Assembly: GCA_951406725.2 (NCBI GenBank)
Contig: OX597838.1
Location: forward strand, 27,590,001 to 27,654,000
DNA: 64,000 nucleotides
Source of the DNA: Octopus vulgaris
Lineage: Eukaryota
Direction: 5' to 3'
In this document: piece by piece, positions 1-64,000 of the stretch
Layout of the letters: each line of letters starts with the position of its first letter
Position numbering within the stretch: the first letter of the stretch is position 1
Program-made: the position numbers and the translations under genes
The notes under the pieces: generated by a model
What the model saw: only the letters and a program-made list of their open reading frames with translations
The model's database searches: none
Told to the model about the DNA's origin: nothing

Positions 1-352
1 TCAGTTTCCGTCAACCAAATCCACTCACAAGGCTTTGGTCAGCCCAAGGTTATTCTAGGAGACATTTCAAGGTGCCATGCAGTGGGACTGAACCCGGAAC
101 CATGTGGTTGGTAAGCAAGCTACTTACCACACAGCCACAACAACAAGCCTATATATATCAACTTCGTTTGTATTAATTTTAGAAATAACGATGAATTTAG
201 TTGAGTAAACTTGTCGTCATTCAGCTGATGTTAGGAATATGAATGAGAATGGAATTTTCATGGCAGGTTTGGAAGTAGAATGTTTCTATTATAGAACTCG
301 GGAGCAGTTTCAGGCAGGTTAATATCAAACAGGAAAATAGAATTCAAAATAT

Positions 353-425
<73 letters not shown>

Positions 426-430
<5 letters not shown>

Positions 431-650
431 CTTTACTACCCACAAGGGGCTAAACACAGAGGGGACAAGCAAGGACAGACTAAGGGATTAAGTCGATTAC
501 ATCGACCCCGGTGCGTAACTGGTACTTAATTTATCGACCCCGAAAGGATGAAAGGCAAAATCGACCTCGGCGGAATTTGAACTCGGAACGTAACGACAGA
601 CGAAATACGGCTACGAATTTCGCCCGGTGTGCTAACGTCTCTACCAGCTC

Positions 651-653
<3 letters not shown>
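426..653 (-). mobile_element. tRNA-derived Meta-domain SINE (family B)
   Basis: Reverse complement of GGCGAGCTGG...GAGTTCAAATTCCGCCGAGGTCGA...GCCTTTCATCCTTTCGGGGTCGATAAATTAAGTACCAG...; many near-identical copies in the window. Confidence 0.85.
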
Positions 654-691
<38 letters not shown>

Positions 692-1579
692 TTTCTCAGC
701 TCACGAGCTGTGGCCATGCTGGGGCACCGTCATTTCACTCTGGCTATGCTGGAGCAGTGCCTTGAGGGGTTTCAGTCGAATAAATCAACTCCAGGACTTA
801 TTTTTTGAGCCTTGTACTTATTCTATCAGTCTCTTTTACTGAACCACTAAGTTATGGGAGACAAATACTATCACCAGTTGTCAAGTGGTGACGGGGCGAG
901 TCAAAACACAAGCACAAACACACACACACACATATAGATATATATACATACATACATACACACATACACACATATATATATATACATACATACGCACACA
1001 CATATAGATATATACATACATACGCACACACATGCACACACACACATATATGTACATGATGGGCTTCTATCAAATCCACCCACAAGGCTTTGGTTGGACC
1101 AAGGCTATAGTAGATGATACAGTGAGACTGAACCTGGAACTATGTGGTTGGGAAACAAGCTTCTTACCCCTCAGCCGCTCCCAAGGATTCATTAGAATCT
1201 AGGCACATCAACATGCAGGATGCCAGAAATGGCTAGGCATGATAACATAGAATTCACAGTGAGGTAAACAACATTGAAGACATGCCATAGATATGCAAGT
1301 ACCAAATCCAATTTAAACAGTAGAGCCACCTCTGTTGTGGGTCCTTGGTGTGGCTTAGATGTGTTTACTTGTGGGTGTGTGTGCATATTTTGCATTAAAT
1401 GAAGAATTAGTGATGAGTTTAAAGTCTATAAATAATAATTGGGACATGTATGCCCTAGGGTTTATATGCCCCAATATTAGATCATTTCCTATTGCCAATA
1501 CATGGTGGACTCTTATGAGCTTATAATTACTTTTACAGAATGGCATTCAAAGTTACCCCAACTGCAGAACGGGGTGCTA

Positions 1580-2140
1580 CTACATGGTGCCAAAGATTCC
1601 AACATCACCATCAAATACAGGACCAAATACTGCAACAGCTTGGGTTTCAGAGGACCACAGCTCTTTAACATCTTCCCTAAATGCCTGAGAGAATTGCATG
1701 GTGTGGATGTGGGTTTCTTTAAAACTAAACTGGATCTCTTCTTGTCGGGGGTCCCAGATGAACCTACCTCACAACAGGAGACACAGATGCGGGCAGCGGC
1801 ATCGAACTCCCTTGTTGACCAAGTGCCACGTATCAGAGGTGGATTCACATATTAGTGTAGCTCATTCAGTGGTGGTGCCCCATGACAGGAGACACAGATG
1901 CGGGCAGCAGCATCGAACTTCCTTGTTGACCAAGTGCCACGTATCAGAGGTAGATTCACATATTAGTGTAGCTCATTCAGCGGTGATGCCCCACGACAGG
2001 AGACACAGATGCGGGCAGCGGCATCGAACTCCCTTGTTGACCAAGTGCCACGTATCAGAGGTAGATTCACATATTAGTGTAGTTCATTCAGTGGTGGTGC
2101 CCCAGCATGGCCGCAGCCTTCGGGCTAAAACATTTTTAAG
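1580..2140 (+). mobile_element. 5'-truncated CR1/L2-group LINE 3' end with 3x111-bp terminal tandem duplication
   Basis: ORF2-like C-terminus YCNSLGFRGPQLFNIFPKCLRE...FKTKLDLFLSGVPDEP...RAAASNSLVDQ; repeat units start at 1774, 1885 and 1996. Confidence 0.8.
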
Positions 2141-2263
2141 GATTTAGAATATTTATAAGTATTTAATTGGCTGAAGTTTTAGAGTCTGTAACTTCTGCCG
2201 ATTAATTAAAGAAAATATATAAATTATATAACTCATCTTCATTATCATGATTTAATGTCCACT

Positions 2264-2605
2264 CGAACTTTAGGCCTCACTGAGGAAATGACCAGCGACC
2301 GAGACCTTTGGAAATATGCTGTACGTGAGAAGACCAGGCAGGACAAGTGAGCCCAGCCCACTTATGCATGCCTTTCCTCCCTTGGACACAAAGACCTGTT
2401 GAGGCACCAGCCTCGCCTGGCACCTGTGCGGGTGGCACGTAAAAAGCACCCACTACACTCACGGAGTGGTTGGCGTTAGGAAGGGCATCCAGCTGTAGAA
2501 ACATTGCCAGATAAGACTGGAGCCTGGTGCAGCCTTCTGGCTTCCCAGATCCCCGGTCGAACCGTCCAACCCATGCTAGCATGGAGAACAGACGTTAAAC
2601 GATGA
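2264..2605 (+). mobile_element. RTE-clade LINE 3' end (ORF C-terminus plus 3' UTR)
   Basis: RTLGLTEEMTSDRDLWKYAVREKTRQDK* at 2264-2350, then a UTR containing GTGGCACGTAAAAAGCACC and GGTTGGCGTTAGGAAGGGCATCCAGC that recurs many times in the window. Confidence 0.75.
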
Positions 2606-3668
2606 ACAATTTCCATGCAGTTTCTATGAGTCTGGCAGAATTTTCTACAACCAGATGCTCTTCCACTTGCCAACCCTTGCTTGCTTCCTACCAAAATAAT
2701 ATACACAAACACACAGACAATCTTTCAGTTTCTGGTTTGTACCTACCAAATGCACTCACAAGGCTTTGGTTGGCCCCAGGCTATAGTTGTAGACACTTGC
2801 TTATGGTTCTGTGCAGTAGAACTGAACCAAATACTTCATGGTTGGGAAGCAAGCTTATAATGACACAGCCACGACTATGCCTTTAATATTCACTATAAAT
2901 GTAAGTGATCTTTGCTCATGTTCCATGTGTCTATGTATTGGCTCAAGTACATCTTTTGGAGATGGCAAAAGTTTGCCAGCATTCCTCAACATATAAAGTT
3001 GAACGAAATGCCCTTAAAGATTTTGCCTGTTGTAGTAATGATTCTGCCAGTTCACTGCCTTACAGAGACCCCAATATTGGCTTGTCTTTTGTGTAGGTTT
3101 GAACCTTAGTTTTTCCAGTGTGCAGACGTTTTTATTGCTTGGAAAAGTGACTATGAAAATGATGACGGTGATGACAATGATGATATGTATTGACTTTCTG
3201 TATGCATGTCAGGTTGTTTTTTAACAAGTTTTATAAAGTTGTGTATATTTTAACAAATTGTAATGTTCAAGCTGGTTGTTTATATTGAATGCTTAACCAA
3301 GCATGTGTGTGTATGTGTGTGTGTGTGTTATTAACTTATATTTTTAATATGCTACATGTTTAACATACTGTATGTTTGACATGCTGTAAATTTAACAAGT
3401 TGTGTGTGTTTTCACAGGCTATCTATATTTTAGTTGTTTTGTCTCCGGGTCATTGCTGATTGAACATTCTTGCCATAATTCCCTTTCTTTTCTTTTTATA
3501 TTGGTTGTATACTGTCAATCTAACGTGAACGTGACAGTAGGGGGTTACACCACCGCTGTTTAGCCCTAGGAAGCATCGACGCTTCCTGCTGGCTTCGACA
3601 CATTTTTCCTGTGTCCTTATATACATTTACGAAGGGGAGACAAACACCCCCAGCAGCCAGGCCTGCAT

Positions 3669-3713
3669 CTAGAGACACGCATGTTTCAGGATCATTGTCC
3701 ATCATCGGTCTAG
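3669..3713 (-). ncRNA. Type I hammerhead ribozyme fold (U4C core variant)
   Basis: Minus strand: CUAGA-CCGAUGA-U-GGA caauga UCC-U-GAA-ACAU gc GUGU-C|UCUAG. Stems I, II and III all pair; GUC cleavage triplet. Confidence 0.8.
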
Positions 3714-4667
3714 GGTAGCAGACGCCCGCCAGCTGTTGATATCTGTCCCGATTCGCAAATGTATATATCTAATTTTCAGTGAAGTTTATTTGCTGATTAC
3801 CAAAATCAGAAATATGGCTCTTTTTATATTATTATATCCTTAATGCATCCACATCATGCAATGTCCTTTTTTTAAAAAAATGTTACAGTTCTATGGAGAC
3901 TCGACATCTGTTTGTAGCAGTAAATGTGACCACACAGAGGTTCTTTCATGGGATTAAAAGCTGTGTTTTTACAGGTTGTGCGTAGTGCTAAAGGGGTCAG
4001 TCAGGTGATGATAAACCAAGTCTGTTAGGTGGAATATAGTTCCTGCTGAGCTTTTTTTCTTCACTTCTATCTCATACTGAAGTTAAGAGGTGTGACCCAT
4101 TGGTCAGAATGTTGCACTCACAATCGCATGTAGTGGTTTCAATTCCTGACCCAGGCAGTATGTTGTGCTCTTCAACAAAACACTTCCTTTCACGTTAGTC
4201 TAGTCCTCACAGCTGTAAATGAGTGCTCTTGCAGTGGACCAACATCTTGTTTAGGGGCCATGTGTTGATGATCTCATTCACTTACACTCCATCGAAACCA
4301 GGTAACCAGCCTTGTGAGTCCTAAAGTAAAACAATGTAAAGTTACCTTCTCCAGTCACATCAGCTCATAAGGGCCAGTTTCCGTGGCGTATAAATTCCCT
4401 TCATGGACAGGATGCCAGTCCATCGTAGTATTACTTATGTTTGCCAGCTGAGTGGACTGGAGCAATCTGAAATGAAGTGCTTTGCTCAAAAACACAACAC
4501 GTTACCCAGTCCAGGAATCAAAACCACTATCTTATGATCATGAGTCCAGCACCCTAACCACTAAGCCATGTGCCTCCTCTATGAATGCTAAGACTTGAAA
4601 CAGTAATGTTCAGGGGTTGATGCTGTTGTAGCCATAATATCTCATACAGGTTCAAAATTTCCCTATT

Positions 4668-4711
4668 ACACCTGATGAAGGCTGGAAGGTATATCAGCCA
4701 AAATGCTGTGT
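4668..4711 (+). ncRNA. Degenerate hammerhead ribozyme motif (Penelope-like remnant)
   Basis: ACAC-CUGAUGA-A-GGCUG...CAGCC-aaaa-ugcu-GUGU. Stems I and II are intact, but GAAA and the cleavage site are mutated. Confidence 0.55.
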
Positions 4712-4762
4712 TAACAACAAACAAGATGAGGATAAATATCCATCAAATGTAAATAATGTGAA

Positions 4763-4938
4763 GGCGTAGGAGTGGCTGTGTAGTAAGTAGCTTGTTTACC
4801 AACCACATGGTTCTGGGTTCAGTCCCACTGCGTGGCACCTTGGGCAAGTGTCTTCTTCTATAGCTTCGGGCCGACCAAAGCCTTGTCAGTGGATTTGGTA
4901 GACAGAAACTCAAAGAAGCCCGTCGTATATATGTATGC

Positions 4939-4970
<32 letters not shown>

Positions 4971-5188
4971 TTGTGTCTGTGTTTGTCTCCCTAGCATTGC
5001 TTGACAACCAATGCTGGTGTGTTTATGTCCCCTTAACTTAGCGGTTCGGCAAAAGAGACCGATAGAATAAGTACTTGGCTTGCAAAGAATAAGTCCCGGG
5101 ATCGATTTGCTCGACTAAAGGCGGTGCTCCAGCATGGCCGCAGTCAAATGACTGAAACAAGTAAAAGAGTAAAGAGTAAAAAAGAGTA
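4763..5188 (+). mobile_element. tRNA-derived CORE-type SINE (family A), full length
   Basis: A-box TGGCTGTGTAG, B-box GGTTCAGTCC, CORE-like ACCTTGGGCAAGTG, internal (TA)/(TG) tract, 3' GGCGGTGCTCCAGCATGGCCGCAGTCAAATGACTGAAAC and (GTAAAAGA)n tail. Confidence 0.9.
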
Positions 5189-5694
5189 ATGTAAATAATA
5201 TAATATCTCATAGTTGCAATATCTGGAAATGGGGTAATTTTAACAGGTTTATTTGCTTGTGATGCACATACACCTATATGAAGACGAAGCGTTTCATGGT
5301 GACCCAATGCCACATTAAGGGCTGTCATTGATTTTTATTCATTTCCATTTGTTATCTATTAAACTGGCTCTGGTAATTTATAATTGGAAGGATAAGCAAT
5401 TAACAAATTTACCATTACAACTCTCAGATTCCTTCAATTCAAATTAATTTGTCAGCAATGAGATCAACAGTCTTTTAATTAACGTGTTAATATGTAAGCC
5501 ATAAAAGCATCATAATTACTACTTCAATTAACCAGGTCCAGAAGGATGTTTGATCCAATCATTAAGACTCTATCCACTCTTTTTATAGCTACCCTTTGAA
5601 GACCATTGCAGTATAATTTAAGATGCTATCTGCCTCTTTATAGCTGCCCTCCATAGATCCCAGCAGTATGAATTTCTGAAATGTTACCAGATAC

Positions 5695-6103
5695 ACTCTC
5701 TTTTTACTCTTTAACTTGTTTCAGTCATTTGACTGCGGCCATGCTGGAGCACCGCCTTTAGTCGAGCAAATCGAACCCAGGACTTATTCTTTGTAAGCCT
5801 AGTACTTATTCTATCGGTCGCTTTTGCCGAACCACCAAGTGGCGGTGATGAAAACACACCAGCATCGGTTGTCAAGCGATGTTGGCTGGGGGGGACAAAC
5901 ATAGACACACAAACATATATACACATATATATTCATATATATGATGGGCTTCTTTCAGTTTCCGTCTACCAAATCCACTCACAAGGCTTTGGTCGACCTG
6001 AGGCTATAGTAGAAGACACTTGCCCAAGGTGCCACGCAGGGGGACTGAACCTGGAACCATGTGGTTCGTAAACAAGCTACTTACCACACAGCCACTCCTA
6101 CGC
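5695..6103 (-). mobile_element. SINE family A
   Basis: Reverse complement of 4763-5188. Confidence 0.9.
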
Positions 6104-6359
6104 ATTTTATTTGCATTTCATTTGCACTTTCATTGCTAGACTTTGTCAAAGAGTGGTTCATGGATGGTTGATCCAGTTGGATTAAAATTCAAGGTCCATA
6201 AAAAAAAACATATTCTTCTAAGTGATTAAAATTCTTCTCTCTGGGTTTCTTATCAAAAGCCATCAAATTTGTTTCGTCCCAAATCAACTCAGATCCAGCA
6301 AATATATGATCAAACCAAGATTAAGATTATTCCATATTATCTTTCTTTGTTCTTATTAC

Positions 6360-6651
6360 CTTACTTATTCTATCGGTCACTTTTGCCAAACCGCTAAGTT
6401 ATGGGGACGTAAACACACCAGCACCAGTTGTCAAGCAATGCTAGAGGGACAAACACAGACACACAAACATACATATATATATATATATATACGACAGGCT
6501 TCTTTCAGTTTCCATCTACCAAATCCACTCAAAGGCATTGGTCGGCCCAGAGCAATAGTAGAAGACACTTGCCCAAGATGCCACGCAGTGGGACTGAACC
6601 CGGAACCATGTGGTTGGTTAGCAAGCTACTTACCACACAGCCACTCCTGCG

Positions 6652-6653
<2 letters not shown>
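6360..6653 (-). mobile_element. SINE family A, 3'-truncated
   Basis: Same head and CORE region as other family A copies. Confidence 0.85.
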
Positions 6654-6709
<56 letters not shown>

Positions 6710-6892
6710 CATATATATGATGGGCTTCTTTCAGTTTCCGTCTACCAGTTTCTTTGTTCTGGGTTTCTTTTTTTCCAGATATAGTGTATCTAAGACTACA
6801 TCAACCAGTGTGTCACTATTTGTTGGTAATATGTGATTTGAAGGAGATCTAACTGTTATTTCTAGGCTTCTTCTTTGCCTATAAAGAAATTC

Positions 6893-7340
6893 GGTGAGCT
6901 GGCAGAATTGTTAGCATGCTGGGCAAAATGCCCAGCTGCATTTTGTCCATCTTAACATTTCTGAGTTTGACTTTGCCTGTCACCCCTTCGGGGTCGGTAA
7001 AATAAATACCAATTTCTTTACTACCCACAAGGGGCTAAACACAGAGAGGACAAACATGGACAGACAAACGGATTAAGTCGATTATATCGACCCCAGTGTG
7101 TAACTGGTACTTATTTAATCGACCCCGAAAGGATGAGAGGCAAAGTCGATCTCGGCGGAATTTGAACTCAGAACGTAGCGACAGACGAAATACCACTAAG
7201 CATTTCGCCCGGCGTGCTAAAGTTTCTGCCAGCTCGCCGCCAGTAAAATAAATACCAGTTGAGCACTGGGGTCAATGTAATTGACTTAACCCTCCGCCTG
7301 AATATTCTGGCCATGTACCAAAATTTGAAGCCAACATTCA
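6893..7340. mobile_element. Old + strand family B SINE with a younger - strand family B copy (7012-7241) nested inside
   Basis: 15-bp TSD GTAAAATAAATACCA at 6997-7011 and 7243-7257. Confidence 0.85.
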
Positions 7341-7719
7341 GGTATGTGCACCCAAGTTCCAGAATTCTTCATTCGCCTTCTACAAGCCATATGTGGTGGT
7401 GGGAGGGATGACTGCTGGTTTATAATGAACATCACAGGTAATTCATATGGTTTCAGGTTTAAGGTTTGCAGTAGTTTGAAGGGGTACAGTCTGGAGGTTA
7501 AGTCATAAGGTTGTGCTTTCAATTTCCAAACTGAGAGGCACATTGTGTCCTTGAATAAAACACTTTATTTTACTGAAAATTATCACTAGCAACAGCTGGA
7601 GGAAGTTAACATTGTAATGGACTGCCATCCCATCCAGGGAGAGAGTACTGCACCCTGTCAGTTATACACCACAGAAACCAGTTATAAGCTCAAACCTAAT
7701 GATCCTGTAGGGTCGTGAT

Positions 7720-8080
7720 AGACGACGCCGTGGTGATCTCAGTCTCGCTCACAACCTCATAAGCAGAAAGTGTAAGCTCTCGATAGAGCTATTCTTCACT
7801 CCTGCTCCAGAGCGTCGGCTGCAGGGTCACTCCGAAAAGCTCTATCTGCAGCGATTTCATCTCAATCGAAGGAGAGGGGCTTTCTCCATCCGGGTTGCGG
7901 ATCCGTGGAATAAGCTGCCGGACAAGATAGTGAAGATGCCGACAACCGCTCGGTTCAAAGTCTCTCTTGACCAGAAATGGCCTGAACTCTTTGCATGAAC
8001 ACCCTCACTGTACATAACCCCATGTCCCCTCACATGGCCTTGCTTTTTGCTTTTTGAGCCAAAAAATTAACTTAACTTAA
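7720..8080 (+). mobile_element. CR1-clade LINE 3' end
   Basis: Open frame RRRRGDL...RLQGHSEKLYLQRFHLNRRRGAFSIRVADPWNKLPDKIV...FKVSLDQKWPELFA* (7720-7998), typical of a CR1 ORF2 C-terminus; (TTAAC)n tail. Confidence 0.85.
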
Positions 8081-9458
8081 GATCTGTGATACATAATGAA
8101 GACTAATGTTTTTTTAAGACATTAGTCATTCCAGCAATGACAGACGAAACCAGATCTATAAACTTCATGTTTTTCTTGGTTAACTCACCATCTTCATTCA
8201 AGATGTCCACAACATGTTTGGAGATATTTCTGCCATCACTCTGTCCTCTTCCTCCTCTATCTGTCTGTTTGTCTCTTCTATAGGATGTTTGCTGCTCGTT
8301 GCTTGCCAACTGTTGCTATTGACGCTGGGCCTTATGTTAAACAATAGGGACTGTATGATAATTTATGAACCGGGATTTATGTCCGGCTTTCTATACGTAC
8401 TAATTATTGATTCTTGGGTGGGTGGGGGAGAAAAAAAGAATGTTTGGTTTTGTGCAGCTGTGAGTCAGCTGTGTGCATGCATGTATGCATGCGATGTGCG
8501 TGCATGTGTGTGTACATATTGTGTGTGCTTGTCTGTTAGTGACTAGCTGTAAATTCATACCATGGTTCCAGTGCAGGTATCAGGACGGGGTCGGTGGCTA
8601 CTAATGATCTTGAATAAATATGAATCAGAGGAAGAAATAGAAACACATGCAGATACACACGCACACACAGATGCACATGCACACACATGTGCGTTTATAT
8701 GCATATGCAGCACTTCTCTGCATGTATGTACAACTCTTCTCCACAAACGAACAAAGGAGCCTGTTTATCGGCAGTCACTCAGCTTGCTAGAAATAGCAGC
8801 TAAATCTCTCCTAAACCACATCTAAGTGTCCTAAAGAAGATACAGGGGATAATGCTGTGTAGGATATATTAAAAATAAAATAAAATAAAATAAAAAGGGT
8901 GCAGCTATCATAACCAAGGCATTTTCAATCACAGGATTATTCAATCTGGTTTGATTTGTAATTGAATAACAATGGCACTTTGTCACAATCAAGTGTACAG
9001 GCATTTTGTTCACACACACATTTCTTTTATTTGTATCATTCATTGGACTGCAGCTATACTGAATTACTGCCTTGAAAGATTGTTGACCAAATCAGAGACC
9101 CCCAGTAATTATTACAAGCGAGTAGGGAAAGTGTCGAGCTGTGGGGGTCCCCATAGCCCTGTCTCAGCAAGAACTATTTGACCTCTTTAGTGTAGGTGCC
9201 CTGAGAAAAATCTACCCAATACAATGGTATGAGTTGGATGGTTTGACCAGAGCTGCACCAGGCTTCAGTCTGATTTGGCATGGTTTCTACAGCTGGATGC
9301 CCTTCCTAACGCCAACCACTTTACAGAGGGTGCTGGGTGCTTTTACATGGCACTGGCACAGGCTTCTTGGAGGCCAATCCTCTTTGCCAGGTGGGGTGGA
9401 CTTAATGCTTCTGCTGTGGAGTATGAGATGAGAAAGAAAGGGAGGGTCAAAACATCAC

Positions 9459-9522
<64 letters not shown>

Positions 9523-9717
9523 AATAGCTTTGCGGAAACCATGGTACGCTTTGTTTTCTGACTTTATAATCATTTTATAATCATCTTATAATCATCTCAT
9601 AATAATGACTTTTATTACTACCTCAGTCAATCTAAATGCATATATTTGTCGTTACCTGTCATAAAAAACCTTTTTTTTATTTATAATGTGCATTTTCGTT
9701 GATTTTTCATATTTTAC

Positions 9718-9775
<58 letters not shown>

Positions 9776-10610
9776 GTTATATACAGACCCTCATCAGTTG
9801 TTCTATTAATAACATTCTTGTCTGTCTCTCTGTCTGTCTCTCTCAGATTTAACAAAACTGGAAAAGAGTCTTAGTTACTGGGCCATAATCATCATTGACT
9901 CTCCTTTAGACGAATTGGTCACGCTAGCTGAATATGTCAGTAAAACTCTAATATAGGAGATTGTTCATTTTTGGAACTTGAAGCAGCACTTTTAAATCTG
10001 GTGTTACTTCAAGTTATTTTAAGACCAGCCAAAGATATAACAAAAAGAAGAAGATAAAAAAAAAATAGAAAGGAAGGAAGGAAAGAAAGAAAGGAAATGA
10101 GTAAGCTGAAGATTGATGTAAATAAAAATAGATAAATTTATTTTTTCAGAAATAACAAATAAGGAAATCTAAATTTTTTCTGACATTATTATCATTATAG
10201 GAAACACAAGTTTCTAGACAGCAATCGACTGGATATTTGATAGATTTTGACAGCAACAGTGATATATCTTCTATGTTTATATAACTTGACTTTAAATTGG
10301 GAACCTAGTTTTTCTGCTAGATTTGCACATCATGTTTAGGTTTTAAGTTGAATCACTCTGTACAGTTATCTTCTGTTTGTGATGAATTTAGAAAGAAAAC
10401 ATATTTAACCCTTCGGTATGTAAACTGGCCACATATTGCTCAAATATTCTATCTGTGTTATGTTCAAACTGGCCTGATCTAACTTCTCACACCGACCCTA
10501 CAATGTCATTCTAAAAATAAGGGGACATCATTGAAATCTCAAAGCTGCAAGATAATGTACATGATATGATTAATTCAAAACAATCTGAATAAATAAGCAA
10601 TTTATTTTAA

Positions 10611-10831
10611 CCCTTTCGTTACTGTATTTATTTTGAGATGGTCTGTATTTCTTTTAATTATGTTAAATATAACAAACAATTTAGTGAAATAACTTAGTTA
10701 TCATTAAACTTATTGTTAGGAACATAAATTGTGACTAAGGTTTGGTGGAAGATTTTAATTCAAAACTTATGAAAACAAGACATTTGTACTCAAAGCCAGA
10801 GGTGGTTTCAGCCGAGTTGGTAATGAAAGGG
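10611..10831. mobile_element. TTAA-flanked MITE (piggyBac-like)
   Basis: TTAA|CCCTTTCGTTAC ... GTAATGAAAGGG|TTAA. Confidence 0.8.
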
Positions 10832-11359
10832 TTAACTTTATATATTTTAATGAAACAGTTGAGCTTGGCTCTTTCTAACAAGTAAACTCTATTCTAGCCC
10901 CAGTTTGAGTCATTTGACTGCGGCCATGTTGGAGCAACGCCTTTAGTCGAGCAACTCGACTTCGGGACTTATTCTTTGTAAGCCCAGTACTTATTCTATC
11001 GGTCTCTTTTGCCGAACCGCTAAGTGACGGGGACGTAAACACACCAGCATCGGTCATCATGCTTGACAACTGCATATCGTTCTCAATTCTTGCACAAAAT
11101 TTATTTTTTGTTATCAACATTGCTATAGCCCTTCACTCGACATGCTAAATGGATGGGAGCAACAAAAGGCTCTCCATGCATTTTCTAGACACACAAGTAG
11201 CATTTAGTCAGTTTGTGATTACTTCAAGACTCCATTGTCTTTTACTCCCTACAGTTTCTCTTGCATTCTCCTTCCTCACCAGTTTGAGAATTTCTCTGTT
11301 ACAATATTGGATGACAGATGCTATGATATCCGTTCCAGAACTCTGCACTGTGTCTTTAA

Positions 11360-11571
11360 CCCTTTAGCATTCAGATTATTCTGTTAAATGTCATCTAATC
11401 TTTATCTATTCACATTGCTCTGAATTAATTATGAAATATTTTGTAGCCTCAAGTGTTTGATCATGTGGTAGTTTATTTTTAGAATGACATTGTAGGGTAG
11501 GTGTAAGTAGCCAGACTCGGCCAGTCATACTATAAAGCAGGTGGAATATGGCCTGTCTAAATGCTAAAGGG
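11360..11571. mobile_element. TTAA-flanked MITE (piggyBac-like, second family)
   Basis: TTAA|CCCTTTAGCATTCAGA ... TCTAAATGCTAAAGGG|TTAA; relatives near 10410, 12330-12476, 25629-26057 and 37945-38140. Confidence 0.8.
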
Positions 11572-11815
11572 TTAAACTGGCTATATCCAGCCCAAATGTC
11601 TACTTGTTTGACCCTTTTGATACCAGCCCAGCTGAAACCACCTCTGACTCTGTAGTACAAATGTCTTGTTTTCAAAAGTTCTGAATTAAAATCTTCCACC
11701 AAACCTTAGTCATAATTTATGTTCCTAACACTAGCTTAATGATAATTAAGTTATTTTACTAAATTCTTTGTTATATTTAAAATTAATTCAAAGAGACATA
11801 GAACAAAGAAACATA

Positions 11816-11986
11816 GGCGCAGGAGTGGCTGTGTGGTAAGTAGCTTGCTTACCAACCATATGGTTCCGGGTTCAGTCCCACTGCGTGGCATCTTGGGCAA
11901 GTGTCTTCTGCTATAGCCCCGGGCCAACCATTACCTTATGAGTGGATTTGGTAGACGGAAACTGAAAGAAGCCTGTCGTATATATG

Positions 11987-12063
<77 letters not shown>

Positions 12064-12276
12064 ATGTTTGTGTGTCTGTGTTTGTCCCCCTAGCATTGCT
12101 TGACAACCGATGCTGGTGTGTTTACGTCCCCATCACTTAGCGGTTCGGCAAAAGCAACTGATAGAATAAGTACTGGGCTTACAAAGAATAAGTCCAGGGG
12201 TCGATTTGCTCGACTAAAGGCGGTGCTCCAGCATGGCCGCAGTCAAATGACTGAAACAAGTAAAAGAGTAAAAGAG
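11816..12276 (+). mobile_element. SINE family A, inserted in a TTAA MITE
   Basis: Full-length copy; the flanks continue MITE sequence. Confidence 0.9.
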
Positions 12277-13031
12277 CATCTCAACAGAGATATGGTAACA
12301 AAAGCGTTAATGTCCAAATCAACCAAATCTGGCTTCTTACACCTTTCAAGGTCATTCTAAAAATAAACCATCATGCCATCAAAATCTCAAAGCTATGAGA
12401 TAATGCATGATTAATTGAAATTAATGTGAATAAGAAAAGTATTATATTCGACAGAGTAATCTGAATGCTGAAGGGTTAAATTTGCCCTTCATCCTGTCCA
12501 ATGTGTGATTTCCTTATCAACTCTGAGTGCTGGTACAGTCTTATCTCCTTCCACCTGTCACACCCTGAACATTGTGCTGGATCACGGTCTCAAGGGTTAA
12601 GGGGTTGTCTATTCTGTGTCTCACAACTGCACAAGCACCAGAAACAATTAGAAAAAGCATGAGACACATATTAGCAGATCATCCCTATTTCCAAATGACA
12701 GCTGTAGTATTATCTATTCTGAGCAATAGAAACAAGATAAGCCATTGCAAAAACAAAAAAATTATTTGGGGACAGGCATGCCCCAGACCAGTCCTGATTA
12801 GTAATCTGATCTATAATCAGTGCTTGTCTGTATCAGTGACCATAGTTTTTCTTAATATAAAACTATATTTTCTAGTGAGTGAGTCAGTCATTTAATTTTT
12901 AAAGCAGTAGTTTATATATTGTGGGAAGGGATCTGTGGTTGTTCTTTCTAGCAAGTTGAATGACCACACTGTTGTTACCTTACCTCTTTGGCTTGTAAGT
13001 ACATGTAGAGAAATGCATCTTAAGAGAGCAT

Positions 13032-13290
13032 AGCATGGCTTCGCTTCGCGAACGAAGATCACGAAGGCTGTCCACGTTGCGTGCATGCACGCTCATGACT
13101 GACAAGTCCAATATGGGAAAGGCAGGTCCATGAGCAGTGTCCACAGACGAAGGTAACATCCAGTGTGGTGTCAGAGGCGGCTCGCGCCTTCCTCCTGTGT
13201 CTCTTGTCTTTAAATGTGTCTCTTTTTTGTCCGTCAAACTTGCTGACTGCGTTGAAGATCGTGAAGATAAGAGAGCCACCATAGTCATTT
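13032..13290 (-). mobile_element. RTE-group LINE 3' end with terminal zinc-knuckle-like motif
   Basis: ...RKARAASDTTLDVTFVCGHCSWTCLSHIGLVSHERAC, the CxxCxxxCxSxIGLxSHxRxC motif of RTE ORF C-termini. Confidence 0.75.
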
Positions 13291-13304
13291 AAAACACACA
13301 TATA

Positions 13305-13435
13305 CAGGGTATCCCAAAAAAATGTATACACATAGTGGTTCGGCAAAAGAGAACGATAGAATAAGTACTAGGCTTACAAAGAATAACAAATTTACAATTA
13401 TTTAAGGTGTGTATACATTTTTTGGGGACACCCTG
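13305..13435. mobile_element. Tc1/mariner-type MITE
   Basis: TA|CAGGGTATCCCAAAAAAATGTATACAC ... GTGTATACATTTTTTGGGGACACCCTG|TA. Confidence 0.75.
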
Positions 13436-14114
13436 TATATACACACACACACACACAGAGGTGTAAAGGTGGCTCTGTAGATAAGAAGCTCATTTTGCAG
13501 CAACATGGTTTTGAGTTCAGTTCCACTGCACAGCACCTTTCTACTATAGTCCTCAGCCTTTGAATGAATTTGGTTGATGGAAACTGTGTGGAAGCCTGTC
13601 ATGTGTATGTGTGTGTGTTTTTCTGTCAGTGTTAATTTGTTTACATCTCAGTAACTTAGCAATTGATCAGAAACTGATAGAAATACGTACCAGATTTAAT
13701 AAATATGTTCTATGGTTTATCTGTTCATCTGAAACCTTTCAAGATGGTGCCCCAGCATGGCCGCAGTCCTATGACTGAAGCAAGTAGAAAATAAGAGATA
13801 TGCACTGAACCATATGCACGTATACAGTTCTATCCAAGTTTATTTGATTTTGTAATAGTAGCAGCAGTAGTATCACTAACATTCAGTAGTGTTGCTCTTT
13901 CACTGGTCTCAGTCATTAAGCTGCTGTTATGCTGTGGCACCACCTTCAAGGGGTTTTTGTCAATTATATTGGACCCTGTATGCTGATTGATAGTTATTTT
14001 ATTGATCTCGGAGATGACCAAAGGGTGAAGTCAATCAGGTGAAAAGGAAGGTAACTCTCACAGATCAAATTACCACAATCAGCTTGAATCAGGGATTTTT
14101 TACTATTCTGTATC

Positions 14115-14158
<44 letters not shown>

Positions 14159-15705
14159 CTCCCTCTCTCTGTTTTTCTTGCTCCCTCTTTCTCTCTCCAT
14201 CTTTTTCTCTATTTCCCTCCCTCACATGCACACATTCACCCTTACGTACACCCTCACATATGCAAACCCAATACACACACACTCACGCACACACATTTAC
14301 TCTCAGTGCACATACAGATGCACATGTACATGCTCATCTACACACACATACACACACCTGTAAAAAGAAGTTGGAAGGTTGAGCCTCCAACCAGGCCTTT
14401 CACAATGCCCTTAAAGCCAGGCACTTTTCAGCACCCCCTCATGCATGTATGTATGTATATATATCTTTTACTTGTTTCAGTCATTTGACTGCGACCATGC
14501 TGGAGCACCGCCTTTAATCGAGCAACTCGACCCCGTGACTTATTCTTTTGTAAGCCCAGTACTTATCCTATCGGTCTCTTTTGCTGCACCGCTAAGTAAT
14601 GGGGACATGTATATACACACATACACACACACGTGCCCAATCACTGATTGGAGGACAGAATCTCCAGCTTCTATATCGATGTGAAAATTCTTGCACCTTT
14701 CTATATGTGGCAGAATTTGTAAAGCGTTGGACAAAATACCTTCCAGTATTTAGGTATGGCCCTTTGTTCTGAGTTCAAATCCCAAGAATTGTGTTGATTA
14801 CATTAACTATAACCTCACCACACACACACACATTTTCTGGTTTTGTGCCAATGTTGAAACTGGATATTTCTAAGTATTTTGATCTCCGATGACCTGTGAA
14901 TACGTCTTGGGCATTTCTCTTGAAAACCCCGTGTTTGGCTGTGATATTTAAAGTAAAATTTTTATACACTTGAAATATCTGAAGTGGTAACATGAATTGG
15001 AGTATGAAAATAGCCTGAATGCTTTTCCGCGACCAACATGAAAGCTGCGTTTCACACTTTAACGAGGAAGGGATATATGATTCAGAAATAATTCTTTGTT
15101 AATTAAGCATGAAAGGCATTAAGCAAGTTAATTGTCTCGAACAGACACTGACTTGCGTAGCACATGACTCCACAGCGAGATACTAATGCTGCAATGCATA
15201 GGGTATCACAGAGTTCAGTACGGTAGGTAGCCAGAAGCTAGTCGGAGATAATTACAGTGAGAACCAATCTAATAAAGGTCTACTGCTGACCTCATAAAAT
15301 ACAATTCATGCTTGCCAAATTGGTTGCCGCTCATCGGACATCTTGAAAGCATGGCTGTACAGTGTTGGGTTTGTGTTGTGTTGGTTTCTTCTTCTTCTAC
15401 GTAATATTTCCCCACAACTGAAACATGTAAACCAAAAGTGAACGTGTAATCTTCTTGCCTCTCCTGGATTTTTTGTTACAATACCGCCCACCGCCGTTTG
15501 CTAGTAATGGCTACAAAGTCACGTAGTGACTGCAGCGGTGGTGGTAGTGGTAGTGGTGGTGGTGATGGTAGCATACCTGATTTATTGATCCTTTAGTTTG
15601 AAGTTAATGGAGAGTCTGAACGACTGATTGAATGAAGTCAACTGTAACAGGATATTATTTTCTAAATGTGCCTAAGATATATATATATATATATGTATAT
15701 ATATG

Positions 15706-15738
<33 letters not shown>

Positions 15739-16619
15739 GGGAGAGAGAGAGAGATTGATAGATGGAGAGATTAGTTATGGAGAGGATTAGAGAGAGTGAG
15801 CTAGGTAGATGGATAGATATACAGAGGGAGATAACGATAGAGAGTGGGCGATAGAGACAGAAAGTAGAGAGGGAGAGAGAGAGAGAATATGTCATCATAA
15901 ATTAGTATTATTTACATTACTGTGTTATCTTATTAAATAACTCTGTTTCAATATGGGGGCAGTGAAGGTGTAGAGGTGGTGGTTATGGTGGTGGGTGGGT
16001 GAAATAGTTGGGGATTTTTATCACTATCTGAATTGGCTGGTTGCTTACCACTTCCACTCATTCATCCACCCCTGCACCCACACGCTTTTTTCTCTCCGCT
16101 TCTCCTCATTGTCACCTGTACTGAGTCTGGGTTTTCTGCGCACCTGCACTCTTCCCACATCTGGTGACCATCATTCCTAATCCTTTCTCCCTGTGACACT
16201 GATCCCCTTATCATGAAATGTTCCCTTCCTGTAAAGATTCAAAGGTGGGGGAGAAATAGTTATAAGACTGCGACCCTACTGGGCCACCACCTTGAGGAAT
16301 CTTTTCTTTTAGTCAAATGAATTAATCCAGTACCTTTTTTTTTTAAAAGCTTGGTACTTATTCTATCAGTCTCTTTTGCTGAGCTGCTAGGTTTGATCAG
16401 CCTGAGGCGATAGTAGAAGGCACTTGCCCATGGTGGTGCACAGTGGGACCAAACCCAAAACCATGGGGTTGGGAAGCAAGCTTCTTACCCACACACAGCA
16501 GCCATGCCTGTGCATATTTCTGTATATATATATATAAATACGAATGTGTCTGTGTGTGTGTGCAGTGTATATATATAGTGTGTGAGTATGTATGTATATA
16601 TGTATATATATATATTATA

Positions 16620-17018
16620 GGCGCAGGAGTGGCTGTGGTAAGTAGCTTGCTTACCAACCACATGGTTCCGGGTTTAGTCCCACTGCGTGGCACCTTGGGC
16701 AAGTGTCTTCTGCTATAGCCTCGGGCAGACTATTACCTTGTGAGTGGATTTGGTAGACGGAAACTTAAAGAAGCCCGTCGTATATATGTATATATATATG
16801 TGTATGTTTGTGTGTCTGTGTTTGTCCCCCTAGCATTGCTTGACAACTGATGCTGGTGTGTTTATGTCCCTGTCACTTAGCGGTTCGGCAAAAGAGACCG
16901 ATAGAATAAGTACTGGGCTTACAAAGAATAAGTCCCGGGGTCGAGTTGCTCGATTAAAGGCGGTGCTCCAGCATGGCCGCAGTCAAATGACTGAAGCAAG
17001 CAAAAGAGTAAAAAGAGA
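16620..17018 (+). mobile_element. SINE family A
   Basis: Full-length copy. Confidence 0.9.
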
Positions 17019-17877
17019 GAATATATATATATAGGTATATATGTGTGTGTGTGTGTGTAATATAATATGAATTGTATGCGTTTTCTATGCTTGCATGGGT
17101 TGGACAGGTCTTTTCCAACACAGTGTCTTACCATTTGTTGCATTATTCTTTCTTTCATTGCTTGTCTGAGGTTCAGTCTCCTGAGATCAGACTTCAATAT
17201 TCCTGTCCATGCCTTCCTACCTCTTTCTCATCTACTGTCTCCTTCCACTTGGATCTCCTGTCACTTCTTTATCCAACCATTATGATCCATGTGCATTGCA
17301 TTAATCTCTCTTTTGCTTGTTATAACCAATTCCTCCTATACCCAGTCTATTTTTCACTTCATCTGTGTGTTAGTGTGTCATCATCTTCATTTTACATCCA
17401 TGTTGGTATGGCTTGGGCAGTTTGGCAAGAATCCAATTGAGTCAAAGGGTGGCATTGTGCTCCAGTGCCAGCTTCGGCATAATTTCTACAGCTGGACATC
17501 CTTCATAATGCCAACCCCTTCACAGAGTGTACTGGGTGCTTTTTCCATGTCCCCAGCACTAGTGAGGTTACCATGTAACTTGTGATTCAACAAACACAGG
17601 GAGGAACGATGCTGCATTCGTGTGTTAGGTGGGTTTAAGATATGAGAGAAGAGATGGTTGAACAGTTTATCCAGAAACAGCTGTAAAGTAATAGCAGCAC
17701 TTTCCTATCCATCGCTTTAAAGGTTTTCACCAGTGATCACATAGATTTTACTTATCCAACTAGCTTAAATCAACACATAGGGCATTTCAAATTCTCTTCT
17801 ACCCCATTTTAGAGCATTCCCATTTATGCTAAATCACTTTGAACTTTCACCCTTGATTCTTTCAGAGTTTCCTGCTA

Positions 17878-18239
17878 TACTCTTTTACTTGTTTCAGTCA
17901 TTTGATTGCGGCCATGCTGGAGCACCGCCTTTAGTCGAGTAAATCGACCCCAGGACTTATTCTTTGTAAGCCCAGTACTTATTCTATCGGTCTCTTTTGC
18001 CGAACCAGCATCGGTTGTCAAGTGATGTTGGGGGGACAAACACACATACATACATACATATATATATACATATATACGACGGGCTTCTTTCAGTTTCTGT
18101 CTACCAAATCCACTCACAAGGCTTTGGTCGGCCCGAGGCTATAGTAGAAGACACTTGCCCAAGGTGCCACGCAGTGGGACTGAACCCGGAACTGTGTGGT
18201 TGGTAAGCAAGCTACTTACCACACAGCCACTCCTGCGCC
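17878..18239 (-). mobile_element. SINE family A (internal deletion)
   Basis: Reverse-complement copy about 120 bp upstream of the numb exon. Confidence 0.9.
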
Positions 18240-18369
18240 TATGTTATTATATATTTGTATATCTTTGTTCTCTCTTCACTATGTTATATAGATATGTTAC
18301 AAATTGATTCGTGTTGTATATGTATTAATAAGTCGTCTTTCTGTTTGTCTTTGCAGGTGGACTAGCCAA

Positions 18370-18504
18370 ATGAAAATGGAGAAACTTAAGCGAAGCTTAA
18401 GCTTCCGCAAGAAAAAAGATCATGTCCCCGAGTGTTCTAAACCTCATCAATGGCTTGAGGACGAACGTAAAGTTCGGGAAGGGACATGTAGTTTTCAAGT
18501 GAAG
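18370..18504 (+). CDS. numb: Numb, first recognisable coding exon (exon 18357-18504; N-terminus and start of PTB domain)
   Basis: Translates [45 protein letters not shown], matching the conserved Numb N-terminus (LRxSFRxKKDxVPExSxPHQWxxDExxVRxGxCSFxVK). Acceptor tttgtctttgcag at 18344-18356; donor AAG|gtaaga at 18505, phase 0. Confidence 0.95.
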
Positions 18505-18690
18505 GTAAGACCTGTCTTCATAGCCTTTCTCTTTTCCTTCTAAAGTATTACATTTCCCATCTTGTTTGCCTGTCCATCTACCTTTTTGCTCTCATTCCTG
18601 TACCAGTTCTCATGCTTTTAACTCTCTCCTTCTCTCTCTCAGCTTTACTTCTCACTTTTTTCTTTCTCCATATCTTCCTCTTTCTCTCAC

Positions 18691-18900
18691 TCTCTTTTAC
18701 TCTTTACTCTCTTTTACTTGTTTCAGTCATTTGACTGCGGCCATGCTGGAGCACCGCCTTTAGTCAAGCAAATTGACCCCGGGACTTATTCTTTGTAAGC
18801 CCAGTACTTATTCTATCGGTCTCTTTTTGCCGAACCGCTAAGTTATGGGGACGTAAACACACCAGCATCAGTTGTCAAGCAATGCTAGGGGGACACACAA

Positions 18901-18935
<35 letters not shown>

Positions 18936-19106
18936 CATATATACGACAGGCTTCTTTCAGTTTCCGTCTACCAAATCCACTCACAAGGCATTGGTCGGCC
19001 CGGGGCTATAGCAGAAGACACTTGCCCAAGATGCCACGCAGTGGGACTGAACCCGGAACCATGTGGTTGGTTAGCAAGCTACTTACCACACAGCCACTCC
19101 TGCGCC
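18691..19106 (-). mobile_element. SINE family A
   Basis: Full-length reverse-complement copy. Confidence 0.9.
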
Positions 19107-19634
19107 TATCTCATCTGTGTATATACACACACACATCTGTTCATTGTATCTACTTCTTTTCCTCCTTTTCTCTCTCTCTTCTACCAAAATATCTTTCATA
19201 GCTATCATTTCTAATCATGACCCTGTAAAAAAAAAAGGGGCAAAAAAGAAAAGGTTATGTTGCATGAAGCAATAACTTTTTGAATCATAGATAATTCTAA
19301 TCCCTCTTTTATATTGGGCCCTATTAGAAACTATAGTGGACCTTATGAGAAATTATAGTGAACCCTAAAAGGAATTACAATGGATCCTATCAAGAATTAT
19401 AGTTCACTCTATCGTGAATTATAGCAGAAAATTACATTAAGCATGGACCCCACACACACACAGACATATAAAAGTTGGGGCAGGGTTGAATAAACCATTA
19501 GGGCCTAGTCAAAGCTAGTTCCAAAATAAATTTGATTTGACTGTTAAGTCCCCTCCTCCCCTTTGCCTTCCCCTTTGCTTAATATTCTGTTGCTATCCTT
19601 AAAGCTATACAATAACAAATAACAACTCGAAATT

Positions 19635-19684
<50 letters not shown>

Positions 19685-19689
19685 TATAC

Positions 19690-20086
19690 TTTACTTGTTT
19701 CAGTCATTTGACTGCGGCCATGCTGGAGCACTGCCTTTAGTCGAGCAAATCGACCCCGGGACTTATTCTTTGTAAGCCCAGTACTTATTCTATCGGTCTC
19801 TTTTGCCGAACCGCTAAGTGACGGGGAAGTAAACACACCAGCATCGGTTGTCAAGCAATGCTAGGGGGACAAACACAGACACACAAACACACACACATAC
19901 ATATATATACATATACATATATACGACAGGCTTCTTTCAGTTTCCGTCTATCAAATCCACTCACAAGGCATTGGTCGGCCTGGGGCTATAGCAGAAGACA
20001 CTTGCCCAAGATGCCACGCAGTGGGACTGAACCCGGAACCATGTGGTTGGTTAGCAAGCTACTTACCACACAGCCACTCCTGCGCC
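19690..20086 (-). mobile_element. SINE family A
   Basis: Full-length reverse-complement copy. Confidence 0.9.
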
Positions 20087-20117
<31 letters not shown>

Positions 20118-20131
20118 AATCTTTAGCAGAA

Positions 20132-20190
20132 GTAACTGAGTGACTCGAGGTTCAAGAGTTTCGTATGTTGGCACTTATCAAACTAGTTAC
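20132..20190 (-). ncRNA. Type I hammerhead ribozyme fold (U3-A8 core variant)
   Basis: Minus strand: GUAACU-AGU-UUGAUAA-GUG ccaaca UAC-GAA-ACUC uugaaccuc GAGU-C|ACU-c-AGUUAC. Confidence 0.8.
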
Positions 20191-20372
20191 AAGTCGAAGA
20201 CCTGTGGGTTTAGACAGGTCTTGATAAATATATTCCCTCTGGATTGTTCGAGATCAGATCATAATAATAAAAAAAAATTGTCACATGTAGAATTCAAATA
20301 GTTTGCCAGCTATGTATATACTTCCATAAGTCTGTATGTGTGTATATATATATATATATACACACACATAAG

Positions 20373-20410
<38 letters not shown>

Positions 20411-20442
20411 CACACACACACAGTCTATATATATATATGTAT

Positions 20443-20775
20443 AGAAAAAATAAGAAGGCTAACAGCAGGCTGTTTCACCTCATACCGAAGGAATTAGAAA
20501 TGGCAGTCAAAGACCGTTTTTCCAATTTCTATAAGTGGAGAATCCAAAAACGAAGGCCCTTACGGCTCACATACACAAAACCGGAGTGGCAAATATACGA
20601 AATCAATCACTTACCGTTCGTATATTTGCCACTCCGGTTTTGTGTATGTGAGCCGTAAGGGCCTTCGTTTTTGGATTCTCCACTTATAGAAATTGGAAAA
20701 ACGGTCTTTGACTGCCATTTCTAATTCCTTCGGTATGAGGTGAAACAGCCTGCTGTTAGCCTTCTTATTTTTTCT
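20443..20775. repeat. Perfect 159-bp inverted repeat, 15-nt spacer (probable Penelope-like inverted pLTR; element extends to about 20904)
   Basis: Arms 20443-20601 and 20617-20775 are exact reverse complements on base-by-base comparison; embedded in (TA)n. Confidence 0.9.
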
Positions 20776-21020
20776 TTACTATATACTGAACCTTACAAAG
20801 GTCTTGACAATTAATTTGTCGTATTTACATACCGAAATTTACCGGTAAATAATTGTTGGTTACATGATAAACCACAGGAAAATTATTTACCATTTTTATT
20901 GAATTATATATATGTATATATATATATTTACATACATATATGTCTATGTGTGTGTGTGTATATATATACATACACACACATATGTCTAAGTATAACTATA
21001 TATACATATATGTATATATA

Positions 21021-21210
21021 TCATCGTCAACATCGTTTAACGTCCATTTTCCATGCTAGCATGGGTTGGACGGTTCGACCAGGGTCTGGGGAGCCAGGGG
21101 GCTGCACCAGGCCCCAGTCTGATCTGGCAGTGTTTCTACAGCTGGATGCCCTTCCTAACGCCAACAACTCCATGAGTGTAGTGGGTGCTTTTTACGTGCC
21201 ACCGGCACGG
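21021..21210 (-). mobile_element. RTE LINE 3' UTR fragment
   Basis: Reverse complement of 2420-2605. Confidence 0.75.
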
Positions 21211-21214
21211 ACGC

Positions 21215-21259
<45 letters not shown>

Positions 21260-21307
21260 AGTCTATATATATCTGTGTGTGTATATATATATCTATATGA
21301 GTGTATG

Positions 21308-21383
<76 letters not shown>

Positions 21384-21733
21384 AATGTCTATATATATAG
21401 ACAGAGAGCGAGAGAGATGATTTCTGTTAAAATTGCATCTGACGTAATGTGTGGGTATATACAATTAACGCTCAAGTTGATTTACCACCTAATATTTATC
21501 TCTCACTGGTTAGAGCACTTTTTTTTTGTTGATCCTACCTATAACGGAGCAGTAAACTATATACGTATGTGTATATTTATTATTCTTAAGCAAGAATATT
21601 ATTGACTGTGACTTCAAAGAATAATAAATTGTTTTTGGAATAATAAATTTATACTCTACGAAAGTATAGAGTAACCCATTAGATTAATGTAAAATAGGTT
21701 TTATTATAACTAAATATAAGGAACAAAACATAC

Positions 21734-21778
<45 letters not shown>

Positions 21779-21846
21779 TACATACATACATACATACGTA
21801 TATATATATAAATACATACATACATATATATACATGTATATATATG

Positions 21847-21880
<34 letters not shown>

Positions 21881-22077
21881 CATACATACATATATATACA
21901 TGTATATATATGCACACACACACATATATACATATATATACATACATACATATATATATGCATGCATATATATACACACACACATACGTATATGTACACA
22001 CATACAGCAGTGAATCCTATAAAGAAAATACCACAGGGTGTCCCTCTGTCCCTATCCCCATTTCTTCACATTACAGT

Positions 22078-22147
<70 letters not shown>

Positions 22148-22836
22148 ATAAATATACACTCATGCACGCATGGTGCTTAATAAATGTAGATAGTTGAACG
22201 GATGGATATATAGAGTGAGTGAAATATATATATGTGTATATTTTTTATAAGGGCAACAAACTGATTCTCTGTATATTTTTTTCTTATTTTCTTTATCTCA
22301 AAAGTGAGATATCCATCTCTCACCTAAATAAGGTGCTGAGGGATTTAAAGGGCGGGGTGTTGGAAGAAGAAAGAAGAGATGGCAGCTTAATCAATCCAAG
22401 AAGGTGGGATTTGACTTCTGGAAATCTGTACTGAACCAGAAAATTTCAATTCCAACATTAATCATGGCCTGCTGCATCCACTCGCTCATCAATGAAATGG
22501 TTTATTAGAAAACATCCGTTCCTTATCTAAAAATAACCTTCAACCTTGAGGAGTACGCATATTATGTAGCATTATATGTGCTTCCTTTGGAGATGTGGCA
22601 ACACTTCCAGCATCATCAGCCAGCCACACCCACCCCTGCTGCTGCTGACACCACCCCGATGCCTTTCAGACTTCCCAAGACCTCTTTTGTGTGGTGTTGT
22701 TTTAACTTAATTTACCTGTTTCTTGAGAAGCTCATCTTCTTTTGAGATAATCACACCTGCATTCTCTCGAAACTAAACAAAAACACAGCAGCAAATGATG
22801 ATTCTTCTATTATTATTATAAAAATAAAAAGAATTA

Positions 22837-22869
<33 letters not shown>

Positions 22870-23421
22870 GAGTGAGAGAGCAGTGCATGCCTTCTAAGTG
22901 ACACAGGTACAAATATACGAAGCCCATTATACCCATCATGACTACCCGTGTGATAAGGGTACACCAGGCGCATGCATCACAACCATATGTGCACAACAAG
23001 GTGATCTCATATCAAGATAAACAGCACATGACCTTGCAGGTGGGGCCCAGTTAGAATTTTCTTCAGGTTGAGTAGCCTATCCCACTCAAAAGGTTCCTGA
23101 ATAAGGGTTGTTTAAGGATGTTGAGCGAAACACCTATGTTTCCAGAGGTGAATTATCCGAACCCCAAAGAATTCCTCTCAACACATGGCTATGATGTTCC
23201 CCCACTACTTCTACTTGTCATCAGAGATGCACATATCGTCAGCCACTATGGGTCATGCTCAACTGGTTATGGTCAAGCAATTGACAAGTAAATCTGTGGT
23301 ATTGAGCAGAATATTCACTGTAGCCCATCTTTTATACCAAGACAAAACATGTACATGATAGCACTTCCAATCAATTAAATTCAGAAGCCATGAGAGCCAA
23401 GGCGTGGTACTGCATCATGGC

Positions 23422-23422
<1 letters not shown>
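22870..23422. mobile_element. ~550-bp interspersed element inserted in (ATT)n
   Basis: Homologous end to end with 38411-38945; (ATT)n on both sides. Confidence 0.8.
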
Positions 23423-23468
<46 letters not shown>

Positions 23469-24015
23469 TCTTGGTATGTTTGAGATCCATGTCTACAGCG
23501 ATGAGAAGCAAAGTTGACCAAAATCAATACAAATAAAAAGCATAAGTAAGATTCTAGTGTTGCTATGAGGGGGGTGGGGTTGGTGTAAGTGTGTGGGGGG
23601 GGGACTTGGTGGTCAGTTTCAATCGACTGAAATGACCCACTCCCTCCACCTATAAAATTGACCATGCTTCTGGCTGGCTGAATAAATATAATTATAATAA
23701 TTTAATTGTATCATGGCAATAATATATGCACAAACACACATATTTAATTAGATAAAATAACAATTATATTAATGACATTTAGATTATAATTATATTATAT
23801 AATGAGTTTAGATATAATTGGGGGGTGGTTATTATTATTATTATTATTATTATTATCATTATTATCATTATTATTATTATTATTATTATGTGATGCCCAT
23901 CCCCACTTTCATTGTGTGTTTTCATCAGCATAATTGATGCCATACTGGAGCTCTGCCTTTGTGTCTATATTCTTTGTTCATCTCTAACAACTTACAATAA
24001 AGATTATTATTATCG

Positions 24016-24068
<53 letters not shown>

Positions 24069-25628
24069 GCAAAACATCTTTGTAACAAAGTAATTGAAAC
24101 CAGCAGGAAGTAACTTCCTATATTTTATTGAAAGCAAACCAATCAGATTCTATGTACCGATATGTTGCTTGTTACTAAACAATGGTGGCCAGCAGAACAA
24201 GACTGTTGTCTAGTGTTTAGTCTTGGCTCTGTATATACAGATTAAAACTCCAATAGTGCAGAGAGGCAATTTAGTTTTGCCTTTCATCTCATTCAAGACT
24301 GATAAAATAGCTACCAGCAGATAAATTTGATTTCTCCATACAATCTATTCCTTCAAAAAAATTAGATTTGTATCTCGTTGAGTCAGCGTCATTGTCATCG
24401 TCATCACTTCTGCATTGGCTTTTCCCATATTGTCATGGGTTGAAAGAGGCTTATTGAAGACGTGTTTGACAGCTGGATGATACCTGTACTTGTTTTTCTA
24501 AGCGAGACATTTTTATCCTGCTTGTCTTCACATACCAAATTCCTTTTAGTGTAACAAATAACAAATCATATTCCAAGACACAAAAACTCGTTACAAAGGT
24601 ATGCATCCATCCCGGGTAGAAAAGGTATGAAGATAATAGAGTAAATCATTTCTAATCAGTTGGTTGGCCTATACTTTTGAATGTAGTTTAAGATGTGTGC
24701 TAGACTGGCTCTGTGCTTAACAAGCTCACCATGCGACCAAGCGCTTTTGGGGTTTGGTCCCACTGCATGGCACCTTGGGTAAATATCTTCTACTATAGTC
24801 CTCAGCCAACCAATGTCATATGAGTGAATTTCGTAGATGGAAGCTGAGTGGGAATCCATTATATATATGTTTGAAGGTGGCGAGCTGACAGAAATGTTAG
24901 CACACCGGGTGGAATACTTAGCGGTTTTTCATCTGTCATTATGTTCTGAGTTCAAATTCCTCTGAGGTTGACTTTGCCTCTCATCCTTTTGAGGTTGATA
25001 AATTAAGTACCAGTCTGGTAGATTTGTATCTTGTTCCTTTGTAATGATTTGGATGCAGTTGCTAGATTTTTAACCCTTGAGCTATCTAGCACTGGCTATC
25101 ATCATCATCATCATCATCGTGTGCTTGCTTTCCATGGCCTAGATTGGACAAACCACTGGTTCAGTTCTTAATTTGGAGTTCCAGCTCTCCAATGCAAGTC
25201 AAAGCACCACATCCCACTTGTGTTTATTTTTGACACAGTTTTCTACACTTGGATGATCTTTCCCCCATAACAATTGCTTCTACAGGGTGTATTCTGTGCA
25301 TTATGTCATGGCAGCAGCATTAGAGAGGTCATCATGTTTTGATAACTAGGAACCGTCTCTTAAAACCCAAGACACTACCTTAACAGAAGATGCAACTGCA
25401 CACCATCATATTCACTACCAGACTCATTGAATTAATGTGTAAGTGGTCAAGTATTCCACAGACTCATAGCCTTAATGTATCTCTGAGGTAGAATCAACCT
25501 GACATGGTGTATGACCTGGCTGGAGTTTGAAATCAGAATGCATTTACAATTGATTTCTGTCTATCCACTTTCAGTCACAATCTAATTGGTTGACCCAGGG
25601 CTATAAAAAAAAAATTACACTTGCTTAA

Positions 25629-26057
25629 CCCTTTAGTGTTCAGATTATTCTATCAAACATAATGCTTATTGATTCACATTGATTTGAATTAATCATGCAT
25701 TATCTCATATCTTCAAGATGTTGATGGTGTAATTACTTAATGTAGAATAACATTGTTGGGTAGGTGTGAGAGCCTGGATCTGGTCAGTTTGAACATAAAA
25801 CAGATTAACTATTTTGGCCGGATATGGCTGGTTTAACCCTTTAGTGTTCAGATTACTCTGTTAAATGTAATACTTTTTCACTCAAATTGTTTTGAATTAA
25901 TCCTGGATCATCTTAAAGCTTTGAGGTTTCAATGATGTGATTACTTATTTTTAGAATGGCATTGTAGGTTAGGTGTGAGAGGCTAGATATCGCCAGTTTG
26001 AATATAAAACATGTGGAATATATTGGGCCGGATTTGGCCAGTTTAAACACTAAAGGG
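25629..26057. mobile_element. Two tandem/nested TTAA MITEs
   Basis: TTAACCCTTTAGTGTTCAGATTA twice (about 25625 and 25833) and terminal AACACTAAAGGGTTAA. Confidence 0.75.
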
Positions 26058-26837
26058 TTAAGCATGATCTTCTCACCAAAATTTATTCTGAGGTTCTTGC
26101 AGCAGCATGACCTTGTCCTAAATGCTTCCATCGACCAACAACAGATGATGTTAAAAAACAAGACAACATGGTGGTATGCTTCATATTTCGATAAAACGAA
26201 GGAGGGAGTGTGTGCGTGGTGGACAGGTTAGATGGATATTATATGCAGCGGATATGATATCAGCATGCACAATATACGGTGGAACTCAGCTCAGCTTAAC
26301 TCAGCTCCGCTCTGCACTGATGACGGGGGAATGAAACTATGAAACCACTCTCCTTCTACTGATAACAAGATAACAATGGTAAACACCTCATCAGCCAAAC
26401 CATTTATGACTCCCTTTCTCCTACACTCTCTCTCTCCTCCTATCAGACTACCCTATCCTTCTGCCGCTTTCCTTCCCCCTTTAATTTCTCCTTTTTAATA
26501 TTTCATTATAAAATATTTTACATTACATTATTTATTTCATTGTCTCTCACTGTTTATTTCTCTCTGATATTTAAATGGCATTTATACTACAGCGTTAAAT
26601 TAGCATTTTTTTTTTTTTCGGTCTAAATTTATGCCATGACAGAGTGTAGTATGTATTGTTATATCCTCTTTCCTAGTTAAACCTCACATACTACAGGAGA
26701 AAGTCGATAAAAGTTTCCTTGATAACTTGCCAGCAGTGATGGTCATATAATTGGAAGCAAACAATTAGATTCATCTTAATTATCTCCTAAACTTGTGCCC
26801 TGGATCCTACTTCCCCTTCTTTGTAAACTTTCTATGG

Positions 26838-26839
26838 GG

Positions 26840-26872
<33 letters not shown>

Positions 26873-26886
26873 AATATATATACATA

Positions 26887-26968
<82 letters not shown>

Positions 26969-27043
26969 CATATACATACATATATATATATATACATATA
27001 CATATATATATATATATATATATACATACATATATATATATAT

Positions 27044-27112
<69 letters not shown>
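26838..27112. repeat. Long compound (TA)n/(CA)n microsatellite; similar tracts at 21727-22003, 34418-34540, 45548-46060, 46353-46410 and 59580-60060
   Basis: Seen directly. Confidence 0.95.
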
Positions 27113-27113
<1 letters not shown>

Positions 27114-27467
27114 TTATGTGCGTCTCTCTGTTGTTTGATTATATAATAATAATATACATTGCATGTGTGTGATTTACAAGTGTGTGTAGATGTGTGTGTG
27201 TGTGTGCTGTGAGGATGTGTTGAGGGAGGTGCCTGGAAAAATTTAGAAAAGTATGCCAAATATCTCTAATTGCAATGATGATAATGTTGATCTATATTCG
27301 TTTACTTCTTCACCGGTTAGGCACATCTAAAATTAGAATTGGTGTCATAAACATCTATAGATTTGTGTATGCATGTGTGTGTGTGAGAGAGAAAGTGTGT
27401 GTGTTTATATATATATATGTATATATATATTCATATATAATATATATATATATTCATATATAATATA

Positions 27468-27885
27468 GGTGCAGGAGTGGATGTGTGGTAAGTAGCTTGC
27501 TTACCAACCACATGGCTCCAGGTTCAGTCCCACTGTGTGGCACCTTTGGCAAGTGTCTTCTACCATAGCATCAGGTCGACCAAAGCCTTGTGAGTTGATT
27601 TGGTAGACAGAAACTGGAAGAAGCTCGTCGTGTGTGTATGTGTGTATATATATGTGTGTGAGTGTGTATTTGTATGTGTGTGTATCTGTTTGTCTCCCCT
27701 CCATTGTTTTCCAACCGATGCTGGTGTGTTTATGTTCCTGTAACTTAGCAGTTTGGCAAAAGGGACTGATAGAATAAATAGTAGTCGCCTTAGAAAGAAT
27801 AAGTTCTGGGGTCGATTTCTTTGACTAACATGCTTTGAGGTGGTGCTCCAGCATAGCCTCAGTCAAATGACTAAAACAAGTAAAG
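27468..27885 (+). mobile_element. SINE family A (older)
   Basis: Diverged full-length copy. Confidence 0.85.
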
Positions 27886-29379
27886 CAATACAGCTATATA
27901 CATGCACATGTGTGTGTGCGTGCGTGCATGTGTGTGTGTGTGTGTGTGTGTAGTTGCTAAAGATTGTGTAGTTTGTTCGTGGTTTGTATGTTTTCACAGC
28001 AAGATTAAATACATGTTTGTTAAACATATCATCTTTGACTTGTGTGTATATATTTATTCATAACCCCACTGTGAGACTTATGGAGTTATAAAGTCTGGGC
28101 ACGTGTGCATGTGTGTATGTGTGCAATTGCGCGCATGTATATGTGTATGTAAAATGACTACTTCTTGGCCGAGAGTGGTGTCTGCATCAAGTTATAAATG
28201 AGACTCCTCCAGTAATTTATTGAAATGTCAAAATATTTATTTAAACAAAAAAAAACATACACACACACACAAACACAACCCCCTCCCTTATGAGATAGAA
28301 AATAAATTTTGAAATAATTTTTCTCTATAAGAAATAGACACTTTAAGAAAATAGAATCCAATGGATGCTTGTTTTTGGATTTTTTTTTTTTTCTTTGCTA
28401 TTTAGTCCCAGATCTTGTCTGACTGGTCAGGCATTATGATTAAAGACATTCCAACCCTAACCATCCTGCCTTTTCTCTTTCTCTCTCTCTCTCTCTCTCT
28501 CCACATTGTGTATGTAGGACTACATTATTCTAGTGTGTCTTTCCTTCAGGCTGCTTTACCCTAGGTGTATCTTGACAGAGCAAAATTGTCATCAAAGATA
28601 TCCCTACCATGATCACACACACACACACACACGCACACACACACACAGAGTCAACAGATCAGATCTAGAAGTTCTTGGCATGGAAAACGGTTAGTAGTGC
28701 TCAAATGATTCAACCTTTGAGCTGATATGGAGACAATTATGCAGATAAACAAATTAAATATAACAGCTTGGCTTTTAAAGTAACCCCACTGATGTTGGTG
28801 CTATGGTAAAAGGAACACAGTACACTCTGCAAAGGGTTTTGGTGACCAAGGAGAGACAACATTAGGTGAAGAGTATTCTTTTGTCTTGTTGAGGACCTGA
28901 TAACCTCTATTGTGGTGCTGCCTTGATAAAACATCTCTCGGACTCTTCATAAATTGGTTGATGATAGGAAGGGCGTCCATCCATTGAAATCAATCCGAAA
29001 GTGAAAAGAATGAGTGAAATATGGTTCTCCAAGTTGTCTAGGTGGGCAGTAATTCTGAATAGTAACTGACTGTGGCCATGACAACCAAATTCATGTCAGC
29101 ATGGAAATGGACATAAAATGGTGATGGTGATTTTACAAGACCGTTACACTCTGATTTCCTTTGGTTTTGCTCTTAACTCTTGCTGGTAATACTCATACAA
29201 TCTCACTCTGTACTGTAGACCAGGTTATGGAATCCTTTTACAAGAAGCTGGCCGTGTGAAACGCAGCTCATTACTTCTGTTTGAGGATGCCATTCAGGAA
29301 GTCCTGCTGGCCTGTTATTGCCCACCACCTCAGATTGTCCACCAACATTCCACTGTCGGACTGAAGTCTATGCATAGAA

Positions 29380-30075
29380 TGACACGTTACACTACAGCCC
29401 CACATATAGTCACACTAATCTATTCCTCTACATATAATCACAACTGTACACTGCAGTACTCCTCATGCAGTCACACAACACAGTGTACTCCTCCACTTAC
29501 AGTCACACTTGACTGTTGTCTCCACATAGTCACATACTACATGGTACCCCTCCACTTACAATCACACTTCACTGTAGTCTCCACATAGTCACATACTACA
29601 TGGTACCCCTCCACTTACAGTCACACTTCACTGTAGTCTCCACTTACAGTCACACTTCACTGTAGTCTCCGCATAGTCACATACTACATGGTACACCTCC
29701 ACTTACAGTCACACTTCACTGTAGTCTCCACATAGTCACATACTACATGGTACCCCTCCACTTACAGTCACACTTCACTGTAGTCTCCACATAGTCACAT
29801 ACTACATGGTACCCCTCCACTTACAGTCACACTTCACTGTAGTCTCCACATAGTCGCATACTACAATGGTACCCCTCCACATACAGTCACACACTACACT
29901 CTATCCTCCACATATAGTTGCACACTACACTATATTCCTCCATGTACAGTCACACTCTACACTTCGCTCTGCAATGCAGTCACACACCTCACTGTACCCT
30001 CCACATAGTCACACACTAGTGTATCCCCCCCCCACATACAATCACTAGACTTTACTCCTCCACACAGAGTCACTC
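29380..30075. repeat. Minisatellite with 59-bp higher-order unit (30+29-bp subunits)
   Basis: CTCCACATAGTCACATACTACATGGTACCC + CTCCACTTACAGTCACACTTCACTGTAGT; homogeneous core about 29490-29890 with degenerate edges. Confidence 0.9.
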
Positions 30076-30924
30076 TCTCCACCCTCTGACTCTATACACA
30101 CACAAAAACATTGGATTTATCAGATTGAAAATTACCTTTTGTCAACCGAGTCATTGTTGCTCGGAGATGTTTGTCGAAATTATCTTGATCCTAAATGTCA
30201 ATATTAAATACCGGGACCTCGACGCAGCTTGCTTGTTCGTTAACAAACGATGTTGATTGATCACATTTTGCTCAATCAATAAAATCTGTACAGTCAGCAA
30301 TGGATTGATTTGCTATCAGTAATCAACCTTTTACAAAATAAATACACATCACTGTTCTGCTCATTTAAAACAAAATTATCTTGGACTGTCTTTACTTCTT
30401 CCTTCTTTTCTTCCTTCTTTTCTCTGAATTTGTCAACATTTTCCTTTTCTTCTTTATGCTTTGGTTTTATTTTTCATTGTCTTTCTTACATACAAAGAAT
30501 AGAGAAACGAATATAGTTTCTTGTTTTTTTTTTTTTGTTTTTTTTTTATTATTTATATCCCAAATAATAAGAATTGGATTCTTGCAGTTTCAATCTCATC
30601 ATTAACATGTTTAAAGTTAATCAGAAATAATTACATGGTGAGGCAAGAAAACAGTATTAATGAAAGACAACTCTGGGAATGCGTCGACGTTATTCTGAAC
30701 ACCTCAGCAAAACACAGCATTTGCTGTACTTACATAAAGTACTGATGACAACGAATAAAATTTTTTTAAAATTTTAATGTTTAATATTTGGTTTAGAAGT
30801 ATAAGTAATAAGATTGTTAGTTGTTGCAACAGTAGTTCCCAGTCTGGGGTCTGCAGACCCCTGGTGGTTTGCAAAGGTAGTACTGGGGGTCCATGAACTA
30901 AATAAAAAATTTCATATATATATA

Positions 30925-31319
30925 GGTGCAAGAGTGGCTGTGTGGTAAGTAGCTTGCTTACCAACCACATGGTTCCAGGTTCAGTCCCACTGCGTGGCAA
31001 CTTGGGCAAATGTCTTCTACTATAGCCTCGGGCCGACCAAAGCCTTGTGAGTGGATTTGGTAGATGGAAACTGAAAGAAGCCTGTCGTATATATGTATAT
31101 ATATGTGCGTGTATGTTTGTGTGTCTGTGTTTGTCCCCCTAGCATTGCTTGACAACCGATGCTGGTGTGTTTACATCGCCGTAACTTAGCGGTTCAGCAA
31201 AAGCGACCGATAGAATAAGTACTGGGCTTACAAAGAATAAGTCCCGGGGTCGATTTGCTCAACTAAAAGCAGTGCTCCAGCATGGCCGCAGTCAAATGAC
31301 TGAAACAAGTAAAAGAGTA
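30925..31319 (+). mobile_element. SINE family A
   Basis: Full-length copy. Confidence 0.9.
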
Positions 31320-31629
31320 TATACACACACACACATACACACATATATATGAGTTTGGAGGGATATATTATCTGGGCAGATACCCTGTTAGCTCTCAGTT
31401 AGGTTCCAGATGCCGGCTAACCACAACGGTCAGTATCCAGTGCCTGTGTTTACAATGTTTACCTCAGCCAGTTTGCTTCGAAGAAGATCAAATGGATTCT
31501 GGCGAAACTGCATTGACAATGTTGCAAGGTTGCATCTACAACAATGTGCAATCGCTGCAGTGGAAGCACATGTAGGTCATTGCAATATGCTGTATATAAC
31601 TATAAAATAAATACCCTGGATGTACAAAT

Positions 31630-32162
31630 TTCCATGCTTCTATTTGATCAGTCCACTTATGCATACCTTTCCTTCTTGGGACACAAAACTCTACTTGTGA
31701 AGACCTGTTGAGGCATGTGAGAATCAGAATCAAAATCGAAATCTATCAACATCAATGGAAATTGTAGCTGTGATACAAGTGCCAAGGGCACGTAAGAGAA
31801 CCATCCGAACGTGGCCGTTGCCAGCGCCGCCCCAACTGGCCTCTGTGCCGGTGGCACGTAAAAAGCACCATCCAGTCGTGGCCGTTGCCAGTCTCGCCTG
31901 GCCTCCGTGCCGGTGGCACGTAAAAACCATCAGCTGATCGTTGCCATTGCCAGCCTCATCTGGCACCTGTGTCAGTGGCACGTAATAAGTCCCCACTACA
32001 CTCACGGAGTGGTTGGCGTTAGGAAGGGCATCCAGCCGTAGAAACATTGCCAGATCAGACTGGGCCTGGTGCAGCCTTCTGGCTTCCCAGACCCCAGTTG
32101 AACCGTCCAACCCATGCTAGCATGGAAAGCGGACGCTAAATGACGATGATGATGATGATGAT
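31630..32162 (+). mobile_element. RTE LINE 3' UTR with internal GTGCCGGTGGCACGTAAAAAGCACC repeats and (GAT)n tail; further copies at about 33460-33748 (-), 39330-39672 (+), 47170-47527 (+) and 56850-57090 (-)
   Basis: Matches 2355-2605, which follows an RTE-like ORF end. Confidence 0.75.
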
Positions 32163-33087
32163 AGATATATGGATTTTTGCATGTCCACAAGCTTCCGCAC
32201 AGATTCTGTTACCAAATTCTTAACCTAGGACGACTATAGAAGACACTTGCCCTCAGCGCTGTCCATTAGGACTGAACTCAACATACTGTGGTTACCAAAT
32301 GAGCTTCTTAACTACACAGCCATGCCTGTGCCTATGGGGTGGTTATGAGGATTCTTTTCCATTCTTTTCTTCTTCTTTTTGTTTTCCATTTTTCATCTTC
32401 TTGACAACCTGTATGGCGTAGTTGGGCTAAAGCGTTGTTGGTTGTGATGAGAGCTTGAACCAATACAAACACAGAGCAGATAGAGATACTGTAAACACGA
32501 GGAGGTCAATAGCCTGAAAAAAAAATGATAATCTTAATAACAACTCATCTACAACATTTTGACATTTAATCAATCATTAAGCTTTGTTTTCATCTAAAAT
32601 ATATCACCTTATCAAATATTTTCATCTCTCGATAAATTCTAAACTTAAGTACTTAATTTCACCAGCTTCCAGTGTATAACTGATACACCAGAGGGCAGAA
32701 GGTGATCTTACAGGCAAACTAAAACAAAATGCTCTTGAGGGATGGGACCTTTATGAAGTCGTTTGATTTGTTAGAAATAGCAACCATGTCCCACAAGAAC
32801 AGGGTAGTACTGGCTTGAGAAGAAAGGGAGTGTGTATATCCATGGTAATGTAGTTTTTGATAGACTATACTTTCAGAAAAAATAAAGGAGGAGACCGGAT
32901 GGTCTCATGGTCACACCTTCAACACCTTTGATTGGAGGCTGCTCAACTAAACCAGGCTTGTTGGCTAAGCAGCAAATCTCTCCATTGTTGATGTCATCAT
33001 CAGCTTACATCCACTTTACATGTGAGCATGGATTGGAAATAGCATTATGGAACTACAGTGGAAAAATCTATATCTGTCTATATATAT

Positions 33088-33334
33088 GTAGGTCCCGGGT
33101 TGAGTCGGGGTTAACCACAGTAAATAAGGTACTCAATACATAGCAGAGTAAATTAATTTATTATGTAGAAGGAGCTTCTACAGGACTAGAACTGTTTCAT
33201 TCAAAAGAAATCATCAGGAAGCTAGTAGACAAGAGTTGTTTTGGCATAAAACAACTCTTGTCTACTAGCTTCCTGATGATTTCTTTTGAATGAAACAGTT
33301 CTAGTCCTGTAGAAGCTCCTTCTACATAATAAAT
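33088..33334. mobile_element. Penelope-like fold-back element: perfect 87-bp inverted repeat, 16-bp TSD
   Basis: Arms 33156-33242 and 33248-33334 with loop GGCAT; ATCTGTCTATATATAT at 33072-33087 and 33333-33348. Confidence 0.8.
33267..33317 (+). ncRNA. Type I hammerhead ribozyme fold with canonical core (mirror copy 33173-33223 on -)
   Basis: AGCUUC-CUGAUGA-U-UUC uuuu GAA-U-GAA-ACAG uucuaguc CUGU-A|GAAGCU; GUA cleavage triplet. Confidence 0.82.
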
Positions 33335-33335
33335 C

Positions 33336-33373
<38 letters not shown>

Positions 33374-33743
33374 TGCATGTGTGTGTATGTATATGCATAT
33401 ATATATATACATGAGTGTATGTATATGCATGCATATGTGTGTATGTATATGCATATATATCATCATCGTTTAACGTCCGTTTTCCGTGCTTGCACGGGTT
33501 GGACGGTCCGACCGGGGTCTGGGAAGCCAGGAGGCTGCACCAGGAGGCTCCAGTCTGATCTGGCAGTGTTTCTACAGCTGGATGCCCTTCCTAATGCCAA
33601 CCACTCTGTGAGTGTAGTGGGTGCTTTTAATGTGCCACCGACACAGGTGCCAGGGGAGGCTGGCAGCGGCCACGATCAGTTGGTGCTTTTTACGTGCCAC
33701 CAGCACAGAAGCCAGTGAAGGCGGTGCTGGCATCGGCCACATT

Positions 33744-33778
<35 letters not shown>

Positions 33779-34432
33779 TGGGAGCTAAACATAGAGGAGA
33801 CAAACAAGAATAGACAAAGGGATTAAGTCGATTACATCGATCCGAGTGCATAACTGGTACTTATTTAATCGACCCCCGAAAGGATGAAAGGCAAAGTCGA
33901 CCTCAGCAGAATTTGAACTCAGAACGTAACGGCAGACGAAAGACCGCTAAGCACTTTGCTTATTGGACTGTGGCCATGTTGGGGCACCACCTTGACGGTT
34001 TTGTTAATAAATTGATCCCAGTACTTACTTTAAGCCTGATACTTATTCTATTTGGAGTCTTTTGCTGAACTGTTAAGTTACAGGGACATAAACAAACCGA
34101 CAGCAGTTGTCAAGAAGTTGTTGGAGACGTACATATATATATTTTACAAACTCACACACACGTGTAAAACACATCCTGACTACACTGTAAAGTGGTTGGC
34201 ATTTGGAAGGCCCTTCCAGTTGTAAAAACCATGCCAAAACTGACCTTGCCTGTGTTGGTGCTACATAAAAAGCACTCGGTCCACTCTGCAGAGAGGTTGG
34301 TGTTAGGAAGGGCATCCAGCTGTAAAAACCATGACAAATCAGACTCAGTAACCTGGGGTAGTAACCAGCTCCTGTCAAACTGTCCAACCCATGGAAGGCA
34401 GGCATTAAATGATGATTATATATATATATATG

Positions 34433-34516
<84 letters not shown>

Positions 34517-34871
34517 TACACACACACACACACACACATATAGTCAGCCTATGCAGTCTCCCAATGTAGAATTTCTGAGACACTTTCTGTCCCAATTGTC
34601 CACTTGAGAACTGATGTTCACAAGTTCAAATCCAAGCTAATGGCCACTTACACTCACTTAACCTTCCCTTGTACTTCTGGAAAAATCTGAAAAAGCCCCC
34701 CCCCTTGCCCCCCCTACCAACACCACATATTTTCTTGTCCTCCACAGATTAACGAATTACAAAAACAAACAAAAAGAAATTAAGCACCAGTAAACGATAT
34801 TAATTAGTATAATGATAATGACATTATCATTTCAGCTGGTATTTTTATTTTTGATTTTCTTTGTGTATGTA

Positions 34872-34910
<39 letters not shown>

Positions 34911-37339
34911 ATAAACATGCGTACACAGACATTTACACACTTGTAGGAACAGACAGACTTAGCAGTCTACAGGTATATTTATCCCATTTAAAAGTAAGCC
35001 TTCTGTCTCTTTAATAATATATATTTATGATTGTGTTAGTGTGTGTGTATGTGTGTGCATATATGTCACACACCCGTACATGTGCACACATAAATTCCGA
35101 ACATTCTTCACTAATTGCATGTTCTCTTAAAATAACCTGACAAAAAACCTCCTCCCTCACACACAATCTGTCGTTCGCTCAGTCTCTCTCTCCCTCTCTT
35201 TCTCTCTCTACCTATCTCTTTCGCTGTCCCCGGTCTCCCACCTCCCAGTCTGCACTCTTCTTCCTCCTGCCCCTCTCTCTCTTCCCTCTCTCAGTCTGTC
35301 ATTACACACTGATTACAACAATCACCGCCAAGATGTCTTATCTTATTTTCATTTTTATTTCCACTGAGGTAAAAATTAGACATTGTACCCAACACTTCCA
35401 TATTTAGCATCCCCCAGTTTTTCCTCAGTACATGCAGACATACATATATGCCATCTTCCTGTTCCCAATCTCCATCACCACCTCCTATCATTGTTGTTCT
35501 GTAAACTTTCTTCAATTGTGATGTTCTTCCAGCCTTATACAATTGTATACAATATCATCATCATCATCGCTATCATCTCCATCATGTTCATCATCACATT
35601 CACTTTTCCATGTTCTTATGGTTCAGATGGAATTAGTTGTGGCAGTTTCCCTACAGCTGGATACCTTTCCTGTTGCCAACCCTCCCTTGTCTCCAAACAA
35701 AACAATATCTTCCCATGACCAGCATTTCGCCCAGCGTTGTAATGTGTCTGCCAGCTCATCGCTTTGCTGGGATCCCATACAAGGAGAGTTCTACATCCTT
35801 GGTCACTTACACCTCTTATAAACCGGGTTAAGCTCTGGCATTATGTGTCCTAGGGCTCAAGACAGACCACCAACATATGCAATTACGTTAATTGTAAAAA
35901 TTACTAACTGTAGACTAAAAGTCTGAAACATAGAACAATGTAATAATGACTTGTAGGGACACCATATTTCATTATGCAACCACGATATACAACAAAGTAT
36001 ATTTAATACTTTATAAGCCACTACTGTGTTAGCAGTGCCATTAAATTACTTGTTACGGTTATCTCTACAGATTTCCAACAGAAATTACAGCCTACACTGA
36101 TTTGTTACATTAGGCGTATTCAGATATGAAACGTTGCAACAAATCAGTATTGGCTATAATTTCTATTGAGAATAACCTTAACAAGAACAATGTAACTACA
36201 AGATGGAGTCTCACAAAACTTTACTCATGGCTAAAAAAAAAAAAAAAATACATGATTATTAGTTGGTTACAACATAATACATCTAACTGTGAATTAATGT
36301 TTAGCGGTGATATTCTTAACCCCTTTAATACCAACCTATCTGAGATCACCTCTGGTTCTATGATACAAGTTTCCTGGTTTTAAAAGTGGTTCTAAATTAA
36401 AACCATCCATCAAAATTTCATGTTAATTTGTGTTCTAAAAGCATTATGGCAATGTTATTTCTCTGATTTTTCCGGTATTTTTTGAAATTTATTTAAACAG
36501 AGGCAGTGCGTTTTTAACAGAAATATGGTAATGAGAGGTTCAAGAGAATCTCTACAAATGAACAGTCGAGCAGTATTTTGTCTTTATTGCACTTAGAAGT
36601 GGAAATTCAAATTCACAGAAATATGAAGAAGGAAATGGCAGAAGACCTGTCATTCCTAATTCTGTTAGTATTGGAAAATTCTAATTTCACATTCAGCCAC
36701 GCAAAAAAAAAAAAAAAAGAAAGAAAGAAAGAAAGAGAGAGCAAAGTTCCAGTTTGTTCATGGAATTTCATGTTTGACACTCAAATTACATGACAGCTCT
36801 GCAAATGCTTGTGGAACCATCAAAGAAGGCTGCTTCACCTGTTCCATTGCTACAATATGGGTGATGGAACCAATCTCATTTGATATTGTCTGTCTCTGGT
36901 AGGAAATATTTGCACCTGTTTTTTAAACTCTGTGTGTGTATAAACAATATATGCATGTGTGTGTCTGTGTGTCCACCACCACTTGACAGCCAGTATTTCA
37001 TTATGCCCCTGTAACTTAGCAGTTCAGCAAAAAAGAGATTGACAGAATAAGTACCAGACTTTAAAAAAAAAAAAAGGTCAGCTTAAGTACAGGGGCCAAT
37101 CAAGGTGGTGCCCCAGCATGGCCACAGTCCAATGACTGAAACAAGTAAATCATAAAAGATAAAGACAAATAAAGGATGAAGCTGGTGTTTGGAACAGGAA
37201 TTATCATGAAATTTTGATGGAAGATTTTCATTTTGATTGTTTGAAATCATGTGATTTATATCACAGAACCAGGAATGGTCTCAGGCAGGATTCTTATCAA
37301 AAGGGTTAATAATTTGCTCAAATTGGTTGGTTATTCCTA

Positions 37340-37715
37340 ATTTCTGCAATTCTTTTACATTGGTTCCGTCTTGCTGTTGGCTACTGCAGTTCTATGCAAA
37401 TTGTTTACAGTTCCTTAGTTTTTGTAATTAAGTACAAGGCTTTGTCGGATGTTCTCAGGGATTTTTTCCTGAACAAGCATATGTTTTTCAAAAGATGTTT
37501 CTTTGAAATTCCAAAGGTTTCAGTAATCTCTGCAAAACCAAAAGATTTGCCTGCACAGGAAGCATGTCTGTTATTGAGATGTCTTGTAAGTTTATTAGGC
37601 TTCATATTTTCATTTCGGCAAATAATCATCAGAGAATTCAGCAGTCTGAAAGTTGCTTTTCGTATCTAAGAGCAAAAGTAGATCCCCATTAAAAAAGGGG
37701 AAAAACAGGTTCTCT
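37340..37715 (-). pseudogene. Decayed hAT (Buster/Charlie-like) transposase fragment
   Basis: NENMKPNKLTRHLNNRH resembles the NESMKPSKLKRHLxxKH BED-finger motif, followed by SLRTSDKALYLITKTKE (ALxASYxVAxxIAKxK-like). Confidence 0.7.
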
Positions 37716-38410
37716 GATTCTCCTTCTTTTCGCTCTGTGTGTGTGTGTGTGTGTGTGTGTGCACTTCAAATTCTTCAACTTCTTAGAGTTCCACTTGCTT
37801 TCCAATTCCTGATGCTGTTATCCAGGTTTCACAGAATCTGTTATTTCCTCTTCGATGGATGCAAGAGAGGGAGAGAGAGACAAGCATAATGCATGAAAAG
37901 ATGTAGTTTGGCTCATTTGGGGACGGGGTCAGAGGCGTGACTTAACCATTTAACAGTTAGACTGGTTACATCAGGCCTAAATATTCTACCTGCTTTGTGT
38001 CCAAAACCAGCCAGGTGCTGCCTCTCACACCTACTCTATCTACAATGTCATTCTAAAATTAAACAATCTCATCATTGAAATCTTGAAGCTGCAAAACAAT
38101 GCATGATTAATTCAAAACAATATCAATAAATAAGCATTTGACTGACATAAGATGATTATTATTATTATTATTATTAAGGCGGCAAGCTGGGAGAATCGTT
38201 AGCATGCTGGACAAAATGTTTAGTGGCATTTTGTCCGTCTTGACATTCTGAGTTCAAACCCCACTGAGGTCGACTTTGCCTTTCATCCTTTCAGGGTCGA
38301 TAATGTAAGTACCAGTGAAACTCTGAGGTTGATGTAATCAACTAGTCTCCTCTCCACAAATTTCAGGCCTTGTACCATTAGTAGAAAGGATTATTATTAT
38401 TATTATTATT

Positions 38411-38943
38411 GAGTGAGAGAGTAGTGCATGCCATCAAAGTGACATTGGGGTAAAATATACGAAGCCCAGTATACCCATCATGACTACCCGTCTGATAAGG
38501 GTACACTAGGCACATGCATCACAACCATATGTGCGTGACATGGTGATCTCATATCAAGATAAACAGTGTATGACCTTGCAGGTGGGGCCCAGTTAGAATT
38601 TTCTTCTGGTCAAGTAGTCAATCCTGGTCAAAAGGTCCCTGAATAAGGATGTTGAACGAACCACCTATGTTTCCAGAGGTGAATTATCCAAACCCCCAAG
38701 AATCCCTCTCAACACATGGCCATGATGCTCCCCCACTACTTCTGCTTGTGATCAGAGATGTCAGCCACTAAGGGACATGCTCAATTGGTTAAGGTCAAAC
38801 AACTGACAAGCAAATCTGTGGTATTGAGCAGAATATTTGCTGTAGCCCATCTTTTATACAAAGACAAAACAATGTACATGATAACACTTCCAATCAGTTA
38901 AGATCAGAAACCATGAGAGCCACTGCCTTGTTCTGCATCAGGG

Positions 38944-38945
<2 letters not shown>
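38411..38945. mobile_element. Second copy of the (ATT)n-embedded ~550-bp element
   Basis: Homologous to 22870-23422, same orientation. Confidence 0.8.
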
Positions 38946-38997
<52 letters not shown>

Positions 38998-40395
38998 GGT
39001 GACATGCTGGTAGAATTGTTAGCATGCTGGACAAAATTTTTAGTGGCATTTTGTCCATCTTGACATTCCGTGTTCAAATTCTACAAAGGTTGTTATTATT
39101 ATTATGACAATGAGCTGGCTGAATTGTTAGCATACCAGGCAAAATGCTTATGGCATTTTGTGTGTTTTTATGTTCTAAGTTCAATTTCTACCTTGATCAA
39201 CTTTGCTTTTCATTCTTTCGGGGTTGATAAAATAAGTACTACTTGAAAACTGGGGTTGATGTAATCAACTAGTCCCCTACCCCAAAATTTCAGGCCTTGT
39301 GCCTATAGTAAAAGAGATTATTATTATTGTGCCGGTGGCAAATTGTAGTTGTGATACCTGTGCCAGTGGCACGTAAGAAGCACCATCCAAACGTGGCCGA
39401 TGCCAAGGCCACTTTCACTGGCTTCTGTGCCGGCGGCACGTAAAAAGCACCAATCTGATCGTGGCTGTTCCCAGCCTCCCCTGGCACCTGTGCCGGTGGC
39501 ACATAAAAAGCACCCACTACACATGGAGTGGTTGGCGTTAGGAAGGGCATCCAGCTGTAGAAACACTGCCAGATCAGACTGGAGCCTGGTGCAGCCTCCT
39601 GGTTTCCAGACCCCGGCCGAACCATCCAACCCATGCTAGCACGGAAAACGGACGTTAAACGATGATGATGATTATGGTAAAATTGGTAGTGTGTCTGCCA
39701 ATACACCTTGCAGTGTTTGGTTATGGATCTCTGTATTCTGAGTTCAAATCCTTCTTAAGTCACCTTTCCTTTGTGACCTTCTGTAGTTGATAAAGTACCA
39801 GAGAGCAAAGTGTATTAAACTGCTTTGCTCAAGGAAACAGTACAGCATTGGGTACATGCAGGAATTGAACCTGAAAAGGTATTGTCATGAGCCAAACACC
39901 TTAACCATAAGGCCACACACTTTTACTTTTGTAAACACATAGGAAGACAAAGGTGTGACTGAGTGGTTTAGAAGTTCACTTTTCAACCATGTGGTTTCAG
40001 GTTCAATCCCACTGTGCAGCACTTTGGACACGAATCTTCTGCTATAGCCTCAAGCTGACCAAAATCTTGTAAGTGGCTTTGGTAGATAGAAACTGAAAGA
40101 AGCCTGTGTGTGTTATCATATGGTGGAATGTAAATGCATTCTTGTACAAGAGATGTTGTTCATTTCTAGTTTTCTGTAACATCACATGATAGCTATAAAT
40201 GAGTGTCACTGGCATACAAGCAGTGTCCTTCGCTTCAAGTCTTCTGTGGAAAAAAGCATGTTTGGCCTTGCTTGGAAACAAGTCAGGGTTAATGAGAAAA
40301 TGGGTATCCAATCATAGAAAATCTGCCTTAACAATTCTGTCTGACCCATGGAAGCATAGAAAAATGGACATTAGATGATGATGATGATGACGACA

Positions 40396-40432
<37 letters not shown>

Positions 40433-41515
40433 TCAGTGGGTATGTGGTCACAAAAGAGTTTAATATTAATTATCAATTATCTCTCTCCCTCTCTCCACAT
40501 GAAGGTTTTGATTCCTAGACTGGGTGATGCACTGTGGTCTTGAGCAAAGCACTTCATTTCACATTGGTCCAGTTCACTCAGCTGGCAAAAAAAAAATGAG
40601 TAACCCTGCAAAAGACTAACCTCCCATGCAGAAGTGGAATAATTCAGTGGCCCCAGATGAGAAAGACGAAATATACTAAAACTGTATCGTTATTAAGAAT
40701 ACCAGAAATGAAATCTCGTTACAAGTAATGTCTCGTTAAAAGATATCGTGATAGGAATTTTTTTTTCATTTTTGGTATCTTACTCTTATTTTTCGAATAT
40801 TTTATTTTCTTAGAAAAATAAAACCAACAAAATTAGCAAAATTTTTGTTTGTATATTTTTCTTTTTTTGCTAGATGGTGGAGGTGAGGCATTAAATCTTT
40901 TTCTTCGTCATTTATTATAGATCTCACTATACATATCTTAACGAATTCCTTCACCTGTACATATATATATATATATATATTTATATAAATATAAATAAAG
41001 TACATTATTTTTACTCTTCTCTGCAGGACACATTTTCATTATTGGTTTTTGACAGCTGTCATTAAAAGCTATTTGAAACCCCAATCCCATCTCCTGTCTC
41101 ATTCGCTCTCTTCCCCACCCCCACCCCATGCAAAATCACCGTTAAATATTTGAAGTAAAACAAATAAATGGACAAAAGATATGAAAAATATTAATAGATT
41201 AAAAGCTGGAAAACCATAAATTCAAAAAATTTATTTCAGTTTTAGATTTGTTTTATTTGTCTATAATGTATGTGTGTGTGTGTGTGTGTGTGTAGGCATG
41301 GCAGTTTAGTCACATATTTAAATGTATTCATGTGGATATATATATATATATATATATCAAATGATGTGTGTGTTTATATATTTAGTCTAGTTGTGGTTTA
41401 CCCTTGGCCAGGTCTTGTACATGTTAACCTTCTTCAGCACTCTCAAAACAACCCGGAAGGACCCATGTGCTACTGGAATTATGGCCATCCATGATGAAAG
41501 ACTTGGGATTTATAC

Positions 41516-41750
41516 TGCGGCGAGCTGGCAGAATCGTTAGCGTGCCGGGCGAAATCCTTAGCGGTATATCGTCTGCCGCTACGTTCTGAGTTCAAATTCC
41601 GCCGAGGTCGACTTTACCTTTCATCCTTTCGGGGTCAATAAATTAAGTACCAGTTACGCACTGGGGCCGATATAATCGACTTAATCCGTTTGTCTGTCCT
41701 TTGTTTGTCCCCTCTGTGTTTAGCCCCTTGTGGGTAGTAAAGAAATAGGT
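41516..41750 (+). mobile_element. SINE family B
   Basis: Young full-length copy; others at 33781-33958 (-), 44463-44690 (-) and 47565-47795 (+). Confidence 0.88.
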
Positions 41751-41988
41751 TTCCCATTGCCTTCACCAGGCATGAGGGATTTCAGCTCAGAATATAGGGA
41801 GTCAGAAGATATACCATAAAGCATATTTGCTGAGGCCCCAAACAGTTCTGGTACACTCGCACCCACGAGGGCAATGTGAAATGAAGTGTTTTGCCCAAGA
41901 ACACAATGTGCTACCTGATCCAGGAATCGAACCCATGGTCTGTCGATCATGAGTGCAACACCTTAACTACTAGGTCACATGACTTCAC

Positions 41989-42027
<39 letters not shown>

Positions 42028-42100
42028 GTTTTTTTTTAAAGTTATTATCATGCGACATACATACGTAGTAATCATGTAGTAAATATACATGCTCAAATAC

Positions 42101-42135
<35 letters not shown>

Positions 42136-42917
42136 GTCCACACAATTTCACTTACGTGCTAATTATATGGCACATACTAATTTTAGTGTGTGTGTATATA
42201 TATATAGGTATAGATATATGCTAATTTTAGTATACATACACAAACACTAATTAAATACACACACCCACAAACTCATATTAATCATAAATATGTATATATA
42301 TATACGCATACAGTATGTGTACATACAAGAAGCATATAATGTGTGTGTCTATGTGTGTATGTCTTTACATACCATGTGTCAAGAAAATGTTCCCCATAGT
42401 AAATCAACTTTGTCACAAGTAAGAGTCACCTGACAGAATTAATCACAGAACCAATTACCAGGAGTAATTAGAAATGTCCAACTGTTGTCTGCGTATTTGT
42501 TTGTAGTGAATGTATGTATGTATGTGTGCGGGTATGGATGGGAGTGTATGTGGTGTGTCGATCCATTTCGCACCACTTTCTGAAAAGTTTATGTAATAAA
42601 TAAATAAAAGTTACCATACAAAATTCAATTACCTTAAAAGGTAAAATGAAAAACAGCAATCGAAAATATTTACTTGGACCAGACTTTTCACATCCTCCTC
42701 AACCACCACCATCATCACAATCATCATCATCATTATCATCCTTCTCTTCCTTATCATCAGTATTCATCAACCCTATCATCATCATCATCATCATTACTAT
42801 GATTGTCGCCTTCAACTTTATCACAATCATCTCCATCACAATAATCACCTGCCATCATTATTATCCCAGACACCATCAACACCATCACTATTATTATTAT
42901 CATTATTATTATTATTA

Positions 42918-44088
42918 AAGGTAGTGAGCTGGCAGAATTGTTAGTACCCCAGGTAAAATGCTTAGCAGCATTTTAGCTGTCTTTACGTTCCGAGTTCAAA
43001 TTCTGCTGAGGTCAACTTCGCCTTTCATCCTTTTGGGGGTTGATAAATTAAGTACCAGTTGAGCACTTGGGTCGATGTAATCAACTAGTCCCCTCCGGCC
43101 AAATTTCAGCCTTATTCCTTCAGTTGAAAGGATTATTATTATTATTATCATTATTATTATTATTATTATTGTTATTATTATTATTATATAAGGTAGTGAG
43201 CTGGCAGAGTCGTTAGCACGCTGAGTAAAATTCTTAGCATTTTGTCTGAGTTCAAATTCTGCTGAGGTCGACTTTGCCTTTCATCCTTTCGGGGTCAGTA
43301 ACTTAAGTACCAGTCAAGTAGTGGGATTGATGTGGTCAACTTTCCCCATGCTTCCACCCACCCCCTCAAAAATTTCAGGGTTATTATTATTGGCATAATC
43401 GTTAGTGTGCTGGGCTAAATGCTTAGCGGTATTTCATCTACTGCTACATTCTGAGTCCGAATTTCCACCGAGGTCAACTTTGCCTTTCATCTTTTCAGGG
43501 TTGATTAAGTAAGCACCAGTTATGCACTGGGGTCAATGTAATCGACTTAATCCCTTCCCCTACATTTCAGGCCTTGTGCCTACAGTAGAAAGTATTATTA
43601 TTATTATTATTATCATTATTAAGGTGGCAAGCTAACAGAGTCATTGGCACAGCAGGCAAAATGCTTAGCAGCATTTTGTCTGCCTTTACATCCTGAGTTC
43701 AAATTCTACTGAGGTCAACTTTGACTTACATCATTTCGGGGTCAATGAAATGAGTACCCATTGATCACTGCAGTTGATGTAATCAACTTACTCCCTCCCC
43801 CGACATTACTGGCATTGTGCTAAAATTTGAAACCACTATTATTATTATTATCATCATTATTATTATTATTATTATTAAGGCGTCAAGCTGATAGAATCTT
43901 AACCATGCTGGATAAAATGTTTAGAGATATTTCATCTGTCTTTACATTCTCAGTTCAAATTCTGCCATGGTCAACTTTTTGGGGGTCAGTAAAATAAGTA
44001 CCAGTTGAACAGTGAGATTGATGTAATTGACTACTCCCCACCCCCACCCCCTAAATTTCCAGATTTGTGCCTATAGTAGTAGAAAGAG
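42918..44088 (+). mobile_element. Cluster of five family B-related SINEs with an alternative 3' tail, separated by (ATT)n
   Basis: Heads at about 42918, 43191, 43392, 43621 and 43878; tails ...AAATTTCAGGCCTTGTGCCTA.AGTAGAAAG.ATTATT. Confidence 0.8.
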
Positions 44089-44877
44089 CCGCCAAACTGG
44101 CTCATGCCAGTGCCACCTAACTCGCTGCTGTGCCGGTTGCACGTAAAAGGCATCCAGCCTGTAGAAACCTTGCCAGATCAGACTGGAGCCTGGTGCAGCC
44201 TCCTGGCTTGCCAGTCCCCAGTCAAACCATCCAACTTATGCCAGCATGGAAAGCAGACATTAAATAATGATAATGATGATGATGCAGCAAGCTGGCAGAA
44301 ACATTAGCCCATCTGACAAAATGCTTAGAGGCACTTGTTCCGTCTCCTAGACTAACCCTCTTTCTGAGTAGTTGGGTTTTGGCCTCTCCATTGGCAAAAA
44401 ATGGTCAGGAATCACTGCTCTTCAGTAAGAAATCTGTTCTTCTCTGTTTGTTTACTGTTTCTTATTTCTTTTTTGCCCACAAGGGGCTAAACATACAGGG
44501 GACAAACAAGGACAGACAAAGGGTTTAACTTGATTACATTGAATCCAGTGTGTAACTGGTACTTAATTTATCGACCCCAAAAGGATGAAAGGCAAAGTCG
44601 ACCTCGGCGGAATTTGAACTCAAACATAGTGGCAAACAAAATACCGCTAAGCATTTCACCCGGCATGCTAACGTTTCTGCCAGCTCCGCCTTTTTTTCTT
44701 TTTCTTTTTTTTACTTCTCGCTTATTTTATTAGGCTTTATCTTTTCTCTCGACCAGACAGGGCCCCGGAACAATGGGATCCTGGGGCCGCCATTCGAGGT
44801 GTCGATGTTCACTGAGTCCTGCTATTCATATCAGTTCATGCAGATAGCCGTGCTCTTCATCAACAGACGAGCCCAGT

Positions 44878-44953
44878 GATCCCCCATCCAGGGATTTGAT
44901 CCCCCGTCCAGGGATTTGATCCCCCATCCAGGGATTTGATTCCTTATCCAGGG
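44878..44953. repeat. 20-bp tandem repeat x~4
   Basis: GATCCCCCATCCAGGGATTT units. Confidence 0.9.
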
Positions 44954-45544
44954 GGATCTACCGTTCATCTACTGTTTCTGTTACACATAAGCATATGATT
45001 TTGTATGTTTGTTGGTGTGTTTGTATCTGTGCACACATGCATGTTCACACACTATGTTTCCTTTCAGGCCACCTGTCACCACCACTACCTTTACCTCCAC
45101 CCCCAGTAATCTACACCACCACCACAACCATCATCATCATCATCATCACCACCAAGGCCCGACATGGAGGTTGCCTCAATGCCAGCCATTCTATTAATTT
45201 AGCTCTGCATAATTACAAATATACGAATAATTACTGTACCTTTAATTTCATTTCTTATCATTTGCCTACCTTCAAAAAAGGCAATTTGGTAAACAGGAAA
45301 ACCTGTCTTTGAAGATTCTTAACCAGATTTCTCTTAAGAAGTCTCTTGTTTCCATTGATGTAGACAAAGAGAAAACAAGTAAAAATGGAAAAAAAATGTA
45401 AAACAAAGACTTCAATAATTGGTGCCAATAGAAATACAATTCGATGGGATTTATTGATTTTTTTAAATATTATTTTTTTAACTTTTTCTCTTTGGCTTTT
45501 TTTCTTTGTTTTAGATCAGCCAAATCTAGTTTCCTTATTTGTTT

Positions 45545-45615
<71 letters not shown>

Positions 45616-45760
45616 CTTTTTCGTGTGCTAGAAACAAAAACACAAAATGTTGATGTCGATATATCATTCCTGGGCATAACGAACATAAAAGTAAATTTGA
45701 AAAGAATTTTCAATCACTTCCATATTATCTGTGTGTGTATATGTATGTACATACATACAC

Positions 45761-45839
<79 letters not shown>

Positions 45840-46349
45840 TATACACACACACACATATACAGATAGATAGTCCAAAAGGTATTAGCAACATGTGTGTGTG
45901 TGTATGTATGTATATGAAAAAGAGAAAGAGGTGGCTGGCATATATATGTACGCATATACATACGCATATATGAGAGATGTATACACATGCACATATATAC
46001 AAGCATATACATGCACACAATACATACATGTACAAAACATTTATATACACACACACATACATTATACATGATGAATTCTTAGTCATATATTAAGAGGAAC
46101 TTGCTACAAATGTTGCTTCTAGCAAATGTTTTCCACAAATATCATCATCATTATCATCAACATCCTTATTTTTTAAAAAATTTTTATCATCATCATCATC
46201 GGTAAGAATAGCATTTTAGATATAAATTCATACACACGCTCACATAAATGTAACACATTTTGCGTTTACCAGTTTAAATAGTGTTTCATATACAGTTTTA
46301 TGGCTGCCACTGTTTAAGAACCTACACATTGAAAATAAATTTACTGCTG

Positions 46350-46414
<65 letters not shown>

Positions 46415-48837
46415 AAATAAACTCCACCTTTTTTTTTATATCATTTGAAGTTGTATCTCTTTATTTTTAAAAGCATTTCCTTAAAACTGGTGAAGTGGGG
46501 TGGGATAAAAAATAAAATAAAAAAGACCTTCGGTTATTTATTCATTTCTTATCTGTCCCCATTGTTTTGGATCTTTCTCATCTTCTTTGTTTTATGTGAT
46601 AGATGAGAAAGAGTGAGAGAGCTGAGATCTTTCTAGAATAGTTACGTTGTGTTGGTTATATATTGGGCATTGGTAACAGTTTGGGTGGTGGTGGTGGTGG
46701 TTGTGTGCTAAGTTGATAATGGATCGATGCATTTAAAAAAAAAATGCTGTGAGGTTAGTAACCTCACAGAATAAATGGCACTCCCCGCTCTTACTGCTGC
46801 CAGCCACCCTATGCCCAAATATGGAATAAATGGACAGCAAGAAATTTTTGAAGTCTTAAAAAAAGAAACTTTCAAATGGTGTTGGGCTGGAATGGAACAG
46901 AATGAAATGCAATGAGGTGGAATCAGATCAAGAAAGAAACATGTGCAGTGATGCATTTCAACTACTGCAGTTGTAGTGAAGCCAGAACAAGTTTGAATAA
47001 GTTCAAGTTAGTTTTTATAGTGATCATAATATGAAAAGATAGACGTAACTCTTGTACTGTAGAACTAAAAGTAAAGTTTTATGGGAGAGGGAAGCTTAGT
47101 TCCTCTTCAATGGTAGTTAGTTCCTTACTGCCTACAGTTCTATTGTAGTGCCTTTAATTCTATAGTGGTATTTGGCCGTTGCCAGCCTCGCCTGGCCCCC
47201 GTGCCGGTGGCACGTAAAAAGGCACCATCCGTTCGTGGCCGTTGCCAGTGCCACCCTGACTGGCCTCGTGCCGGTGGCACGTAAAAAGCACCAACCGTTT
47301 GTGGCCGTTTGCCAGCTCCGTCTGGCACCTGTGCGGGTGGCACGTAAAAAGCACCCACTACACTCACGGAGTGGTTGGCGTTAGGAAGGGCATCCAGCCG
47401 TAGAAACACTGCCAGATCTGACTGGCCTGATGCAGCCTTCTGGCTTCACAGACCCCAGTTGAACCGTCCAACCCATGCTAGCATGGAAAGCAGACGCTAA
47501 ATGATGATGATGATGATGATGATGATGTATCTGCTATATTATAGTACTACCTTTAGTTCTATATGGTGGCGAGCTGGCAGAAACGTTAGCACACCGGGCA
47601 AAATACATAGCCGTATTTCGTCTGTCGTTACGTTCTGAGTTCAAATTTCGCCGAGGTCGACTTTGCCTTTCATCCTTTCGGGGTTAATAAATAAAGTACC
47701 AGTTTCGCACTGGGGTCGATGTAATCGACTTAATCCCTTTGTCTGTCCTTGTTTGTCCCCTCTATGTTTAGCCCCTTGTGGGCAGTAAAGAAATATATTA
47801 TCTACAGTTCCACTGTACCCCACAGTTGTTTAATACCTACCTACATTTCCATGCTGTCTTTTGAGGAATATGGATTTACTAGGAGAAGAGGATTCCCAGT
47901 CCCCTCCCATGCTCCTGCCCCTTTTAGTCACCTCTTACGCCACACAGGGAATACGGGGACTGCATTCTACCGATTCCCTGGTCGCAGGGAAGTTTGCTAG
48001 TTAACCAATAGCTGGGACCCTTACAGGTGCTACCACTCTGGGCCTGGGTAAACCTGGGAACAATAGTGGCTAAGAGGTGGTTCCACACTCCTCAAACCCT
48101 GAAACCAGGGCCCAAGGGTCCCACTACGGATGTAGTTTACAGACATTCCGAGGACTGAGCTGGAAAATGAATGGAATACCTGGTATGCATCTTGTTGTGG
48201 CTACCTCCTCCTAAAAAAATTGGGGATACAGTCTGGGTATGTATATATATATATATATATATATATCCATAGAACTACCTATAGTTCCACAGTGGTACAT
48301 ACACCTACAGTTCCACTGTACCACATAAGTTCCGTAAAACCTACCTACTGTTCTGTACCTTGGTACTACCTGTAGTTCCATAATACCATGTACAGCTCTA
48401 TAGTACCACCCACTGCTCCATTGTGGTACCTCTAGATACATTGTGGGGCCTAATGTTCTACAGTATCAGCTACAGTCTCACAGTGGTACATGCAATTTCT
48501 TGGTACTCACCTACAGTTAGATGGTATTACAGCCACTAAAAGCTAAATGTTTTGGCCATGGGCTCATTGCAGAGCGTACCGTCAATTATGTCAACACTTT
48601 ATTTCATACAATGAAAGCAAGACGAAGTTGACACAATGTAGGGGTAGTTTTGAAATCGGAAAGTAAAGTAACATAACTCAATGCTATGTGGCATTTTGTT
48701 TGCTGCTAAATTTTGAATATTACTATAACATTGTGAATTAATCGATGAAACTGTTCTCACTTCCTTCTCCATCCAGTGCTTGACGTAAATAATATTTTAT
48801 TTTAGTGACCAAACTCAAACTTCAGCAGGTGCAAGAT

Positions 48838-49215
48838 CAACCCCCACCTGGCCCGGAGTCCATCCCACCTGGTCCAGAGTCCACTCCACCAGGTCCAGGG
48901 TCCACTCCACCAGGTCCAGGGTCCACCCCACCAGGTCCGGAGTCCACCCCACCAGGTCCAGAGTCCACCCCACCAGGTCTGGAGTCCACCCCACCAGGTC
49001 TAGAGTCCACCCCACCAGGTCCTGGAGTCCACCCCACCAAGTCCAGAGTCTACCCCACCAGGTCCCGCGTTCACCCCACCTGGCCTGGAGTCCACCCACC
49101 TAACCCGTAGTCCACCCCCACCTAGCCTGGAGTCAACCCCACCAGGCCCCAATTCCACCCCACCTGGCCCAGAGTCCACCCCAACAGGCCTAGAGTCTAC
49201 CTCAGCAAACCCAAA
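48838..49215. repeat. 21-bp C-rich minisatellite
   Basis: CCAGGTCCAGAGTCCACCCCA units, about 17 copies, degenerating 3'. Confidence 0.9.
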
Positions 49216-49881
49216 GTCAATCCCTATGGACCAAAATCAAAACCAAGGCCAACGTCAACCCAAGCATGTTTTGAACTCTTTCAATCAATATTGTTAAAAA
49301 TCAAACCCACCACCACCACCAACACCCCTTTACCTTTGTGTCATTTTAATTTGATGTTTATTATGAAGGGTTACATTTTTTTTTTCTCTTTTTTTTTTTT
49401 TTTTTCCTATCTCATCATACAATTGTAATTGTGAACTTGTGTCTATTTCTTGGAACTAATCTTATCATACTCTGTGGGGAAACCACATTTGAGAATCCTA
49501 AAACATGATTTTGGATCTCTCTTCTTCTTTCTTTCATTCTTAACCACTTAAATATTTTTCTCCATCTGTATACAGAAATCAAATTGTTTTATTTTTCTTT
49601 CCCTAATAATTCTTTAGCTTTTTTATAATAATTTATTTTTTCTATGAATTTTCTAATTTGGAAGAAAGTTGTAAAATCCAAACCTAAATATGTTGGGAAA
49701 TCACTTAAAACTGGCTTCATTTAAATTACCAACATCTCCATTCAGTTTGTTTCCCCACTCAGTTTCTCCTCCTCCTACACCAATTAATTCCCCTTCCTCT
49801 TACCTCCACCCATTTTCATTCTTCTTTACCACCAATCTCAGTCTGTCTTTAGTCTTAACACTTTTGTCTTCTATTTTTCAG

Positions 49882-49956
49882 TATTTGGGCTGTATAGAAG
49901 TTTATGAATCGCGAGGTATGCAGGTCTGTGAGGAAGCAGTAAAATCTTTGAAATAT
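49882..49956 (+). CDS. numb: Numb PTB-domain exon (75 nt)
   Basis: YLGCIEVYESRGMQVCEEAVKSLKY, the Numb PTB motif YLGxVEVxESRGMxxCExAxKxL. Acceptor ctatttttcag ending 49881; donor gtaagt at 49957. Phase 0/0, in frame with the previous exon. Confidence 0.95.
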
Positions 49957-50241
49957 GTAAGTAGCCTTCTTTTAATCTTACCAATTCCTTCCATGGTGGC
50001 AAGAAACATTCCAAAGTATTTCTCTTGACACAGACTATTTCAATAAATCTACCTAGGAGAACAACAAGACAACCTCTGCATCACCAGCTCCTGACATTTT
50101 GATTACCAATCACCCTTTTTATTTAAATGAATTCTTCCATGGACCCCTAAATGTTTGACAAATCTTCCAATATTTATTTGTTTCTCATTTTTAATCTATT
50201 CAATGATGAATTCATTACTCTGTATATTTATTATGTAAGAA

Positions 50242-50626
50242 CTAGCAGTATCGCCCGGCGTTGCTCGGGTTTGTAAGGGAAATAACTATAAAGCATTTTT
50301 AGAGAGTTATAGCCAAAAAATAGCAAAAAAATGGGGGGGGAAATGATGGTAAATTTTTTTTGAGAGTTAAAAAGGTCGAGTTGCGTCCCCTAGACAGTCT
50401 GTGGTTTGTGTTTCTGATTCTCGACCCCATGTCGAATTTATCGATTTTTTTCAGAACTGGGGGAACTTTTCAAAATTTTCGCTGCGTTAGTTTTGAATTA
50501 TGACATTGGGCTATGTGTGTGTCAAGTTTCATCAGAATCGGTTGAAAGCCATGGTCAGGGTGAGGGTACAACCTAACAGACACACAGACACGCAGACACA
50601 CAAACTGCCGTTTATATAGAGAGAGA
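50242..50626 (-). mobile_element. Non-autonomous Helitron
   Basis: The minus strand begins TC(TCTCTCTATATA), ends with hairpin ACCCGAGCAACGCCGGGC followed by CTAG, and is inserted between A and T with no TSD. Confidence 0.85.
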
Positions 50627-52142
50627 TTAGGCATGGCTGTGTGGTTAAGAAGCTCACTTTGCGACCGCATGGTTTCAGGTTCAGTCCTACTGCATGGCAC
50701 TTTGGACAGTTGTCTTCTACTACAGTTCTGAGTTGACCAATGCCTTGTGAGTGAATTTAGTTGATGGAAACTGTGTGGAAGCCCATTGTGTGGGCTTAAG
50801 AAAGAAAACAGAAAAATAAGCCAAAGCAGTGACATTAGTTTGCTTGACTAAACCCTCCAAGGTGGTGCCCCAGCATGGCCACAGTCCAATGACTGAAACA
50901 AGTAAACAATAAAAGGTATATAGAAAACAATAACAGCTGTACAGCAATACACAGGAATCTTTGTCATTTGTTACATATCTTTGGGCTTGCAAACCCACAG
51001 TCTCTTATAAACTGTTCCTCAAATTAATTCCAATATTCACCCCCATCACCATAACCATCACCACCCAACAAGGTGATAAATGAAAATAATAACTTCAAAA
51101 AATTTTTCAAAAAACCAATTATTTTCTGTAAAAATCATTTCATTATTGGTTTTCTTTTGATATTTTCAAGGAGCTTGAAAAGTTCCAAAAATATTTTTAA
51201 AATATATATTTGTTTTTTCTTTTCAGACATTTAAATTTAGATTTTAAAACAAATATGTACCACCTACTTCAACTCAATCGGTTGTGGTGATTGACAGGGG
51301 GTGCATGGCTTAGTGGTTGGGGTATTCAGCTCGTGTGTATGGACATGTGTTCGATTCCCAGAGGTGTGTTGTGTCCTTGAGCAAGACACTTTATTTCATG
51401 TTGCTCCAGTCCACTCATATAGCAAAAATGAATTCTTAATTTATTTCAAAGGGGGCAACCTTGTCGCACTCATTGTGACATGCTGAATCTCTCTCAGATC
51501 TATATTAAGAATTCACGTGTCTATGGAGTGCTCAATCTTTTGCTCATTAATTACATGAGCCAAGCTAATCTGTTGATGAGATCAACTGGATCCCTTGCAG
51601 TGCCAGTTAGTTGGCTCTCGTTTTCTTCATGTTCCCCTAAAGGAAAGACAAAGTTATCTCCTCTGTCCCCTTTTTCATTCACACACACAAACCCTTCCCA
51701 TCCTGGTCCTGGACAAGGCTTATCATTTTTGTTATCAGTCTCTTTTGCTGAACCGCTAAGTTACGGAGATGTAAACACACCAGCATCGGTTGTCAAGCGA
51801 TGTTGGGGGAATAAACACATACACACAAACACACACATGCACACACATATATACACATATACGACAGGCTTCTTTCAGTTTCCATCTACCAAATCCACTC
51901 ACAAGACACTTGCCCAAGGTGCAGTTGGACTGGGTAACATTTTTGAAAAAAATTTTGTCTTGCTTTTTACAATTAATCCTACCTAATTTGATGGTGCTGG
52001 GTTCAGAAATGCCCTCAGAAATTTTCTATCCCGTCAAGTTTTTTGTTAAACAGGAATTCATTTTTTGTTACCAAAAAACGTCAGTTTTGTCATTAAATGC
52101 AAGACTGAAATAAGAAACTAACACAAACCAAATAGTACTTTT

Positions 52143-52540
52143 TGTGTGGTAAGTAGCTTGCTTACCAACCACAAGGTTCCGGGTTCAGTCCCACTGCGCG
52201 GCACCTTGGGCAAGTGTCTTCTACTTTAGCTTTGGGCTGACCAAAGCCTTGTGAGTGGATTTGGTAGACGGAAACTGAAAGAAGCCTGTCGTATATATGT
52301 ATATATATATATGTGTGTGTGTGTGTATGTTTGTGTGTCTGTGTTTGTCCCCCTAGCATCTCTTGACAACCGATGCTGGTGTGTTTACGTCTCCGTAACT
52401 TAGCGGTTCAGCAAAAGAGACCGATAGAATAAGTACTAGGCTTACAAAGAACAAGTCCTGGGATCGATTTGCTCGACTAAAGGCGGTGCTCCAGCATGGC
52501 CGCAGTCAAATGACTGAAACAAGTAAAAGAGATAAAAGAG
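52143..52540 (+). mobile_element. SINE family A
   Basis: Near full-length copy. Confidence 0.9.
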
Positions 52541-52690
52541 AACCATGTTTAATTACACATCTTAGAATAGATATTTCTACCAAAATGGAGTTTCAGGTAC
52601 TCAAGGAATGAACATTCTCTTTGCTGCATTAAGTGAATAAATGCATTGTGACAGTCTCTTTATGGTGACCTGCGGTAGACAGCATCGTGT

Positions 52691-53050
52691 TGGTGTTCCA
52701 CCAGCCTTGATACCTAGTCTACATGTTCTCTGGTGTTCCACCAGCCTTGATACCTAGTCTACATGTTCTCTGGTGTTCCACCAGCCTTGATACCTAGTCT
52801 ACATGTTCTCTGGTGTTCCACCAGCCTTGATACCTAGTCTACATGTTCTCTGGTGTTCCACCAGCCTTGATACCTAGTCTACATGTTCTCTGGTGTTCCA
52901 CCAGCCTTGATACCTAGTCTACATGTTCTCTGGTGTTCCACCAGCCTTGATACCTAGTCTACATGTTCTCTGGTGTTCCACCAGCCTTGATACCTAGTCT
53001 ACATGTTCTCTGGTGTTCCACCAGCCTTGATACCTAGTCTCCATGTTCTC
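52691..53050. repeat. 40-bp tandem repeat x9
   Basis: TGGTGTTCCACCAGCCTTGATACCTAGTCTACATGTTCTC: eight identical units plus one with a single A>C difference; no spacers. Confidence 0.97.
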
Positions 53051-53646
53051 GATGTCTTGGTTGAATCTTTCTCCTTGGTCATCACTTATTGCCTGATGAT
53101 TTTGAAAGAAATAGTTCAGATGGCAGTGCAGGAAATGCACATTTACACACATGTTGCAGCCCAGTGCTTCGAAAACTGCTTAAAAGGATCTGCACGAGAT
53201 CTTCATAATTTGATGACTTCCAGTTTCCCAGGAAATCAGATACAACTGCAGCAGAAGCATCCTGTGATTCTATTTCGATGCCAGACATGGTCTCCAAAAA
53301 ATAGCTCATCCGGAAATAGCCACCAATTACGTGGCCCATTAAAACATACCAACCGTAATTTTCTCAAGACAAAACTGGAAACTTTCTGCTTAAGCATTTG
53401 AAGCAGTCTCCGTTTCAATGTTTCAACACATGTTTTACCCACTATATGGGGTGCCCAGGTTTTGTCTTGTCAGTAAGCTTTCTTCACAAAATCTGTGATT
53501 ATATTTCACTGCCTAATCCAGAAATAAGCAGAAGTCATCAGGACCGTTTTAACATTCTCTTCTCTCACAACTTGCTATATTTCTGAAACACAAAACGTAT
53601 TCAAGCCAGCTGTCACCTGGGTAAAGTATTTTCAGAATAGTCCATA

Positions 53647-54043
53647 GGCACTGGAGTGGCTGTGTGGTAGGTAGCTTGCTTACCAACCACATGGTTCTGG
53701 GTTCAGTCCCACTGCGTGGCACCTTGGGCAAGTGTCTTCTACCATAGCCTTGGGCTGACCAAAGCCTTGTGAGTGGATTTGGTAGACAGAAACTGAAAGA
53801 AGCCTGTCGTATATATGTACATATATATGTATGTGTGTGTGTTTGTATGGCTGTGTTTGTCTCTCCAACATCACTCAACAACCAATGCTGGTGTGTTTAC
53901 ATCCCTGTAACTTAGCAGTTCGGCAAAAGAAACTGATAGAATAAGTACTAGGCTTACAAAGAATAAGCCCTGGGGTTGATTTGCTCGACTAAAGGCAGTG
54001 CTCCAGCATGGCTGCAGTCAAATGACTGAAACAAGTAAAAGAG
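53647..54043 (+). mobile_element. SINE family A
   Basis: Full-length copy. Confidence 0.9.
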
Positions 54044-54391
54044 TTATAAAGTAAGCAAATGCAGATTTGTGATGACCAAGTTCTATTGAGAGCATTCACA
54101 CCATGAAGTTCTTTTTACAGTTCTTTGACCATGCTTGATGAAAAGTGACCTTGACCCATATGACCTCACAATTAAAACATTAAGGCCACATTCAAAATAC
54201 CAGTTTCCAAAAGAAACGGTTTAAAAGTTCAACGAAACATGTATCATCTAGTTTGCAATGATAGTCACACTAAATTAAGCAGAGCGTGTGCATATCTGCA
54301 GATAAATTCCGCAAACATGAGACATGTATGGTGTCAAGGACCAAAAAAAAAATGTTGTTTCTTAACATTTCACTGTATAAAGGATATTTCT

Positions 54392-54623
54392 TATTTCTTT
54401 ATTGCCCACAAGGGGCTAAACATAGAGGAGACAAACAAGGACAGAGAAAGGGATTAAGTCAATTACATTGACACCAGTGCATAACTGGTACTTAATTTAT
54501 CGACCCCGAAAGGATGAAAGGCAAAGTCGACCTCAGCTGAATTTGAACTCGGAACGTAACAGCAGATAAAATACAGCTAAGCATTTTGCCCGGCGTGCTA
54601 ACGATTCTGCCAGCTCGCCGCCT
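54392..54623 (-). mobile_element. SINE family B with TSD
   Basis: Flanked by TAAAGGATATTTCT and TAAAGGACATTTCT. Confidence 0.88.
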
Positions 54624-56411
54624 TTAAAGGACATTTCTATCACCATCATGACATTAGAAAATGGTGAGATTGAAAATAATGAAAGTTGCTTGTCATTTAA
54701 TGAAGATACTTAAATGATGACTTTTGGTTTTACTTTCGTATTTCTATTTACTTTAAATGACATTGAAAAACTATGTTTTCAAAGTTATGTCATGTTCCAG
54801 ACATGGGTTCGCATTTGATGAAGTCAAAACTATCCTTAGGAATGGTGACAATACCGGAAATGTTGAAAAATGGACATCTTAATTTGTGGAAAATCTTAAC
54901 GTGATAGAGCAAAATGGATTACACTTTTGAAATCAGCACCCCAGAATTAGTAGGACAAAACATCAGACAACAAAAACCCTGTTTCTCAGTAACTCATTCA
55001 CATACATACATACATTTATATTACATATACACACACATACACAAACATGTATATATAATGTATGTGTATATATATATGTGTGTCTGTGTGTGTGTATGTA
55101 TTGCATCTTGCCTGAAGCAAAAGTCTGTCAAAATGTTTTGTGCAGAACTTCCATTTGTTTTGAGATATCTGGATGAATATTCCGATACTTTCTTATCCTA
55201 TATTTATTTTATTCCCTGCAGTTCCTCGAACCAGTGATAAAGGTAAAAAAAAAAAAAGAGCAAGGGACTGGGTGGGGGAGGCTTTCTTTAGAATTTATTT
55301 GTAAAGACAAGAATTTTTTTAAAAAAATAGATTTTGATGTGATTGGAGTTGAAGGATTCACTAATGAATATTTTACCAAAATACACCTTTATTTAAATTG
55401 AGTGCCAAAAGTATTGGGGGTAAAAGAATAATTGGAAGAAACTGTCATAGAGTATTATATAGTATACATGTGGGTGTGTTGTGGGCTGAATGATTAAGAA
55501 TTTCGCTTTGCAGGCATGAGACCGCGCTAGCATGGGTTGGACGGTTCGACCGGGGTCTGGGAAGCCAGGGGCTGCACCAGGCTCCAGTCCGATCTGGCAG
55601 AGTTTCTACAGCTGGATGCCCTTCATAACGCCAACCACATATATGAAAGGCTTCCACACAGTTTCCATCTACCAGATTTACTCTCAAAGCATTGTTCAGC
55701 CCAGCTCTATGGTAGAAAACACTTGCCCGAGATTCTACACAGTAGGACTGAACCCAAAACCTTGTGGCTGCAAAGCAAGCATCTTAACCACACAGCCAAG
55801 CCTGTGTCTATTATTTATCAAAACATGAAAGCAATTCATTAACATTGTTAATTAAAATACTTGTAGCAAGAGAATAGGCACAGCTGAGATGTATTCGATA
55901 AGATGATGTAGGGAAATTGGTTTCGTTCAGGACTGGGGAAAACTACAGCCTTAAGGCTTACGTGCAACATTACAGAGTAGCATTATATTAATTCATTAAA
56001 TATATATATATATATATATATAAATCAATAAATGGTGGGGTTGTGTTGACCGCATGTGGAGAAATGATAGGCAAGGAAAAATTATAAAAAGGCAGAATGC
56101 TAAATTGAAGGTAAATTTTAATGAAAACGGGTGTATGGAAAATTAAAAAAAATTTTTTTTTATATATTAACTCTAACCGGTTTTTGTCACAGTGTGACTT
56201 TTCAAGAATTGTAAGGTGAAAAGAAATTTTTTTTATAATTGAGGAGGGGGAAAAAAGAAAATGACATTGTTTTTTGCAAAAAAATAATAAACATATACAA
56301 AAATTTAAAAATAGGTACACCGATACATTGTAAAGTCTTTGTGTATCTCGAGTTCAATGATAGTCCTTGGAAAAATTACCTTGGAGGATTAAGATCCATG
56401 TGATTAAATCG

Positions 56412-56442
<31 letters not shown>

Positions 56443-56444
<2 letters not shown>

Positions 56445-56740
56445 GAGGCGCAATGGCCTAGTGGTTAGGGCAGCGGACTCGCGGTCGTAGGATCGTGGTT
56501 TCGATTCCCAGACCGGGCGTTGTGAGTGTTTATTGAGCAAAAACACCTAAAGCTCCACGAGGCTCTGGCAGGGGGTGGTGGCGATCCCTGCTGTACTCTT
56601 TTGCCACAACTTTCTCTCACTCTTTCTTCTGGCCTGCTCGCTTAGCCAGCGGGGTAGCGTCATTTGAAGGCTAAAACAATGCGAAGCACATTGTGACCAG
56701 CGATGTGTAGCAACATCTGATAGCCTGGTCGGTCACGGTG
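56443..56740 (+). mobile_element. tRNA-derived SINE (third family) in (TG)/(TA) microsatellite
   Basis: A-box TGGCCTAGTGG, B-box GTTTCGATTCC, non-tRNA body of about 220 bp. Confidence 0.75.
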
Positions 56741-57088
56741 ATATATATATATATAGACATATGTATGTATGAACATTTATATAATACTTTAAAAACATGC
56801 ATGTATGTAGCTATATTTGCAGTGTGTGTGTGTATGTATATATCATGATCATCATCATCGTTTAAAGTCTGTTTTCCATGCTGGCATGGGTTGGATGGTT
56901 TGACTGGGGTCTGGGAAGACAGGATGCTGCACCAGGCCCCAATCTGATCTGGCAGTGTTTCTACAGCTGGATGCCCTTCCTAATGCCAACCATTCCAAAA
57001 GTGTAGTGGGTGCTTTTTACATGTCACCGGCACGGGCCAGAGGAGCTGGCATCAACCACAATCGGGTGGCGCTTTTTACGTGCCACCG

Positions 57089-57292
57089 TATTACACTTAC
57101 ATCAGTGAGAGGCTTTATTAAATTACTCATCAGTTTCCATCACAACTGTCTGATGAACGGGAACCTGAGGTTCTGAGTAACAGTTTCCTGATGATTTTGC
57201 AACTTTGATAAAAGCATATTGCTCTACCTTAGGTATCCGAGTACTATTTTTTTCCACCCTATTTTTCATTTATGCGCTTACTCACCTACGCA
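57089..57292 (+). mobile_element. Decayed Penelope-like pLTR fragment with degenerate hammerhead
   Basis: CTGATGA at 57150, stem GGAACC/GGTTCT, GTAA in place of GAAA; tail GATAAA...TGCTC...GAGTA like that of the 33 kb element. Confidence 0.45.
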
Positions 57293-57790
57293 CATGTGTG
57301 TGTGTGTGTGTGTATATATACAGAATTCTTCTCAAAATTCCTTGTCTTGTGAGTTAGTTGGTGACCCTGCCAGTGCTGGTGCCATGCAAAAAGCATCCAA
57401 TCCACACTGTAAAGTGATTGGCATTTGGAAGGGCATCCAGCTGTAAAAATCACGCCAAAACCGACCTCGCCTGTGCTGGTACCACATAAAAAGCATTCAG
57501 TTCCCTCTGCAGGGTGGTTGGTGGTAGGAAGGGCATCCAGTCATAAAACCCTGCCAAATCAGGCACAGTAGCCTGGGGTAGTCTACTACCTGGCCGGCTC
57601 CTGTCAATCGTCCTACCCATGCATGCATGAAAGACAGACGTTAAATGATAATGACATATATACACTCACACACACATAACATACATTCAGACTTATGCAT
57701 ACATACACACACACACACACACACGCACATATTTCACACAGCAGATATAACTTACCCTGTGTGTGCTCTGATTCTCTCTCTCTCTGTTAC

Positions 57791-58184
57791 TCTCTCTTTT
57801 ACTTGTTTCAGTCATTTGACTGCGGCCATGCAGGAGCACCGCTTTTAATTGAGCAACTTGACACCGGGACTTATTCTTTGTAAGCCCAGTACTTATTCTA
57901 TCGGTCTCTTTTGCTGAACCGCTAAGTGACGGGGACATAAACACACCAGCATCGGTTGTCAAGCGATGCTAGGGAGACAAACACAGACACACAAACACAC
58001 ACACATACACATACATATATACAACGGGCTTCTTTCAGTTTCCGTCTACCAAATCCACTCACAAGGCTTTGGTCGGCCCGAGGCTATAGTAGAAGACACT
58101 TGCCCAAGGTGCCACGCAGTGGGACTGAACCCGGAACCATGTGGTTGGTAAACAAGCTACTTACCACGCAGCCACTCCTGCGCC
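57791..58184 (-). mobile_element. SINE family A
   Basis: Full-length reverse-complement copy. Confidence 0.9.
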
Positions 58185-58885
58185 TGTGTACCCATGTAAA
58201 AATAATTCTTTCAGTTAGATCTCAAAGTGAACTTAGCCATCCACTAAAGTAAGTACTGGTCTCAGTAAGCCGAAATAAAACTGTCGAAGGCGGTGCTCCA
58301 GCATGGCCACAGCCTACTCACCGAGTCCAGTAACAAACTATAAACAGCTGTTGAAGAAAATGAGCTGATTTTAAAGTTGATCACTGGCTGTGAACAACTC
58401 AGAAATTAGCACAACACCTTCCTATATCACATGGCAATCACCTATCTTTTACCAGTTCAGGTGTGTCTTTTTATCTTAGAACAGAAAATTAGACAAGATT
58501 TCTGTTTGATCTTTTCAGGTAAATGTTAATTTTAATCCTGAAGATTAGATTATTGTTAAGTTATTTTCTAGCATGTTCTTTGTAGGTATATATATGACAT
58601 GTGTATGTGATGTATATGTGAATATATATATATGTCATGGGTACGTCTTTGTATGCTGTATATATATGTGGGTGTATGGGTGTAACTAAGTTTGGAAAAA
58701 TCTATATATTGAAATTTGGTCAATGGAGACAATAGGTGAAACCATTGTGTGTGTGTGTGTGTGAGATTTTGTGTGTATTTGTGGCTTTGTGTGTATCTGT
58801 ATGTATGTTGGATTCTGTGGTGGGGGGTGCTCTGTGTCTATGTATGTGGGCCTCTGTGTATGTATATATGTGTGGTGGGGCATTC

Positions 58886-58918
<33 letters not shown>

Positions 58919-59058
58919 CTGTCAGTAAGGTATGGTGGGGTTGGTGCCTCCAGCTGTAGAAAGCATTCCAAACCAGGCATTCAAGCAAGAGAGAGCTTGT
59001 CAAATCCTCTTGAATTACCTGACCTATGCCAGCATGGAAAACAGACATTAAATGGTGA

Positions 59059-59092
<34 letters not shown>

Positions 59093-59677
59093 GACAAGCT
59101 TTTTATGGTTTCCATCAACCAAGTTCATTCACAAGCCATTGGTCAGCCTAGGGCAATAGTAAGAAGACTCTTACCCTAGGTACCATGCAATGGGAACGAA
59201 CCCAGAACCCAGAAAGGTTGACAAGCAGACATCTTAACCTACACAACAAGGCCAGTACATCGAGTATTGGCTCCATTTATTCTTTCTGGAGAAGACGATA
59301 GAAATGTTTTCTTCAGTTTGGCTTCTGTGAGGCAGAGTTCCACTGAATAAACAACTTCAACAAGCTTATAAAATGTAGATAATGCTGACTTTGATAACGG
59401 TCTAATTAGGGAGTAATTACGTTTGTTATGTTATATTCCGTTTCCAATCCTCTGTGAAAAATAATGGCACCAAATGCTTTAATCCTTTTTGTTTTTTTTA
59501 CCCTGAGCTAAACTAAGATACTAATAAATAGCTTGTAAATGACTTTCCTATGCATATGCTTAGCATAAAACAACCAACATGAGCTCTACTTGAATATATG
59601 CATGTGTGTGTGCATATATATATGTATGGTCTGTGTGTGTGTGTGTATATATTTATATATATAGTAGAAATATAATA

Positions 59678-59712
<35 letters not shown>

Positions 59713-59723
59713 GAAATATAATA

Positions 59724-59765
<42 letters not shown>

Positions 59766-59802
59766 TAATATTAGGGAGTAAATCCAAACTTACAGGGATT
59801 TA

Positions 59803-59840
<38 letters not shown>

Positions 59841-59900
59841 TCATATACTCATCTATATAAACATACACATTGCATATGAGTGTGCAGGTTTATGTGTGTG

Positions 59901-59938
<38 letters not shown>

Positions 59939-60510
59939 TTTGTATATATGTATGTATACATATATAGTCATATATATAAACATACACACATTGCATATGT
60001 GTGTGCAGGTTTGTGTGAGTGTGTATATATAAATAGATATATATGTATATATGTATTCATATGAAAGCTTAATAGTGTATATAGCTTTTCTTGTTGGGTT
60101 TTCTTGTCGTCTAGATTTAGAAAATGGGGTATTGATTTCTGGTATATGCAAATGGTCTGAAGTGTATATACATATGGAGAGAGAGAGAGAGAGAATGAGA
60201 AGGAATAAGAGATACAGCAAATGAGGGGGTGGGGAAGAAAGAATGAAAGAGATAGAGAATGAGATTATGTGGCATTAAAACTCTTCTCAAGGACATGAAC
60301 CAAAGTTAAATGATGTGAATTGTTCCAACGAGGAATCAAAATTAGATCGCACTGACTTAGCTCACCGAGCAAGCTTACTTCAACTCTGTTACATTTAACT
60401 TGAGAAAGGAAATTTTTTTCATTCTGTTTTTTTTTTTTTTTCTGTTTTTCTTTTTTCTCTTTTCATCAAATTTTTACTACAAAGTATTGTTATGTAATTA
60501 TTCTTTTTAA

Positions 60511-61475
60511 GGCGGCAAGCTGGCAGAAACGCTAGCGCGCCGGGCGAAATGCTTAGCGGTATTTTGTCTGTCGTTATGTTCTGAGTTCAAATTCCGCCAT
60601 GGTCGACTTTGCCTTTCATCCTTTCGGGGTCGATAAATAAAGTACCAGTTACACACTGGGGTCGATGTAATCGACTTAATCCGTTTGTCTGTCCTTGTTT
60701 GTCCTCTCTGTGTTTAGCCCCTTGTGGGTAGTAAAGAAATAGGTATTTCGTCTGTCATTACGTTCTGAGTTCAAATTCCGCCGAAGTCGACTTTGCCTTT
60801 CATCCTTTCGGGGTCAATAAATAAAGTACCAGTCACACACTGGGGTCTATGTAATCGACTTAATCCGTTTGTCTGTCCTTGTTTGTCCTCTCTATGTTTA
60901 GCCCCTTGTGGGTAGTAAAGAAATAGGTATTTCGTCTGTCGTTATGTTCTGAGTTCAAATTCCACCAAGGTCGACTTGCCTTTCATCCTTTCGGGGTCGA
61001 TAAATAGAAGTACCAGTTACACACTGGGGTCGATGTCATCAACTTAATCCCTTTGTCTGTCCTTGTTTGTCCCCTCTATGTTTAGCCCCTTGTGGGTAGT
61101 AAAGAAATAGGTATATCGTCTGTCATTATGTTCTGAGTTCAAATTCCACCAAGGTCGACTTGCCTTTCATCCTTTCGGGGTCGATAAATGAAGTACCAGT
61201 TACACACTGGGGTCGATGTCATCAACTTAATCCCTTTGTCTGTCCTTGTTTGTCCTCTCTATGTTTAGCCCCTTGTGGGTAGTAAAGAAATAGGTATTTC
61301 GTCTGTCATTATGTTCTGAGTTCAAATTCCACCAAGGTCGACTTGCCTTTCATCCTTTCGGGGTCGATAAATGAAGTACCAGTTACACACTGGGGTCGAT
61401 GTCATCAACTTAATCCCTTTGTCTGTCCTTATTTGTCCCCTCTATGTTTAGCCCCTTGTGGGCAGTAAAGAAATA
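60511..61475 (+). repeat. Family B SINE with body tandemly repeated five times (183-184-bp unit)
   Basis: Units start GGTAT at 60558, 60742, 60926, 61110 and 61293; only the first has the A-box head. Confidence 0.92.
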
Positions 61476-62179
61476 TATGTAATTATTCTTTGTTTGTTTT
61501 TTTGGTTTGTCTTTTATCTTCAACTTGTTTCTGTCGTTGAACCATGGCCCTGCTGGGGCTGCATGTGAAGGGTTTTTTTTTTTAATCCCACAAATCAACT
61601 TATTTTCTCATAGCTGGATGCTTATTCTGTTGGTTTCTTTTGCTGAACTGCTAAGTTTATAACTGGCACTTCTTCGATTACGACGATGAGAGTACCAGTT
61701 AATCCAATCTACAGAACAGCCTGCTTGTGAAATTAACATGCAAGTGGCTGAGCACTCCACAGACACTCGTACCCCTAACATAGTTCTCAGGGAGATTCAA
61801 TGTGATACAGAAGGTGACAAGGCTGGCCCTTTGAAATACAGGTGCCCTTTATTTTCGTGAACTGAGGGGACTGGAGCAACATGAAATAAAGGTCCTGCTC
61901 AGGGGCACACTGTGCCAGTGGCAGTCAAACTCACAACCAAACCATCATCACATACCCACATGTACAATGGGATTCTTTCAGTTTCCATTTACCAAATCCA
62001 CTCGGTAAACTTCCCGTACATAACTCGTGCTTCATTTATTAATCCTGTAGTGATGAAAGGTAAATGTATTCAGTGTACACATGGATGACATAAAACACTG
62101 CACAGTGACCCCACAACCACCACCACTAAATCTCTCTCCAATCAGGAATGAACCTGTGTCTGTACTGTCTGAGTTCACT

Positions 62180-62640
62180 GATTGGATGAATTTGACATTG
62201 ATGAACTTTGGTGATTGGTTGAGATTGACTGTGACTGCAGTGGTTTGTTGTGATTAATTGTGAATGGTTGAGATTGACTTTGATGCTTGGTTAGATTAAT
62301 TGTAATTAACTGCTGTGATTGACTATAATTCACCATGGTTTGGTTGAGAGTGATTATGACTAATTTCAGTGATTAGTTGAAATTCATTGTGATTAGTTTC
62401 AGTGATTGACTGTGATTGATTGCGATTAACTTCGGTGTTTGATCATGATTGATTGTGATTAATTTAAGTAATTGGTTAAAGTTTGTGTTTCACTTCAGTG
62501 ATTTAGTTGCGATTGACTGCAGTTAAGCTTAGAAATTGCTTGAGATTGATAATGATTAGCTTTGGTAAATGACTGTAATTAACTTCAGTGACTAGATGAG
62601 ATTGACTGTGATTGGCTGAGATTAATTGTGCTTAACTTTG
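62180..62640. repeat. Degenerate short-period repeat (TGATTGAC/TGATTAAC-like)
   Basis: More than 25 GATT(G/A)AY motifs at 10-20 bp spacing. Confidence 0.7.
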
Positions 62641-63014
62641 GACCTCCCTCAAGGACTTAGTATTAGTTTCGTTAAAAAATCTGAATTCCTTTTAACAGCT
62701 GAAAGTAGTTTGTATGAAAACTTTTTAATGATGGTGAGTCATTAGACTGGAGTTTTTGTAAGTCAATAATCTTAATGATAATGACTCATTAGACATGAGT
62801 TTTTGTAAGTCAATATTCTTCTGCAACACTAATTAGTAATCTGGGTTGTGGCAGCAGTGTTAACAATACTTTGGTAATTAATGTTTGTTGGTCAAAGCGG
62901 TGTTGTTCTATGGCTAGTACAACTGTTGTGGGATTTGAACCCATGGTGTATTTCCCTTAAGGGCCAGCATTTTTTTAAAGATACAGACACTACTACACAT
63001 TGTATTGCTAAGCA

Positions 63015-63515
63015 TCTCTCTCTCTCTCTCCCTCTCTGCCACTTGCTTTGTCCATCTGTTTCTCTCCCCCCCTCTCTCTCTCCCACTTGCTTTGTCTGTT
63101 TCTTCATCCATCTTTCTCTTTGTCCATCTGTTTCTCTATTCATTTTTCTCTCCCTTCCTTCTCTCTGTTTCTTTTTTTTTCTCTCTCTCTCACTCACATC
63201 CCTTTCTTTCTCTCTCTCTCTCTCTCCCTCTTCCCTGCCCTCTCAGTCTCTCTCTCCCTTTCTGTCCTTTCTCTCTGTCCCTTGCTGTCCCCTTCTCTTT
63301 CTCCATCTCTCTCTCTCTCTCACTCACACCCCTTTCTCTCTCCCTCTTCCCTGCCCTCTCTGTCTCTCTCCCTTTCTGTCCTTTCTCTCTGTCCCTTGTT
63401 GTCCCCTTCTCTTTCTCCATCTGTTTTTCTATCCATCTCGCCTTCTCCTTTCTCTTGCTCTACCTCCTTCCCCTGTCCCCCTCCTCATGCCTTTCACTCT
63501 CTCTCTCATACCCTC
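63015..63515. repeat. Polypyrimidine (CT-rich) tract with an internal ~115-bp duplication
   Basis: TCTCTCTCCCTTTCTGTCCTTTCTCTCTGTCCCTTG.TGTCCCCTTCTCTTTCTCCATCT occurs twice. Confidence 0.85.
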
Positions 63516-64000
63516 ACACACATTCACTCCCCCCCCCGTCCACCCTTCTCTGTTATCTGCAAGAAATACAAATCCCAAGAACCAGATATTCAAACTATCC
63601 CATTGTTCGGAACCAAACAGTATTTTGATCTCATAGGATCAACGTTCAGGAAATAAGCTCCAGCAACAGTGAAAACCCTGACCGGTGATGGGGCAGCCAC
63701 GTTTCCTTATGTAACTTAGACAAATCTTCGGTTTGTCTTTATGTGGTTAAGATTCAACTTGACGACAAACTGACTACACTTTTTTTTCCTTCCTCCTCCC
63801 CATTTTCTTCTTCCTTTTCTTTCCTTTTCCGTTCCTCTTCCTCCCCCCCGCCTCCTCCTCCTCCCTTCTGTGGGTTGTATTTACAAAAATATACCATCAT
63901 AAATGTCAGTGTTTATAATTTGATAATGCCATTCAAATGTATTAGTAAATATCACAACCGAGAAATTGCTTTGAAGCACGTCTGGCTCTCTGTGAATGAC

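Follow-up and report, generated by a model that had tools for sequence, protein, structure and literature searches.

A truncated retrozyme copy with an altered hammerhead core in a numb intron of Octopus vulgaris, and its probable link to Penelope-like elements

The element and its setting

The window, a stretch of 64,000 nucleotides from Octopus vulgaris contig OX597838.1, carries part of the gene numb on its plus strand and a short retrozyme-type repeat on its minus strand. Spliced contigs place the first coding exon of numb, outside the element, at 18357-18504; another coding exon lies near 49,900, and the NumbF domain is encoded further downstream on the same contig and strand. In contigs from all four runs, splicing joins the first coding exon to G000:C25:27285455-27285480, an exon that lies upstream of the element by 308 kb. 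The element therefore sits antisense within a numb intron of ~320 kb. This 5' intron occupies G000:C25:27285480-27608357, and ~31 kb separate the next two coding exons. The initial annotation, which had described the element as antisense to numb, is thus borne out as to position. Given this orientation, numb pre-mRNA carries only the reverse complement of the element and not the ribozyme. The position looks incidental, the element is likely without effect on numb, and for that gene the finding is probably of no consequence.

The element spans 3502-3815 of the minus strand (314 nt). A search of the octopus genome itself returned 1,925 candidates, and all 40 that were scored align at 93-97%, ending at 3815 and 3502. 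These limits replace the bounds of 3521-3767 given previously. The length of ~250 nt first proposed must likewise be revised, as four arrays have periods of 364-368 nt and the full unit is thus ~365 nt. From these tandem periods it follows that the window copy, formerly taken for a monomer, is a 5'-truncated piece of a ~365-nt unit, and circles of ~250 nt are therefore not expected. Sequence and coordinates identify a 12-bp target-site duplication, with its upstream copy at 3819-3830 and its downstream copy at 3491-3502 of the same strand, the first base of the latter being common with the 3' end of the element. Three extra bases (3816-3818) lie on the 5' side between the upstream copy and the element. 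Only stop-to-stop frames of at most 82 aa cross the element.

Several parts can be assigned along the minus strand. A TATA-like box at 3762-3767, recognized by its sequence, marks a putative promoter; inserts of an ORF1-only element, described below, begin 20-30 nt downstream of such boxes. Transcription would start at 3737-3741, where the flanking direct repeats of the ORF1-only insert begin in other copies, and insertion at this likely start site lends indirect support to the placement of the promoter. The type I hammerhead (3668-3717) forms the tip of a long rod (3618-3767), whose outer helices need sequence upstream of the putative start and so would form only in multimers or circles. Three hairpins (3615-3597, 3594-3562 and 3537-3512) make up a 3' domain (3512-3615) just upstream of a fixed 3' end, designated A, and this domain is a candidate recognition region for a borrowed reverse transcriptase. 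The 3' end of the window element corresponds to end A, where reverse transcription probably begins. Pair-breaking changes private to the window copy occur at 3714, 3792 and 3791. With a single hammerhead, and with ~50 nt of the unit absent, this copy can release no monomer by itself and is best read as a dead-end insertion.

The window is rich in other repeats. Two abundant SINE-like repeats occur in many copies, at 4762-5176, 11815-12275, 16617-17015 and 60508-61475 among others, one of them forming a 184-bp tandem run at 60508-61475. Minisatellites lie at 29410-29927, 48816-49245 and 52651-53130, and 1481-2147 holds the 3' fragment of a LINE-like sequence with three tandem repeats of ~93 bp after it.

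Hammerhead fold and its comparative support

Every helix named in the initial annotation is present in the sequence, and the hammerhead parts and predicted cut lie where it had placed them. Stem I pairs 3713-3709 with 3673-3669, next to a loop-1 UAC at 3717-3715; position 4 of the core CCGAUGA (3708-3702) is a C, at 3707; stem II extends over 3701-3688 with a U-U at its base, followed by GAAA at 3687-3684; and a palindromic stem III at 3684-3675 leads to the predicted cut at 3674/3673, after GUC. Against the consensus core (C3 U4 G5 A6 N7 G8 A9, G12 A13 A14 A15, U16 H17), the only departure is C in place of U4; relatives have the complete consensus. The choice of the minus strand as the folded one also stands, 3521-3767 having a predicted energy of -100.6 kcal/mol (z -5.6) against -86.3 kcal/mol (z -4.3) for the plus strand. 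Some details hold for the window copy more than for its family. The UACC/AU internal loop is real here but results from the private change at 3714, a pairing base being present in 20 of 21 close copies, and the U-U at the base of stem II is a minority state (7/21, against A-U in 13/21). Stem III, described as one change short of a perfect palindrome, is fully self-complementary as RNA once G-U is allowed, with 10 of 10 pairs (-12.5 kcal/mol).

The minimum-energy fold of the window copy is inactive, with the core paired to stem III, and the active fold lies 5.2 kcal/mol higher in a nearest-neighbour model that excludes tertiary contacts. Folded by itself, the 74-nt hammerhead region gains no stability over shuffled sequences (z -0.74), and an Rfam scan of the window copy returned no hammerhead match at E<=5. 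For these reasons comparative support is needed. Among 12 related loci scanned, one, from a sister family, matches RF02275 (Hammerhead_HH9) with 35.2 bits, short of the 52 bits required for gathering. Covariation over 21 sequences is extensive: both sides have changed in 17 of the 19 hammerhead pairs, C3-G8 exchanges with U3-A8, and 91.5% of cells in the alignment are paired. The covariation score is 0.67, compared with at most 0.15 for slid controls, and none of 500 shuffles reaches it; as the 21 rows are related and were picked by a hammerhead-like pattern, these numbers lean upward. The fold accordingly has three helices with covariation support and its ends in stem I, as in type I hammerheads. 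Across 16 copies of the rod, double changes affect 13 of 74 consensus pairs. Exchanges between A-U, G-U and G-C at several pairs suggest that it is RNA of the minus strand that pairs.

Folded as circles, five natural monomers are predicted to be 62-67% paired, with z scores of -5.3 to -10.1 on the minus-type strand and -3.1 to -7.6 on the opposite one (5/5). In each of four natural dimers, a double hammerhead formed through the stem III palindromes is predicted 0-6 kcal/mol from the minimum, and two separate single hammerheads 9-15 kcal/mol above it. Sequence comparison and folding models thus favor the proposal of a type I hammerhead on the minus strand whose palindromic stem III would suit dimer cleavage. 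As other identities, SECIS, C/D snoRNA, SRP and telomerase RNA were rejected, there being no supporting Rfam match and the element being a mobile repeat.

A retrozyme family and its probable mode of insertion

The exact hammerhead pattern of the window lineage has 218 matches in the genome and none in the control, so that, with 17 of 19 pairs covarying, this is not the single-copy sequence lacking covariation for which the initial annotation had allowed. The repeat is present in hundreds of copies genome-wide, and of the dispersed or tandem copies that had been looked for, both kinds occur. Related families were reached via flanks and wider hammerhead patterns. Tandem periods are 363-368 nt in the window lineage and 360 and 342 nt in sister families, with one hammerhead per unit, each within a self-paired rod. 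The units have no coding capacity and no apparent LTR layout, and the ORF found in long copies belongs to a separate insert. Contigs assembled from three presumed RNA runs cover the element and not its flanks, but a high-copy repeat gives such cover passively, and it speaks neither for nor against expression; runs coded A, B and C contain the family, and one contig extends only 30 letters past the 5' junction, too few to count. The most homogeneous retrozyme family seen (L261, L193-L221 and L012:1900-2400) has 360-bp units in arrays of up to nine and a U4C core. Sister families with a U3-A8 core pair occur at L078, L081, L084, L090, L100, L106, L111 and L125; the core at L111 has U3 with G8.

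In these respects, the window element belongs to a non-LTR retrozyme family with a predicted type I hammerhead. As in the metazoan retrozymes of PMC7229834 (mussel, ~350-390 bp; axolotl, 330/350 bp), the hammerhead is of type I and occurs once per unit, tandem units fall within 150-450 bp, although the window copy is itself a sub-monomer, and GC content is below 50% (0.41-0.44 here). Further likenesses to that report are a duplication of more than 4 bp (12 bp at the window copy), a highly self-paired predicted circle in 5/5 monomers, a short palindromic stem III and the U-U at the base of stem II, shared with axolotl HHR_Amex2. In contrast, the core is CCGAUGA here and CUGAUGA there, and arrays here are short, with most copies dispersed. 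Expression, cleavage and circles were shown in PMC7229834; the present evidence is at the level of sequence and includes a map of Penelope-type insertion footprints. Literature on octopus or cephalopod hammerheads, retrozymes, ribozymes and U4C yielded no description of these families; they, or the U4C variant, may be listed in supplements to PMC7229834, PMC4209133 and the 2026 preprint or in repeat libraries such as Repbase or Dfam. The window family therefore appears to be an undescribed variant, with an altered core, of a known kind of retrozyme.

Insertion mode was surveyed at 56 loci fetched by the element alone, of which 49 were kept after seven duplicates were dropped. An inverted 5' piece is found in 25 of these 49, and (TA)3 or more adjoins 33 of 76 free 3' ends. 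The 3' ends cluster at two sites ~55 nt apart, A at 166-179 nt and B at 221-237 nt after the cut. For end pairs, L048 was left out, its inverted part being a second element, and two of the three ends of L014 were taken. Of the resulting 24 inverted loci, 16 have end A at one extremity and end B at the other, none has A+A, two have B+B, and six have a non-standard end. With equal use of A and B assumed, A+B in 16 of 18 corresponds to p ~0.0007 (binomial, one-sided). Inverted pieces, (TA)n targets and A+B end pairs match features described for Penelope-like elements, which are reported to leave partial tandems, an inverted 5' copy and a tail and to target microsatellites (10.1101/2021.04.23.441226). 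For an anole Penelope-like element, both DNA strands are reported to be cut and extended, and the tail is defined by two internal start sites of reverse transcription (PMC11167929). Thus partial tandems, an inverted 5'-truncated piece, two fixed 3' ends and AT-rich or (TA)n targets are all common to the retrozyme and to the elements of those two reports.

The genome also holds intact elements with reverse transcriptase and GIY-YIG domains, hammerheads and (TA)n ends. Those local Penelope-like copies that were read have two 3' ends, and a zinc-finger-like motif precedes the endonuclease, a feature of the Neptune and Nematis clades (10.1101/2021.04.23.441226). Two young families are of note in their own right. 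At L276 and L277 (G000:C1), tandem 4,271-bp Penelope-like units, 99.8-100% identical, carry overlapping frames of 454 and 775 aa and a U4C hammerhead. In a second (L172-L179), a 781-aa RT/GIY-YIG frame lies behind an overlapping upstream frame, and the terminal repeat holds a minimal U3-A8 hammerhead. The retrozyme itself has no ORF with both domains. BLAST found no sequence link between it and 50 GIY-YIG loci (150 of 6,136 GIY-YIG candidates scored) or the 4,271-bp unit, and homology to a pLTR of a local element was likewise absent among these. For this reason the vehicle is inferred from footprints. Like the pLTRs of Penelope-like elements (PMC4209133, PMC11167929, 10.1101/2021.04.23.441226), the retrozyme has a hammerhead shortly after a TATA-like promoter and U3-A8 variants in sister families. 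It differs from them in the tail, ~55 nt against 30-40 nt, and in a hammerhead of canonical shape (6-bp stem I, loop-1/loop-2 motifs), that of pLTRs being minimal. Dimer-type hammerheads are also known in Penelope-like elements (PMC4209133, PMC6765202).

Taken together, the evidence supports the initial proposal of small non-LTR retrozymes with a link to Penelope-like elements, and we consider it probable that the window element is a truncated, dispersed retrozyme copy brought in, as is likely, by the enzymes of a Penelope-like retrotransposon. A TATA-type promoter in one unit would drive transcription through the units that follow. Two neighboring hammerheads would pair through their palindromic stem III and, because U4C weakens the core, are predicted to cut slowly, and the cut pieces may be ligated into circles. 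To judge by the footprints, a Penelope-type protein would cut AT-rich DNA and start reverse transcription inside the RNA at either of the two sites ~55 nt apart, often once per DNA strand, giving inverted and longer-than-unit insertions. Synthesis of the window copy would have begun at site A and broken off 314 nt further on. Such movement was proposed from coexistence in PMC7229834. For Xenopus, where monomers, dimers and multimers likewise occur beside Penelope-like elements and many copies are intronic, the link is argued from pLTR homology in 24 of 57 families (preprint 10.64898/2026.07.22.740005), and not, as here, from insertion footprints without homology. As to how animal retrozymes move, the footprint at these insertions, with two starts and two strands, is the one that a Penelope protein is reported to leave in vitro, and it occurs here in the absence of sequence similarity. 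Candidate enzymes are intact in this genome, which makes the idea directly testable.

Core variation, rival readings and an ORF1-only passenger

With a shared context pattern, C4 cores return 1,928 matches (4 in the control) and canonical cores 1,314 (13 in the control), tandem units being counted singly. Within the window lineage, C stands at position 4 in 88 of the 100 matches listed out of 218, by hand count. A midpoint-rooted tree of 110 rows (147 extracted, 3 without a homologue dropped, 34 near-identical thinned) places the window C4 lineage within the canonical families and shows T copies scattered through that lineage. T copies in the close subfamily fit CpG decay, at 2/21 against 0-3/21 at other CpG cytosines. 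Since T is no more or less frequent than at those sites, U4C as a product of decay was rejected, and the view of U4C as damage to the window copy gives way to one of C4 as the normal state of its family. Another family with C4 branches off far from the first and has arrays of up to nine units that are 99.4-100% alike within the array examined. A single origin of C4 is rejected (p-AU 0.003; 0.0002 without core columns) on 30 hand-picked rows, with the group named after the first tree had been seen. U4C recurs in a Penelope-like family of unrelated sequence, whose hammerhead pattern has 1,559 matches, with C in 76 and T in 24 of the 100 listed (hand count); its intact tandem units, 99.8-100% identical, are all C, and T may here be decay rather than the ancestral state.

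According to the account in PMC3088659, U4C is a tolerated natural variant that lowers activity considerably in vitro yet suffices for a viroid to be infectious in vivo, and among mismatches U-U at 10.1-11.1 is tolerated best. What is a rare natural variant in the viroid prevails here in several genomic families, where more than 1,900 matches carry it. One tentative reading, which we hold to be possible rather than probable, is that U4C was favored at least three separate times in the Penelope system of this genome, a slowed hammerhead leaving more usable template. Under that tentative reading, the events might be two retrozyme lineages and one autonomous element, and the template could consist of uncut multimers or stable circles. 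If it is true, throttling the ribozyme has repeatedly brought these elements success, and searches based on the standard core, which would be expected to miss C4 families, miss most young copies. Natural C4, U4 and U3-A8 families of differing ages allow one to ask whether cleavage rate matters for spread.

Against the preferred reading of a Penelope-borne retrozyme with predicted slow cleavage stand the lack of a sequence link to any Penelope-like locus examined, the negative Rfam scan and inactive minimum-energy fold of the window copy, the loss of activity reported for U4C, and the finding that 8 of 9 predicted Xenopus dimers were without cleavage (10.64898/2026.07.22.740005). The same vehicle could carry a silent ribozyme, a U4C hammerhead without a useful cutting rate, vestigial or purely structural, in a Penelope-dependent SINE-like repeat that spread from uncut linear multimers. 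The anole element is in line with this, as cleavage is dispensable for its insertion in vitro and no RNA ends were mapped at the cut site (PMC11167929); C4 cores dominate the most homogeneous families, and tandem arrays provide longer-than-unit templates without circles. However, stem I has changed on both sides within the C4 lineage (A-U to G-C), as has stem II, and stem III stayed palindromic despite a change in length, while U4C was enough for the viroid in vivo. As the helices kept covarying inside the C4 lineage, slow dimer cleavage is placed above silence, which we regard as unlikely.

Two further explanations carry still less weight. The repeat might be only the terminal repeat of an autonomous Penelope-like element, with the copies as its 5'-truncated insertions; the layout of promoter, hammerhead and two ends is the same as in local pLTRs, Xenopus retrozymes are homologous to pLTRs (10.64898/2026.07.22.740005), and 150 of the 6,136 GIY-YIG candidates were scored. 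Yet what lies upstream of the hammerhead in the copies is further sequence of the 365-nt unit or the ORF1-only insert, a sister family has pure arrays, up to nine units long, without an ORF, and the Penelope-like loci examined show no similarity, which together make this quite improbable. That the window copy is a regulatory RNA for numb, as an antisense transcript or a locus-acting ribozyme, is hardly credible: it does lie antisense in a numb intron and keeps its TATA-like box and inferred start, but it is one among hundreds of copies alike at 93-97%, carries its own pair-breaking changes, and is ~14.5 kb from the nearest mapped numb exon, with no hammerhead on the numb strand.

Some retrozyme copies, ~2 kb long, hold a 1.65-kb insert with a 450-aa ORF. 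A protein-coding retrozyme was rejected as the explanation, since the ORF1-like gene has its own flanking duplications (~10-17 bp), copies 94-95% identical have distinct host repeats, and hammerheads are absent from some of its sites. The insert is a separate element that piles up in tandem; its starts lie past TATA-like boxes, both in several families with hammerheads and in further repeats. Over 186 residues, its protein shares 34% identity with the ORF1 product of a complete LINE that also encodes endonuclease and reverse transcriptase. A protein search gave no match among 7,993 scored candidates, Pfam gave only a sub-threshold zinc knuckle, and a single-sequence fold was unusable (pLDDT 37.5). 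A resemblance to RNA-binding CCHC proteins is a lead only. ORF1-only LINEs are known, for example HAL1 and HeT-A (PMC5786205). At least 150 matches to this ORF1-only retroelement (450 aa, zinc knuckle) exist in G000, including L057:1850-3505, L082:1619-2968, L078, L079, L081, L122 and L123, sometimes with a short 5' tag from a previous host (L113, L139). Downstream of ORF1 arrays at L127 and L136 lies a repeat, 94% alike between the two loci and also an insertion site, in which a scan found no hammerhead. The complete LINE with the related ORF1 (ORF1, endonuclease, reverse transcriptase and zf-RVT; L254:204-4658, minus strand) is situated immediately downstream of one such ORF1-only array and may serve the ORF1-only element as a helper.

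Follow-up and report, generated by a model that had tools for sequence, protein, structure and literature searches.

Penelope-like elements (PLEs) of the Hydra clade are characterized by an RWK motif, a change of DKG to DKT, a CxCX5C linker, the lack of CCHH and (TA)n targets (PMC8557442), and RWR is present in the last ORF of File S4 of that paper. One-sided tails of PLEs have been reported (PMC8557442, PMC11167929), and the minimal hammerheads of metazoan PLEs are described as having low or dimer-dependent activity by Cervera and de la Pena 2014 (PMC4209133), where pairs located 100-700 bp apart on opposite strands were already noted. For the Poseidon PLE PAc, two-strand nicking, two internal RT starts and the use of uncleaved RNA were described in vitro (Frangieh et al. 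2024, PMC11167929), while self-priming on an antisense template is favoured in PMC3846280 for the junctions of inverted pLTRs. Non-LTR retrozymes consist of head-to-tail tandem monomers with a hammerhead in each (bioRxiv 10.64898/2026.07.22.740005).

We analyzed a window of 64,000 nucleotides from Octopus vulgaris (GCA_951406725.2, contig OX597838.1), in which a preliminary description had reported a hammerhead on the sense strand of numb, masked by its own antisense copy and possibly acting as a conditional switch of intron cleavage. We regard it as very probable that a (TA)n run within a numb intron received a young insertion of a Penelope-like element carrying Hydra-clade motifs, made up of two 5'-truncated copies head-to-head, in which the hammerhead is predicted to be locked and is likely to do nothing for numb. 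The sequestration put forward earlier is retained in this interpretation and the switch is not; the retroelement origin had not been recognised.

Structure of the insertion

The features of the insertion are collected in Table 1. Sequence comparison bears out the 87-bp perfect hairpin with a 16-bp TSD: the arms are complementary at 87 of 87 positions around a 5-nt loop, and the two TSD copies are identical, without possible extension. Both arms are copies of the 3' pLTR of the element, one ending at +91 with the tail and the other at +23 without it (pLTR positions are counted from the predicted hammerhead cut). Along its 160 nt, the tail-bearing copy is 99.4% identical to longer elements at their 3' ends, RT/EN-bearing elements among them, and in full-length copies (L049-L055) the tail runs on into the 5' UTR before the ORF. 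The two copies meet head-to-head at a blunt junction (33247/33248), and the final 2 nt of the right arm overlap the right TSD copy. Thus, an inverted 5'-truncated copy at the 5' end, a one-sided tail and a TSD, i.e. the features of complex insertions of EN+ PLEs, are all found here. A C at +14 is present in both arms, in 0/142 sampled family copies and, among all loci retrieved, in L026 alone, which argues that the arms derive from one source.

Table 1. Coordinates of the features discussed in the text (positions in the window)
Feature	Position	Strand	Basis
Left 16-bp TSD copy, start of (TA)n run	33072..33087	+	= 33333-33348
Tail-bearing 5'-truncated 3' pLTR copy, -68 to +91 relative to cut	33088..33247	-	similarity to longer elements
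One-sided 68-nt tail	33088..33155	-	comparison with L049-L055
Left arm, 87-bp perfect inverted repeat	33156..33242	.	complementarity
Mirror hammerhead, antisense to numb	33173..33223	-	exact reverse complement of 33267-33317
5-nt loop = surplus 5' bases of minus-strand copy	33243..33247	.	L001 matches 1-160 and 6-92
Right arm: tail-less 5'-truncated copy, -63 to +23	33248..33334	+	pLTR match
Type I hammerhead, Hydra-clade form (CUGAUGAU...UGAAA), predicted cut after 33311	33267..33317	+	core layout, folding
Element-encoded 8-bp hairpin over cut site, competes with stems I and III	33308..33326	+	-7.2 kcal/mol
Right 16-bp TSD copy, continues into (TA)n	33333..33348	+	= 33072-33087
numb intron, about 31 kb, between two PTB-region coding exons; further internal exons possible	18505..49875	+	exon matches

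The parent element

A genome search with the insert yielded 761 candidates, the best 40 of which were scored; these include 11 other whole-hairpin loci, with different junctions, and many longer elements whose ends match over 160 bp. A 35-nt core occurs in 1,504 exact copies in the genome versus 0 for its reversed control, which excludes a chance origin, and the 29-nt end of the tail occurs in 1,855 exact copies, again with 0 for the reversed control. By eye, we counted 23 minus/plus pairs no more than 250 bp apart among the 100 core matches listed. Longer copies contain an ORF upstream of the 3' unit on the same strand. A genome search with an RT fragment produced 14,039 candidates, and most of the best 150, which were scored, show 90-97% identity. 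The open frames comprise 718 aa in L052 (L052:3010-5163) and 722 aa in L049, the former uniting in one ORF the RT motif YRDDG and the C-terminal GIY-YIG motifs LVY...YIG. An Atlas search with the ORF detected GIY-YIG and RVT_1 clusters at 0.96-0.97, behind unnamed clusters at 0.99; Pfam recognised neither RT nor GIY-YIG in the ORF, and PDB sequences contained no relevant match to it. As a separate observation, the full-length copies L050, L053, L054 and L055 have in common a frame of 506 aa, after which the reading shifts, at one identical C-rich spot, into the frame of the endonuclease, whereas L044, L049 and L052 read through; the common frameshift was either inherited within an amplified subfamily or is a homopolymer assembly error.

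RWR and DKT are found in L049 and L052-L055, the linker CxCX5C reads CNCPDKTTC or CNCHDKTTC, CCHH is absent with a single C between LVY and YIG, and CxxC and CxH flank the conserved E and N (CDLC..E..N..CMH). As judged by eye, a TA-rich run comes after the tail in nearly every one of 100 loci, and the hammerhead is located in the pLTR with the core layout of File S2 of PMC8557442. By these motifs, the parent is a Penelope-like element and a putative member of the Hydra clade. It shares with the clade as described in PMC8557442 (Hydra-1_Obim, Penelope-13_HM) the RWK/R, DKT, linker, absence of CCHH, C-terminal GIY-YIG and (TA)n targets, and also the hammerhead core ctgatgat...tgaa, which is frequent in File S2; the entry for Penelope-13_HM there moreover gives an inverted copy truncated at the 5' end and hammerheads on the two strands. 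On the other hand, Hydra-1_Obim has another hammerhead sequence, so the family in the window is not Hydra-1_Obim, and its ORF is clearly diverged (by eye).

The spacing from pLTR to pLTR is 5.1-5.3 kb in L053, L054 and L055 and 4.8 kb in L049. Whereas the clade is described as "generally <3 kb" with tails of 30-40 bp (PMC8557442), this family has a repeat unit of about 5.1-5.2 kb, which exceeds the typical length because of a long, microsatellite-rich 3' UTR, a tail of 68 nt and an 8-nt loop III, and most of its insertions are fold-back stubs of about 200 bp. In L031:2000-4300 and in L034 we observed a 3' UTR of >2 kb, largely (TA)/(TG) microsatellite with an internal repeat, which is unusual for a clade whose elements are given as <3 kb.

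Fold-back copies across the genome

We sampled the first 100 of the 1,855 tail loci, all on contig C1 (L087-L186). An adjacent inverted tail-less arm is present in 70/100 (82 were called initially and 12 dropped as (TA)n mis-alignments), and the layout seen in the window is therefore the usual product of the family. The inverted arms end at +14 to +27 in 70/70 of these loci; at least one whole hammerhead is kept in 43/70 and both are kept in 19/70. Junctions vary from locus to locus. TSDs of 15-17 bp were found in 4 loci with readable targets, two further calls (19 and 40 bp; six in all) having been set aside as nearly pure TA. Extrapolation from the tail count and the sampled fold-back share gives on the order of 1,300 similar hairpins genome-wide. 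The arrangement is reminiscent of the EN+ Penelope elements Pen2/Pen2a from Adineta (PMC3846280), for which head-to-head inverted pLTRs, a one-sided tail, a TSD, junction palindromes and a TATA-like box in the pLTR are described; the differences are the TSD of 15-17 bp here versus 8-10 bp there, and the insert, which here consists of two pLTR ends alone.

The hammerhead motif

CUGAUGA begins at 33273, GAAA begins at 33292, and the GUA predicted cut site is followed by stem I on its 3' side (6 bp, 33267-72/33312-17); stem II has 3 bp closed by a UUUU loop, and stem III has 4 bp with a quasi-palindromic 8-nt loop. All the hallmarks of a type I hammerhead (CUGANGA, GAAA, UH and three helices) are present, and sequence and folding both agree with the intact core, three stems, GUA cut after 33311 and quasi-palindromic stem III region reported earlier. 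The label "canonical" goes too far: positions 10.1-11.1 are U.U rather than G-C in 142/142 family copies, a replacement common among the Hydra-clade motifs in File S2 of PMC8557442, and no hammerhead family of Rfam matched here at the gathering score, nor was there a hammerhead among the 34 matches at E<=10, which include generic hairpins only below their own cut-offs. The core does lie on the sense strand of numb, but it is not strand-specific, as the minus strand has the same hammerhead (33173-33223) behind the same hairpin. Like the minimal hammerheads of metazoan PLEs (PMC4209133), it is a type I motif in the pLTR with a palindromic helix III, and it differs from them in the full 4-bp helix III, the short 3-bp helix II and the U.U in place of G10.1-C11.1. 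Two sense copies could dimerize through stem III (-12.8 kcal/mol), but the insertion supplies only one copy per strand.

In 142 copies chosen by tail or RT (columns -44 to -38 are blurred by junctions), the common variants are those at the free N7 (95 U, 46 A) and those in the loops of stems II and III, and no position of these two stems varies in more than 2 copies. This pattern suggests that the hammerhead fold is under selection at the level of the family, not at the numb locus. The folding figures given here and below describe secondary structure only and ignore tertiary contacts, proteins and co-transcriptional kinetics. For the lone 51-nt core P(active) is about 4e-2, within 0.3 kcal/mol of the active shape, which together with selection in the family indicates that the hammerhead probably cuts in some context. 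Owing to back-pairing of +7 to +15 across the cut site, P(active) of the lone arm falls from 4e-2 to about 1e-5 (37 C). Immediately 3' of the cut, in the window as in family copies, a conserved hairpin spans the cleavage site and is possibly a built-in off state of the element's ribozyme.

Genomic context and presence in other DNA

Solved Numb PTB domains match an exon at 49876-49955 on the + strand (E 1.5e-9), and NumbF is located further downstream on this strand. An exon-like frame with a donor site, located by means of Numb motifs, is found upstream, at about 18357-18504, and we take it to be a numb exon. With this frame upstream and the PTB exon downstream on the + strand, the insert is intronic, which supports its earlier assignment to the numb sense strand within an intron. 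Elsewhere in the same intron, 44743-44895 (-) contains a degenerate 5.8S rRNA fragment (67 bits), probably a pseudogene, beside a short 19-nt tandem repeat. On either side of the hairpin lies a copy of a common short interspersed repeat (31803-32167 and 33442-33748); the two are oppositely oriented and 82-87% complementary, and might pair into a longer duplex in the pre-mRNA of numb.

In DNA run X1, possibly the assembly source, a contig continues from the flank into the element. The flank contigs of X2, X4 and X8 cease to match at 33087, the end of the TSD, with 21, 21 and 42 letters left over, and these flanks also differ from the window by 7-15 letters. The stops in 3/4 DNA runs fit an empty allele, so the insertion may be absent from other individuals, and it looks young.

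Origin of the insertion and alternative explanations

In the twin-priming scheme that we propose, the GIY-YIG endonuclease of the element would have nicked both strands of the TA-rich target about 16 bp apart, and two reverse transcriptions would have begun at +91 and +23 of uncleaved element RNA, stopped early and been joined 5'-to-5'. The counterpart is Poseidon PAc in vitro (PMC11167929), where both strands are nicked and extended, two internal RT starts define the tail, matching the +23/+91 ends here, and the RNA substrate is uncleaved, in line with the lack of arm ends at the cut in our family. PAc belongs to another PLE clade, and its ORF starts inside the hammerhead, whereas the ORF here begins about 137 nt beyond the cut. 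Once transcribed in numb pre-mRNA, the two arms would pair as a duplex of 87 bp, a likely ADAR substrate like other cephalopod intronic repeats, that would be removed along with the intron.

The same origin would be compatible with a passive effect of the hairpin on numb RNA, by editing, small RNAs or slower splicing and without a ribozyme cut. The duplex is perfect over 87 bp, with a predicted fold of -171 kcal/mol for the whole insert, and PLE copies are described as yielding small RNAs in a rotifer (PMC3846280), but we consider such an effect unlikely, given that the two exons identified lie about 14.5 and 16.5 kb away and that similar hairpins number, by extrapolation, on the order of 1,300 across the genome.

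Much less probable is the conditional switch, in which ADAR editing or a helicase would free the sense hammerhead to cut numb pre-mRNA. Splicing across cut introns is known as "exon tethering". In favour of a switch are the intact core, its position on the numb sense strand and in an intron, the in vitro cleavage of one PLE hammerhead only with protein help (PMC11167929), and the editing of cephalopod intronic repeats, which is common in squid (PMC9068888) and makes editing of the hairpin likely, yet is no proof of function. Sequestration by the antisense copy is supported by predicted folding: in the whole insert the active fold is 84 kcal/mol uphill at 37 C, with P(active) about 1e-59, and 97 kcal/mol uphill at 20 C. 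The release by editing, however, finds no support in the predictions. At 20 C, with the 31 antisense A's treated as G, a gap of 77 kcal/mol remains, and even in the best case, with all 31 unpaired and none in the sense arm, 33 kcal/mol remains; moreover, 13 A's are inside the ribozyme itself and would, we expect, be edited too. Full unwinding, with the whole antisense arm unpaired, still leaves a gap of 9.8 kcal/mol (P about 5e-8, 20 C), with the cut site still covered by the 3' hairpin of the element itself. The antisense copy is indeed read first, as previously claimed, but this is no special arrangement, because either strand of any head-to-head insertion reads antisense and then hammerhead; correspondingly, the minus strand folds identically (-171 kcal/mol). 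The layout is thus symmetric and the default of a family that keeps whole hammerheads in most sampled fold-backs, and the flank contigs of 3/4 DNA runs stop exactly at the TSD end, all of which speaks against a switch. An intronic ribozyme or RNA switch conserved by the host would be fixed, kept at the orthologous site and of single or low copy; the core here is of high copy, and the contig ends suggest that other individuals may lack the insertion.

In MITEs or fold-back DNA transposons the inverted repeats are terminal, and a unit of fixed extent is amplified as a whole. The insert resembles them, and a tandem non-LTR retrozyme, in being short, inverted-repeat, high-copy and flanked by a TSD, and retrozymes share the type I hammerhead, but neither origin is at all plausible: the inverted repeat is not terminal, as there is a 68-nt one-sided tail, the junctions are locus-specific (different in the 11 other whole-hairpin matches among the best 40 of 761), the copies are head-to-head and not tandem, and RT-encoding elements carry the unit at their 3' end. 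Perfect palindromes can come from library or assembly errors, and no contig spans the whole insert, but a read folded back on itself is scarcely credible: the 16-bp TSD is clean, the presence of a tail on one side only recurs in 70 other loci, and short-read contigs from DNA runs X1 and X4 contain fold-back joints.

Arm ends and the start of the transcript

The 5' ends of the arms were compiled for the sampled loci (n=139, one inverted end, in L108, left out; ends within a locus are not independent). These genomic copies lack a cleavage footprint of the hammerhead: 0/139 ends fall at 0 to +2, and none of the loci retrieved has the junction that run-off at the cut would produce. The ends accumulate instead at -44, the first base of stem I (48/139), with 88/139 within -44 to -35 versus 5/139 within -54 to -45; per locus, the longer arm ends at -44 in 34/69. 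Three ends visibly extend past this edge (L173 twice, L108; by eye). In 12 loci the insert is a perfect palindrome centred on AGCT, so both arms score as -44. Only 4/139 ends lie beyond -57, and since the copy in the window reaches that far upstream, it was probably copied from the 3' pLTR. Subfamily divergence was rejected as the cause of the edge, as re-calling with 24 upstream variants moved 1/49 ends. A TATAAAT-like box, exact in 21/24, starts 29 nt before stem I in 22/24 distinct upstream variants and 30 or 31 nt before it in the other two; these variants were picked by an anchor beside the TATA-like box, and the family is young.

The edge at -44 suggests run-off of RT at the start of the uncleaved transcript. 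It could instead come from selection of the AGCT palindrome during joining; against this, the 4-mer palindromes at -46 and -10 are rarely used. Our reading of the edge, to which we give about an even chance, is that the transcript starts at the first base of stem I, RT from +23/+91 of the 5' pLTR copy runs off the uncleaved RNA, and two cDNAs join head-to-head, often through AGCT, so that the stubs record copying in vivo. Among the papers listed in our literature searches, none reports a -44 arm-end edge.

Implications

The hairpin in the window is a fold-back stub of an ordinary kind, from a Penelope-like family that has Hydra-clade motifs. For numb the insert is most likely without consequence, as one more intronic double-stranded repeat, and it serves as a warning that "caged hammerheads" are to be expected by the hundreds in such genomes. 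Retroelement biology gains in this family a useful system, young and of high copy number. If the run-off reading is true, hammerhead hairpins of about 200 bp would be the main product of the family, at on the order of a thousand loci, and cleaved RNA would not be the template. If the arm-end edge is the transcript start, it would lend in vivo support to initiation at internal sites of uncleaved RNA, and the formation of inverted pLTRs, which PMC8557442 lists as open, would have a testable explanation.
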